Notes under the pieces: model-generated
What the model was told of the DNA's origin: nothing
Seen by the model: the letters and a program-made list of their open reading frames with translations, nothing else
The model's database searches: none
Origin: Zootoca vivipara
Lineage: Eukaryota
Direction: 5' to 3'
Length of the DNA: 64,000 nt
NCBI RefSeq assembly: GCF_963506605.1
Contig: NC_083277.1
Span: 94,798,001 to 94,862,000, forward strand
Shown here: piece by piece, positions 1-64,000 of the stretch
Layout: every line of letters starts with the position of its first letter
Position numbering within the stretch: position 1 is the first letter of the stretch
Translations under genes and position numbers: made by a program

Positions 1-1322
1 GTTTTCAGGTACTAGATGTCATCAGGTTAGGGCTTTCAGATTTTGAGTAAACCCTTCCTTCAGTTGGAGGCCAGAGGAGGTGGGGACAAACTTAGTTCCC
101 CGCCTGAGTTAAAAGATGTCAGACAACCTAATTGCCTCATTCACTTGACACCTCAACAATGTCAGCTCACCTGTTTTTGCCTGTGCATTTTCAAATCAAT
201 TTGCATGGGCAAAGGCACAGCAATGTGCAAGTCCCAACAACTGTTTAACCCTCAAGGCTTGCAAAACCCTGTGTACAGCACCCTGGAAGCCCCGATGCAG
301 TGCTTATGAAGCGCTGTGCACATGGCTCTGTAGGCGCCACCAATCTTGAAAACTGCCTTCTGGCTCAACTGCAGCTTTACCTGCCACACACCTGACATCA
401 TATACTATGGCAGGTGGGTGTGGCTTAGCCTTAGCCAAAACTGCCTCATAGACCAAATGGAAAGGCTTGATGGGCCTAATTAGACCCGTAGGCCAGAGGT
501 TCCCCACTGCTGCTTTAACTGAAGATGCCGGGGAATTACTTCTGGACTTTCTGCAGAGAAAACATTTGCTCTATTAAGCGATGGGCTTTCGAGATGCAGA
601 GGTTGGGGAGATGGAGATGTTAACATGGAATTTTAGATCCTGGAGCAATAGTGCACAGGACTGACACTGGAACCCATACTCATACAAAGAGCCACCTGAT
701 CCATGCTTTGTTATTATTTAGGTCTTCATTAGAGACCAGGCCCTAGGTGACCCCACCTTCTGAGGCGAGTTGGGTGGCTTCTGTAACAGTAACAGGGTTT
801 TCTCAGTGGTAGCATCTCATCTATGCCATCTCTCTCCTATAATCTACTCAACACCTACTTTGCTGGTCTTTAATACCAAACGAAAGCTCTTGGTTTCTTG
901 CTATGGACAACATCGCCATGATGGTCAATTTATTAATTTCCTTCTAAACAACCGTCTCAAGGCAATTTATGCGTAAGACATGCTGCTGCGTTTTCTGTGG
1001 GTGGGTTTGATGTCTTATATTTTCATTGTTTTAAATATGTTGCAAACTGTCTTGTGAATTTACAACAGATATTGTTTATTTAGGATACATTAACTTCTGT
1101 GACAGATTATAGCCTGTCTCTATCACCCCTCTTCTAGATACGCCATCCTTCTAGCTGTTTTAAGTACATGCTCAACCACACAATGCAAAGTCACTTGTCA
1201 TTTGACAGAGATGCACCCACTTCAGAAAAAAAGGAACCGTTTTAAACAAACATGGCTTAGTGCTGGCAAAAGTCAAGTCATTCTCACTCAGTCATCCTCG
1301 AGTGCTTTCTCCTTTGAGATAC

Positions 1323-4254
1323 CTCATAGAGCAGGGTGCAGGCTGATAAGCAGGCACTTAGGCTGAAGTCTCCAGATGTACCTGGGAGGAAGAGTTCTGA
1401 CCTACTGCTGCGGGGGGTGTTGTATAGATCTGTCACTGACGAAGCAGCTGAGCTCGGAACTGAACTATCCCTCATCCTGTCCTGACTCTCTGTACCCCCT
1501 CGCCCTGACACAGAGCTCGCCGGCTGCTAAAGGAAAGAAAGGTAATTAATGCCTCTGCAGTCATAGACATTACTCCTCTTGCTCATGTTAGGCTAGAATA
1601 ATTTGCTCCAGTTTTCATTGTAGGCGTTTGTTAGTTTCACTGTTGTATTACTGTGCTGCATGCCCCTTGGTCCATCCTATCACACACAGCAAGGAGTAGG
1701 GAACCTTTTTTTAAGTCTGAGGGCTGTATTTCCTTCTGTGCAACCTTCTCAGGGCCATGTGGCAGTGGTGGGTGGGGCTAGAGACAAAAGCAAGCGGAGC
1801 AATGAATGCAAATTTTACATTTGTGTCTACACACACCCAATTCTATCCTCCATGTGGACAAGCAAGAGGCACTATCAGATTTCAAGGACAGTTTCTGGAC
1901 AGGCAAAATTTGGGGTGTGAAGCAGCGCCAGTGAGGGGTGTGGTTTGGGAAGAGTTCCAAGGGTCAAATGAAAAGGCTGTAGTTAGCATTCCACTGCCAC
2001 AGTAAGTGAGCTCTAGAAAGACAGGATTGGATATAAAAACACTGTATTTTGTTTTCAACAAAAGAGCAGCAAATTGCATGACATCACTGGCTTGCCTTCA
2101 TAAAATGACACATTATGTGAAGCAGATTAATTCCTGTAATTTGTCTTCTAGGCAGCACCCACAGTTAGTATCTCTCAATCCTCCATCATCTCACAAAACA
2201 TAAAGTATGGGAATCAGAAGCTGTTGAGCAGATATGAGTGATATTTTGCACCCATTTCTACTATAAGGAAATTCTCATGACTATTTAAAGGCGTTGAAGA
2301 GAATGGACCATTACAAACTTGAAAGACAGGAACTAAAATATTTTAAGATGAACATGCACTGTGATCTAGCTTTGATCTTCACATGCAGCAAGATTTAAGT
2401 CACAAACTGCAAAATTCAACCTGAAAATGCCAGCATCAGGTGAGGGGGGAGAGCACAAAAATGTATGCTAGTGGAGAGACACAAATATTTCTTCTATAAA
2501 GTTATAATAAAATCTGTTGTCAAAACACCTGATGGTATCAGGTATGCTGTGTAGAGTCACAACACTGTTCTTTAGTTAGACCAGAGCTGAAGACAGAAAT
2601 ATTGCTGAAACAGCAGAGGCAAGTTGTGACGCGAGTTGCTGCTAAGAGACAAGTCCTTGAAAGTTATTTATTTATTTATCCACTGTGTTACAGCTGCTGC
2701 AGCCAGATCTCTCAGTATGAAAGACTCTACTATATTTCAAGCACCATGTTTTTTTTGTTGTTTTTGATCCTTTTTGGAAGCAGATAAACAATTAAAAGAA
2801 TCAGCCATAATAAAATAGTCAATTTACTAAAATGCACCACACATAAAAGCCAAATCCTCTTGACCTTTGGTGCTGACCTTTAAAGCTGTAAACGGCCTCA
2901 GCCCAGTATGTCTGGAGGAGTGTCTCCACCCCCATCATTCAGCCTGGACACTGAGGTCCTCCTCCGAGGGTCTTCTGCTGGTTCCCTCACTGCAAAAAGT
3001 CAAGCTACAGGGAACCAGGCAGAGGGCCTTCTCGGTAGTGACACCCTCCCTGTGGAACGCTCTCCAGATGTCAAGGAGACAAAGAACTACACAACTTTTA
3101 GAAGACATCTGAAGGCAGCCCTGTATCAAGAAGTTTTTAATGTTTGATCTTTTACTATGTTTTTATATATGCTGTAAGACGCCTAGAGTGGCTGGGGAAA
3201 ACTAGCCAAATGGGCAGGGTATAAATATTATTATTATTATTATTATTATTATTCCACAATTCCATTGGTAGAACTAATTTTCTCATAATATGAGGAGTGC
3301 AGGATCTGTAAAATCCCTGGAGTTGCATTTCATAATGCTGAAATTAAACAGGTCTCTACTATTCAAGTACTGTAATTACATTATAACCGCATTGAGCCAT
3401 CGTTATTGTAGATCAGGATGTGGGCTGGCACATGGGGTAAGATCATTCAATCCCATCTACTTCCTCTGCAGCACACGATTTCGGGATTGGGGGAGGAGGT
3501 CTTAAACTTAAGGGTCTACACCAGGCATCCCCAAACATTGGCCCTCCAGATGTTTTGGACTACAATTCCCATCTTCCCCGACCACTGGTCCTGTTAGCTA
3601 GGGATCATGGGACTTGTAGGCCAAAACATCTGGAGGGCCGCAGTTTGGGGATGCCTGGACTGAAATATATTAAGAAGCATACGAACTGCGTCCACCCACG
3701 CCTTTCCAATAAGCTGCAAATTTCATGATATACTGTGGTTTCCACAGTGCACACTGACATGCATTAAAACAAAAACCATCCGCCTTCACTTGCCAGGTAT
3801 TAAATTGCATGTTGCAGCACAGATACCAACGGCCCTCGGAGGTCCCTGTCGCGGTTCCACCAGAACCGGATTCCGTACAGAACCAAATGCATGAAACGGT
3901 GGGGCAGGCCGTAACCGCGGCCAACGGCCTTTCCCCTCGCCCGGGTCAGGGGCCCTGAGCCCACATTCGGGCCCCTCCGACCCTCTGGGCGTATCCGGCC
4001 CCCCCCGGCCCCCTTCCTCAAGGGCTGCGCCTGGGACGGCCACCCAGAATGACACACGCCCTGCTGATCACCCGCAGGGGCGCGATCCTCCTCGGCGACC
4101 CACCGGGATCCTGCTCGCCCGCACCCACGGGCCTGCTTGCTAAACGGAAAGACAACAGCAGCGCCTTGGGGAGGGGGAACCCCAGCCCTTCGCCGCCGCC
4201 CCCCCGAAACTTCATCGGTACCTGCAAATTGAAGACTTGGACGGGTAGCGGCAT
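1323..4254 (-). CDS. GPS1: COP9 signalosome subunit 1 (GPS1/CSN1), 5' coding exons only: exon 1 4254-4222 and alternative exon 1526-1323; the gene continues beyond the left edge
   Basis: 4254-4222 encodes MPLPVQVFNLQ followed by a GT donor. 1526-1323 encodes QPASSVSGRGGTESQDRMRDSSVPSSAASSVTDLYNTPRSSRSELFLPGTSGDFSLSACLSACTLLYE (204 nt, phase 0, AG/GT flanks), matching known GPS1 N-terminal isoforms. Head-to-head with RFNG as in other amniotes. Confidence 0.93.
2865..3253 (+). mobile_element. L2 LINE 3' fragment ending in a (TAT)n tail
   Basis: Encodes VLTFKAVNGLSP..LEE..TRQRAFSVV..LWNAL, the L2 ORF2 C-terminus; nearly the same as the copy at 22535-23241. Confidence 0.85.
3522..3657. mobile_element. 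~136-bp palindromic hAT-type MITE (family A)
   Basis: TIR CAGGCATCCCCAAAC...GTTTGGGGATGCCTG; same family as 26197, 39827, 40377 and 57918. TSD not preserved at this copy. Confidence 0.85.
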
Positions 4255-4700
4255 ATTGACCCTCGCACCATGCACTTCCGGGTCGCGCCCCCTTCTTCCA
4301 CTTCCGGATCGCGCTCCACTACCGGGTCGCGTCCGTTCCACAGGTGAAGCCCTTAAAGGGGCCGCGGAGCCTTTGCTGCCCGCTTCCAACGCGCTTCCCC
4401 GCCCCCCAGCCCCCGCTGCGTCCCTGGCGATCTGCTCGGCGGATGGCGCCGGATCCTAAGCTGAGCGACGGGTGAGTTAAGACGCGCAGCGAGACGGCTC
4501 CCGCGTCCCTCAGCCGTAGAAACAGCCTTGGAGACGCTGCGCGTAGGTAGGAGGCGAGAGGAGGAGAAGGAGGGTCAGGATGGCCGCGGCGGCGGGAGAA
4601 GGGTGGGGGGATGTCAAGGTGTGTGTGTGTCCTTGTTGCCATGGTGACCAACCGGGGTGCGGAAGAGCGGTTGTTTCTATGGCAACTGGCTTGAGAGGCC
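3830..4700. promoter_or_regulatory. CpG-island bidirectional promoter GPS1/RFNG
   Basis: CpG-rich; ETS/GABPA-type CACTTCCGG at ~4273 and ~4299; YY1-like GATGGCG at 4442; two RFX X-box-like sites at 4635-4648 and 4673-4686; plus-strand donor G|GTGAGT at 4472. Confidence 0.75.
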
Positions 4701-5805
4701 TAAAGTGCTGCGAAGGGCACTTATTGGGCTTCTGGGACATTATCCCTCTTTTAAGTCTCTCTTCCCCGGGCGCTATCAGCTCTTTTTGCTGAAAAGCTAT
4801 CCCAGTTAAAGAAGCGAGGCCTTTGGGAATTGCTAATTCATGCCTTATTTTAAGTGTGCCCGTCGCCAGGCAGAACGGCTGCTTGGCCTTTAAATCCTAA
4901 AAACCAGTGGTTCCCAAACACTGTCCTCACTTCAAAAACTGCTGATGTTCTTGGCGGGCCACTCAGTTATTTTTTTCTGCCTGTAGCAGGAATTATAATG
5001 CACGGTGGTCCATGGCGCGTGATTTTTAATTGTATTTAATTTTTTCTTTTTATTTCTTACGTTGCATGCATTTTTTTTACCACTTGAATTCTAAACATTC
5101 TGCAAATCAATGTGAATATTTAATTCGGGCACGCTGTGGGCCAAGTGAATGAAGCTCAGGGAGTACTAGTCCACTGTCTGGGAACCCCTGCTATAGATGC
5201 TTACTTGGGAGGAAGTCTTGTAAGATCCCAGTGAGAGGAACTTCCTGAGTAAACATGCATAGGATTTAGTCCCCTCCCCTGGGGGGGGGTATGTTTTTTC
5301 TGCTTGTCAGGATAAAACTTCAATACCGCTTAGGAGCACTTTGTCAGGCTTAGCATTTCATTCATTGGAACCACAATATATTAACTGACTACACATTCGC
5401 CCCTCTTTGCTGAAGCTCAGAACAACTTATGTCAGGCAGGTTTCCACCAGGCATCCACACAGGACTGATCTTTGAAACAGGTATGTCTGATTCTTTTCAA
5501 TGTTAGGTTTGTTCAAGCTCACAGGAATCAATGAGTTTAGGATGGTGCACCTAATATTGTGCAAGTTTGGGCTATAACCTTGTTTCAAAGACATGTGATG
5601 TTTGGGAATGAGGCCTTTTGTATGTGTGTTTCCTTCCAAATCTTTTCTTGAAAGAATACCATCTGACTCAGTTTGATTCATACTTGCAGTGCAATATGAA
5701 CCCATGTCTGCTCAGACGTAAATGAGGCTTACTCCCAGGTAAATGGGATCAGGATTGTAGCTTTAGGTATATTTAGAGCTGTACCACTGAAATCAAGGCC
5801 TATTG

Positions 5806-5944
5806 ATGAGATGAAAAAACCATAGGGTTGGATACAGATTTAGTACTTTAGGAATAGATGCACTGAAATAAAGTCCTATTGATTTCAGTGCATCTATTCC
5901 AAAAGTACTAAATCTGTATCCAACCCTTTGTTTTTTCATCTCAT
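5806..5944. repeat. Long near-perfect inverted repeat (arms ~63 bp)
   Basis: ATGAGATGAAAAAAC..AGGGTTGGATACAGATTTAGTACTTT.GGAATAGATGCACTGAAAT pairs with ATTTCAGTGCATCTATTCC.AAAGTACTAAATCTGTATCCAACCCT..GTTTTTTCATCTCAT. Confidence 0.9.
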
Positions 5945-6961
5945 TTCCCCAGCAAGTGAGGTGATAATTATATGAAAAAATAAATTAAGAAGCTTTTATT
6001 CACGACTATTTCCCTTCTGTTAGTGTATTAAATACATTACAGATTATACTAAATAATTGGCTTCTGGAACATGTACAGCTACAATATTTAAATAGGTTTA
6101 AATTGACAGGCCATGTGACAGATACTTGCAGTGCAATAGCAAGTTTAAATAACTGTGCTTTAGTTGCACTTCCATCTCTTGCAACTTGGTTCACAGAGGT
6201 CGATAATAATGTATGTGTAATTTTTTTAAAGAATTCCTGGTTCTCATGTTCATAGACAGAAAATTTTAAATATGTTTGTTTTTACGATATTATAACAATG
6301 TCCTTTTTTTAACAGAAAAACTTCATCTTATTGAAAGTGTGCCTATCACCTGAAGAAGGGTGCAAATGGGACACTGATAATGCACATTAATAAGAAGTGG
6401 CTGTACTTTAGTGATAGAGCACATGCCTGGCATGAAGAAACTCTGAGATTCAGTCTCCAACCAAAGGACCAGATAGCAAGTGACAGGAAAGACCTCTACC
6501 TAAGACTCTGGAGAGCTGCTGCCATTAAAAATAATACCGGATCAGATAGGCCATCTGACTTTAAAGCAACTCCATGTGTTCATAAGGAGTAAAGCTGTGT
6601 GTGCACAGACCTGTCTTGATTTTTGCTTCATGGCATCTTTAAACATTCAGCCTCAATACTTGTCAATATACAGTTTTAAAGTTGTTTAAATGAACTACCA
6701 TATACAAATAATACAGTGGCTAGAGGCTCCCCTCTCCCTGTGGAACAGGTGCCAACTCTCTTGCGTTTTACTATTAGGATGACAAGTCCAGAGGTTAGAA
6801 ATTGAAATATAAGTAGGTCTCTATGGTATTTGAATTCCATAAAAATTATACTCTGTTGCTGAGAAATTCCTAGACCTTGACAAATGTATCAGTTTCTGTT
6901 GTTCTCACCTGGAAATAATGTTGCAACTTTACAATATGACAAAGGCCCTTGGGGCTGAAGA

Positions 6962-9900
6962 ATGAGCTTTTCTTGCATTAAGCTCAGTAAGATCTGCTTC
7001 CTGCTCTCGGTTATCTTTTGTGCAGTTCTCCTCTTGCTAATCCCCAAATTCCAGGCCATCTGGAAACCTAGAAGTTATCCACAGCCACAGCCACCACTTC
7101 TTTTTAATGGTTCCAGCAACAGTGACATCACTTTGCAGCAGGTGGAATCCAGTTCGATTGATCATTTGGATGATGAGGCTAGCAATATAGTGTCCTTGGT
7201 GAAAGAAGAACTGGTAGAAAAATGGAGTCACTATATCATAACCACTGGGAGATCTGGTCTGAAAGCTAACAGAAAGATGAATGACAGCCCAATTAATCAA
7301 TTGGACAATTTGATGAAAGACCATGTGGAACCTGCTTTAGTCTTTGCTAAGGAAAAGCTGAAGTTGAAGGATATCTTTATTGCTGTGAAAACAACAAGGA
7401 AGTACCATAGAACAAGGCTGAACTTGCTGTTCCAAACATGGATTTCTCAGGCTAAGGGGCAGGTAAGAACACTCCCCACCAAGCTAAAATACGAACTTGT
7501 TTAACACTGAAATCTCATAATCTCTCATCAGGTATAATTCATAGAACTTATTCAGAGACCACATGAGGAGGGCCATGGGGCCATGCAACCTAATCTTACC
7601 CACATCAGTAACATATCAGGCTACCATGCCATCTGGATATTCAGCATGCATGAGAAGGGACTGTGTGGGTAAACTGGCATACATGTGTGTAGAGATCTTC
7701 TATGTGAGGTGGGGGATCTGAATGGAACGGAGCCTTCCTTGCATGGAGGATCTCTTATGTGCACATATAGATTATATAGGTTATATGCAAGGTATTCATG
7801 GGGAATGTTTTGATTGAATTTTTCCTGGATTGAGCAAAAACCTGCTTGTACAATGTTAGATGACATATTTGGTTCTCTCTCCACCAAATTAGGTAGCCAA
7901 ATGCTGTTTAAACTTCCACATAGGAAAGAGAGACTGATTTTTAGCTTGCTGGAAACCAGTAGAATGTCCTCTTGCTCAATGTTCAGACTAAAACTAACAT
8001 TAGTGTTACTTCAAAATCTTCAGGATATGAAGTCTTTCTTTGTTGTTTTCCATGTTTCCCACAGACATTTATATTCACAGACTGGGATGATCAGGAGCTA
8101 CGTCTCAGGGCAGGTAAGCTGCTTTCCAAATTTCTGAAAGTTGTAACAGATTTATATTTATAGGTGACACATGTTAAGGAAAGTTGCTGTCTTTCTAGGA
8201 AAGGGACAGTAGCTCAGTGATAGAGCATGTTTTGTGTGCAGTACATCCCAGGTTCCATCCTTTGCATCTCCAGTTTTTTAAAAAGGGGATATAAAGTAGC
8301 AGGGAATATAAAAGACCCCTACCTGAGTAAACCATAGTTGCTTCCCCACTGCTGCATGGTCTGAATTCTGCTTTGCCTGTATCAGATGTCTACACAATCC
8401 ACACTGAATATTACCCAGAGCATTTCTTCATATGCAAGCCCTACTGCATTTGTTATCTCTCTTACAAATCATGCATATTCCCCTGTTTTAATCATTTTTA
8501 TTTTATAGGGGACCATGTAATCAATACCAACTGCTCAGCTGTTCACACTCGCCAAGCTCTCTGCTGCAAGATGTCCGTGGAATATGATAAATTCCTGGAG
8601 TCTGGGCGAAAGTAAGTGAGAGTCACTATTTCCATTGGTGCCTATTTTTTAATTCTCCTTTCTGGCATCAGTGAGTTAGCATGAGCTACCTCCAGCACAA
8701 CTGATGAGCATAAAAGAAACCAAATTTGTCTGAAAGGATGAGTAGCATATCAAGATACTGACTTCTGATCTAACTTTCTTCAGTTGAGAAGAGCTTCTCT
8801 ACTTTTGCCTTCTCAGATTGTGGCCTCAATTGCCTTTTCATGGTTGTGATTCTGTGAGGTGGACACCTTCACCAAAGAAACCCTGGTAGAAAGGGCCATC
8901 TTGGGACCTCCTCTGTGTCTCTCCATGTCTTTTTTGTGTGTTTTTTTGCAGGTGGTTTTGTCATGTGGATGATGATAACTATGTGAACCTGCACAATCTC
9001 CTGCATCTCCTGTCTGCTTTTTCACACAGCCAAGATATATATGTGGGGAGACCAAGCCTAGACCATCCAATTGAAGCAGCAGACCATGTTCGGAATGACG
9101 GATCAGTGAGCATGTCCTATAATTGAATCTCTGTTATCTCAAACTGAACAAATCAGATTCTTGCACTCACTATGTATTCCTCACTTAAATTTCCTGGAAG
9201 TCCTCCCCCTTCTTTTCTATTTACAGCCAGGCTTTCCCATCCCATTCCAGAATGTGACTTGGGAACACTTTCCCAACACATACGGTGCACAGGAAATTTT
9301 CTGCAGCCTCTTCCACTCAGAGTTAGACCCTTTCTTAGATCCCATTATCTTATCCTATACTACACTGAGATGGCAGTAGAGGGATGTGGTGTGTCATCTG
9401 TAATTCAGCTGATACTCTCGATTTGCTCACATCCCCCTGCAGTCTAAATATGATATCTTTGTAAATTATACCCGGAGGGTTGCCAGGTTCAGATGCAAGA
9501 GACATAATTTCCACCCCTCTCTTCATATACCTAAGTAAGAACAGCTACCTAAGTAAGAATTTGTGAAGCAATAATTATATGACTTCTGCTGCTTCCTGGC
9601 TCATCGCTACTCTGGGATGGAAAATCACCTTACAGAGGCGCTTTAGGAAAGTAGGCACCTTCCTCTGCTTGCAGATTCTGTCCTTCAAATCCATGCTTCA
9701 TCCTTGTTGTGCTGTCGCATTGTGCTGCTCTTCAGGATTATGTGAGCAGTATGCCTGGGATAGCTCATTTGATAAAGCAAGAGACCCTTAATCTCAGAGT
9801 TGTGGGTTTGAGCCCCACCCTGGGCAAAATATTCCTGCATTGCAGGGGGTTTGACTTGATGTCCCTTGTGGTCCCTTCCAACTGTTGAGAGTGTTTGGAT

Positions 9901-11564
9901 TTGGAGATCAAACAATGTAAGAGTTCCTGGTGCATGGATAGGATCTGACTTACCCAGGTGACCAAAAAGCTGACAGAAATATTGTTTGTTTATCTTGGTA
10001 GACCACTGCAAAGTTCTGGTTTGCCACAGGTGGTGCAGGGTTCTGCATCAGCAGAGGTCTTGCCCTCAAGATGAGCCCCTGGGCTAGGTATGTGCTACTT
10101 GGACAATTTGCTCTTATTTTCTGCTGCCTTACTAGAATCTAGAAGATTTCATTCTCTGATTTATTGCCTTTTGACAGCCTAGGAAGCTTCATCAGCACTG
10201 CAGAGAGAATTCGACTTCCTGATGACTGCACCATTGGTTACATTATTGAGGGGCTGTTGGAGGTGAAACTCTTGCGCAGCCCCTTGTTCCACTCTCATCT
10301 GGAAAACTTGCAGCAGCTGCGTGGCGAAGCTGTGCTGAAACAGGTATGGACAAATCTTCCTTAATCCATGCAGATATCTCTTCCGCTTGCCTGTCCATCA
10401 AAATAGATACATGTTTGTGGATTTGTGGCTGAAGCTATTTTAAGAGTCTGGTGTGTGTAACGATTTATAAAAGCAATACATATGCCTTTTCCAAAGGCTT
10501 GCCACAACCATGGAAAAACCAAGAAGGGGGAAATTATGGAAAAGAAGTATATCTCTACACACACTTAAACAACATACACAAATATGGATATTATTATTAT
10601 TATTATTATTATAATTGGAGGTGAGGAAAGCCTTGAGGGCCTGAAAGTGGTGCAGTGAATAAAAGCAGGGAACGCCACTGAACTTCGGAGCAGGCTTCGA
10701 AGAGGCATTTACAAGTGGTAGTTACACCTCTGCTAACAGAATGGAGAAATGGAATGAATGAACAAGCAGGATGTAAGGATATCTAGTGCAGGAGAGGGGT
10801 TGTGAAATATAATAGTATTGGTGGTTTGATAAGCCCTAAATTCAGGTCTTGTGTGGTTTGATGGTTTTGCTACATAATCTTTCTGAAGTCCTAGCAGGTG
10901 AAAGTAAGGGGCAGGAACTCTAATGACCTGCTTCATCCTGGTCTTCTTCATTCTGGGGAAAATATGCTCCTTTTGACACATCTGGTCTGAGCCTAAGCTA
11001 TGTTTGCATTAACCTGAGTAGCAGATAGGGATTGCTCACCAGCAACTTATTTGTTAACCATTTATTTTTACATGATTTCTGCTATTTGTCTTGGAAATAC
11101 CACAAGGCCACTGTCCCTCCCCTGCCACTTCTGCATTTGCCAACTTTTTATTCTGGTATTGCTTGCCACACTCTGGCAAGTGCAGTTTCTAAGCACATGT
11201 TTCCCCCCGCTGTCAGGTTACCTTGAGTTATGGTGGTCCTGAGAACAGGCGCAACGTTGTAAGCGTGGGTGAAGTGTTCAGTATACAGCAAGACCCAACT
11301 CGGTGCGTATGTAACCATTTTTCAAGTGAAATCAATTTGACTAATAAATCCAAGCACAAGAATAAGAAATGGCATTTCTTTGCCAGCAAAATATACTGTC
11401 AAGTTATGGCCAATGTCCCTGCACTGGTGGCTTTGTATATTTCAGGCCAAGTTGTGTTAACTCCTCTGACAGTTTCTAATTTTCTTTCTATTTGCAGATT
11501 CAAATCTGTCCACTGTCTCCTCTACCCTGACACTGGATGGTGCCCCAGTCTAATAGTGAACTGA
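6962..11564 (+). CDS. RFNG: Radical fringe beta-1,3-N-acetylglucosaminyltransferase, 8 coding exons, 403 aa
   Basis: Exons 6962-7462, 8065-8113, 8509-8611, 8952-9105, 10002-10087, 10178-10343, 11217-11302, 11498-11564; all GT-AG, in frame, 1212 nt. Type II TM N-terminus; motifs [47 protein letters not shown]. Synteny with GPS1 and DCXR. Confidence 0.96.
8203..8330 (+). mobile_element. Degenerate tRNA-derived SINE (Squam3-like); similar remnants near 6400-6590 and 32165-32300
   Basis: A-box-like GTAGCTCAGTGATAGAGCAT and B-box-like CCCAGGTTCCATCC followed by a non-tRNA body. Confidence 0.55.
9757..9882 (+). mobile_element. tRNA-Lys-derived SINE with CR1 3' tail
   Basis: Head GATAGCTC..CTTAATCTCAG.GT.GTGGGTT.GAGCCCCAC..TGGGC plus tail TTCCTGCATTGCAGGGGGTT.GAC..GATG.CCCTTGTGGTCCCTTCCAACT; other copies at 14127 and 19240. 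Confidence 0.8.
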
Positions 11565-12104
11565 TATCTGCCCTAACATTCAGATGTATCTCTTGCTGGT
11601 CCTTTTTAAAAAAAATGTGCAGCCAAAGCTGTCTTTGGGGAGAAAACAGAAGACAAGGTCAAAGCAAGTGGCCACTATTGTAAATGGTCTTTGGACATAT
11701 CTTTAGTCTTGAAGCACATCATAATCTATATCTGCAATGCTCTTCTCACTCCTTTTCTGATCACATATATGTCATGTTAGCCAAACCTACTTCCTATTGC
11801 ATTGCATTTGTACAACCTCAGGAATGTTACAGTATGGCACTGTAGCAACATAGTTGAGGGCTAATCTTCTTTCCGCTAGAATGCTTGGAGGAAAGCACAA
11901 AGCTTTGTTTTGAGACTTCACATGGGAAAACGAGGGGATTTTTAATGGAAAAATAGTGTAATCAAGAAGTCGTAGCCTGTTGTTTATTCTGCCTCAGCAT
12001 CTGTATCGTGGAACCACACTAGAAATGCTAGTGACTGCTTACCTACTAATGATTATAAAGTAGACCAGTATTTACAGGGTGCATATTATCAGAAATACCC
12101 TGAG

Positions 12105-12433
12105 AAGTGATACAATCTTCAAATATCTGAAGGGCTGTCACATGGAGTAAGCTTGCTTTTTTTGCTGCTCCAGTGTGTAGTACCTGAAGCAATGGATTCA
12201 AATTCCAGAAAGGAGATTCCAATTAAACATTGAGAAGAACTTTTCTGATAGGGAGAACTGTTTTGACAGTGCAACAGACAACCTCAGAAGGTGGTGGTGA
12301 ACTATCCTTAATTGGAGGTTTTAAAGAGGTGGGTGGCCTCTGTCAGGGATTGTTTAGCTGTGATTCCTGCATTGCAGGGGGTTGAACTAGATGCCCATCA
12401 GGTCCTCTCCAACACTACAATTATTTTATTCTA
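12105..12433 (+). mobile_element. Old CR1 LINE 3' fragment
   Basis: FKYLKGCH-like coding remnant and CR1 3'UTR (TTCCTGCATTGCAGGGGGTTGAACTAGATG...). Confidence 0.75.
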
Positions 12434-12507
12434 TCCTGCTCCTGTGTTCCATGCTATAGCAGAGCCACTTGCCTTTATGGCCATTTGAAAGCTATCTTAT
12501 ACATGTA

Positions 12508-12750
12508 CAGTGGTACCTCTACTTATGAATGACTCTACTTACGAATGTTTCTACTTACGAATGGAGCTCCGTCTGCGATCTTGGATGCGGTTTAGATAGG
12601 ATTTTTTCTACTTATGAATTTTTAGATAGGGTTGCTTCTACTTACGATTTTTTTCTCCCAATGCATTCCTATGGGATTCGACTTACAATTTTTTTCGACT
12701 TACGAATGTGCATTCGGAACGCATTAAATTCGTAAGTAGAGGTACCACTG
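12508..12750. mobile_element. Tc1/mariner-pogo type MITE (family T1)
   Basis: TIR CAGTGGTACCTCTACTTA / TAAGTAGAGGTACCACTG with TA on both sides. Confidence 0.88.
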
Positions 12751-14126
12751 TACTGTATTTCACTCTTGCCTGGATGAAATTCATATACATACTGTACACT
12801 GTTACCTCCAAGTCCCACACCTATTTGTCTTGAGCATTCTGTGCCCTGACCACTAACTAATATAATTGAAACCCCCATTTATCTTGGCTGGACCACTATA
12901 CGTTTATTGCTTTTTGTATTGTAGCTTGTCTCCTCTTCTTGATGCATTCCACAATCAATATGCTGGATATATGAGGAAAGAACATTTGTTAACACATGAT
13001 GTATGTGATACTATTTAAGGACTTTTTCCATGATGGACTGGATCAACTCTATAAAGGACGTTTTATAATCCTGGAAGTGTTAATGTTTAATATTCTCTGC
13101 AATCAGTCTTCAGCTAGCATAGAATAATATGCTACAAACTTACACTATAAACTACAAACTTACACCATACTGGCATGGTATAACCCACCTTGTAAATACT
13201 GTTGCAGCATTCACCAAAAAGTTAAAAGTAGGTTGCATTTTGGGAAAAGGTGAAGGAACCCTGTGTGTGCAGCCCTGAGATGAAATAAGTAATAACTGAA
13301 ATGTTGACAAACTATCAGTTTAGCAGGCCTCTCTTTGCGACATAAAAAAATGAAGGTACCACACCATCTATTTAAGGAACTCATGCTACTTTAATAGTCA
13401 TGAAGACAGTTTGTTAAGGGCCTCTTAATGACTCTCGGCCTCCTTAACAAACAACAGCAACCATTTATTTCTTATACCCTGCCCATCTTACTGGGTTGGC
13501 CCTGCCATGCTGGATGGCTTCCAAGAAAAACACAGGAAAAACAACCACCACAACATGAAACATTAAAAGCTTCCTGAAACAGGTCTGCCTATTTTAATGC
13601 ACATTTGCATACTTCTGAATTTGGTTTCCTTGACACATAATTTCCCATTCTAGGCTATAGAGCAGGTGTTCTGTGGTGCTGTATGGATGCTGGACTCCAG
13701 CTCCCATCATCTTCAGCCAGTATGGCTAATGGGGATAGTGGAAGTTGTAGTCCAACCCCATATAGAGGGCACCATGGTGGCTATCCCTGCTAATAGAGCA
13801 TACCTGCTTATTGTCTGTGCAGAGCACTGGCGATAAGTGAAGTGCTTGGAGTGTTGAATTGTTTGTGCATGATTAGACTGTTGCAGCCTTTGCTGCTATT
13901 TCTGAATGCAGGAGCATTCCCAGTGAAATCTCCCCCCTCCCCCCAAAATAAATATTTTATTGTAAACCACCCTGTGATCCTCTGAAAAAGGATGATATAG
14001 AAATTTAATAAATGATAATGATAAATAGCAATTTTTAGAAGTGTGGTTTTTTTTTATTCTCAACCGTGAAAAACCTTGGCACAGCCAACTGCCTCTCTAC
14101 ACAGCACTGAAAGGAGCACTGAACCC

Positions 14127-14264
14127 AGTATAGCTCAGTTGTTAGAGCATGAGGCCCTTAATCTCAGGGTCATGGGTTTGAGACCCACATTGAGCAAAAG
14201 ATTCCTACATTGCAGGGGGTTGGATTAGGTGACCCTTGTGTTCCTTTCCAACTCTATGATTCTA
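14127..14264 (+). mobile_element. tRNA-Lys/CR1-tail SINE
   Basis: Same structure as the 9757 copy; ends CTCTATGATTCTA. Confidence 0.8.
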
Positions 14265-15550
14265 ATGGCTTTTGATAAACACCACAGTTCTTAAAGTTTT
14301 AGTAGAGTAAAATGAGTCAAGTCTGCAACTAGCTGTGATGTCTGATTGAGCGTCAGCAAAGGCTTGAAGATGGTTTTGAGGCACAGGAGAATAAACTCAA
14401 GCCCTGCAGTGCATAAGGTGGTGGTGTCAGCTTTCCAGACTTAATTGAGACCTTAAGATCTTCTGCTTTGTTCACATGCACTTCTTTGACAATTTAGCCA
14501 TGCTCAATTTGCTTATGTGCAAATTTTCGCTTTGAGCAAATGATGTTGGCACTTTCTGGTTTAGCAACTACCACATTTCTTTTCTAGAAAATGAATCTAA
14601 AAAATAAAGTGTTTCACTGACTCTGCTTTCATTCTGAGTTGCTGTACCATGTTTTTGAATGGTATTCAGGACCTAGTTAATACTGTATACATGCATCCTC
14701 ATAATGGGTCCCTGCTGAAAACATGCATTTAATACATTTTCCCTATCTAAAATGCAATATTAGAATAAACCTACATGCTGATTATCTGAGAGATTGTAAG
14801 CATTTCAAAACCTTTTAAATGTATGTCTAAGAATTTAGAATGGTTCACATTCCAGTGCTTAATTTTAACGGGGGAAATGTTTGTTTAGAAACAACCAGTG
14901 CCTCTTGCTGTGACCCAGTCACCCTGACCATGTGATAATAGTATTAATCTAATGTCTCAGGAATGGTTTTTTCAAACGGTTTGACAAAGGTGATTCAACT
15001 CTTAAGCTCTGCAAAAGTATTTTGCACAAAGTACCATGCTGAATTGGTTCCTTCCAGCATTAACTAAAGCCATAACACAATGTTTACCTATCTCTCTGTG
15101 TGTTTGTTTGTTTACCTATCTCTGAACATTCTCCACAGTATATGTCTTAACACACTGAAAGATACCAGTCTGTTCTGCCAATTTCTTCTAGGTGTTGCCA
15201 GGAGTTTATCTGAAGCATGTGTTTCATCTACTCTCAAGCGGGGAGTAGTAAATGGCACGGAGAAGAGGATCAGGGTGCGATGGCAAGATTTAATTTTTTT
15301 TGTTAGTCCCTAGCATTACATAATATCCTGTAAGATTTAAACCTTTACAGCAGTACAGCCAAAGTGCATTAGGAATGGGCTATTATTTCTAGCAGGGACA
15401 CCTGCCTTTAAATTAGTCATCTATGGAACGGGTCTGGTACCTGGCAAATGTAATACAAAGGCTACAAGGAGTCTGTATTGCTGCTGCTCGTCATTGGATT
15501 CTATGGTTCATTTCAGTGTGGTTAAAATGCCAGTTTCAGGACTCTAGTTG

Positions 15551-16294
15551 TTAGCCTTCAAGCTCTCCCCCGTTGCTCTCCTCCTGCTGTGGTTGGGTAC
15601 CAGTCCACTGCACAATGTTGTCCCTCAGGTGCTGCATGATGACTGTAGATTCCTTGTAATACTCTAGGCTGAGAGTCTCCAGTCCAGCGATTGCCTTATC
15701 GAACGCAGCCTTGGCCAGTTTGGTTGCCTGCTGAGGGTTGTTGAGAACCTCGTAATAAAGGATGGAGTAATTCAGAGCCAAAGCCAAAGCCAACGGATGA
15801 GTAGGTTCCAAATGCCACTGACTGATTTCCTGAGCCTCCCCATAAACTTTCTGCGCAGATTTCACAAGCGTCTCCTTCTCATCAGGCAGGGCCACCTCAG
15901 CTAAGAAGCGGTAGTTGTCCCCTTTCATCTTCAGGTAAAATGCCCGGCTTTCATAATCTGTGTCACTGCAGTGCTTCAGCAGTACATGGTCTAAGAGGCC
16001 GAGGATCTCCCAACACTCTGCTTCCAGCTCCTTCTTTATGGTCTCGCGGTAAGCTTGTGCTTGTTCCTTCTGCTTTCCAACCCCTTTCTCCACGGAGTGC
16101 TTTAGCCGTCGCCAAGAAGAGCACCGCTCCTGTGTTAGGAGCTTGTAGGCCTCAGAAAGCAGGGTCTTCTCCTCGTGGGTTAGTGGGTCTTTCCCTTCCA
16201 TCACAAGCTGCCTCATGGCAGTGGCCATCTCCTTGTACCTGCCACATTGTTCTGCTAGCTGTGCTGCCTGCACCAGCTGCTTGCGGCTCAACAT
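15551..16294 (-). CDS. Divergent intronless 14-3-3 protein (gamma/eta-type), probable retrogene, 247 aa
   Basis: Uninterrupted ATG-to-TAA ORF colinear with 14-3-3 along its full length (LAEQ.GRY, LLS.AYK, SSWR, FYLKMKGD.YR.LAEVA, PTHP..L.LALNYS..YYE, AFD.AIA.L.TL, ST.IMQ.LRDN...WT). The CSDTDYES loop and ALNYS motif are gamma-like. Confidence 0.9.
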   Translation of the reverse strand: MLSRKQLVQAAQLAEQCGRYKEMATAMRQLVMEGKDPLTHEEKTLLSEAYKLLTQERCSSWRRLKHSVEKGVGKQKEQAQAYRETIKKELEAECWEILGLLDHVLLKHCSDTDYESRAFYLKMKGDNYRFLAEVALPDEKETLVKSAQKVYGEAQEISQWHLEPTHPLALALALNYSILYYEVLNNPQQATKLAKAAFDKAIAGLETLSLEYYKESTVIMQHLRDNIVQWTGTQPQQEESNGGELEG

Positions 16295-17135
16295 TGACAG
16301 GGAGAGGCCAGCAGTCGCAGACTGGCCTGAATGGGCCAGGGGGAGATTCCAGCTGTGTGGCAGGCAGCAAGTGATGTCACAGGGACAGGAATGTTCTGGA
16401 ATGTTCCGAAGCAGCCAATTTTATTTCCACAAAAAGCTGGGTGGTAGATTAACAGGGATCCTGCTGCCTTTAGAGTAGGAAATTCTGTCAAGTGACAGGC
16501 CTCAAGTAGCACGTCATCTGTTGTGTTTGGAAATGCGGTGTGATGTCCCAACACAAGTGTTACAGAATCAAAACACAGACGATGATCAAAAGGTGTCACG
16601 GCACAATCGCACGAAATGTGGGTTAGTAAAGATATGCCAGCCTTGTTACTAAGGTCTCGAAAGTTACCGGGGCCTTTCTTACAACTAAAAAGTAGGCTGG
16701 TGAAGAATAGCAGGCTAGAAGCATAGCTGGCAGGCAAAGTAGAAAAACACTGTCACCAGTCTGCTGTGTTTGTGGAGGCTGCAGAGGCGGCTTCACTTCC
16801 TCCCCATCCCAGCTAATTTCCACACTGACTATGGAGGACATGACTCCCTGTCCTCCAAATATGGAAGCTGAGTCACTTCACAAAGGTGAAACGACACTCT
16901 GTCCCTCCTCGCCTATGTGGAATTCCTGGTCACCAGTGGTGACCAAGGAGGGCTTTATCAGTTGCACCCACCCTGCTTACAGAATTTGCTCCTAATGGAG
17001 GCTCACCTGGGCCCTATATTGATGCATGTTTGCTTGTGTTGTGAACCCCTTCTGAGATCCATGGATGGAGGGCAGTATAGATATTTAATGAAGGTAATAG
17101 TTCTTTATTATTAAGTTTAAATTAAACAATATTGT

Positions 17136-17440
17136 ATGTTACAGGTAGGTAGCCGTGTTGGTCTGGGTCGAAGTAAAATAAAAAAATTCTTTCAGTAGCA
17201 CCTTAAAGACCAACTAAGTTTTTATTTTGGTATGAGCTTTCGTGTGCATGCACACTTCTTCAGATACAGTGAAATGGGAGTCCCCAGGCACTTATGTAGA
17301 GAAGGGGTGGGGAGGGGTGGGGATGGGGAGTGGGGATTACTCAGAAGGGTGGTGGAAATGGGTGATTGACTGACTGATAGCTGTTGATGACCGAAAACGA
17401 CTGCAAATGGTTTTGCATGAAAAAGCAAGGGTTGAGATTG
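17136..17440 (-). mobile_element. Penelope-like element terminal fragment
   Basis: GGTAGCCGTGTTGGTCTG...GTAGCACCTTAAAGACCAACT...GTATGAGCTTTCGTG...CACTTCTTCAGATAC resembles vertebrate PLE pLTR sequence and contains a hammerhead core. Confidence 0.7.
17230..17267 (-). ncRNA. Minimal type I hammerhead ribozyme motif (PLE-associated)
   Basis: Minus strand GUAU-CUGAAGA-A-GUGUGC AU GCACAC-GAAA-GC-UC-AUAC: stem I GUAU/AUAC, CUGANGA box, perfect stem II, GAAA box, palindromic AGCU mini stem III, CUC cleavage triplet. Confidence 0.75.
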
Positions 17441-18399
17441 TATTGTATGTATGTGTTATAGTGTGCACCCCCGATACGTTTTATGATATGGTGCTGCAGA
17501 ATACTTTCTTCATATAATTAAATAAAAATATTCCCCTAGGCTTTTTAACCTGATTAGATATATTTCACTGCTGTTTGTTTATTTTACTGTTTTATTTATT
17601 TATTTATTTGTGTGAACTACCTTGGACATGCATAAAGATAAATACTGAATGCACACTGATTCAGAATCCAGCAAATACGATATCCAATAGCTTGTTTTCA
17701 GTCCTGTGATGGTGATCTGAGTTCACGGAGCAGGTAAGAGCCTGAGGACTGTCTTTTTTATTTTATTTTATTTTTTTAAGAGGGGGTGTCCAGTAACAAT
17801 GGGATTATGGAAGTGTAAGAATGGACCATTAAAGTACCAGAGACATTTACCTGAATGTTGCCAGTAAGAATCACCCATGATCAGTGTCCCTCACAGCCAG
17901 TTTATTTATTATTATTATTTAAAATCATTTGTGAAGACGGGTAAAAGCGCAAAAGGGCCAGCGTGCAAATGAATGGAAAATACCACACTCAGTTGAACTT
18001 GGGTTTTTCTTTCTTCTAGGCACTTGCTTGAGGGAGGCAATTTAGCAATTTGAGGATTAACAACACCCAGCGGGCAACACTAAAGGGCTGCCATAAACCG
18101 CTTTCCTTCTCAGCCCTCCCGACCTGCAATATGAGGTTGATAGTAATATTAAAAAATGAATTACATTGACAGACACATGTGACATCCTCTCCGGTCCCGC
18201 CTCACCCCGCCTGCAAAATGGGGGTTAAAAACAAAACACCGTGGACAATATCTGTGCAGGGCAAGTTTTAAGATGTTGCAAATTGAAAGAAAAAGAATGA
18301 GCGGGACTGGGGAGAAGGTCCCCATTCCTAGGGAGACGGGAAATCTTCGCATTCTCCATTGCCTCTTAGGGAACAGCAGCTACAAAATCCCCCAGGCTT

Positions 18400-18695
18400 A
18401 ATAAGAAGCGGGGAAACATGGCGCCAGAAGTAACGGAGCAGACCCATCTTTAGACAAAGGAAAGGCTAGTCCGCTACTGTTTACATCTTGTGGGCGGAGT
18501 AAACCTGAGACTGGAGAAAAGGAGCCCCGTTTTCAAGCTGGAGGGAAGGGGCGGTTCTGAGGCGAGCTGTGATTGGCAGGGTGCGAGAGGGGCGGTCCCG
18601 GTCTTGCCCCGCCTCCCTCTTTGCACGCCCCAGGCTCTGATCTTCGCCCCGAGGCGGGGACTCCGGACTCCAGACTTTCTGCGCCACGGCGGGAG
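18400..18695 (+). promoter_or_regulatory. DCXR CpG promoter
   Basis: GC boxes GGGCGG at ~18492, ~18549 and ~18589; inverted CCAAT (ATTGG) at 18572; CpG-rich sequence directly upstream of the ATG. Confidence 0.7.
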
Positions 18696-23445
<4,750 letters not shown>

Positions 23446-23781
23446 AATACAGCGTTTGCTTCCGTCTTCCCTGTGTGGTTTTTTCCTACTGAGTCATCCG
23501 GAACAGACTGAGATGTGGAACGAAATTCTGTGGAACATGGATGGGGAACTTGCCGCAACACCAGATCTTCATGGGCCCCAGCTCCCATCAGCCTGGCCAA
23601 TAACCAGGGATGATGGAAGTTGTGGCCACAGGTTGTCCATCTCTGCGGCAGAGAGAGAGAGAGAGAGAGACACCAAGTGGAAGGTTCCATTAGTGGGTGC
23701 ACGCGGAAAGTGAGGGCTGTAGGATGCTTGCTTCTGCTGCTGACCCCGAACAAATCACACTTCCTTACTTATGGAGAAATG

Positions 23782-23787
23782 TTTATT
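23782..23787 (-). terminator. Candidate RAC3 polyadenylation signal AATAAA
   Basis: TTTATT on the plus strand, ~790 nt downstream of the RAC3 stop; the first canonical hexamer I found on that strand. Confidence 0.5.
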
Positions 23788-24577
23788 GTATAAAATAAGA
23801 GGTGTTCAGCTCATCACTCTACACGATGATTAAAAACTGGACCCGTCTCCATCCCAACCCCTCCAAAGCTCTCCCTGCTCCATCCCCCAGTCCATCCCGC
23901 CTGACAAAAAGGAAGGGGTTGGCCATAACCCTTTCCACCTGCATCATCTTTAATCTTACAGAAAGGTTCCTGCCATCTGGCCCTGTCCTGCTCAGGCTGG
24001 ACAAGGTAAAGAGGCCTTCCTCCAACTCTCCATCCTTGGGAGAGCTGATGGTCTGTAAAACCAGCTGAGGAGCAGCACACAGGCTGATATCCTGAAAGGC
24101 AAAGGCAGCTTGGGATGGCACACAGCTGCACTGATCATGTAGCTTTGCTAGTGTCTCGTGCAAATAAAAGCACTATAAAGGCTACTTCTTCAACCTGTGT
24201 CCTATTTGTCTTTCCCTGCCCCAGCTGGGCTTTGTTACCTGCTCCTGCCACAATGCTCTAGCACCAATAGAAGTAGTAATAAAGGGCTGATCTTTCCATT
24301 CACGCATTACCCCTCCCACCCCCCGGCATGGAGACATGGGGAGCATGCACCTCCCACTGCTCCGCCCTGGGGGTGGGGACAGCATTGAGCTCCTCCTCCT
24401 CCCATGCGGCCCTTTTACATCGACACAGACGTTAAATCAAAGAGACATTTAAAAAACACTGACTTCGTACATGATGAAGGGCCCCGCCTCTCCCATTGCG
24501 GGAACACCCAGCGAACGCTTCCTCCTGGCACATAACAAGGAGGAGAGACACCCATAACATGCTGAACTCAGATGCCC

Positions 24578-30732
<6,155 letters not shown>

Positions 30733-31588
30733 CTAGCCCCGGCAGCGAGACGGGCTGCGATGGCGGCGGCGGCGGCGGGCGCCGGGCTCCGTGTGCTTCG
30801 TCTTCTTTGGCGATGGATGCCGCCCGCAGCCGCAGTGAACGAGAGAGAGAGAGGGAGGGAGGGAGGGAGGGAGGAGAGGGAGCGAGCCAGAGAGAGAGAG
30901 AGACCCGGGCGGGGCCAGGGAAGGAGGAGGAGGAGGCAGCGTGGGAGTCCTGTGGCCCCTCCCTGCCACCCCTGGACTCGCGTCGGCGGAGCCGTGTGGA
31001 AGGAAGCGGGGCAGCGCGGAGGGACCTTGCAGGAGATGCCCAGATCTTAGGACCCAGCAAACGCCTCCGAGCTTGGGAGCAACCCGCGGTAGCTTAGCAA
31101 CTGACTGGTGCACTGCCTGGTGGCGCCTGGGACAGCAGGCAGCCAACACCGTCGGCGACAGGGAGGGGTGGGGAGATGGTCAGAATCGGGCCCTTTGCAA
31201 TCACAGCATCGTAGAACCCGGGAGTTGGAAGGGGTCCCCCGAGGGTCGTCTAGTCCAACCCCCTGCAGTGCAGGAATCGCAGCTACAGAATCCCTCCAAC
31301 CCACCTCTGTTTAGAAACTTCCAGTGAAGGAGAGCCCTGCACCTGCAGAGGCAGCTCCTTCTAGTCTAGTAGTTATTTGCTGCCTGCATTTATGCCCTGT
31401 CTGCCTTTTCTGCCAAGGCGCTCCAGATCCTGGAAGAATAGGAGTGGAGCTCTGGCTGGGTCACAGCAAAGGTTCATTCTGGTCTCCCAGTGGCCAGTCA
31501 GGCACCCATAAGATGCCCCGTAGCAGGGCATGGCCTCAATAGCATTGGCCCCACTCTTGTTCAAGTGGCAGACTACCACCACCTCCAA

Positions 31589-31689
31589 CATAGGCATAGC
31601 CAGGATTGGGAAGGGGGAGCAGAACCTCAGTTAAGTATTTTGTATTAGTTTACTTGATTTACCCCCTGCCCCCCTTGGCTACTCCCATG
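31589..31689. mobile_element. ~101-bp hAT-type MITE
   Basis: Imperfect TIR CATAGGCATAGCCA / TGGCTACTCCCATG; perfect 8-bp TSD ACCTCCAA. Confidence 0.75.
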
Positions 31690-32798
31690 ACCTCCAATGC
31701 TAGTCATACCAGTATTCTGCTGGCACCATGTTATCCTCACAAGAAGCCTGCGAAGTAGGTGGGGCTGAGAAAGTGTGACTGGCCCAAGGTCACCCCATGA
31801 GAACTTAATGGCTGAGTGGAAATTTGAACCCTGGGTTCTCTAGCCCTTACTCCAAGAGGTGGGCAAATATGTGAGTTTGGATGACCATCTGTCATAGATG
31901 CTTTAGCTGAGATTCCTGCTGATGAGAGCTGGATCCCAACATTACCTGGAGGATCAGAAGTGCCCTATCCCTGTGGGGAGTCAAACACTGCAACCACTAC
32001 ATTACCCTAGGGGGTTGGCACTTTTCTGCTGGCATGGCCACTGCGCCTTTAATGTCTACAACAGTCTGATGCTGCTGTTTATCTTCTGCGTCAGAGTGAA
32101 GTAATTGTTATGTGTGCGCAGTATGGTTATTCTGTTGTGAACCACCCTGTGGCCACATATAAAGGGCTGTGGCTCAGATCTGCTTTGTGTGGAAAAGGTC
32201 CAAGATTTACTCACTGGCATCCCCAAGGTTGGGCTGGGAATGTCTTCTGCCTGAAATCCTAGAGAGCTGCTGCCTGCCAGTGTTGGCAATACTGAGCTAC
32301 AAGGCTGTGTCTTGTATTCTTTAGGGATGCAATGGCAAAGCTTCAGCTGTAGAGTTTCTATCTGTGATGAAGCCAAGGTGTTTTTACTCCCCAGCCAGAA
32401 CTTGATGTTCCGGCACTTCTCAGGTAGGCGCCGTTGCCATTATAAGAGAATGAGGGAGGTGTCCATGGTGAGTTCTGGCACCTCTTTTTCTAGAAAAATA
32501 GCACTAGATCATGTAGCCATTAGTGTCTCAAGGGGAAGTGACAGTCCTGCACTGCAAGTGTAACTCTGTGGCTATGGTCAGTAACTTGTTTTACAGAGCT
32601 ACTTAGAGGGCATCCTGTCTAATGGGATGAAAGAGGCCAGGTTAGCACTTAAGTCCCATTACTGCAGTAACCAGCCTTTCAGTGCATCTCTGGAGTGGCA
32701 GAGGCAGGTCTGGAACTTCCCGTTGTTGGTTCCTCCTAAATTGTGACCAGGTGAGGAATTGTGATTTGAAGCCTCAGTCCTCCATCAGGCAGCTATAT

Positions 32799-33127
32799 TA
32801 AAGGTAAAGGGATTCCTGACCATTAGGTCCAGTCGTGACCGGCTCTGGGGTTGCGGCACTCATCTCACTTTATTGGCTGAGGGAGCTGGCGTACAGCTTC
32901 CAGGTCATGTGGCCAACATGACTAAGCCGCTTCTGGCGAACCATAGCAGCGCACGGAAACGCCGTTTACCTTCCCGCCAGAGGGGTACCTATTTATCTAC
33001 TTGCACTTTGACGTGCTTTCGAACTGCTAGGTTGGCAGGAGCAGGGAACAAGCAACGGGAGCTCACCCCGTCGCGGGGATTCGAACCGCCGACCTTCTGA
33101 TTGGCAAGTCCTAGACTCTGTGGTTGG
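32799..33127 (-). mobile_element. Sauria SINE
   Basis: Plus strand begins AAAGGTAAAGG (ACCTTT tail on minus) with the characteristic body ...GGTCATGTGGCCA.CATGACT...GGTACCTATTTATCTACT...GGGATTCGAACCGCCGACCTTC (B box). Confidence 0.88.
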
Positions 33128-35413
33128 TTAAAAGCCCTGATACATAACCTCAAATGAACAGTAGTGGAGGCAGCTTCCCAAGAATAAGTGCAGAAACACC
33201 CAGCCGCTTTCCTTGCCCTGGAGGCCAACTCAGGCAAACACTCAAGGAACTGTCTATATACAAATCATCTTTCCAAAAGCTGCTGGAAACACAGGTGCCC
33301 GAGAACAGGTAATTGACACCCAGTATGGTGTCATGGTTATAGTGTTGGACTAGGGGCTTGGAGACCAGGGTTCAAATCTCCACTCGGCCATGAAGCTCAC
33401 TCACAGCTTGACCTTGGACCAGCCACTCCTTCTCAGTCTAGCCTACCTAACAGGGTTATTGTGATGATAAAATGGAGAGGGGAAGAGCCAATGTACACCA
33501 CCTTGAGCTCCCCTCAGGTGGGCGCCATTGCCATTATAAGAGAACAAGGGAAGTGTTCATGGTGAGTTCCGGCACCTCTTTTTCTAGAAAAAATAGCACT
33601 GTGTATGTGTGTGTACGTGCAATGTTTTCTCTCAAACTCCAACCAAGAGAACTTATGAAATTATGGCATTCTCAGGGCCTGAGGGGGTGGAGTGGGGAAG
33701 CTGAGTTGTGTCTTCGGGACTGAAAATAGATTTGCCAACCATAGTTGCTGCTTGCTGCAGGGAGCATCCATGGGGACGCAGTTCTTCTGATCTTTGCTAT
33801 ACACTACAGTATACGTCATGGTCTAGCAGTCAAGAGTAAGTTCAGGAAACCAATGTAGTTCTCTGGATAGCAGCCAAGCTGTGACCTAAGAGATGCAAAG
33901 CTAATTTCAACCAAGTGGCTCTAGGCAAGTAATCATGTCTCTCCAGGGGCACCATTTGGGAGGGGGGTTGCCCCCTATACCGGTAACTCTTAGACCATAT
34001 GTGATGATATTTCCAGCCAATGTACTGGTTCTATACATGGAGTATTCTAAGCAGTTGAAAGGCCTTTGTACCAGCTATGCCTGTTTATTTTGCATTATGA
34101 GAAAACCCTTTGTTTCAATGCTGTTATTGTTAAACTGTATGTTCTTGTCGTGCAAAGCTTCTTAGCAGCCCTTGCTAGAGCAGTGAACAAAAATAAATAA
34201 ATGCAAAGGTATTTGTTAGAAAGTATCTTTGATTTTTTAAAAAATGATCTTGTGTGTGTTTTATTGCGTAATGGCAACTTTTGTGTGCATTTAAAGTGTG
34301 ACACGAGGCTCACAGTCACTTTTAGTGTCATATATGACTACTCATCAATTGCCACCCGCACATTACGGAAAACCTCAAATTGGCACTGAGATTTAGTAAA
34401 ATAGCTGAAGATGGTTGCTGATTTGCTGCTCCTTTCGATTAGCTCCCCAAAATGCAGGACAAGCCTAAGAGGGAACAAATTTCTGCTTTCCCACAGAATC
34501 AGTCAGATCCCATTAAACACCCATGCAAGGATTTTATTTTTTTTAAGAGCCTGCCTCCATAAAACCAGACGCCTGGGGCACTGTTGATGTGTGCATGGGG
34601 GAAGGGATGTCCTTGCCATTGGGCAGAGGGTTGCAGGGCACTGATTACTCCAGACAGACATGAGCAAACAGCACTCAGGTTCCCTCCCAAACCACATAAA
34701 CAAAGCTTTGAAAGAGCAAAGAATAAACTAGGATAGCTTTGTCCTTTTTCTCACCCCGCTGCCTTTGCAAACACTCTTCTCTAGCTGAGCTGTGTCCTTT
34801 CTGTCGCCAGCCATGTTGCTTTCGTATAAGCAGAAGGACACCGTGTTAGTGAAGGCAGAAAAAGGGGCAGATGCTTGAAATCCCACCTCAAGCACATGCA
34901 GTTCTCAAGCACTATTAAACCCACCACCAATAGATCATCCCTAAAACGATAAGAAACTTGAAAAGCTACTGAAGATGTACAAAACGTTACAATTATATCC
35001 TCATCTTGCACAAGGAAGCCACCTGCCATTGGCTAATATGCCAAGAAAAACTAAGCAGGCCTGCCTTGACCTCTTAGAAGACCCTGTGTTAACAAGCTTT
35101 AAGTTCAGGCCATATTCATACAATGCGTTTCGTATTTTAACAGGGGCTTGGAAGAGAAGAGATAAAATATTTCCTTTAGAAAGCCGTTTTGGATTTCTGC
35201 CAGTTTTGGGGAAATGGAAAGTGTAAGAAATGAGTGGTATTGCTTCCCCATACAAATGGTGGCAACAATCTGAAAAGAAACAAAATTATTTCCGCACATA
35301 ATTTGTATTATTGGAAGCTGCAAACACACACAGCCTACTGTGAAGTTTGGTGAACATTCCAGACTATAGGAGGGGGATTTTGCCTCCTCAAAACCCACTG
35401 GAGCATTACTATA

Positions 35414-35458
<45 letters not shown>
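35414..35458. repeat. (TAT)n microsatellite
   Basis: About 15 TAT units, probably a LINE tail. Confidence 0.9.
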
Positions 35459-35531
35459 CATCATAATCATCATTATAATTAAAATTTGTATACCATCCTT
35501 CACCTGAAGATCACAGGGTGGTTCATAATAG

Positions 35532-35635
35532 TTGTTGTTTAGTCGTTTAGTCGTGTCCGACTCTTCGTGACCCCATGGACCATAGCACGCCAGGCACTCC
35601 TGTCTTGCACCGCCTCCCGCAGTTTGGTCAGACTC
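35532..35635 (-). mobile_element. BovB/RTE LINE 3' end fragment (second copy 63728-63790)
   Basis: GTTGTTGTTTAGTCGTTTAGTCGTGTCCGACTCTTCGTGACCCCATGGAC, a typical BovB 3' terminus. Confidence 0.75.
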
Positions 35636-37031
35636 ATAATAGTACCTTATATAAATGAGCTACTTCATTTTTGTAGCGTGTATGAAGGGTGGGTAGACAT
35701 ACATGGGTCTTGTTTGCATGACACAGGAAGCCAAACCTTTGCATAGTGAGAGATGGCAAGAGTGCGTAGCTCTTGGAGAGGAGCTCACAGTTGCTATATT
35801 CTTCCCTGGTGCTTTTAGCTGCTGTGCTGAGCTAAGCCAAGATGTGTCATCTGAACCGGGGCTTGTGGTTACGTAGTCTCATCACTAACCACAGTTCAGA
35901 CGACATGTTAAACCAAACATTAGCTGAGCTCAGTGCAGTTTGGCAACATAAAGGACAAGGGAGAAGTAAAGCAGCTGAAAGCTTTTCCCTGGGGAGACTG
36001 CGTGGTCTCGCTAAGCTAAGGTTTGGCTTAGCATGTCTTGTGAACCAGGCCATTGTCAAATTATACATAAACAACAGTGTAATAGTTATACGTGAAAAGA
36101 CACATAGAATGAACACTGGTCTGTGCACAAACCGGCCCTTGAACTGGAGCGAAAGTACAAACATTTCATTTTTATCCTACTTTTAAAGTTGGAATTATAA
36201 ACGAACACCAAGCTTGCCACTCCCATGTTCATAACTCCCATAAAAGCAACACGGCAAATTTGCCCCATCCTTGCCCCATTAGGCCACCCAAGCCTGTACC
36301 ACTTTCAGGCCAAGGAAATAATGCACCGGCAGCTAGAGGTTCGCTCACTGTAATGATCACTTTAGAAAGCTGCAACAAGAGGGCTCCTCCCGAGCATGGA
36401 AGGCAAATCATATGCTCTGTGGAAGGAGCTGATGGATGTAGACCAGGCTATACAAAGCAATTCCTGTCCCAACCTTCTCCATGGAATAGAATTTCCCCCA
36501 TGTCTGCATCAGTAGTCCCTGTGCAGGTGAAAGTCTGGTGTGGGAAATACCTACATGATCTGGAGTATCTGAGAAATGGGTGCTTTCACTTGTTCCTGAT
36601 ACAGTAGGACAGTTGACCACATTGCTGCTGGTAGGGGGCTTTTGCTTTAGGTCATGCCACTGAGGTAATGTGCATCGGACCAAGGGCCGAGGCCAATGCC
36701 TGTCATACAAGAAGACATCGTATTTCCTGCCCGTGTGACCAGACCTTTCTGTGGTCTCACAAACTGGAATGGATGGCTTTGCCTTGGAGACTTCCCCACA
36801 GTTTGCAGGTTTAAGCAAGACTTGGCTTTGGTGCGGACCATTAAAATAGTTCCTAAGGCAATGGCAAACACTCCAGTGATACCTCAGGCCCAGCCTCAGG
36901 TAAGCTGACGCAATGCAGTCTCTCTTGCAGGCTCTCCCAGCGACATAAGGAAGATGGACTCCATGATACTACACAACCTGTCCACAGTAATAATTCTGAG
37001 ACTCTATTCCTTGAAGCCAGGATCTTCATGC

Positions 37032-40000
37032 TCACTTCTTGGGGCTCTGAGTGCTTTGCGGGGAGCCCTGCACATAAGACATGATGGCGTTTTGAAGAAA
37101 GCTGACTCGCTGGGCTTCCTCATCCCTCATCCTGGAGATCTCTGCCTCACGAACCCGCAGCTTCTCCAGGAGGCTTGAGACTTCGCCCTCTTTGTCCAGT
37201 AGCGCCTCCCGGTGGTTGCTGGACAGAACTGCATAAAGAAGAACAAAGCATCAGCACACCAAGACCTCTGTGGTCCTCAGGATTCTGAAAATGCTCTTGG
37301 GGCTGGGCAAAGCTTTACACAGCAGTGGCAGAAAACCAGAAAGCCCCCATTGCCCGTATGATCTCTGCTGGTGGAGAAATCTGGGTTTCTTCTTTGAATG
37401 TAAACCTCCTAAAATGACAAAATGGACAAACCTCTCTCTTGCTAACTGTGACAAGTCACTCCCCCAGCTCCAAAGATGCTACTGGACAAGAGCTGCAATT
37501 GCACTGCTGTTTGGGGAGTTGGCATCTGGGATAGCTAGGAGGCAGAAATAAGAGAGGGTGCCCCGATCTTCTCAATCCTGTGGGCTGGATGTGACATTGT
37601 CCCCAGCTGGTAGACTGCAAAGGTTCCACCTTTCCACCTCTTGCTCATGTATGAGCCACTTAATCTTCTACTCCTGCCCTGCATCAAATGCTTCCATTTC
37701 TCTTTATGTCAGTTTGAGAGAGGCTGCCACATGGATTCCAGACAGCCCTCTCATTTCCTCCTCCTTTGCTGGGACTCTCCGTGAGCCATCTCTGCCTCCT
37801 CCAGTCCCAAACCTGCCAGCAAGAAGGAAGCAGGATGCAAAAGGTCCCATTTGTCAGACCCAGCTCCAAGGCATCAAAGGATGCAAAACGAAGGGCTACA
37901 AGAGTGCTTGATGGAGTTGGAAACAAATCACCTTGGTCTCACAGGCATGGCATACCACCCTGTTTCTTGCAGCTTCTGAGGAAGCAGAGGCACACCATTC
38001 CCTACCTTTCAGCTGTCGCTCCAGGGCTGCAATCTTCTCCTGCAGCCCTTCCTGTGCTGTCCTCTCGGCCTCAAGGTGCCCTATCTTCTCCTGCAGCCCT
38101 ACTCGCACTTTGTTGATCTCAGTTACCTTCTCCTGTTCCTTGCTGCTCAACTCCTGCCATACGAAATACAGGCGACAAAGCAAGTCAAGAGGGCTGCAGG
38201 CTGAGTATGAACCATTTTAAAAGCTCAGAGGAGCTGCCCATCCCATCCCTTCCCTGTACTTACATCTACCATCTCTTACAGACCCCCAATTCTACACCAA
38301 TTCAATACTCCAGTCAGCAGAAATTGCATGGGTTTGAAAATTTAATCTGGCAGTGAAGGATGCCCTACCCCCACTTTTCCCACTTTATATTATTATTATT
38401 ACTACTACTACTACTTAGGGAATTTATATACCACTCAATCACCATGGCCTCCAAACCACACTCTCCATTCACCTGCTGAAGTTCTTCCACCCGCCTCTTG
38501 AGCCCTTCCACTTGTAGGCTCAGGTGGCCCTCCTTAGACTGGGCCTCAGCCACTGCTTGCTTTTGCTGCAGGCAGTAATTCTGAGCCTCGTCGCGGGACT
38601 GCATCATCAGCCGCAGCTTCTCCTCCAGGTGCTCCTGTCGCTGTTGCTGCAAATTCCAAAATGGGGGTGTGAGAGGAGGGGGTGGGAAATCAACTGCTTG
38701 AAATTTTATACATAACACCGGCATGCACTAATTAGGGCTGTCGTCCAGTTAAGGAAAACCTCCACCCATTATTAGTGCAAATTTTAATCCTTTAGTTATT
38801 TGACTGAAATTGCATACAACTTTTGAAAAAGCCATAGTTGTGAAGCAAAAAGCATAGATTGTGGGCTCATGTTAGCCATGTGTGTGTTTGAGAAAGGGGA
38901 ATTCCTATTTCTAAAACCGTGCTTGCCACCTGCAGTTTTTGGAAGTAGCAATACAATGTGATGTTGAATTCGCTTCCAAGCGTGCAGTTCTGCAACATAA
39001 ATTTTGCTGTTCTGCAGAGGCAAGAAAACATGAAGCTGCCACTGAAAATGCCAACACTCCCCCACCACTCCAAAATGGTTATCCCCTCTCTCTCAAACTG
39101 GTTTCACACCCTGATGCTATGACACAGAGAGTTTCCCGGCCCTGTTTCCACATCACTGGGTGCCACTTGTTTGTTTGGGGAAACACAATGATGTGATACG
39201 ATGTAGGCAGTACAACGCATTATGGATGGAATGAGGACAAGTCAAGTGGTTTGCTGCTGTTGCGGCTTCTGCAACCACCCACCCCCTTTGTTTCTTATAA
39301 CATGTAGCTCCACCCTCAGCACCCAGCTGTGCTCACCTCTTCCAACCTGGCTTGGTTCTTGGCTTTGATGAGCTCTTCCTCAATCTGGCCTCGCTCTACA
39401 AGGGCAGCGGCTTTCACTCGGCTCAATTCCTAATTACAAAAGCAAAAAAGGGCATTAGGTGACAACTTCGGGTTAAGAATCTTGATGTCACTTCAGCTTT
39501 CCTAAGCGATGTCATCCGACAGGATGTATTTGGATGGAAGATCCTAGAGGAGGTCGAAAAACAACGGAGGATAGGGACTGGGTATGTTTTTCACACAAAG
39601 GTTGGCTATGGCAGTAAGCAGCTTATGGCTGGGACTTGGTACCTTGCGGCGGATCTGCTGCCGTTCCACTCACCTCCTCAAGCCCTATGCGGATGGCTTC
39701 CAGCCTCTGGATGCGCTCCTGCAGGGACCGCTCACTTGCCTCCATGTGATGGTTCAGGTGATCTACCTGCATTATGAATGGCACAAAGGAAGGGGGTACA
39801 TAACAGCATCTGAGCACCATCTAGTGCAGGCATCCCCAAACTTTGGCCCTTCAGATGTTTTGGACTACAATTCCCATCATCCCTGACCACTGGTCCTGTT
39901 AGCTAGGGATCTTGGGACTTGTAGGCCAAAACATCTGGAGGGCCGCAGTTTGGGGGTGCCTGATCTAGTGTAACCCCTTCAGCAAATAGAGACCTTCTCA

Positions 40001-43000
40001 TTCTCAGCTCAGAAAGGGATGTTGGACTCCACTCTGTCCCAAACGGTTTTGGAGCAAAGCCTTCCTTTCAATATATATACACAAATGGACTGACCTCCTG
40101 ATAAGAAATGAGGACTGATTCAGACTATGGAGCTTCTGCTTAGAGTCAGTCTAACCCAGCAAGCCACACAGGCTAATTGGGAGATCCCTCAAGGGGAAAT
40201 GTATTTCCCCTGCCCCAGACTCTTGGGAAGTAAGATCTGAAATGTGGGAACCATTGTGAAAGCATCCAGTCCTTTGTATGGAGAAGAGGAAAATGGAGAT
40301 TGCAATTGGGGAATTCCCCCTCCAAAAGGGAACAAAAGGCCTTTCCACCCTCCCCCCACCTCCCCACTGCTTAGGGCAGGCATCCCCAAACTGCGGCCCT
40401 CCAGATGTTTTGGCCTACAACTCCCATGATCCCTAGCTAACAGGACCAGTGGACGGGGAAGATGGGAATTGTAGTCCAAAACATCTGGAGGGCTGAAGTT
40501 TGGGGATGCCTGGCTTAGGGCTTTGCTGTCCCCCTGGGGGCACCCCCTTCCTTTTCTCTTCATTCAGTCATGTGAAATGGGAAAGGGACTGAAACCTCTT
40601 GTAGGAAAAACACTGCAACCCTACATCTTATGCAGCAAGATGCTAACTAAACAAAGGAATTAAATTTTCACCTGAGACAGAGAGTTCACTTGAGTCAGCT
40701 CTGCCTCCTTGAGAAGGGATCTGTGTTTGTCTTCTTATCACGCCACACCCCCCCTTTCCCCAGGGAGCATAGCTGCCAAGTTATCCCTTTTTTTAAGGGA
40801 TTTTCCCTTATGCTGAATAGGCTTCCTCGCGAGAAAGGGGAAAACTTGGCAGCTATGCCAGGGAGGCTGCTGAAGGACTTGGCCGCCCTCAACCTCACCT
40901 CCTTCAGCCGAAGGGACTCTGCATCTTCAAGGATCTGCTTGAACCTCTTCTTCTCCATCTCCAAACGCTCTGAAGATAAGCAGAGAGAACTACAATGAGG
41001 TGCCAGCTGCTTGATCCTTCACCCGTTCACCTCTTCTGGGGAATCCAGACTCCATCTTACACTCAACCGTTCCAGACTCCCCAAATCCGGCTCACCTTCA
41101 GCCTGTACAGCCCTCAGCTTCATTTCTGCAGTTCTGTGGGTCAGGTCCTCCTTCACCTGGAAGAGCTGTTCCTGCTGTGCTTTGCACCTTCTTTCCAGGT
41201 CGTCCACCTAGAAGGAAGCCACTCTCATGATACCCAGGCAAGCCCAGTCTCTGCACCCTGGACTGCTGGGGCAAGGGGAAGAGGCAGGAGCCTGGCGGCA
41301 GGAAAAGAAGAAGATGGGTTGTCAAGAGTTCCTGGTGTGTGTGTGTCAGGTAAGCTACCCATTGCAGGTACTCAAGCCATTCTCTTACCTGATTCTTGAG
41401 CAGGAGATTCTTCTCATGGGCTGCTGAAAGTTCTCGCTGAAGTGTTGCCTCTCGATTAGCAGATGCCTACAAAGGCAGGCAGTGGAAACTATCAGTTCTT
41501 CTTCCCCTACTTTTCTTCTATCCTCCTCACATACCCCCTATGTAGCACTGCTTCCCATACTACCACCACCACATCAGCTCTGGGCACCTTTCCCAACAAA
41601 GTCCTCCATGCTGAGGCATCAGGTAGTGCCACCTGCCACTTGCTCAGCCACGGATGGCCCCAGTCTGCCCAGTCTGCCCAGATCACCCCGGCCTACCATT
41701 TTGTGTTGCTGCAACTCTTTGACCTGGCTCTCAACCAGCCTCGCCTGCTCCTGCTTTGCCATACTCAGCAGCTCTCCCAGGTTGCACACCTTCTGCTCGG
41801 ACAAAGCCAAAGCGGCCTCCGTCATTTGGAGCCTGCAAGGCAGGAAGTGTCACATGAACCGCTCCAGAGCTATGCTCAAGACTGCAGTAGATTAGGGACA
41901 TTCAGCAAAGCAAACGCCCGAGCGCTTGTGGCCAGAATCAGGTGGTGGAGGAGACAAATTGGCCTGCATAATCGCTTTCAACCTGAAGACCTTACCAGCC
42001 ACAAAACCCCATACGTGGAGTGGAGGAGACATTCTCAAGAGGAGTTAACCCGGTATAACAAACTTTCACGGGGTTTTCAGGGATGAGGAATTTGATGCCC
42101 TCCCGATATTTGTTGGACTACAACTCCCATCATCCCTCACCACTAGCCAGGCTGGCTAGGGCCCGACAACATCTGGAAGGCCACATGCTCTCCGTACCTC
42201 CGAGAAATATGTACTTAGATCAACATCAACTCTATGATTTTATGATTCGATGATAAACAGGGCCTGTTCTCGCTTGACTATCGCCTCACCACCCCAGGAT
42301 GAACATCAACCATTGTGTGTGAAGGATCATAATGTGTTTTTGATAGATATTTTTAAAATATAATAAATGTAAATGTAAATACTAACCTAATTGAAATACT
42401 GTATTACTTGTAAGCCACCTTGGAGGAATGTAAATTGTGATAACTAAATAGACAGCATATCCATTTTATTCTACAGGATGCTGGAAAACCATTTCAGCAT
42501 TCATGCGACAAAGGTCAAGTCCAATGTATTTCTCCAGGCATATACTACGACAGAAATCTTCCACCTTTTGAGACTTGGGACCACCTTCTGCCAAGACATG
42601 CATTTGGGGACCCACCTCTTAATTTTTAGCTGCATTTCTGCATAGTGGTAGTGCAGTTGGTGTGACTCGCTCTAGATCAAATTGTGATCCAGTAGGGAGT
42701 CCCAGTAGCGAGCGAGAACAAGATGGTGTATTAGATGGGTCACACCATCCATTTAAAACTCTCTTAGACGATTTTAACAGTCATGGCTTCCCCCTAAGAA
42801 ACCTGGGAACTGGCTAAGGGCGCTGGGAACTGTAGCTCCGCGAGGAGCTGCCTAACAGCTCTCAGCAACCCAAACTACAGTTCCCAGAATTCTTTGGAGG
42901 AAGCCGTGACTATTAAAGTGGTATAAGAGGGCTTTAATTGGATGGTGTGGGTGTAGCTCTTTAGACTGAGATTCCGTTTGAGCCAGATATCTGGTTGGAA

Positions 43001-46000
43001 ATTAAATCCTGATTTATCCGACCGCCTTGCCCAACAGGTTTCCAAAAAGTTGCTGCTCCTTACTTTGCTTGTAGTGAGTTCAACACGGAATGTCGCTCCA
43101 TCAGGGCCTCTTGCAACTGCCCAATTCGTGTCGCTGATACCCTGCAGCATGGAGAAGAGAGGCAATATCCAGGTATGGGACTATCCGTAAAATATATTTT
43201 GTAGCAAGAGCAGGGAAGGGGGCAGCCAAGTTGTGGCAAAAGTACTGGCTAAAATAGGACAAACAGTGACAAGCAGAAGGTAGATTCTTAGAAATCCTTT
43301 AAAAAAACAACAACCCACAGCATACTTTGTAAATAGTTCCTATGGGAGAAGTAATGCTTTACAAGGGTTCAGCACTCTGAATAACCTGCTTTGATATTTT
43401 TGTGAGCTGCTTTTGACTGTATGAGGAAAGGCGGGTACAAACTCCCCCCTGAAGGGCCAGTACTTTTATTTAAGACACACCTAATTGATATGAAAATACA
43501 CAGCACATTGTATAGAGGGGCTTAAAGTGAGAAAAATGCAGGGGCCCCATGGGCGTGTAGCTTGCAAACTGTTATCAAATGCCTGCCTTTCTCTACACGC
43601 CCAGTAAAGGAGGAGGGGAGTACAAGCTGGGTTCACAGGACCAGATAAGGGAGAAGGGTGTATTGCATTTGGAAAACATGTGTTTTTGTAGTTAAGGAAA
43701 TAAGGTGTTGGCCTGTTTTTGACTGTATAAAAGTATTGTAAATCCACAATTCAGTGTGCAGGTTGCGAGCTGATTGCACTGCACCATTTACTTAGCATAT
43801 GCTGAGCAAATAAATCTTGTTGTATCCTGCCTGGCATGTTGCCTCTTTGTGTGGTTCCATTGCTCCTAATACCCGGGTGGGACTTAGGTCCTACATTTCT
43901 GGGGGCTCGTCCGGGATTTGTACAGGACATTTGGACCCACACAAGGGCAGGTCCGACCTCCCCGGTCCGGTTGGGGGCCGCGGAGCCGCTGCTTGATGTT
44001 TCAGCGCGCACCAGGTGCTTGTGGCTGGGAAACTGAAAGCAAGTATCCGCGATCGCTGCCGTGCCGTGGATGAGTGGAGTGACAAGGAATGGAGCCGGCT
44101 GAAGGAAAGAGACTGTCTCAACCCCGCAGGATGGGTGAGTAAGGGACCCCGCAGCAGAGGTAGGGGCAAGAGGCCTGATCAGCCTCGTGGAAGTGGTCTA
44201 GTAGGCACGCAGTAGAGGTAAGACGTGACCGAACCATCCTTCCATAAGGGACGGAGTAAAACGCGTAAAGGTAAACGCGTAAAGGTAAACGCGTAAGGTA
44301 AAAATAAATTTAAATAAATAAATAAATAAAAATAAAGAAATGAATAAAAAAAATGGGAAGGTAAAAGGGAACCAGGTTAGGTTGGGAGGCTGTTTGTGTG
44401 AGGCGCCTATATGCATGGAGTGTGAAAGAGTGGGGGACCGTAGAGGAAACCCAAAACTGAGTGTGGGTCTCTGCCTTGGCAGAGACCGGACTGGGCAGTA
44501 GTGCGTTTCCTGCGTGTGGGCGACCACCCAGGCCACGAAACCCAGGTGCGAGTGTGTGAGTGCAGTGAATAATTGAGGTGAAGGGAAAATGGGGGGAGGC
44601 TCATCAACCCCAGTGTATAAGAGTTTGATGGAACAAGCAAATTCCTTAAAATGAAGGAAAGATATATATATGGTTATATGTTACATGTTGTCTGTTATGT
44701 GTGTTTGTTAAGTATATGTGAGTCTGTTCCTTGTCTCTGTCAAAAGGCCAGACAGAAACCCATAAATAATTAGAGAAAAATCCAGCCTGAGAGTCTGTAT
44801 GTTAGAGATCTCTGTTTTTTCTTGAAGTAAATAAGAGCTGTACTCAAGACTGAAAATGTTCAAGGGATTTGTTTAAATTTGGCCATAATATCCACAGATA
44901 GTTATAATTGCAAGCTTGCTCTAAAATTTTTAGTTTAAAGAAGCCATGTTGGACCTGATCAATCTTAAACATGGCAATGTAAGAATGAGGTGTGCAAAGG
45001 TTTTGTTATTTGAAAAGGGCTCCAAAATAGAGTCTTCCTCTAAGTGGTAGAAAGGAAAGGAAAGAATTCCTGTACGTGTTAAACTGTGTTCTGAGAGGGG
45101 GATTGCCCCCCCTTGCAATTAAAGAGGAAAGAAATTTGGAGCTTATGGGGAATGTTTAGTTGGAATTGAGTTTATGAGAGAGCTAATTTACCGTCATGTT
45201 CTATTCTACTTTGAAATGTGCTTTGAATTTAGCCTAATGTTTTTAATACGGCGTGCCTTCTAGGAAAATATTATTAAAGGTGGAGGCTCCATAGCCAGCA
45301 ATTGTCTACCTGAATCCAGTTTTAGCTTTGGTTCAATTGGGCAGAAGGGCTCCTACAGTTTCTGTGAGAGCAGCCAGGATTTACTAATAAGTAAACTTAC
45401 TCCCAAGTAAGCTTCCTTTCATGGGAAAGCTAAAAGGGAGGGGGGAAAGTATTGCTAGGAACTCCATTTGGTGTGAAAAGTACTCACCCCTTCTCAGTTT
45501 CTGTATGTGCTTATTTAACCCTTAGTTACTCCTATCCTTTGCGTTAGGCATACCATGCAAGTGAGGAAGATTCTTCTCTAGAAAATTCACCCAACCTGGG
45601 TATCTTATGTGTTATAAGCATCCCTTAGACTTTTTAGTTTAAGGAAGTAACTTCTGTCTTGAACTGTTTATCTTAAGGGTTGTTAAAGGCTTCTATATAA
45701 ATATTGGTATTTTTATCTTCCCCTTCTTATTTTCCTAGTACACTTGTGTGCTTGCATGATAGGGCATAGCCTGGGATTCCTTTCCCAGTTTTATGTCTGT
45801 ATTTAAATGTATGTGTCTCTCTGGTAGCACAAATCTTGCTGTGAACCCTGTATTTTAGAGCAGTGGTTCCCAATTAGCTAATTACTGAGGACCCCCTACT
45901 TTTGAAATTTTTGATAACTCTATAGTAGTTACCTCTGCAAAGCAAGTTTTTGAACAAAATGTGGGGTAGCTCCTAATAAGCAATGGATTTTAGGGATACT

Positions 46001-49000
46001 AAAAACAGATTAGGGCTGGGTGATAGCTGGTTTTCAACATCATGGTATATCAGCAGCTTATATCCTGATAAACCATGATGTGTGCCCCCCCCAAATATGG
46101 ACCAGGCGGTGGTAGGGGGTGGGGGAAAGTCTAACAGAGACCTCACCCCTCGCTGGCTCATGCTGGAGGCAAGGTGGGGGTTAAACTTCCCACTTGAGGG
46201 GAATGCAACTGCATACCTCTCAATGGAGAACTGGGACAGAGCTTGCATTTCCCCAGCTGAGCAGCCGCAATCCCACACCTGCTTGCGTGCAGAGGGACTC
46301 GGGAGGCAGCAGTTTCACCCATGATACACCGCTGAGTGAAGCCGTAGTTGCAGTCTGTCCCTCATGCTGGTCCTGGGCAATGTATCAGCCAGGCCTAGTG
46401 GGGTTGAGGGAAGGAGCAGCCACAGAGGTTGGATGAGGGGGGAGGAAGCAGAGTCACTTCCACCGCATGGTTTGAGTGGAAGGGGATGAGGGGGTACCGG
46501 TACTTCAAGCCGCCATCAGCAGGGCAGCGAGCGGTGGCAGCCAGTGAAGATACATGCCCACTGTGGCTGCTGCTGCTTTCTTGCTGATTAAGAAAGGCTG
46601 CTTTGCCTCAGTGAGAAGGGAAGGTAGTGCCATGGTGCCTTGAAGTGAGGATGATCTGTCAGTGTGAGGGGAAGGCAGGGTTTCGCAATCGGCTGCCCTG
46701 TTTTCCCTCAGCCTGAGGAGTGAAACATTGCTATGTATTGGCAGGTCAAAATTTTTTATTGCGATGGATTCTGGCCAATCTATTGAAAAACCACACAGCG
46801 CTATAACAGACCATAAAATTTGTGCTATTACCATGCAAAAATGACAAAAAATTAGTTGGGGGGAGGCAAGGGATGGGGCCGTGTACCACCTGGGTGTACT
46901 CCGTGGACCCCCAGGGGTCCCCGGACCCCTAATTGGGAACCATTGTTTTAGAGGGTCAGATTGGATGACCTTAGGTCCCTTCCAATTCTGTTACTTTATG
47001 GCTAGGTGGAAGGCAACGTGTCTGCAAGCCTACAAATTTCTTGCTGAGTAGGGGAGTTAAATGGTGGATTGTATGTTGTATGTGCAGTGAAGGTGCTAGG
47101 TAGGTAGAAGGAGAAAGAGAGAATGTGTCTGCAAGCAAGGAAAAGTGAGTTTAAATTCTGGTGGTGTAGTATAATGGGCTGAATCTGGTCAAGCATTGGT
47201 TTTCAGAGTTTGGAATGGAATTTAAGAAATGGAGTTTAGAAAGAAGTGGAGTTGGTATATCATGCATTGAGATGAGTATCCAAAGAGTTTTCACCATGTT
47301 GTCAGCAATTTTTGTGAGCTGCAAAGTTTAGGCACACACGAATTCATAATTAGGCTTTGGCATAAGGGAGGCAGAGAATTTAGTCTGCCCATGGCTGTAA
47401 TTATTAAATATATGAATTCTGGTCATTTCACTCGTACATAAGGGAGTGGATGATTTTCTGTTAATAACCAGAAATAGAGCACACAAATAATAATAATCCA
47501 CATTTGTGTAATTTTGGAATAGAAATCTGTACCCCAAAACTTGTAGAAAAAGGAGGCAAAATAAATCCCAAATTCCTTTGCCTGGGGTATATGTCTGTTT
47601 GGTGCAAGAAACAAGAAATAGTGTAGCAAATTATATTAGGACTCCAAACTAGGAAAATGGATATAAACTGGCTTTGGAAATTTTTTGCTAGGTTTCTGTT
47701 TTTTTGTTTGAAATCTAACCCTATTTTTAAAGTCTATTCCTCACCTTTCCCTTCCTTTATTCAAATTATGATTTAGCCAAGAGCATTTTAAATGGTACAA
47801 TAGATTTGCTGAAATATGAACTCTGTACATGCACAGAGGCTATGTCAGCTTGAAGAGAAAGAGAAAGGAGCAAAATGAAGTTTTAATTAAGAGGTTGCCA
47901 AGTTCCAAAATCTAACATGCCAAATTCTTTCCACAGGTATAAATATCAGAGTACTCCTACTATAAGTCTGTCTAATAATAATATTCCCTTTCAAACAGGA
48001 TGAATGAAGGGGAAAAATACAGGATGGGTGATGCCTGGCTTGAGAGCAGTGCATGTAAAAAGGATCTGGGAGTCTTGGTGGACCATAGACTTGACATGGG
48101 TCAACGGTGTGGTGCAGCAGCTAAAAAGGGGGCCGATGCAATTCTGAGCTGCATAAATAGGAGTATAGCATCTAGATCAGGGGAAGTAATGGTGCCACTG
48201 TATTCTGCTCTGGTCAAAACCTCACCTGGGGTGCTATGTCTGGTTCTGGGCACCACAGTTCGGGAGGGATACTGACAAGCTGGAACAGTGTCCAAAAGAG
48301 GGCAACCAAAGTGGTCAAAGGCCTGGAAACGATGCCTTATGAGGAACGGCTTGGGGAGCTGGGTGTGTTTGGCCTGGAGAAGAGAGGGATAAGGGGTGAT
48401 ATGATAACCATGTTCAAATATATAAAGGGCTGTCGTGTGGAGGAGGGAGAAAGGTTGTTTTCTGCTGCTCTGAAGGGGCAGACACGGAGCAGTGGATTGG
48501 ACTGCAGGAAAGAAGATTCTACCTAGACATTGGGAGGAACTTCCTGACAGTGGGAGCTGTTCGGCAGTGGAGTTTGCTGCCGGGGAGTGTGGTGGAGTCT
48601 CATTCTTTGGAGGTCTTTAAGCAGAGGCTTGACGGGCATATGTCAAGAATGCTTTGATGGTGTTTCCTGCTTGGCAGTGGGTTGGACTGGATGACCCTTG
48701 TGGTCTCTTTCAACTCTATGATTCTATGATTCTAGGATACACGAACCTCAAAGAGAATTCAGAACCATATAAGGAACTTGTGTCCTAATTAACAAAAATT
48801 TTGTCCTTGTTTTCTTCCATAGCCAAACTAGGTGAAGTAAATTAAACAGACAGCTTCCCAAGAAGAAATTTCTATAATATTCTCCCTTTTTCTGATTGTT
48901 ATTATTATTTTCTAACTAATTATGTCTTTAGACCCCAACCCCCTGCAGGTCTATTTTCAAAGGATGTTTTACAGGAAATCAAAATGATAAATAACATCTC

Positions 49001-52000
49001 CTCACCAACTAAGCAGCCTGTCAATGCACCACAAGTGGCCACAACAATTTATTCCCATAAAAGACTTGAGGAACTGAGTAATTGTATTATGAAGAACATT
49101 TTATCTCTTTGATCACAATCTAAGAAGGAAAGAACCTAAAAAAAACTATAACATTTCATCAAGGGTTAGAAAGCCCTTGTGCACAAAAGGTTGGAGCTAC
49201 ATGCAAAGTCAGCAAAAATTATCTCAAGTTCACCTGATTGCCTCAAGATATACAAATGATGTAGAATTAATAATTTGTATGTTTTGTGTATTATGTGTTA
49301 TTGTGTAGGAATGCTGAAATGTGTTGAATGGGACTGACAAAAGGAGGGAATTGTTGGGTGTAATAGTTTCTGTGTTTAATATTCTTTGTATAACGTATTA
49401 TTGCTTACACCCCAATGGAGGATTCTCATGCATTTAATTACTTTAATAGATCAGTCCAAGATTTAGATTAGATCAATTTATGACCGCATTTCTTTCTCCC
49501 ACCTGGAACTCTGCAGTGTACCAGCCTTCTCTACACATTTTAGATTGTTTTAATTCATTCTATCAAGGAGAAGCTTCAGGATTCATGAAAGCCCAGATAA
49601 CAGGAAAATTATATATGCTTTGATTTAGCAGGAATGATCCCATACAGGGTTAAATTCACAATTGGACAGCAGCTCTTTGCAGAAAGGTTTGGAAAGTTAA
49701 TGGGGCTAAATGACTTAGTTCTGATTGGACATGTATCCCAGGTGTAATGAACTTTCTTTGGTCCCCTTGGAACAACTGAGCAACTTTCCTATAAGTGCAA
49801 AACCAACGCCAAATAATGCATCCCATAGAAAGGTCAAGGCAAGGACATCTCTCTCACGACATGTTCAAAACCTGTCCAAAACCTATGGCAAGGCGAAAAT
49901 GGTCAAAGGGAAGCCCTTTAAGGGATCCCCCAGGAATTGTTGCTATGGAATGCTGAAGGTCAAGAGACCAGAGTAAGCTAGATTGACACCTGGGAACATG
50001 CACACACAAAAAGGCAAAACAAACAGCATTTTCAGTTGCTGGTGGTCCTTCCTGTTAAATAAGCATAGCCCACTATTGAGAAAAAAAATGTTTTACCCAA
50101 GGTGCCAGAATTCCACAAGTAATATAGTATTGTGATAGCAGTATCCAGAGCATGTGCCCTCTGTGCCAAAAACAATCCAAGGGCAGGGGTGCTGCCCCCA
50201 CTGGGGATCCAGAGTGGAGGGTTCATCCCTATGGAAGAAGTGGTAGTAGATTTCACTACCACCAGCTAGAGGCTTCAGCCATTTTTAAGAGGCTGGCTCC
50301 CCTGGGTTGGAACCACATTATTGGATCCCATAGCCATTTTTTAATGTGTTCTTTGCTTAGTCCCATGTATTTGCTGATTGATCGAACAACCATGCCCCAC
50401 ATAATGGCCCTGTATCGAGGTATCCCTCCAGATGACGAGATTCCTCTCTTGGAGTGAAATCTGTCACAAAAAGAAAGGGGGAAATGAAGGGCCAGTACTT
50501 TTATTTAAGACACACCTAATTGATATGAAAATACACAGCACATTGTATAGAGGGGCTTAAAGTGAGAAAAATGCAGGGGCCCCATGGGCGTGTAGCTTGC
50601 AAACTGTTATCAAATGCCTGCCTTTCTCTACACGCCCAGTAAAGGAGGAGGGGAGTACAAGCTGGGTTCACAGGACCAGATAAGGGAGAAGGGTGTATTG
50701 CATTTGGAAAACATGTGTTTTTGTAGTTAAGGAAATAAGGTGTTGGCCTGTTTTTGACTGTATAAAAGTATTGTAAATCCACAATTCAGTGTGCAGGTTG
50801 CGAGCTGATTGCACTGCACCATTTACTTAGCATATGCTGAGCAAATAAATCTTGTTGTATCCTGCCTGGCATGTTGCCTCTTTGTGTGGTTCCATTGCTC
50901 CTAATACCCGGGTGGGACTTAGGTCCTACACCCCCTTTAAAATAAACAAATAACAGTATTCCGACTGCTAGACCAGAAGACCTATTAGGGTCAGCACAGA
51001 TGTCACGGTTGTACCATACAAAGTGAAGCGAAGTAAAATAGCAATATCCCTAAACTTCCACAGTGGAAGTAACCTCTTTTTGAGATGCTCCCTGTTCCAT
51101 GCTACCATTTCTGTTTGGCATAACACCTGACTTAGCACCTGTAAACAACACTGAGGAACCATGGTCTGGACTCAGCTGAAAAGGGAAAATATCTGCAGCC
51201 CAGAATCCACTCACCTACTGCTGTGGTTCATCACCTCTCGCTGCTTGTCAATGGTGTCCATCATATCCAGGTACTGGAAATCACATATGTATAAAATGAG
51301 TAACCTGAGTTTGAAATTCAAGCAGCAGGCAGGCAGGCAAATGTACTCAGGAGTACTGGGACAGCTGAACTTTTCTACCCTCAGGCCACAGCTTTTCTTC
51401 CTAGTCCTCCAGTTAACATGTCTATAGATTTTTAATCCCACCCTTCTACTCATGAGCTTTGGGAGACGCACAGTGTCCCCCCTGCATTTTAACCACACAA
51501 CAATCCTACACAACAATCAAGGTTAAGTTGAGAGGTAGCGTGGCCTAAACTCATTCAAATAGCTTTATGGTTTGAACCTGAGTTTCCCCAGTCCTAGCCT
51601 CAAGCTCTATTTGCAAGACCGCAAGTCTTTCTTTGCTGTGGGAATGTTATCACTGTAGTCACAAGAACTGAAGGTAAACACCAAGATGCTGAAGAGCAAC
51701 AGGTTAGATCCACAGGCGTCTTGTCAAGTATACAGTGGTACCTCAACTTACGAATTTAATGCGTTCTGAACACGCATTCGTAAGTTGAAAAAATTTGTAA
51801 GTCGAATCCCATAGGAATGCATTGGGAGAAAAAATTCGTAAGTCGAAGCAACCCTATCGAAAAACTCCTATCTAAACCGTATCCAAGATGGCGGACGGAG
51901 CTCCGTTTGTAAGTAGAAACATTCGTAAGTAGAGTTATTCGTAAGTCAAGGTACCACTGTACAGTGGTACCTCGGTTTATGAACACAATTGGTTCCGGAA

Positions 52001-54946
52001 GTCTGTTCATAAACTGAAGCGTTCATAAACTGAAGCGAACTTTCCCATTGAAAGTAATGGAAAGTGGATTAATCCGTTCCAGACGGTCCGCGGAGTAACC
52101 GTTCATAAACTGAAGCGAACTTTTCCATTGAAAGTAATGGAAAGTGGATTAATCCGTTCCAGACAGGTCCACGAAGTACTTAAACTGAAGCGTTCATAAA
52201 CTGAAACATGGGTGTAATTGGTTCTGGAAGTCTGTTCATAAACTGAAGCGTTCATAAACTGAAGCGAACTTTCCCATTAAAAGTAATGGAAAGTGAATTA
52301 ATCCGTTCCAGATGGGTCTGCGGTGTTCATAAACCGAAAATTCATAAACCGAGGTGTTCATAAACCGAGGTGTTCATAAACCGAGGTTCCACTGTATATA
52401 GGAAGAGCAAGGATTCATTCAATCAAATGGATTACTTTCAGGGAGTTTAAGGAATTAAGTTTTCTTAGCTGGACTAGTTCAGATGATATTTCTGGGAGGC
52501 CGAGAGTTACACAGACCTCTGAGCACTGAGAGGTGCTCCTAACCATTTCTCTTGGCTTCAGCAATTCTACCAGGCCACAGGGATCCAGCAAGATGATTTT
52601 ACAGTAACAATCCTCCCTAGACCAGACCAGACAAACTGGTCCAGGCTTTCTTCAATTTCTAGTATGTTCAAAGTAGTTTGCCATCTGAAGCTGTGAGGGT
52701 TCTGTAGATCAGAACAACTTCCTCTGGCGACTTGGGAGGAATCACCAAGTGATGTTAGAAATGCAATGCCCTCAAGATCAAGCACCATTACAAATTAACC
52801 CTTCCACTCCATAGAGAACCTGACTGAATCCATGGATGAAGAAGACAGGACAGCTCCATAACACATACCCCCAAAAAACTATCAAGCAAAGCTAACAAAC
52901 CTGTCTAGAGTTCTTCTCCTTCAAGCTTATCACCTCTTTGCTGAGCACTTGGGTCATGCTCCGACTCTTGCAGAGGATGTTTTGACGTTCTTGGTTGTGT
53001 TCCATGGCTTGATCTGGGCCAGAGGGAGAAAGAGAAAGTGCATAAATGAAACTTTCCACCAAATATTCTGCTCAGGGTGAGCAGCCAGTGATGTGTAGTC
53101 GATAGAACGTTGGACCCAGACCTGGGAGTCTGGGGTTCTAGTCTCCACTCAGTCATGAAACTCAACGGGGTGACCTTGGGCCAGTCACTAACTCTCAACC
53201 TAATCTACCTCACAAGGCTGTTGCCACCTTGAGCTCCTAACAACAACAACAACAACATATTATTATTATTATTTATACCCCGCCCATCTGGCTGGGTTTC
53301 CCCAGCCACTCTGGGCGGCTTCCAACAGAAAAATGAAATAAAATAATCTATTAAACATTAAAAGCCTCCCTAAACAGGGCTGCCTTCAGATGTCTTCTAA
53401 AAATCTGGTAGAAAAGGGGCGGGATATAAATGCAACCAACCAACCAATCATATACCGATGAGGTCAGTTTTGTCCCAGAGTCACAAATGTGAAATCCAAC
53501 AATTGCTGTTCGTATGTTCCCTGTGCATCTGGCATCAAAATGGGGAGTGTGACATATGAAGAGTCTTGCCGGAGTAAACCAAACACTCTGTTTTCAACAG
53601 GGGCCTACCAGTTACCTCCGAGACGCTCATAATATAAACTAAAAAAAAAAACCCAGCAAATGTGCTGCCCTCCCTCCAAGCCCAGGATGTTCTGTCAACT
53701 TCAAATAACTGTGAGCCTGTCTGAAAATCTTCTTTGGTCTCAGGCTGGATGTTGACCTCTTGTCCCTCTTGTACAGGACCGTTGGGTACAGGGCAGGCCG
53801 CCGCAGCAGCTGAACGTAGAACTCTAAGCACGTAAAGGGCTGGCGCAGCTGCTCACCCACAGCCTTCAGGATGTCACTGGGCACATTGTTCCCGGCCAAT
53901 TCCAGTTGTCGTAGTGCCCGGTTGCTATGCAGGCAATTCAGGAGTGCACGGCCCCCCAGGAGCCCAATGTTATTCCAGCGCAGATCTAAGTAAGAAGAAA
54001 AGCACCACACACGACACCACCAGTTAAACACGAGTGTGGCGATTCGCCCTGAGTCAGGACCCAGAGGGTAAGGGGTTAAGCTGGGGACAGTTAGAACCCT
54101 CAGGGGCGGGCTTAGCCAAGGGATAAAAACCCCTCCCGAGTGGCAGTTGCAGTTGGAGTTGGAGTTGAGTGAGTTAGTGAAGTCAGAGTTGGTTGGGGAG
54201 TGAGAGTCAGAGAGCTAGGTGGAGTATTGGGGGGGGGGGAGGAACAGACAGACAGGATAGCAGTTTGTTATAAAACTAGTTGTGTTGTGTTACTTAGAAG
54301 GTATAGGCCGGTATAGGCAACAGTTTTAAGTTCATGTACAATATCATCAATCCAGTAACCGCACACATATGTACCAATAAATAAACTAAACTTGTTGTTT
54401 TTAAATCATATCCTGGTCTGTGTCGTCTGAGAAGGGAAATAGCAAGTATCCAGCTGGCAGTCTGAGGGGAGCTGCAGCCTGGGATACAAAGTGTCATTGG
54501 TGCAGCATCAATTGATCTTGAAAACATCCAGTGGTGCTGTACAGGTCCAGGCAGGACCGTGACAACAAGATCTTGCTTTTCCAAGTTTTCACACACCAGC
54601 AGCTGAAACTAGGCCACTGGGGTGTGTGTGTGTGTGTATTAACTATAACTGCAATTCATCGAGGGTCCAGTGAAAAGGGCTGGGAGGCTAATCTCTAGTG
54701 GCATTCCACTTCATGTCTTTTTTTGTACTAGGGAGATAAATGCTTGCTGAACTGCTGCAAAGTTTAGCAAAGCAACAGATCCATACTTTATTATACGTGT
54801 GTGAAACGAACAGTATAATTCTATGCATAATTAGAGGTGCTTAAGCCCATTAATTACTACGGGTTTACATGTGCACCAAATTCTGCACAGGGCTCCACTT
54901 GGAAATGCTTCTGTAAGGATACTTTGTAGGCTAGGGAGACTTTGCC

Positions 54947-54991
<45 letters not shown>

Positions 54992-57900
54992 AGTTTTGAG
55001 TATTTTGCCATGCATTGCTTCAGGTGCCAGCCAGGCAGCCAATAAAGCTCAATGGCTGAAGGCCTCATGCCAAAAGGTGCATGACAGGCCACTAAGGCCA
55101 TGTCTGCACCTGTACAGTTCTAAGCTTGACTTGCCCTGGTTTGGTTGGTCAAGAGTGGGCAAATTTATATCTTTCTGAACAGAGTATCGAAATCTGCAAA
55201 GTGAGATGCCCAACTGCCTCAGCACCACCTCCAATTCTGCAGATGCTGCTTGGTAGCATTTGGTGGCTGCAGTGCAGGAGTCAAATGATCCCAGGGTGAA
55301 AGCGGGTCACTGTGGAGACAGGGGTCGGACACATCCATGCAATGCCCTGCAGATACCTTCAGAAGTAGGCAGAGTCCAAGGCTCAAGCCAGGAGAGCAGA
55401 CATCGCTTCCCTGAAAAAGGAACTGGGCTGACAAGGAGGGGAAGATGCTTCGCTGCTTAGAGCAGTGGTTCTCAAAGGGTGTGGCACCCCCCTCCCCACT
55501 GATGTAGCTGGGCAGAGAAGATTCAAGGACCATCAAAGAAACATTTAAACATTTCAGTGTGGTATAACATAGTATCAAAATAATATATTTTTATTTCTAG
55601 AATATGGATAGGTATCTTTTTAAAATGAGAGCAAGAGCATCAAGTAATACTAAGGACAACCCTAGCTGTTTTTTCCAATGTATTGCTGATCGATTTGGTG
55701 TAAAAAGAAGCAGAACAGACAATCACGGAAAATGAAGATGCCAAAACACTAAGATAAACCACCGTGACAATCTCCCTGATATGAGATATAGTGTACTAAC
55801 TTATAACTAGTGAGGACTATTTATCAGGTATAATTTATAAGCATTTAAGTTTCTTCATTTGATTTTGGTTTAGGAGTATTATACCTGATAAATATTTTGG
55901 AATAGTCCTCACTAGTTATAAGTTAGTACACAATTGATTTGGTGTGGCATGAGTAGATTTTTATTCTAAGTGTGTGGCCCAGAGAAGTAAGTCTGAGAGA
56001 TTGGTCTTACCAAGTTCCCGAAGACTGGAATTGGCTTTCAGCGCCATGGACAGCTCTCCTGCCCCCTGGTGGTTGATCTGGTTATTGCGCAGATCCAGGT
56101 ACTGGATGTGACCATTGGCGCCAAGGCCCTCGCAGAAAATGGCAAAGCTTTCTTCCCACACACCCACGTTGTTCCATTCCAAAGTGAGACTGGAGTTGGG
56201 AGCGGGGAAGAGTCAAAAACAAAGGCAAAGAGACCACGTTAGGCAAGAGCACAGCTAAGACTGGGCTATACACCAAGCAAGGAGCCTTTAATTTTCCTCC
56301 CACTCAGTACCAATTTTATGAGGTAATATTGTGTGCCAATCAATAATTTTGTAGAGACAAGAAAGAACCCACCCAGTCTTTTCAGTTTCGCTGAGCAACA
56401 ACAGGAGATGCTGCTCTCGGTCAGATTTCGAAGAAATGGATGTGATACGTGCACACAGCGCACCCCCAGAAGGGTCCAAAAGGAGCAGATGTAGCCCGAA
56501 ATCCCTGTGGCTGCTCACCTCCGGATTGTCTTGTTCTGCCTGAGCAGTTTCCCCAGAGCCTCTGCCCCCACAGATCGTAGGTTGTTTCCCTGAAACAAAC
56601 CAAGCCCCAGCAGTTAACAGGATAACATATGAGCATGGCAGGGTCAGACCAAAGGCCCACCTAGTCTGTTATCCTGGTTCTCAGATGCTTGTGGGAAGCC
56701 CTTAAGCAAGCCAGGAACACAATGGCCCTCTCCCACTCATGGTCCCCAGTAAATGGGATTCAGCTGCTTGTTTTGCCTCGTTGTCAGGTACAAGAACATC
56801 AACACTACAAATGACACTGCTTTAAAATAACTTTTTGTACCATGGCTTCACCCAAGGACACTTGGGAGTTAGAAACTTGTAAAGATGTTGTGACTAGCTC
56901 TTGTGAATGTGAACTACACATTCAGTGTAGTTCACATTCAGTGTTATATTTTCATTATCAACTATTATTTTTATGATTCTGCTGTTGTACATCACTTTGT
57001 GTTATTTGAACTAAAAAGCAGGGTGAAATTTATTAAGTACATAAATAGAATCCAAGATTCCTTAGGGGAGAAAGCCATGGCGTTTAAACTTCAAAAAATC
57101 TGTACTAGCAACATAGGCACACACTACCTACATTTGAGGTCTGGGCTAATCATACGCTGCAACTTAAGCAAAATATTTGTCTCTCTTAGCTTGTGGTGGG
57201 GGGTAATGAGGAGCTAGTTATTTCTTATTGGAGCTTTGTTCCACATGTGTTTAGGACTGGGATGCAAAACCATATGCACAGAACCTGTAAGAGCTTAAAG
57301 CAACTAACTGGGACTTCTGATTCTGAATTCCTGCCTTTACGTTTAAAATTGTACCTCTGCAACCATGAAGATGAGGAATTTAGCCTTTAAAAATAGCTGG
57401 GATTCTCATTGCAGTCTTTTCTGGACCCCACTACTTGGAAGTGGAACCGACTCACCTTCAGATCCAAGGATTTCACAACAGTGTTGGAACAAAGTCCATG
57501 AAGTAGTAGCTTAGCCCCTGTAAGGGAAAAAGGAAAGAGCAGTTACAGTAATTTCTTTTTGTACTGCAGGTCTGGCCTCTCAACCCCTGGGTATGAGCAG
57601 CAAGAGTCAGCAGATATTCATTTCAGTCAGGCAAGCTCTGTTGTTAGCAATTTCTTGCTATGATTCTAACACAGGAGTACCCAAACAGATGCACTCTATA
57701 TGCTGTGGTCAATTTCCATCAGCCTCAGCCAGCATGGCCAACGGTCAAGGATGATGGATGAGTTGTAATCCAAAATATCTAGAACACACTATGTTGGCTA
57801 TCCCTGCTCTAATGGGTGCCAAAAGGTCTTCCTCTGGAATTATGTGTTACCTATAACTCTAGCCTGGGAAAGCTGTTTCAAAGGGGAGCCATAACTCATT

Positions 57901-59265
57901 TATAGTACCATCTTATGCAGGCATCCCCAAACTTCGGCCCTCCAGATGTTTTGGACTACAATTCCCATCTTCCTTGACCACTGGTCTTGTTGTAGGCCAG
58001 AGTTGTAGGCCAAAACATCTGGAGGGCCGCGGTTTGGGGGTGCCTGATCTTATGCATGTTGTGAGCTATCAGGCCCAATCCAAGGCTTTGCTACTGGCTC
58101 TGGGCTCAAGTTCTCAATAGAATGCCTTTCCCGGTTTCAATCAACCCACACTTGGAGGTCTGCAGTGGGGAGGAGGTATGTTCTGGGGAGGGAGCCCTGA
58201 GGGGCAGTCTTCCTCAAGCTTTGGACTACGACTCTCATCAGTGCCAGCCCACATGACCAGTGATCAGGGAGTGCAACAAGTGCATCTAGAGGGCAACAAG
58301 CTTTCCACCCATGTTTTAGGGTTAGAAATAAGCCTGTATTCTCAGGATGCTGTATTCTGGCCCCACTGCCAATTATTGCATACAGTAGTGCAATCACAGA
58401 AATTGCAGTGCATGCCTAGCCCTGTGTAAGAGGCTCTGTTAACAACATGTTCTTTGGGAAGTGGGAAAATTCTGTTTCAGTGTAATATTTTCTGGGGCTT
58501 AGTCTGTTAAATGCAGTCTTCATATTATGGGAAAATGCCCTAGCCTGGGTGGCTGGTAATTAGCAGGCAATTTGGGGGTGGTGTGGTGTTAACCCTTTCC
58601 TTCCCTACTGTGGCACTGAGGAAAATCTATTTTCTGCAAAAAATCAATTTTACATCACTTCACACATCATTGTTTGGCTCTTGATGGGATTTCAAATGCA
58701 CCCCCTCATAGAGGCATCATGGTTCTGAATAGAGACCAAATCCCCTTACGGAAATTGCCACCAGCAAGTATTCCAAGCCCTTTTTTTCCTGGGCCTTCCA
58801 TGGCAACTTGCAATCTTTTGTTTTATTCCTTCCCAAGTGATACATGGAAACCCCTTTTACGAGGAGCAGAAATTCCCACTTGCGCAACTGCAATGAAAGC
58901 ATATGGGTGACAGAGCCGCATCAGCAACTAAAGGACGGGTGAGAGGCCATGAGGAAAAGAGGCCACAGACTATGGCTTTTACTGTCTATTCTCAGGAAAG
59001 GACAGAAATCAAGAATTGCCTTATGAACAAACAGAGCCCCACCTTCTTCACTCAGCATACAATTGCTCAGCGTGATCTCGGTGAACTGGAGTTCATCCTG
59101 CAAGAGCTTGCCCAGGACCCCGCAGGTTTCCACAGAAAGGGTGTGTGTAGCTAAATCCAAGCGGCTTTTCCCTGAGGCTTCCTCCAAGTGCTGCAGGATA
59201 CTTTCCTGGGGTTCAGCACCGCTCTCCTTGCACAGCCTAAGGTAGGACCGTCGGAAGTCATCCAT
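37032..59265 (-). CDS. LRRC45: Leucine-rich repeat-containing protein 45 (centrosome linker), 17 coding exons, 671 aa
   Basis: Exons 59265-59043, 57517-57456, 56589-56519, 56189-56011, 53985-53857, 53013-52901, 51273-51215, 43141-43064, 41832-41697, 41466-41389, 41207-41096, 40969-40899, 39766-39674, 39429-39337, 38646-38473, 38153-38006, 37228-37032 (2016 nt, GT-AG, in frame). [21 protein letters not shown] start, LRRs ([32 protein letters not shown]), then a long coiled coil. Confidence 0.95.
39827..39962. mobile_element. hAT MITE family A
   Basis: Perfect 8-bp TSD ATCTAGTG. Confidence 0.92.
40377..40512. mobile_element. hAT MITE family A (opposite orientation)
   Basis: Perfect 8-bp TSD GCTTAGGG. 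Confidence 0.92.
40768..40857. mobile_element. hAT MITE family B
   Basis: TIR CATAGCTGCCAAG/CTTGGCAGCTATG; perfect 8-bp TSD CCAGGGAG. Confidence 0.9.
43450..43895 (+). repeat. 5' LTR
   Basis: TGAAGGG...CCTACA; TATAAAA at 43726; AATAAA at 43809; identical by eye to 50485-50930. Confidence 0.95.
43900..43917 (+). promoter_or_regulatory. Primer binding site for tRNA-Pro
   Basis: TGGGGGCTCGTCCGGGAT, the 18-nt MLV-type Pro PBS, 4 nt after the LTR. Confidence 0.92.
45861..46945. mobile_element. 1.1-kb non-autonomous hAT (Charlie-like) element nested in the LTR element
   Basis: 17-bp TIR CAGTGGTTCCCAATTAG / CTAATTGGGAACCATTG (1 mismatch); perfect 8-bp TSD TTTTAGAG. Confidence 0.9.
48005..48734 (+). 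mobile_element. 5'-truncated CR1 LINE nested in the LTR element, A->G hypermutated
   Basis: [27 protein letters not shown]...YEERL.ELG.F.LEKR..RGDMI CR1 ORF2 remnants; ends in ATTCTATG repeats. Confidence 0.92.
50123..50457 (+). pseudogene. Retroviral integrase N-terminal remnant joined to an env TM/cytoplasmic-tail-like remnant
   Basis: 50123-50269 reads [48 protein letters not shown] (CxxC of HHCC plus the first catalytic DFT). Then [18 protein letters not shown] / LMCSLLSP...IMALYRGI...* ends just before the PPT. Confidence 0.7.
50485..50930 (+). repeat. 3' LTR
   Basis: Direct repeat of 43450-43895, preceded by the PPT; the ORF track gives identical 88-aa translations for both. Confidence 0.95.
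51733..51959. mobile_element. Tc1/mariner-pogo MITE family T1
   Basis: Reverse-orientation relative of 12508-12750; TA flanks. Confidence 0.88.
51962..52394. mobile_element. Tc1/mariner-pogo MITE family T2
   Basis: Relative of 21120-21440 with an extra internal unit; shares the TA at 51960-51961 with the T1 copy. Confidence 0.88.
53250..53410 (-). mobile_element. L2 3' terminal fragment, next to an older MIR/CORE-like SINE remnant (~53085-53240)
   Basis: Reverse complement of the L2 3' ends at 3100-3253 and 23150-23241. Confidence 0.65.
54035..54564 (+). mobile_element. Probable solo LTR (Gypsy-like), ~530 bp
   Basis: TGTGGCG...CGTGACA termini; 5-bp TSD ACGAG/ACAAG; GC box; TATA-like GATAAAA at ~54122; AATAAA at ~54376. 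Confidence 0.65.
54949..54990. repeat. (TG)n microsatellite
   Basis: About 21 TG units. Confidence 0.95.
55791..55931. repeat. AT-rich inverted repeat in LRRC45 intron 4
   Basis: 31-bp perfect arm 55791-55821 / 55901-55931, plus inner arm TATCAGGTATAAT / ATTATACCTGATA. Confidence 0.88.
57918..58046. mobile_element. hAT MITE family A
   Basis: Perfect 8-bp TSD ATCTTATG. Confidence 0.92.
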
Positions 59266-62159
59266 CTCTGTGGCAGGCATCAGTGTCACTCATGCCCCTC
59301 CACGTAGATGAGGAATTAAGAGGGGTCCTGGTATGAAATGGCAGCCGAGGGTAGCCTGGGGGAAAGCAACAGTCAGATATTACCACCCTGATGCATGCTG
59401 CTGAGTGCTTTCTCTCAGGTAATCATGCTTTTAAGATTTTAAGAAAACCCCACATAAGGGCACTAGGAATGGCACCAGCCTAGCCAACTTTACCCCAAGA
59501 CAAAGCAGTCAGGTTTCCAAACACTCACTGAGGGTTGCTAGAAATACAGCCTCACCCTTCAACTGCCAGCGCCAGCCTATGTAACTAAGGGAAATGGAGC
59601 ATGATGGGTAATGTAGTTAAATCCTTCCTCTGCCAAATCCTATTATTTAGGAAGTAAGGCATGCTGGGAGTTGTAGTTTAGCAGTAATATTTGACTTTCT
59701 CACGGACATTCTCTCTGCTAAGGAGTTCTTGTTTTAAACATACACACACATAACGATACATATAAAATCAAATTAGAATCTGATAAAGAGTTTATGAAGT
59801 AATGAAGGCAACTTAACAAGAACTAGAGTCGGCAGATCAAGCATGTTTAAAAGGTCCTGACTTGAGAGACCTTTGGTGCCTGTTTTATGGGGCAGCCGTT
59901 CTCTAAAATAGGAGGCACCTGTGGTCTTCGTGTGGTGTAAGAGAACCCTTTTAAAATAAATATCTAGTTGTGGGACTGTTCTACACGATTCCTGAACATG
60001 AAAGACTAGCGAGATTCAAAATGCAAGTCTGGCTAGTCTCTCATATTCTGTGGAAATGTAAGGTGCTGAAATCTGGGGTGCACATTCTGCAGAATACCGG
60101 ACTTTGGAAAAACTTGTTTGTTTATTATTTATTTATTGTGTTATCAAATTAATGCATTAATTTAACTGGGAACGATGAAGCCAGCCTTTCACACAAAGAT
60201 GCCAAGTTGTTGTCTCCATCCCTGGAATCACACATGTTTTATGTGAGAAACTGTTATAGAAATGTGGGGTACAATATGACTCTACAGTGTGCCATCAGGG
60301 ATGAGAATTAGACACTTTATGCTTATGTGAGAACAATCCACTTACTTGTAAATTAGTTCACAGTAACAGTTCAGCCTCAGGATGAGTCCACACATACATG
60401 TTAACCACTCAGTGACTGCAGCAAAAGTAACCACTATCACATTTCAAACAACATGTATCACCTCACACTGCCAAGCACAGTTCTTTTCAATAGAGGCAGT
60501 TAATTCTTGTGTCTACAAGTCACTGTGTGAAACGTCAAATTACATTGGTTCTGATATATGCAGAGACTTCCCCTGAACAAAACTAGACTCACTTGGCTTT
60601 TTAAAAGTTTACATTGTCTTAATTGTAAGAAAAATATGTAAAGCGATAAGAAATTGGTTGAAACAGTTTCATAAATGTATTCTTACCTTGCCTCACCCAT
60701 TCTCTCCCTACACCTTCCCTTCAACACTGTCTTGCAGTTTTAAAAAAACTTGTTGTGAATATTCTAATTGTATACATTCAGCCACACTTTCATACCCATT
60801 CATGCCTCAGTAGACAAAAAAGAATAGAAAATCAAATGAACAGAAGAGTAGGATAGAGGAAAAAGAGAAGTGAAAGTTCTGATCAGTGTGGATTTTTACT
60901 CTCTGTCGAAAGCATGGAGACAGGGAAGGCGTTAGGAAGAATGTTGAATAGTTGCTGAATTGTGGGAAGAGGTGGCAAAGTGTATAAACCAGTCAGATCC
61001 ACACTATACATTAAAAGCACATGACTCCCCCCCAAAAAAAATAATCCCGGGAACTGTAGTGCTCCTCACCAAACTAAAATCTCTCACAGGCCTTGCTTCA
61101 CATTCCCTTTGTGTTTTTGCCTGGTTGGAATATGTCATTGAACTCTGATAATGATTCCTACTAGTCTGGATGGAGGACAATAGGGGCATGTGTTTGTTTG
61201 TTTGTTTGTTTTGTGTAGAAAATAGCCTACTGTACAAAAGTAACATTTATATTCATTGCTCTGCCTGCATTTGCCCATGGTCCCAGCCAACACTGGCCTG
61301 TGGCCCCTGGAAAATTGCCCCTAGGGAAAGCTAGACCTTGCCTGCCCTAGTGGAATTTAGAGAAAGTGTATGCCATCACATTTCCTTGCTCTGTGCCCAC
61401 TATTTGTTTCTCAGCCTGTCAGCTGTGTCGATGCCAAGGGAGGTTCTAACTAAAATTACCCTGAGAAATAAAACAACTTTACAGTATTTGTGTATTTTCT
61501 AGTGCCCAGTTGGCACAAAGTTATTAAGAGATGGTGACAATAGTTGTGTAGAAGCATTTTAGCACTATTTCAGTGTCAGTAGCTCCAGTGCCTACTATGC
61601 CAACTTAAAGCTTGGTCCTAGCCAAGTTTACTCTGAGGTAAGATGCATTAAATTCAATCAGACTTTCAATGAGTTAAGTACTCTTAGGAAGGCAGCCTAA
61701 CAGCCCAGCCCTAAACCTTTTGGGTGCAGAACTACTTCCAGGGAGCTAAGCAAGCTCAGGAACTGCAACTGTACGATCCAGTCCTATAAATGTTTACTTA
61801 GTAAATCCCACCGAATTCAGTGTGACTAAGTCACAGTCTTTGAATGCACAAATGTACAAGAGAGGAAGCCCTACTGAACTTAATGGGGCATAATTATTTT
61901 TTAAGGAGTAATTCCTACTGATATAAATTTAATTCCAAGTAAACACTTTAGAATTATGATCCTATAGGGCTGGTAGCAAATGCATTTGCAATCTATCCTA
62001 CTAGCTACTAATTTATTCTGAACATGGTTACTAAGAGCAGTAGAGATGTGAGCAGAATCAGCAATGGCAGTGGAGCGCAGGAGCAGGTGCACGTGGCAAT
62101 AAAGGCAAAATTACCATTTCCACTACCAAATGAGCAAGAAAACCACCCTGTCTGAACTT

Positions 62160-62547
62160 ACTCGAGCTGCGGCTCTTACACCGCCTTTTTTCTCCCTCTT
62201 ATCTCGCTTTGCCTTCAGATCCTGGCCTATCCCCAGGTCCCCAGGCCGGGCTCCACCGCCCCTGCAAAACAAGGCTTCCCGTTGAGGGCTCTACCTTGGA
62301 TTACTTACTGAGTCAAGTGAGCACAACGCAAGAGACGGGGCGAAGAGTCAACTACAACTCCCACAATGCTCGGCCAAGGAGGCCTCTTCTGCCACCGGAC
62401 GTGGGATGAAATCGCGAGCGGGAGCCGACTTCAGACCGACTACATGTTCCAGCATGCATTGCGCGATGCCCTGAGCCCCCGGGACTTCCGGCGCCTACTC
62501 CGGGCCGTGATTGCGGAGGAGAGTCAAGAGGGCGGGTCCTGTTTGAA
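62160..62547. promoter_or_regulatory. Bidirectional LRRC45/CENPX promoter with LRRC45 non-coding first exon
   Basis: CpG-rich; ZNF143-type ACTACAACTCCCACAATGC at 62351 and ACTACATGTTCCAGCATGC at 62439; CTTCCGG at ~62485; GC box at ~62530; minus-strand donors AG|GTAAGT at 62161 and 62308; acceptor at 59356. Confidence 0.75.
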
Positions 62548-62586
62548 ATGGAGAAGAGGGAACAAGGCGCGAAAGGCTTCAAAAAG
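62548..62586 (+). CDS. CENPX: Centromere protein X (STRA13/MHF2) first coding exon; remainder not found in the window
   Basis: ATG..MEKREQGAKGFKK|GT matches the CENPX exon-1 end (human ...GFRK, phase 0) and the head-to-head position with LRRC45. Confidence 0.7.
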
Positions 62587-64000
62587 GTCAGGACGGGGGG
62601 AGCAGGGGGCAGGAGGGAATTCACCTTGGAAAGTGATGGGTGGCGGTTAAAGGGTGTGTGTGAAAGGGAGGCCTGAGAGTTCAGAGTTTACACACACGCG
62701 CTAAAATGTTATGACAGGAACTTGGGAAGGTTTCTGTGTAAGTTATTTCAGTTGCTTGTCAAGTTCTGCAAATCCTGCTGAGGTTCCCTCAGAGAAGACC
62801 TGTGTCTTGGGAGGGCTCTTAGACTCCCAGTGTTTCCCAAACTTTGGTCTCCATCTGCTTTTGGAATACAATTCCCATAATCCCTGACTTGCTAGCTAGG
62901 GATGATGGGAGTTGTAGTCCAAACAAAACACAAAAAACAGCTGGAGACCCAAGTTTGGGAAGTACCGGTTTTAAAGGAAGGGTCGTATTTGATTTTGGGG
63001 GCACTAAAGAATAGAGGATAGATAGAGCAGCTTGGCCAATTCAGGGCTGCAAGAGTTGGGCTTAATCTTCTTCTGGCGAATCAGATGATGGGTGCTCAGA
63101 AACTGGGGTGTAGGCCAGGATCTGGTTTCCTTAAAGGGTAGGGGTTGGATGTGGAATGGGGTTGGGGAAGGACCAAGGAGGTTCCACTATAAAGTGGTGT
63201 TGGGGAGAGACACGAATTTGTAGTGTTTTAGCCCTCTCCAGTGGGATTTTTTTTGCCCCTGGCGTCTGGACTTGTAAGTTAGCTACCCACCGTAATATTA
63301 TGTCTGTCTGCAGATCATTTTGTAATGGCCTTCATTTGCTGTAGAAATCTGAGGGCTGGGAGTGTGAAAATAATTGTAATAATGGATGTTGTAATAATGG
63401 GTAACTTCAGCTGCCTTCAAGTTGCTTAGGTAAACTCACGTTCAGGCGGTGACAAAGCAAAACATATCTAGATATGGTAAATGACTGCGCCATGAAACTG
63501 TTGGGGAAGAAAGCAAATAAATGGGAATGACCCTGGAATTACAGAACAATCTAAATCTCCTTCACAATAGGCTGGAGAGGGGGTTGAATTGGGCAGAAGT
63601 GTGTCTCTCTGCCCAGCCCTGCTGCCTGCAGGGAGATACCGGCATCACGCCACAAGTATGGAGCTCCCCTTCACCCTGTCAGATGTGCTGTTGGATCCCA
63701 AACTCGTCCCAGTGATGCTGTGTTATCGTTGTTGTTGTTTAGTCGTTTAGTCGTGTCTGACTCTTCGTGACCCCATGGACCATAGCATCCCAGCCTTCAT
63801 TTGGTACCAGGCCTGATTACTGCACCAGCTCCAGGCTGCTGCTGTGATAAACTTACTTCCTTGCTCCAGCACCCATCCTGGTGATGGTGGCAGAGCTGTG
63901 GATGCAGTGTTGGTCCTGCCACTTGTTCAGCCCCTCCAGGCCACAGTAGTAGTTAGGATTGTAGCTAGAAACCAGAGTGGTAGCCCAGGACCTGTTGCGA

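What the first reader, a model, noticed from the sequence alone, without database searches (positions are those of the whole stretch)
15551..16294. Intact, highly diverged intronless 14-3-3 gene with a remodelled phosphopeptide groove
Seen: a complete 247-codon ORF with no stops or frameshifts despite heavy divergence, in a family that is normally near-invariant. It lies between RFNG and DCXR, where the human block has no 14-3-3 gene. Known: phosphoserine is held by K49/R56/R127/Y128 (zeta numbering). Here K49 and R127 remain, but R56 is Cys (C58, codon 16123-16121) and Y128 is Phe (F130, codon 15907-15905). The invariant KNVVGARR reads KLLTQERC. Groove residues change too (G169->A, L220->H, L227->Q), as do dimer-interface charges (K85->T, E87->K), while N173, E180, N224 and W228 are kept. 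The gamma-like CSxTxYES and ALNYS motifs and the lack of the YWHAG coding intron point to a retrocopy. Inference: an additional vertebrate 14-3-3 kept under selection as a phospho-independent binder, chaperone or dominant-negative heterodimer partner.
Basis: partly seen in the sequence, partly recalled or inferred. Interest (0 to 1): 0.85.

Follow-up and report, generated by a model that had tools for sequence, protein, structure and literature searches.

The report
Squamate-only divergent 14-3-3 gamma retrogene
Lizards and snakes carry an extra, intronless copy of the 14-3-3 gamma signalling adaptor that has stayed intact under selection since before geckos split from other squamates, although one of its key phosphate-binding arginines is replaced by cysteine, the same change that causes a human epilepsy syndrome when it arises in the normal gene.

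Summary
The ORF at 15551-16294 (-) is real, intact and a full-length 14-3-3 (Pfam E 3.5e-73; nine-helix model, TM 0.90-0.94 to human gamma).

It is not a pseudogene. Full-length orthologues occur in 13 squamate species of nine families, from gecko to python (73-98% identity). The clade has 100/100 support and nests inside gamma. Its stem is about 1.4 changes per site; crown branches are short. Among lacertids dN/dS is 0.12-0.21, dS matches the 3'UTR rate, and all indels lie in the UTR. cDNA contigs of two relatives cover only ORF plus short UTRs. Two RNA runs of the window's own species show no reads, so expression is not ubiquitous.

- R56->Cys is invariant (13/13).
- Y128->Phe is confined to lacertids and one skink.
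- K49 is Thr in gecko and Anolis.
- No non-squamate orthologue was found.
- The groove is not significantly more changed than the rest of the protein (p 0.15).

The same change, gamma Arg57Cys, is a human disease hotspot.

The gene is auto-annotated "14-3-3 gamma-like" in RefSeq. No paper describing it was found. Its biochemical role is inferred, not shown.

The parts
15551..16294 (-). Single-exon coding sequence (247 codons plus TAA) of the divergent gamma-derived 14-3-3
   Evidence: Pfam 14-3-3 E 3.5e-73; no indels against relatives; omega 0.12-0.21
16121..16123 (-). Codon 58, TGC = Cys, at the position of zeta R56 / gamma R57 in the phosphate-binding triad
   Evidence: Cys in 13 of 13 squamate orthologues against Arg in 20 of 20 canonical sequences; human gamma Arg57Cys is a pathogenic hotspot
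16142..16144 (-). Codon 51, Lys (zeta K49); kept here, but Thr in the gecko and Anolis orthologues
15905..15910 (-). Codons 129-130, Arg-Phe (zeta R127-Y128). Arg is invariant in the clade. Phe occurs only in lacertids and Lerista; the other seven species have Tyr
15314..15550 (-). 3' untranslated region as covered by cDNA contigs of two related species. A genomic A8 run follows at about 15295-15302
   Evidence: contig ends at 15314 and 15341; 4.3-5.5% substitutions; all indels are here
16295..16349 (-). Minimal 5' untranslated region (the contig of relative A reaches 16349). The start codon has a weak context (tcaATGt)
6959..11561 (+). Neighbouring Fringe-family glycosyltransferase gene (RFNG-like), tail-to-tail with the 14-3-3 gene
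   Evidence: Pfam Fringe on four exon segments; exon list; the RFNG assignment rests on synteny and recalled motifs only
18696..23442 (+). Neighbouring DCXR (L-xylulose reductase) gene, head-to-head with the 14-3-3 gene; the two ATGs are 2.4 kb apart
   Evidence: splice joint 18742->18833 (GT..AG) in RNA reads

Best explanation
This is a functional, protein-coding gene confined to squamates. It most likely arose by retroposition of a 14-3-3 gamma (YWHAG) mRNA into the Fringe-DCXR interval before the last common ancestor of living lizards and snakes.

After a burst of change on the stem lineage it has been held under purifying selection as a nine-helix 14-3-3 fold. It keeps R127, R60, N173, E180, W228 and the core dimer contacts (L12, E14, R18-E89, S58, Y82). 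It has permanently lost R56 of the phosphate-binding triad (Cys in every species) and has replaced many groove residues (N50L/F, G53Q, I166L, R167A, G169A, L220H/R/C/N, L227Q).

It is transcribed from its own proximal promoter, and not in all tissues.

Inferred mechanism: a 14-3-3 with weakened or absent phosphoserine recognition. It either binds clients in another way through the retained part of the groove, or pairs with canonical isoforms to make dimers with only one working phospho-site.

Shown here: origin from gamma, age, selection, transcription and fold. Inferred only: ligand mode and dimer partners.
For: - Intact ORF and 14-3-3 domain.
- Orthologues of 242-248 aa in Lacertidae (5 species), Varanidae, Anguidae, Cordylidae, Scincidae, Sphaerodactylidae, Pythonidae, Boidae and Dactyloidae, with no internal indels before the C-terminal tail.
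- Tree: clade 100/100, inside gnathostome gamma 97/93, apart from Gekko, human, turtle and bird gamma (96/85). Stem 1.36-1.41 changes per site against crown tips of 0.03-0.29.
- Of 44 canonically invariant positions that changed, 30 are fixed in at least 12 of 13 species.
- omega = 0.21, 0.18 and 0.12 in three lacertid comparisons. About 9 of 21 pooled events are nonsynonymous, against 78% expected if neutral (binomial p 4.5e-4). dS of 0.055-0.068 is close to the 3'UTR rate of 0.043-0.055. All five indel events lie in the UTR.
- Transcription: contigs of relatives A and C cover only 15314-16349 and 15341-16156, at depth 198-324, with zero depth on the unique flanks. In the same run (X13) a 1,394-nt contig touches only DCXR exon 2, so the run is spliced cDNA.
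- Fold: pLDDT 90.7, nine helices, TM 0.90-0.94 and 1.3-1.5 A rmsd to human gamma.
- R56C in 13 of 13 species. Human gamma Arg57Cys/Gly/His are recurrent pathogenic variants described as disrupting phospho-ligand binding, possibly in a dominant-negative way (PMC12394150).
Against: - No biochemical data. K49 (11 of 13 species), R127 (13 of 13), Y128 (7 of 13, otherwise Phe) and R60 (13 of 13) remain, so some phosphopeptide affinity may survive.
- The groove is not significantly more changed than other conserved positions (12/28 against 32/106, p 0.15), so the remodelling is not specific to the groove.
- Two RNA-seq runs of the window's own species had no reads on the ORF, while DCXR was detected at depth 1-11. 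The tissues are unknown.
- The runs that do hold the transcript are labelled RNA only by a guess. I showed splicing for X13 but not for X1.
- The hits include no colubroid snake, agamid or Gekko orthologue. That may mean lineage losses or only missing annotation.
- The retroposition hallmarks are erased: no convincing target-site duplications.
- The coding intron of the parental gene is taken from my own knowledge and was not verified here.
Confidence: 0.62

Rival explanations
1. A functional paralogue that is still an ordinary phosphoserine/threonine adaptor. The remaining K49, R127, Y128/F and R60 would suffice, and the changes would merely shift client specificity or affinity.
For: R127 and R60 are invariant and K49 is kept in 11 of 13 species. 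N173, E180, D223 and W228, which hold the peptide backbone, are invariant. The groove is not preferentially changed. The fold is unchanged.
Against: R56 is Cys in all 13 species. Anolis additionally lacks K49 and R55, and the gecko lacks K49. Substitutions at this same arginine in human gamma (Arg57Cys/Gly/His) are pathogenic and are described as compromising phospho-ligand binding. The hydrophobic wall residues L220 and L227 have become polar.
Confidence: 0.25
2. A physiological dominant-negative subunit. It would heterodimerise with canonical 14-3-3s in the tissue where it is expressed, giving dimers with one dead site that blunt bivalent client clamping.
For: Core dimer contacts are retained (L12, E14, R18-E89, S58, Y82, K74 in 13 of 13 species). 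Human ligand-site missense variants, including Arg57Cys, are reported as worse than truncations, which suggests dominant-negative action through dimers. Restricted expression would limit the harm.
Against: The interface charges are altered (A16C, E17G, D20K, K85T, E87K). This could equally favour homodimers, as in sigma. The only dimer prediction gave no verdict, and heterodimers were not tested. The 60 positions that are invariant in the new clade but variable in canonical proteins suggest a positive function of its own rather than mere site loss.
Confidence: 0.2
3. A decaying processed pseudogene whose open frame survives by chance in this species.
For: The gene is intronless and strongly diverged from its parent. 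No reads were found in two RNA runs of the window's own species. The start-codon context is weak.
Against: Full-length ORFs occur in 13 species spanning crown Squamata with no internal indels. omega is 0.12-0.21 with p < 0.001 against neutrality. All indels are confined to the UTR, and cDNA contigs exist in relatives. Changes are fixed across the clade.
Confidence: 0.02

Closest known systems
14-3-3 gamma (YWHAG), the canonical vertebrate isoform
   Same: Best sequence and structure match (264 bits; TM 0.90-0.94). Same length of 247 aa. Gamma-type motifs CSxTxYES and ALNYS. The clade nests inside gamma.
   Different: Only 55.8% identical, whereas gamma itself is 98% identical between gecko and human. 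Different locus. No coding intron. R57C and about 43 other changes at canonically invariant positions. A loop between helices 3 and 4 that is shorter by 4-5 residues. It evolves roughly ten times faster than gamma. It coexists with a canonical gamma in squamates (Gekko gamma).
Human YWHAG Arg57Cys (DEE56 disease variant) and engineered R56/R57 mutants
   Same: The identical residue change at the identical triad position. The engineered R57E mutant is used as a phospho-recognition-defective gamma.
   Different: In humans it is a de novo, deleterious change in the essential gene. Here it is fixed in an extra copy across all sampled squamates, together with many other substitutions.
14-3-3 sigma (SFN)
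   Same: A lineage-restricted, faster-evolving 14-3-3 paralogue with tissue-restricted expression and altered dimer-interface residues (my own knowledge of sigma).
   Different: Sigma keeps the complete K49/R56/R127/Y128 set and binds phosphopeptides. It arose by gene or genome duplication, not retroposition. The squamate gene derives from gamma.
Human YWHAZ processed pseudogenes
   Same: 14-3-3 copies derived from mRNA (PMC11049341).
   Different: Those are mostly disabled or of uncertain function, and human YWHAG has none. The squamate copy is intact, selected and old.

Membership tests
14-3-3 family (Pfam PF00244) | Full-length match to the family profile | tested here: met
   E 3.5e-73, 246 bits against a cut-off of 33.2, profile positions 2-223 of 223
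14-3-3 family (Pfam PF00244) | Nine antiparallel helices forming the cup-shaped monomer | tested here: met
   AlphaFold2 pLDDT 90.7, nine helices; TM 0.90-0.94 and rmsd 1.3-1.5 A to human gamma structures
14-3-3 family (Pfam PF00244) | Phosphate-binding set K49/R56/R127/Y128 (zeta numbering) | tested here: not met
   R56 is Cys in 13 of 13 species; K49 is Thr in 2 of 13; Y128 is Phe in 6 of 13; only R127 is invariant. All four are invariant in 20 canonical sequences
14-3-3 family (Pfam PF00244) | Conserved amphipathic groove residues that hold the peptide backbone and side chains | tested here: inconclusive
   Kept: R60, F117, D124, P165, L172, N173, E180, I217, D223, W228. Changed: N42, V46, N50, G53, I166, R167, G169, V176, L216, L220, L227. 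The residue list comes from my knowledge of the published structures
14-3-3 family (Pfam PF00244) | Dimerisation through the N-terminal helices | tested here: inconclusive
   L12, E14, R18, S58, K74, Y82 and E89 are kept in 13 of 13 species, but A16C, E17G, D20K, K85T and E87K are changed. The homodimer prediction gave no verdict
YWHAG orthologue (true gamma isoform) | Groups with gamma of the same taxa and shares gamma's near-invariance | tested here: not met
   It derives from gamma (97/93), but Gekko gamma groups with human, turtle and bird gamma (96/85) to the exclusion of this clade. 55.8% identity against 98.4% among true gammas
Processed retrogene | Coding sequence without the parental intron, at a new locus | tested here: met
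   Uninterrupted ORF aligned end to end with gamma, lying between a Fringe gene and DCXR. That YWHAG has a coding intron is from my own knowledge and was not verified here
Processed retrogene | Poly(A) remnant and target-site duplications | tested here: inconclusive
   An A8 run follows just after the transcript's 3' end. The only flanking direct repeat is 22 nt at 77% identity and is probably chance. Erasure is expected at this age
Functional (selected) gene rather than pseudogene | dN/dS well below 1, intact orthologues, transcription | tested here: met
   omega 0.12-0.21, p 4.5e-4; 13 intact orthologues; cDNA contigs

The most novel reading that the evidence does not exclude
Squamates carry an eighth, naturally "phospho-blind" 14-3-3. 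Selection has kept the fold, the dimer core and the part of the groove that in gamma recognises O-GlcNAc (N178 invariant, V181 mostly Ile). It has permanently removed the R57 phosphate clamp. The protein would then act in a specific tissue as a reader of a non-phosphate mark or motif, or as a built-in modulator that turns canonical dimers into one-site dimers. The human disease allele Arg57Cys would be its accidental mimic.
Probability: 0.3. Interest if true: 0.8.

Novelty: new variant of a known kind. Interest (0 to 1): 0.64.

Why it matters
14-3-3 proteins are among the most conserved eukaryotic signalling adaptors, and the vertebrate set is usually taken as seven isoforms.

Here an extra paralogue is restricted to one lineage. 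It changed very fast once and was then held constant since before the gecko split. One residue of the phosphate clamp is replaced by the very substitution that is a hotspot for a human epileptic encephalopathy.

This offers a natural experiment on what a 14-3-3 fold can do without full phosphate recognition. It may also show how cells tolerate, or make use of, a subunit that could be dominant-negative. It is also a clean example of a retrogene that outlived its neutral phase.

In practice, automatic pipelines label it "gamma" or "gamma-like", which could mislead isoform-level analyses in reptiles.

Tried and rejected
Orthologue DNA, deep-branch dN/dS and synteny in other squamates could not be obtained. 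I replaced this with substitutions read from the contigs of two relatives.
- **Homodimer prediction**: no verdict. The score was 0.65 but one unrelated control scored 0.60. It is not used as evidence for or against dimerisation. Heterodimers were not tried because the cap was one job.
- **Groove enrichment test**: not significant (p 0.15). I dropped the idea that change is focused on the groove.
- **Target-site duplications**: only a 22-nt repeat at 77% identity, treated as chance. No canonical AATAAA lies upstream of the contig ends.
- **Literature searches** for a described reptile paralogue found nothing. The femoral-gland proteomics paper concerns 14-3-3 sigma.
- **Unavailable or unhelpful sources:** the primary O-GlcNAc structure paper (PMC6003352) is not held. 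A search for YWHAG exon structure gave nothing usable.
- **The search of earlier findings:** The notes by place concerned unrelated repeats.
- **Shared bidirectional promoter or 5' exon with DCXR:** rejected for now. There is no contig or read cover between 16360 and 17095 or between 17464 and 18567, and the contig of relative A ends 55 nt upstream of the ATG.

Full report
**Observation.** The window holds an uninterrupted 247-codon ORF at 15551-16294 on the minus strand. It matches the whole Pfam 14-3-3 profile (E 3.5e-73). Its best solved relatives are human 14-3-3 gamma (264 bits), then eta (247) and zeta (226). Identity to human gamma is 55.8%, whereas canonical gamma is 98.4% identical between a gecko and human. 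The divergence is therefore exceptional for this family.

**Surroundings.** Upstream in window coordinates lies a Fringe-family gene on the plus strand. Its exon segments are at 6959-7501, 8331-8612, 8890-9123, 10002-10139, 10143-10361 and about 11193-11561, and four of the five submitted to Pfam hit Fringe at E 1e-11 to 1e-20. Downstream lies DCXR on the plus strand, with its ATG at about 18696 and last exon ending at 23442. One 52-residue exon hits human L-xylulose reductase at E 8.7e-24. RNA reads show the exon 1-2 joint 18742->18833 with GT..AG ends. The 14-3-3 gene is therefore tail-to-tail with the Fringe gene and head-to-head with DCXR, 2.4 kb between the ATGs. I did not formally show that the Fringe gene is RFNG. 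That rests on the known human DCXR-RFNG adjacency and on motifs I recall.

**Relatives.** A search of about 5.8 billion proteins returned full-length orthologues (242-248 aa) from Podarcis lilfordi (98%), Varanus, Elgaria, Hemicordylus, Lerista, the gecko Euleptes, Python, Candoia and Anolis sagrei (77-87%). Identity then drops to about 50% for canonical 14-3-3s. A profile of the ten sequences found the same set at 492-532 bits and then nothing until 285 bits. No tuatara, turtle, crocodilian, bird or mammal orthologue is among the annotated proteins. The window's exact protein is already in NCBI and UniRef. Its 90% cluster adds P. muralis, P. raffonei and Lacerta agilis, all auto-named "14-3-3 protein gamma(-like)". 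The window is thus from a lacertid lizard, and the gene occurs in nine squamate families, including Gekkota. That places its origin before the crown-squamate ancestor, roughly 200 million years ago or more by published timetrees (my knowledge). No colubroid snake, agamid or Gekko orthologue appeared.

**Phylogeny.** An IQ-TREE analysis (LG+C20 PMSF, 35 sequences) gives the squamate clade 100/100 support. It places the clade inside jawed-vertebrate gamma (97/93) and next to tetrapod gamma (84/77). Gekko gamma groups with human, turtle and bird gamma (96/85). The gene is therefore a gamma-derived paralogue that coexists with canonical gamma. The stem branch is 1.36-1.41 changes per site, against 0.03-0.29 for crown tips. 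Of 134 canonically (near-)invariant positions, 44 differ in the clade consensus, and 30 of those are fixed in at least 12 of 13 species. The pattern is a burst of change followed by a freeze. The stem is too long for neutral drift over the few tens of millions of years between the tuatara split and crown Squamata. Either the copy is older and was lost elsewhere, or adaptive change drove the burst. This remains open.

**Selection.** Contigs of two related species laid on the window give real substitutions. Nei-Gojobori estimates are omega 0.21 (window against A, full coding sequence), 0.18 (window against C) and 0.12 (A against C). dS is 0.055-0.068, close to the 3'UTR substitution rate of 0.043-0.055. 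Pooling events, about 9 of 21 are nonsynonymous where 78% would be expected under neutrality (binomial p 4.5e-4). All five indel events lie in the 3'UTR and none in the ORF. Together with 13 intact ORFs, this excludes a decaying pseudogene. The constraint is clearly looser than on canonical isoforms.

**Expression.**
- Fourteen small contig sets (38-129 million letters) from three related organisms in five studies hold 22-42% of the ORF's words. The 1.2-billion-letter sets of the window's own species hold all of them and are evidently genomic DNA.
- In X1 and X13 the contigs cover only 15314-16349 and 15341-16156, at depth 198-324. Depth is zero on the unique flanks (14336-15255, 16360-17095).
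- In X13 a 1,394-nt contig touches only 84 nt of DCXR exon 2, so it is spliced cDNA. The gene is therefore transcribed as a short mRNA of about 1 kb, with a 5' end at or just above 16349. That indicates its own proximal promoter rather than an exon shared with DCXR.
- Two raw RNA-seq runs of the window's own species (about 7.5 million reads sampled from each) had no read on the ORF, while DCXR had depth 1-11. Expression is not ubiquitous. The tissues are coded and unknown to me.

**Protein.**
- *Fold.* AlphaFold2 gives a confident nine-helix model (pLDDT 90.7, pTM 0.86). It superposes on human gamma at TM 0.90-0.94 and 1.3-1.5 A.
- *Phosphate set.* Across 13 squamate and 20 canonical sequences, R56 is Cys in 13 of 13. 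K49 is Lys in 11 and Thr in the gecko and Anolis. R127 is invariant. Y128 is Tyr in 7 and Phe in the five lacertids and Lerista.
- *Groove.* Changed: N42T, V46E, N50L/F, G53Q/R, I166L, R167A, G169A, V176I, L216V, L220H/R/C/N, L227Q/H. Invariant: R60, F117, D124, P165, L172, N173, E180, I217, D223, W228.
- *Dimer contacts.* L12, E14, R18, S58, K74, Y82 and E89 are invariant. A16C, E17G, D20K, K85T and E87K are changed.
- *Distribution of change.* The groove is not significantly more changed than other conserved positions (12/28 against 32/106, Fisher p 0.15). The divergence is protein-wide, not a targeted redesign of the groove.

**Link to what is known.** Gamma R57 (zeta R56) belongs to the Arg132-Arg57-Tyr133 triad. 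Arg57Cys, Arg57Gly and Arg57His are recurrent de novo variants in human DEE56. They are described as compromising phospho-ligand binding, and ligand-site missense variants are reported as more severe than truncations, which suggests dominant-negative action (PMC12394150). The squamate paralogue has fixed exactly Arg->Cys at this site. R57E is used as a phospho-recognition-defective gamma that still binds an O-GlcNAc-modified client, whereas N178 and V181 are assigned to O-GlcNAc recognition (PMC8988012; PDB 6BYJ and 6BZD). In the squamate clade N178 is invariant and V181 is mostly Ile. This is a lead, not a test. Human YWHAG has no pseudogenes in Ensembl release 111, unlike YWHAZ (PMC11049341). 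I found no paper describing this reptile paralogue.

**Verdict.** The retrocopy-under-selection reading is supported, with three corrections:
1. The gene is squamate-restricted.
2. Only R56C among the phosphate-set changes is clade-wide.
3. The biochemical role (phospho-independent binder, modulating heterodimer partner, or merely a shifted phospho-adaptor) is untested.

The homodimer prediction gave no verdict and is not evidence either way. I rate it a new variant of a known kind. Databases annotate it automatically, but I found no published description.

Noticed in passing
window 17138-17290 and 14159-14236: Short interspersed repeat copies with very high RNA depth in all four runs (up to about 1,900-2,600), many loose ends and strand-switch or "goes back" joints. 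This looks like a highly expressed SINE-like family and not part of the 14-3-3 gene.
   Followed up: no
window 16372-16379 (minus strand): A CRE-like octamer, TGACATCA, lies about 80 nt upstream of the ATG and about 25 nt upstream of the 5' end of the relative's cDNA contig. It is an untested lead for the promoter type.
   Followed up: no
window 15295-15302: A genomic run of eight A (transcript sense) lies directly after the cDNA contig ends (15314 and 15341), with no canonical AATAAA upstream. It could mark the cleavage region or be an A-rich remnant.
   Followed up: partly
window 22448-22990 (+), inside a DCXR intron: A 181-aa open frame that resembles the C-terminal part of a LINE ORF2 protein by eye, followed by an AAT-type microsatellite at about 23200-23275. 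A transposon insertion in the DCXR intron; not checked against Pfam.
   Followed up: no
window 30000-32000: A GC-rich island (60% GC) with several overlapping long frames on both strands. Probably the CpG-island promoter or first exon of another gene.
   Followed up: no
protein P0189 (Podarcis muralis, UniProt A0A670J1D3): A second odd 14-3-3 model of 267 aa with non-homologous ends. Its core looks theta-like (KNVVGGRRSAWR). Possibly a retropseudogene or a mis-modelled YWHAQ.
   Followed up: no
hit lists: The orthologue set contains henophidian snakes (Python, Candoia) but no colubroid snake, and Anolis sagrei but no agamid or phrynosomatid, although many such genomes are annotated. This may mean lineage-specific losses.
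   Followed up: no
window 15551-16294, lineage-specific changes: The window's species has four amino-acid states (E22, K70, E139, L172) not shared by relatives A and C, Podarcis or Lacerta agilis. Its two RNA runs also show no expression. Slightly relaxed constraint in this species cannot be excluded, but the numbers are small.
   Followed up: partly

Follow-up and report, generated by a model that had tools for sequence, protein, structure and literature searches.

The gene at this locus of a Podarcis-like lacertid is LRRC45, which runs on the minus strand of the window (the whole 64-kb stretch of DNA that was analysed) and was followed with the P. muralis protein as a guide. Its coding intron 7 contains a provirus in antisense orientation (Table 1), confirming an earlier, sequence-only reading that had placed the insertion in this intron. 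Two direct LTRs with TG...CA termini, a promoter, a polyadenylation signal, a primer binding site (PBS) and a polypurine tract (PPT) identify the element as an LTR retroelement of proviral type. The intron measures 8.1 kb with the provirus as against ~0.6 kb when empty, and five AATAAA sites on the host strand are contributed by the provirus; the longer intron and the extra sites are a testable consequence for the host transcript. The insertion is flanked by C6 on the left and C5 on the right, a low-complexity duplication of ambiguous length (4 or 5 bp) that provides weak evidence for a site made by an integrase. There is no second copy of the provirus within the window.

Table 1. Features of the provirus and the adjacent LRRC45 exons, in order along the window
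Feature	Position	Strand	Remarks
LRRC45 coding exon 8	43063..43143	-	from P. muralis protein
Left target-site duplication	43446..43449	.	C run, 4 or 5 bp
5' LTR	43450..43895	+	446 bp; TATAAAA at 43726, AATAAA at 43809
CpG-rich leader	43896..44588	+	CpG/GpC 37/43; CpG change point 44550
Primer binding site, tRNA-Pro	43900..43917	+	18 nt; same letters in published MLV PBS-Pro probe
Leader splice donor	44135	+	GT
Leader tandem repeat	44259-44302	+	14-bp x3.2
Leader A-rich tract	44302-44354	+	
Leader imperfect inverted repeat	44444-44511	+	
Possible gag start remnant	44589..44651	+	21 codons, MG..S start; by eye, resemblance only; no database match
CpG-poor decayed interior 1	44589..45852	+	CpG/GpC 5/44
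Non-autonomous hAT-like DNA transposon	45861..46945	.	1085 bp; 8-bp duplication 45853-45860 and 46946-46953
Older decayed CR1-type 3' stub	46950..47003	+	hAT-like element landed into or beside stub
5'-truncated CR1 LINE (large CR1)	47997..48734	+	three frame changes, A>G hypermutation, CR1 microsatellite tail
A-rich, CpG-poor decayed interior	48735..50125	+	probably pol-derived, from position; without Pfam or PDB match
Integrase zinc-finger-like remnant	50126..50263	+	CxxC ... DFT; 3 unnamed protein matches
Possible env transmembrane/tail remnant	50270..50457	+	by eye, resemblance only; no match
Polypurine tract	50468..50484	+	purine run ahead of 3' LTR
3' LTR	50485..50930	+	identical to 5' LTR
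Right target-site duplication	50931..50934	.	C run
LRRC45 coding exon 7	51214..51276	-	upstream of insertion on host strand; from P. muralis protein

The exact LTR-LTR alignment proposed in the sequence-only reading gave 446 matches at 446 positions, with the identity stopping exactly at both edges. The cis signals described there as intact (PBS-Pro, PPT, TATA box, polyadenylation signal and leader splice donor) were all found, and a published MLV PBS-Pro probe (PMC4587795) contains all 18 nt of the PBS without a mismatch. The terminal inverted repeat of the LTRs (att) matches at 9 of 10 positions, adjacent internal bases included, and the LTRs are CpG-poor (CpG/GpC 4/26). The upper 95% bound on LTR divergence is 0.67%, which a rate of 1.98e-9 per site per year (PMC8760935) converts to an age below about 1.7 Myr; the description of the element as very young can be read no more closely than this bound.

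The leader has a CpG/GpC ratio of 0.86 vs 0.26-0.34 in the flanks (p 9e-6), and this richness ends at a change point ~40 nt ahead of the possible gag start, with 37 CpGs before it and 5 after it (43896-45860). Its predicted folding is not distinct from that of shuffled sequences (z -0.13, 9 of 20 shuffles as good). Outside the cargo, the CpG/GpC of the interior is 14/133, lower than that of the flanks (223/763, p 1e-4) and that of the leader (37/43, p 8e-10). Each plus-strand frame of the interior is interrupted by 107-130 stops, and the longest stop-free run, 116 codons, lies within the large CR1. No Pfam family was found below E 0.05, either in 15 of 15 interior frames read with X at the stops or in 13 short stretches; Rfam and ARAGORN gave no match within the element, PDB searches with five readings of the 3' interior gave chance matches only (E 0.42 or worse), and, by a simple pattern, the element strand has no strong splice acceptor. 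The claim that the element lacks a gag, pol or env open reading frame therefore holds. The term “non-coding” is appropriate for open reading frames but not if it is taken to mean traceless, as the interior appears to be the remnant of a deleted provirus with an integrase-like piece. This piece (46-48 residues) matches three unnamed proteins (E 1-2e-7, 57-60% identity) and contains what we take to be the integrase zinc-finger motif; with its 48-residue form, a word-indexed protein search scored none of 7 candidates and the ESM Atlas returned no usable match. The first codons of the possible gag remnant resemble a myristoylation-type motif. We regard the element as a putative class I (gamma/epsilon-like) ERV, an assignment based on the PBS-Pro and splice donor, which are typical but not exclusive, in an element with no recognisable reverse transcriptase (RT). 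A target-site duplication of 4 bp would be likewise typical, against 4 or 5 bp here.

The interior was also said to hold decayed CR1 and hAT inserts; both are present, and for CR1 the decay is evident as well. The hAT-like element has terminal repeats matching at 16 of 17 positions and a perfect duplication (8/8), of the length that hAT insertions make at their target sites. It has no Pfam match to a hAT transposase, and termini similar to its own occur elsewhere in the 64-kb window, where a sibling copy is absent. A skew of G over C (318 vs 239, p 9e-4) was considered as a trace of editing in this element and rejected, as A is not depleted and there is no sibling for comparison. The CR1 stub is supported by all six CR1 ends of the window (p 0.002 against 500 shuffles), while a possible 5' part at 45813-45860 is weak (p 0.034, for one of the six). 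The hAT-like element lies on top of the older CR1 stub.

The large CR1 is homologous to the C-terminal part of ORF2 and shares 73-77% amino-acid identity with 14 Podarcis proteins; these relatives are labelled as RT-domain proteins, and the clade name CR1 is our assignment from the microsatellite tail. It is not flanked by any duplication of at least 6 bp. Compared with the majority of the 14 proteins, 50 of 210 codons deviate, a figure in which decay may appear inflated, as the ORF-bearing references (P. muralis/raffonei) favour young elements and the host is possibly a different lacertid. As a control, 24 of 2609 codons differ among the 14 proteins themselves, 2 of the 2609 by changes of A>G type. 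The tally covers four in-frame stretches, with 4 codons dropped (3 variable, 1 poorly covered) and 12 ambiguous changes set aside, 9 of them possibly A>G. Per opportunity, A>G changes number 30/149 vs 0/87 for T>C (p 6e-7), and G precedes the changed A in 4/30 cases vs 46/128 (p 0.017). Strand-specific A>G change with G depleted 5' of the edited A is the described signature of ADAR (PMC2873906), which we infer to be the probable editing enzyme. The large CR1 thus has an A>G bias with ADAR-like neighbours, and its description as an edited LINE is well founded. An excess of the APOBEC type was also sought and is not significant (G>A 10/117 vs C>T 3/64, p 0.39). When 29 A>G-type sites were polarised with bird data, 14 agreed with Podarcis, 4 with the window and 11 with neither; at the DNA level, comparison with six distant CR1 pieces of the window gave 28 G/A vs 14 A/G (p 0.044), a result driven by one piece. 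There is no inverted copy of the large CR1 inside the element, and a double-stranded partner would have to be found in trans, in read-through or in an earlier transcript. As CR1 and provirus share a strand, the edited template may have been proviral RNA, the CR1's own RNA or host RNA.

We consider it probable that this is a copy of a defective class I ERV lineage whose cargo was acquired at earlier loci and which reached LRRC45 recently, by copying in trans. Ancestral proviruses at other genomic sites would have lost genes and CpGs and received the CR1 stub, then the hAT-like element over it, plus a second CR1, with LTR promoter, leader, PBS-Pro and PPT being retained. The large CR1 would have passed through double-stranded RNA, been hyper-edited by ADAR and reverse-transcribed, fixing the A>G changes in DNA. 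Because the cis signals were kept, the composite transcript could have been packaged, reverse-transcribed and integrated by the proteins of a related intact ERV, the presumed helper in this trans-mobilisation; reverse transcription would have reset both LTRs to identity, and antisense integration in intron 7 would fall within roughly the last 1.7 Myr. The interior is far older than the LTR age bound, as had been proposed for its decay and nesting, both from its loss of CpGs and from the changes in the CR1. For degenerate interiors between LTRs of low divergence, and for helpers acting as a “midwife”, there is a precedent (PMC4724089). Several points weigh against this explanation: it is built on a single copy, with neither helper nor shared junction seen in the 64-kb window; the leader folds no better than its shuffles; the integrase identity is drawn from unnamed matches and a presumed zinc-finger motif; the CR1 reference set is biased young, the outgroup polarity incomplete and the DNA-level comparison dependent on one piece; the C-run duplication is weak as a sign of integrase; and LTRs so poor in CpG are not obviously a fresh import.

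Largely compatible with this explanation, and differing from it in where the ends came from, is a recent recombinant of the recKoRV/Harlequin type, formed through a template switch between co-packaged RNAs and maybe a one-off copy instead of a member of a long non-autonomous lineage, which we regard as possible, if rather unlikely. The LTRs, leader and 3' tail would then derive from a young invading retrovirus and the middle from an old retroelement. The sharp CpG change point so close to the possible gag start would suit such an origin, and the layout of recKoRV1 is alike (LTR and gag leader, a middle from PhER, then env end and LTR; PMC6112702). However, the LTRs are CpG-poor, and no parent was seen in the 64-kb window. 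CpG-rich leaders are, moreover, common among retroviruses anyway.

It is improbable that an old provirus underwent its decay and gained the inserts while residing in intron 7, its LTRs being equalised later by gene conversion. This requires no helper and agrees with an LTR CpG level as low as that of the interior; converted regions potentially occur in 25% of plant LTR pairs (PMC7251063), and among 19 human ERVs whose LTRs diverge by 0-1%, only 10 are missing from chimpanzee (PMC4724089). The conversion must, however, span all 446 bp to both edges, and it leaves unexplained the PBS (18/18), the att repeat (9/10) and the leader's 37 CpGs, for which LTR-LTR conversion is no source because the leader is single-copy, although an unmethylated island could have persisted and preserved them.

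It is also quite improbable that a young, already deleted provirus received the hAT-like element, the large CR1 or both after its arrival, the CR1 having been edited on its own RNA, so that no cargo was moved by an ERV. The hAT duplication is still perfect, most changes in the CR1 are sense-strand purine transitions that are possible in one retrotransposition, its strand-symmetric decay is only about 2-3%, and chicken CR1 3' fragments are heavily ADAR-edited (PMC5625713). Nevertheless, each copy could have changed by 0.33% since insertion, and this decay and the three frame changes exceed that value: six changes that are not purine transitions were counted vs 0.9 expected (p 4e-4, with assumed ts:tv weights). 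It is unlikely that 7 kb received two independent insertions in less than 1.7 Myr, and the older CR1 stub is too divergent to have arrived after the provirus. Finally, repeat copies are sometimes homogenised during consensus building, but an assembly or polishing artefact behind the identical LTRs is very unlikely, as 446-bp repeats with unique flanks and interior are easily bridged by long reads and other repeat pairs in the window remain uncollapsed at 60-98% identity.

By analogy, the provirus would belong to a known kind, that of VL30, “midwifed” HERV-H, recKoRV and Harlequin. The sequence-only reading had called it LARD/VL30-like. LARDs are plant gypsy/copia derivatives whose LTRs are long and whose non-coding interior is conserved, structured and free of retroviral gene remnants; the provirus is likewise a large non-autonomous LTR element without ORFs, but it has LTRs of 446 bp, retroviral signals, an integrase-like remnant and a patchwork, unstructured interior, so that, as a remnant of a deleted provirus, it is closer to VL30 and recKoRV. 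VL30 of the mouse is also non-autonomous, with decayed remnants in place of gag, pol and env ORFs and with PBS and PPT intact; 42 of 86 full-length copies have identical LTRs, 17 of 86 use PBS Pro, and its duplication is 4 bp (4 or 5 bp here). VL30 is, however, a proven multi-copy mobile family, to which a provirus known from one copy is likened by analogy, and the VL30 account as cited here includes no nested DNA transposon or edited LINE cargo (PMC4859993). HERV-H and Harlequin share an interior far more decayed than the low divergence of the LTRs would suggest, and show reintegration following mosaic formation as well as secondary insertions within proviruses; their mosaics consist largely of retroviral pieces, whereas the cargo here is hAT and CR1, and reintegration was recognised there from several copies with different flanks, as against one locus here (PMC4724089). 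In the koala recKoRV1/PhER, young LTRs and leader similarly enclose an old non-coding middle and a short env end, but both parents are known, unlike those of the provirus with its CpG-poor LTRs (PMC6112702). APOBEC-edited ERVs, too, are genomic retroelements in which strand-biased hypermutation has become fixed, there of the G>A type, with other mismatch types very rare in that survey as cited; here the change is A>G in an ADAR-like context and affects LINE cargo (PMC4866542).

The open-access papers listed on these subjects include none that describes this element or a LINE with A>G hyper-editing inside an ERV; the literature naming Podarcis together with endogenous retroviruses is thin and, by titles and the starts of abstracts, contains none on such an element. 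The current activity, the spreading of cargo and the polymorphism in intron 7 proposed in the sequence-only reading are conjectural. A further reading, which we hold to be doubtful, is that the provirus belongs to a lacertid family of proviruses without genes that is amplifying at present and ferries a DNA transposon and LINEs through RNA, with ADAR editing acting on packaged proviral RNA. If this is true, A-to-I edits would enter the germline genome by the route of an endogenous retrovirus, and sibling copies would form a dated series of heritable RNA editing, the A>G counterpart of DNA editing by APOBEC. If further copies are confirmed, a defective ERV would have been mobilised recently in trans in wall-lizard-like reptiles, DNA transposons and LINEs would multiply as passengers of ERVs and so distort repeat-age landscapes, and the genome would hold a fixed record of A-to-I hyper-editing for which sibling copies could supply both polarity and dates.

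The ERV-derived insertion in LRRC45 is 7481 bp long and is bounded by two 446-bp LTRs, in which an exact comparison found no mismatch at any position, with the match ending exactly at both edges, as a sequence-only reading had judged by eye. The signals named in that reading (PBS(Pro), PPT, TATA, polyA signal and leader splice donor) are likewise all present. The LTR termini are TG...CA, the att ends together with the adjacent internal bases form an inverted repeat (9/10), the 18-nt PBS matches the MLV PBS-Pro probe of PMC4587795, and a purine run of 17 nt lies directly 5' of the 3' LTR. The borders carry six C on one flank and five on the other, taken alone weak evidence for a target duplication of 4 or 5 bp. 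The proviral backbone has no further copy, whole or partial, within the 64-kb window.

The LRRC45 protein of P. muralis maps on the window as 17 coding stretches, which appear intact, and the element lies antisense between the seventh and the eighth, so that the proposed site in intron 7 was correct when coding stretches only are numbered and untranslated exons are left out of the count. The exon query was 99% identical to P. muralis LRRC45 and 76–88% to that of other squamates; the host is a lacertid of Podarcis type. With the element, the intron grows from about 0.6 kb to 8070 bp, and five AATAAA sites on the host strand could cut the LRRC45 transcript short.

Features of the element, its host gene and the surrounding window
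Feature	Position	Strand	Remarks
5' LTR	43450-43895	+	TATAAAA 43726, AATAAA 43809
Leader	43896-44588	+	CpG-rich, single-copy
PBS	43900-43917	+
Splice donor (GT)	44135	+
Leader repeats	44259-44354	+	14-bp unit x3 with self-complementary CpG hexamer, then A-rich tract with five AATAAA
gag-like start	44589	+	by eye
hAT-like element	45861-46945		1085 bp; terminal repeats 16/17, exact 8-bp duplication
5'-truncated CR1	47997-48734	+ (as provirus)	73-77% to 14 Podarcis RT proteins, four in-frame stretches
Integrase-like remnant	50126-50263	+
3' LTR	50485-50930	+
LRRC45 coding stretches 7; 8	51214-51276; 43063-43143	-
AATAAA in element, LRRC45 strand	43470, 46760, 47761, 49053, 50505	-
Fringe-family glycosyltransferase-like exon	6959-7504	+	by eye
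Repeats with tRNA-like head and CR1-type 3' tail	9744-9883, 14114-14264	+	80% identical
14-3-3-like ORF	15551-16420	-	intronless, about 247 codons from first ATG, by eye; appears divergent
CpG-rich repeats, LRRC45 intron 6	51727-52390		two adjoining; o/e 0.8-1.55; terminal inverted repeats, 16-bp internal tandem units
Palindromic MITE-like family	3485-3666, 26160-26337, 39790-39968, 40340-40518, 57881-58050		at least 5 copies, 72-95% identical

The interior contains 107, 121 and 130 stops in the three plus-strand frames, its longest open stretch (116 codons) lies within the CR1, and neither Pfam searches of the interior nor PDB searches of its 3' part gave a significant match, in agreement with the claimed lack of gag, pol and env ORFs. 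When 49301-50482 was searched, with X at stops, against 1.84 billion protein representatives, four unnamed proteins matched at E 0.001 or better. Three of these, at E 1-2e-7, are 57–60% identical over 50126-50263, a stretch that resembles the zinc finger of a retroviral integrase together with the beginning of its core. A hydrophobic stretch directly 3' of this remnant resembles an env anchor and tail, and the gag-like start its namesake, both by eye and with no database match in Pfam. From these resemblances, a provirus with extensive deletions is the best reading of the interior. The leader has a CpG/GpC of 37/43, compared with 14/133 for the interior without cargo, 4/26 for the LTR and 223/763 for 14 kb of flanks, and the best change point is at 44550. 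The leader folds no better than shuffled sequences; its repeats, downstream of the splice donor, are candidate dimerisation loops with a possible premature polyA region.

The claimed CR1 and hAT inserts are both present and the CR1 is decayed, while for decay of the hAT there is no sibling of its body in the window to compare. Its terminal repeats and 8-bp duplication are marks of a non-autonomous hAT, and its terminal motif has six matches in the window vs 0.58 expected. On its right, a stretch of 54 bp can be aligned with every one of the window's six CR1-type 3' ends (p 0.002 for each), and on its left there is a weak match to one of the six (p 0.034), indicating insertion in or next to an older CR1 stub, a layer that the sequence-only reading did not list.

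Zero differences in 446 bp set a 95% upper bound of 0.67% divergence, which a rate of 1.98e-9 per site per year (PMC8760935) converts to 1.7 Myr, so that “very young” holds as an upper limit on age and does not prove present activity. The many stops of the backbone, a CpG content reduced to less than that of the genome at large and the decay of the stub could not have arisen within 0.33% divergence, and the decay therefore pre-dates the last LTR equalisation, as had been proposed. They are stronger evidence of age than the CR1, which carries three frame changes and, purine transitions aside, 6 to 9 changes vs 0.9 expected after insertion (p 4e-4, assumed ts:tv weights), a divergence of about 2–3% that is weakened by reference proteins possibly from species other than the host. 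The best explanation, and to us a probable one, is that reverse transcription of the already decayed element equalised the LTRs, with a recKoRV-type exchange of ends as a compatible variant. Gene conversion is a real risk, potential converted regions having been found in 25% of plant LTR pairs (PMC7251063), and 9/19 human ERVs at 0–1% LTR divergence are common to chimpanzee (PMC4724089). We nevertheless consider it unlikely here, as conversion between LTRs would leave PBS and leader unrepaired, so that the perfect PBS and the CpG-rich single-copy leader favour recent replication.

The CR1 was compared at 210 codons with at least 80% agreement among the covering Podarcis proteins and differs from their majority at 50. 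Unambiguous changes per nonsynonymous opportunity were 30/149 for A>G, 10/117 for G>A, 3/64 for C>T, 0/87 for T>C and 3 in about 1065 for transversions; of 12 ambiguous changes, 9 could be A>G. The excess of A>G over its strand partner (p 6e-7) is accompanied by a scarcity of G in the position 5' to the altered A (4/30 vs 46/128, p 0.017), an ADAR signature according to PMC2873906. As a control, each Podarcis protein was set against the majority of the set, which gave 24 deviations in 2609 positions, 2 of A>G type. Two results count against editing: a bird outgroup had the Podarcis state at 14 of 29 sites, the window state at 4 and neither at 11, and a DNA comparison with six distant CR1 pieces of the window gave only 28 vs 14. 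The bias is nevertheless best explained by RNA editing followed by reverse transcription, and the suggestion of an edited LINE is upheld. In chicken RNA, 3' fragments of CR1 rank among the major targets of ADAR (PMC5625713), and a survey of vertebrate LTR elements describes clusters as very rare unless they are of G>A or C>T type (PMC4866542). One codon (48241-48243) needs A>G plus C>T, as if the edit had made a CpG that later decayed; this single site hints that the edited copy was resident in the genome for some time afterwards. The proposed link between editing and ERV transport stays hypothetical. Since the CR1 has the same orientation as the provirus, and no inverted CR1 was found inside the element, editing may have acted on a transcript of the CR1, on a host RNA that was picked up through template switching, or on the RNA of the provirus, paired either in trans or through read-through.

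A predicted P. muralis protein fuses gypsy-type RT, RNase H and integrase domains with a CR1 ORF2 end, which suggests that its genome contains a further LTR element into which a CR1 is nested; only the CR1 part of the protein matches the element described here. Elsewhere in the window, the two repeats that begin like a tRNA (29.2 bits to the tRNA family of Rfam at 9754-9825) are a tRNA-derived SINE, probably mobilised by CR1, the 14-3-3-like ORF is possibly a retrogene or a sigma-type gene, and the intron 6 repeats, 86–98% similar to copies at 12502-12755 and 21114-21445, read as young DNA-transposon-like elements. The Fringe-like exon agrees with the synteny expected near LRRC45.

The element resembles mouse VL30, which lacks ORFs, keeps PBS and PPT intact and has identical LTRs in 42/86 copies (PMC4859993); it works similarly to degenerate HERV-H with “midwife” helpers and to Harlequin mosaics (PMC4724089), and shares its layout with recKoRV1 (PMC6112702). 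These likenesses are analogies, no test making it a member of any of the four, a non-autonomous family being defined by the presence of many copies, and of the proposed LARD/VL30-like character only the VL30 part stands, as the element does not fit LARDs. Open-access literature listings showed no report of it or of an ERV that carries an A>G-edited LINE, and its family may already be catalogued in repeat libraries. The element is genuine and well formed and exemplifies, in a host that has received little study, a phenomenon already known; its single unusual feature, well supported, is the fixed ADAR-like footprint.

What the first reader, a model, noticed from the sequence alone, without database searches (positions are those of the whole stretch)
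48005..48734. CR1 fragment with a fossil ADAR (A-to-I) hyper-editing signature
Seen plus recalled CR1 ORF2 motifs: most departures are sense-strand A->G. HLEYCVQFWAPQFKKD reads [16 protein letters not shown] at 48223-48270 (E->GGG, TAC->TGC, AAG->GGG, AAG->AGG; CAG->TGG fits CAG->CGG followed by CpG decay). YEERLRELGMFSLEKR..GCHIEE reads [22 protein letters not shown]. In-window check against the CR1 at 12189-12242 (a different subfamily): GCAATGG->GCAGTGG, TAAACATT->TAGACATT, GAGAAGAACTT->GGGAGGAACTT. Many changes are TA->TG or AA->GG, matching ADAR neighbour preference. APOBEC would give G->A instead. Inference: a hyper-edited RNA was reverse transcribed into the germline, either the CR1 mRNA itself or the genomic RNA of the host LTR element.
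Basis: partly seen in the sequence, partly recalled or inferred. Interest (0 to 1): 0.78.

Follow-up and report, generated by a model that had tools for sequence, protein, structure and literature searches.

The report
RNA edits repeatedly written into germline
A piece of one jumping gene, sitting inside a second, retrovirus-like jumping element, carries about 44 A-to-G changes and no T-to-C changes, and different copies have gained further A-to-G changes only in that piece, which likely means that the RNA-editing enzyme ADAR rewrote the element's RNA more than once and the edits were copied back into inherited DNA.

Summary
Confirmed and extended. 48003-48733 is a 5'-truncated CR1 inserted, with an AGGAT target duplication, into a non-coding LTR element (43450-50930, identical 446-bp LTRs). 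Against 26 free CR1 copies it has 44 A>G and 0 T>C among 66 substitutions (p=2e-12), with 5'-G avoided and 3'-G favoured, as published for reptile hyper-editing. Nine LTR-element copies carry the insert or part of it. 42 A>G are shared, so they predate amplification; 20 more occur in only some copies. These later changes are 5-fold enriched in the CR1 over the element's flanks (10/101 vs 14/655, p=5e-4) and also avoid 5'-G (p=0.002). The CR1 inserted once, so at least the later changes arose while it was in the LTR element, most likely by editing of that element's RNA. The first burst probably did too, since edited free CR1s are rare (0 of 85 sampled; one independent case found by motif). One free CR1 carries a patch matching the edited lineage. 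ADAR and the pairing partner are inferred. This scan noted A>G fossils in other genomes (6 unchecked notes); none of those listings mentions repeated editing of a LINE passenger. In print I found only APOBEC fossils and A>G in avian retroviruses.

The parts
43450..43895 (+). 5' LTR (446 bp, TG...CA) of a non-coding LTR element
   Evidence: 446 of 446 identical to the 3' LTR; about 40 related LTRs scored in the genome
43900..43917 (+). primer-binding site, tRNA-Pro-like (label recalled, not from a call)
   Evidence: sequence just 3' of the LTR
45861..46945 (.). embedded non-autonomous DNA transposon (hAT-like by its 8-bp TTTTAGAG duplication; label recalled); internal control, not A>G-biased
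   Evidence: 92% to free copy L166; free copy to window A>G 6, T>C 2, G>A 10, C>T 7 over 1124 columns
47997..48001 (+). AGGAT, 5' copy of the CR1 target-site duplication
   Evidence: the empty site in about 80%-identical relatives reads ...CAAACAGGATACGCG... in L055 and L060; 5 RNA reads join 47996 to 48734 with 5 letters fitting either side
48003..48733 (+). 5'-truncated CR1: ORF2 3' end, 3' UTR and ATTCTAT-type tail, with 42 shared and further copy-specific A>G changes
48480..48553 (+). densely edited patch; the same alleles, including two non-A>G changes, appear inside a free CR1 copy (L192)
48584..48733 (+). 3' stretch with none of the shared edits (25 A in a row unedited) but 4 copy-specific ones
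48734..48738 (+). AGGAT, 3' copy of the CR1 target-site duplication
50468..50484 (+). polypurine tract
50485..50930 (+). 3' LTR; element flanked by C runs on both sides (4-bp duplications GAAA and ACTC in sibling copies L116 and L118)

Best explanation
A young CR1 fragment sits inside a non-coding LTR element, and its A-to-G changes were likely made by ADAR on that element's RNA, in more than one replication round, then fixed in DNA by reverse transcription. Shown: the CR1 inserted once (target duplication, 3' tail, empty-site relatives); 42 A>G are shared by all copies that cover a site; 20 more are copy-specific, enriched in the CR1 and ADAR-like in context; the flanks and an embedded DNA transposon are unbiased. 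Inferred: the element's RNA paired over the CR1 stretch with antisense CR1 RNA (from another transcript, or from an inverted CR1 in a read-through transcript), ADAR turned A to inosine there, and a helper's reverse transcriptase read inosine as G. G.U pairs would keep the duplex going, so each later round would add a few more edits at the remaining good sites.
For: 44 A>G against 0 T>C. 5'-G depletion and 3'-G enrichment match the reptile pattern in PMC5625713 (passages), which also reports CR1 3' fragments as heavy hyper-editing targets in chicken. Minority-G at majority-A columns among five lineages: 12/103 in the CR1 5' half against 14/655 in the flank (p=4e-5), while G>A, T>C and C>T are not raised (p=0.45, 0.68, 1.0). 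Dropping two sites where G is the free-CR1 state gives 10/101 (p=5e-4); also dropping CpG-context sites gives 7/98 against 12/526 (p=0.02, CR1 denominator kept conservative). The later changes avoid 5'-G: 1 of 57 against 19 of 105 (p=0.002). Unpolarised A/G segregation is 3-fold higher in the CR1, C/T equal, in two copy sets. Edit-made CpGs decayed both before the split (3 shared TG) and after it (48134 in L120, 48261 in L119). Private A>G and T>C rates in 85 free copies are equal (2.5 and 2.3 per 1000, p=0.81) and none is hyper-edited. No antisense CR1 lies inside the element. Free-type CR1 reads fall on both strands in three RNA runs, while reads on the element's flanks fall mostly on one strand; about 20 same-strand reads cross the 5' junction in X23.
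Against: No call shows ADAR or inosine. Shared edits spare the last 150 nt (terminal run p=0.006, longest run anywhere p=0.07), as expected if the first burst hit a CR1 RNA whose tail had to stay intact; three-lineage polarity at 48634 and 48713 is ambiguous, so this is soft. One solitary, independently edited CR1 piece exists (L190: 10 A>G, 1 T>C in 176 nt), so editing before insertion does happen. The shared layer (42) is larger than any lineage's later gain (about 2-10). G>A among copy-specific changes is also numerous (15, several at alignment edges). The free-copy sample was found by similarity and is biased against edited copies. The RNA reads were too shallow (6% of each run), and lack matched DNA, to show present-day editing.
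Confidence: 0.72

Rival explanations
1. Two phases: the CR1 RNA itself was hyper-edited before it was inserted (the shared layer), and only the later, smaller gains came from editing of the LTR element's RNA.
For: Shared edits spare the 3' 150 nt while 4 of 10 later gains in the three full-length lineages lie there (p=8e-4); CR1-clade LINEs are described as needing their 3' tail to be recognised (PMC4176376, passages); an independent solitary edited CR1 piece exists (L190).
Against: Pre-edited CR1 insertions look rare: 0 of 85 sampled copies; one clear independent case among 13 non-carrier hits of a double-edit motif, in a family with some 7000 first-look candidates. Editing on the LTR element's RNA is needed anyway for the later layer. 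The tail's own structure could shield it in either model.
Confidence: 0.17
2. One hyper-editing event only; the copy-specific differences are ordinary mutation, CpG decay back to A, or conversion by free CR1 copies.
For: 4 of the 20 copy-specific sites are in CA/CG context; conversion-like transfer between carriers and free CR1 does occur (L192); the copies recombine (conflicting flank patterns).
Against: Enrichment survives removal of CpG-context sites (p=0.02); 0 of 114 ancestral G columns were lost in all lineages but L119, whereas 5-6 reversions would be needed; private G at 48189 lies 2 nt from a retained edit; the later changes avoid 5'-G.
Confidence: 0.07
3. Not ADAR: biased reverse-transcriptase misincorporation, GC-biased gene conversion or a G-rich CR1 subfamily produced the pattern.
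For: No direct evidence of inosine; retroviral copying is error-prone (copies differ by up to about 2.5% in the flanks despite identical or near-identical LTR pairs).
Against: GC-biased conversion is strand-symmetric but T>C is 0; polymerase bias would extend into the flanks and the DNA transposon, which are unbiased; no free subfamily has the G alleles; the neighbour pattern is that of ADAR.
Confidence: 0.04

Closest known systems
A-to-G hypermutation in avian retroviruses (Rous-associated virus, avian leukosis virus), as summarised in PMC12925331 (passages read; primary papers not read)
   Same: Clustered A>G of ADAR type in retroviral sequence, confined to one region (U3 and an inverted repeat).
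   Different: Those are infectious retroviruses with a viral target region. Here the element is endogenous and non-coding, the target is a LINE passenger with no inverted partner inside the element, and edits accumulated over several lineages.
APOBEC 'DNA editing' of LTR retrotransposons in vertebrate genomes (PMC4866542; passages read)
   Same: Strand-specific, context-biased deaminase scars fixed in germline LTR elements.
   Different: G>A made on DNA, against A>G here; that screen filtered for G-to-A and not A-to-G; here the scar is restricted to a 730-bp insert.
ADAR hyper-editing of repeats in transcriptomes, including lizard and chicken CR1 (PMC5625713 and PMC4365171; passages read)
   Same: Same neighbour preference (5' G depleted, 3' G enriched in reptiles); CR1 3' fragments as targets.
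   Different: Those edits are in RNA only; here they stand in genomic DNA and are inherited and multiplied.
Endogenous MMTV Mtv61 5' half (PMC12548423; passages read)
   Same: An ERV with A>G excess for which ADAR was considered.
   Different: The authors found no ADAR context there; here the context test is positive.

Membership tests
ADAR hyper-editing signature | A>G dominates over the strand mirror T>C and all other changes | tested here: met
   44 vs 0; 44 of 66 substitutions
ADAR hyper-editing signature | G depleted 5' and enriched 3' of edited A | tested here: met
   p=6e-4 and 6e-3; later gains 5' p=0.002, no clear 3' bias
ADAR hyper-editing signature | Confined to a region able to form long double-stranded RNA | tested here: inconclusive
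   confined to the CR1; no partner inside the element; CR1 RNA on both strands exists; actual duplex not shown
ADAR hyper-editing signature | Inosine in RNA, dependent on ADAR | not testable with these tools
   RNA reads shallow and without matched DNA
APOBEC-edited retroelement | Sense-strand G>A dominance | tested here: not met
   G>A 10 vs A>G 44, polarised by free copies
CR1 LINE insertion by target-primed reverse transcription | 5' truncation, intact 3' short-repeat tail, target duplication, empty site in relatives | tested here: met
   89% to free copies, most of which extend further 5'
CR1 LINE insertion by target-primed reverse transcription | CR1-clade reverse transcriptase domain | not tested
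Non-autonomous LTR element / class I ERV-like | Paired LTRs, primer-binding site, polypurine tract, short target duplication, dispersed copies | tested here: met
   L117's target duplication was not clear
Non-autonomous LTR element / class I ERV-like | Retroviral gag/pol/env homology that places it in a class | tested here: inconclusive
   window element: longest + strand open frame 116 aa; no match to the RNase H-integrase frame of L119 outside the CR1 part; no Pfam hit for two frames. Recombinant L119 carries RNase_H, rve and MLVIN_C

The most novel reading that the evidence does not exclude
An LTR element that picks up a piece of an abundant LINE becomes a standing ADAR target: antisense LINE RNA from elsewhere in the transcriptome pairs with the passenger, each replication round writes new edits into the germline, and edited patches leak back into free LINE copies. 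Such passengers would be a datable recording tape of germline ADAR activity and of RNA pairing in trans, and A>G ratchets of this kind should be found wherever LTR elements carry young LINE or SINE inserts.
Probability: 0.5. Interest if true: 0.85.

Novelty: new variant of a known kind. Interest (0 to 1): 0.74.

Why it matters
RNA editing is normally not inherited. This family gives an internally controlled record of edits becoming DNA: a known unedited state (free copies), a clean boundary, unbiased flanks in the same RNA and several lineages. It suggests ADAR can act as a local, repeated mutagen of mobile elements in the germline or early embryo, in parallel with APOBEC, and it makes a testable prediction for any LTR element with a young repeat passenger. 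It also warns that G-rich 'subfamilies' and divergence-based ages of repeats can be editing products: this insert looks about 11% diverged from a family whose copies differ from their majority by about 2%.

Tried and rejected
G-rich free subfamily: rejected. Assembly artefact: rejected (nine carriers on six contigs; independent contigs). Capture of a host transcript or template-switch capture of the CR1: rejected in favour of direct insertion because of the AGGAT duplication and tail; no host source locus with these flanks turned up. Bias in flanks: none against sibling copies or three relatives at about 80% (A>G 30-41, T>C 24-27, G>A 34-49, C>T 36-50). A weak editing bias in ordinary free CR1s: the pooled excess (265 A>G, 116 T>C in 102 alignments) vanished when only private changes were counted. 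Antisense partner inside the element: none; two short antisense CR1 ends lie 17 and 29 kb away in the window and say nothing about the founder locus. Present-day editing in RNA: no RNA holder listed; in raw reads one A>G not seen in assembled carriers (48013, 4 of 20 reads in X23, beside a G run) cannot be told from an allele or slip. tRNA scan: nothing. Literature searches listed no paper describing ADAR-type A>G fossils in genomic LINE or LTR copies (listings and abstract starts seen; most subscription papers are not in the library; no supplements were read).

Full report
Setting. The window lies on contig C2 of a 1.44-Gb genome. The finding sits inside an LTR element at 43450-50930 with two identical 446-bp LTRs, a primer-binding site at 43900 (tRNA-Pro-like, recalled), a polypurine tract and C runs on both sides. 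Its longest + strand open frame is 116 aa and is the CR1 remnant, so it is non-coding and must be mobilised by a helper (inference).

The CR1 is a direct insertion. Relatives of the element at about 80% identity lack the CR1 and show a single AGGAT-type site (AGGAT in L055 and L060, AAGAT in L044 and L046); the window has AGGAT on both sides of a 5'-truncated CR1 with an intact ATTCTAT-type tail. Five RNA reads join 47996 to 48734 with five letters fitting either side. Most free copies continue 5' of 48003. The insertion therefore happened once.

The observation. The genome search gave 4 close copies and then free CR1s at 88-89%. Against the majority of 26 free copies the window has A>G 44, T>C 0, G>A 10, C>T 6 and 6 transversions at 48015-48734 (MAFFT over the whole piece gave 46 and 0 of 69). 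Free copies have 1-5 A>G each. Neighbours: 5' T 0.41, A 0.27, C 0.20, G 0.07; 3' G 0.33 against 0.14-0.17 for the others. This is the pattern reported for hyper-edited sites (PMC4365171, passages) and for reptiles in particular (PMC5625713, passages). The 26 copies were picked by likeness to the edited query, so I added copies found with a free copy as query and by other searches; among 85 distinct alignments of 300 columns or more the highest A>G count was 8, and private A>G and T>C rates were equal.

Carriers. Six elements carry the 5' junction: the window, L116, L117 and L118 with the whole CR1 (L118 is interrupted by an insertion), and L119 and L120, where the CR1 breaks off near 48430-48460 into other retroviral sequence. 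L121-L123 keep a 52-bp remnant with the same G alleles. L119's downstream frame has RNase_H, rve and MLVIN_C domains; L119 and L120 have other LTRs and another primer-binding site. LTR pairs are 98.5-100% identical in the six copies with complete pairs, while lineages differ by 1.3-2.6% in the flanks: recent integrations after several copying rounds (inference). The flank tree groups (window, L116), (L117, L118), L120 and (L119, L121-123), with some conflicting sites that suggest recombination.

Two layers. 42 A>G are present in every lineage that covers the site, with no shared T>C; 20 more are in some lineages only (48218 dropped as an alignment offset). Three shared CA>TG changes show that edit-made CpGs decayed before the lineages split. 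The later layer is not ordinary drift. Among five lineages, minority G at majority-A columns is 12/103 in the CR1 5' half and 14/655 in the 5' flank (p=4e-5); G>A 7/127 vs 21/553, T>C 2/88 vs 12/657 and C>T 2/66 vs 18/404 are not raised. It holds after removing two ancestral-G sites (10/101, p=5e-4) and CpG-context sites (p=0.02). The later changes avoid 5'-G (1/57 vs 19/105, p=0.002). Reversion cannot explain L119's private G's, since 0 of 114 ancestral-G columns show that pattern. Since the CR1 inserted once, these changes arose while it was part of the LTR element; an RNA-level cause is inferred from strand and context.

Confinement. Flanks show balanced changes, and the embedded DNA transposon at 45861-46945 has A>G 6, T>C 2, G>A 10, C>T 7 against a free copy. 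So the same RNA was hit only where it matches an abundant repeat. No antisense CR1 lies in the element. In three RNA runs, free-type CR1 reads fall on both strands, whereas flank reads fall mostly on one; about 20 reads cross the 5' junction in X23, nearly all with the edited letter at 48033. An antisense partner is thus available, in trans or through read-through into an inverted CR1; which one is unknown. PMC5625713 explains chicken CR1 editing by nearby opposite 3' fragments.

Where did the first layer arise? For the CR1-RNA model: the shared edits leave the last 25 A untouched (p=0.006 for a terminal run, 0.07 for a run anywhere), CR1-clade elements are described as tail-dependent (PMC4176376, passages), and one solitary piece, L190, has its own edit pattern (10 A>G, 1 T>C in 176 nt, flanks unmatched elsewhere). 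Against it: such copies look rare. A double-edit motif gave 16 hits, 3 carriers and 13 others (three within one tandem array); L190 is the one clear independent case, L192 is a shared patch, L191, L200 and L203 have 6-8 A>G with 1-3 T>C and are unresolved, and the rest have few changes. The family has thousands of copies (7047 first-look candidates; a rough figure). Since editing inside the element is needed anyway, I put the whole series on the element's RNA at 0.72 and the two-phase model at 0.17.

Leak into free CR1. L192 is an otherwise ordinary CR1 whose stretch matching 48480-48553 shares with the carriers about ten A>G and both non-A>G changes (48480, 48520), has G at 48514 like L117 and L118, lacks the carriers' 1-bp deletion and shares none of the derived alleles that I compared by eye outside the patch. 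DNA conversion or a template switch from a carrier lineage is the simplest reading; the direction is inferred.

Known context. A>G hypermutation of avian retroviruses is cited in PMC12925331 (passages). APOBEC G>A scars in ERVs are well described, and that screen selected against A>G (PMC4866542, passages). An MMTV ERV with A>G excess failed the ADAR context test (PMC12548423, passages). Eight searches listed no paper on ADAR-type fossils in genomic LINE or LTR copies; the library lacks most subscription papers. Six earlier notes of this scan report A>G fossils in other genomes; they are unchecked, and the few lines shown describe single founder events or hairpins. The two notes in this genome that fit my words concern other things.

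Verdict. A real feature; ADAR very likely but inferred; new variant of a known kind. What sets it apart is the evidence for repeated editing of a LINE passenger during LTR-element replication, with controls inside the same molecule.

Noticed in passing
L192 (G000:C8:36016725-36017360), L210:4525-5160: Free CR1 with a 75-110 bp patch that matches the edited carrier lineage, including two non-A>G changes: conversion or template switch.
   Followed up: partly
L190 / L211:4843-5018 (G000:C5 near 65654600): Solitary 176-nt CR1 piece with an independent A>G pattern (10 A>G, 1 T>C), most of the 3' UTR missing, tail kept.
   Followed up: partly
L213 (G000:C19:29000-38900) and L214 (G000:C18:7233500-7243400): Dense tandem and inverted arrays of CR1 3' ends of about 200-400 bp; some units have clustered A>G plus T>C, as both arms of fold-back RNA would. 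Such arrays could also be sources of antisense CR1 RNA.
   Followed up: no
L119, L120, L121-L123: Recombinants that join this element's interior and part of the edited CR1 to MLV-like RNase H-integrase sequence; L119 and L120 have different 407-bp LTRs and a different primer-binding site (tRNA-Lys-like by recall).
   Followed up: partly
L164, L165, L170-L173: Further elements sharing 44137-47157 or 44339-46442 of the window element but not the CR1 region: a mosaic family.
   Followed up: no
window 45861-46945: Non-autonomous DNA transposon with an 8-bp duplication carried inside the LTR element; a short CR1-like 3' end follows at about 46955-47000.
   Followed up: partly
L118 (G000:C9 near 62030600-62031800): An insertion of about 1.1 kb with 72-bp tandem units splits the CR1 at the position matching 48670.
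   Followed up: no
window 48104, 48354, 48403, 48473, 48478 (various copies): Several copy-specific G>A changes lie within 1-2 nt of an A>G edit; unexplained.
   Followed up: no
window 47920-48000, 48800-48821: Several pyrimidine-tract/AG motifs resembling splice acceptors in the non-coding interior, also present in the relatives.
   Followed up: no
window 5815-5936: Near-perfect 58-nt inverted repeat with a 6-nt loop.
   Followed up: no
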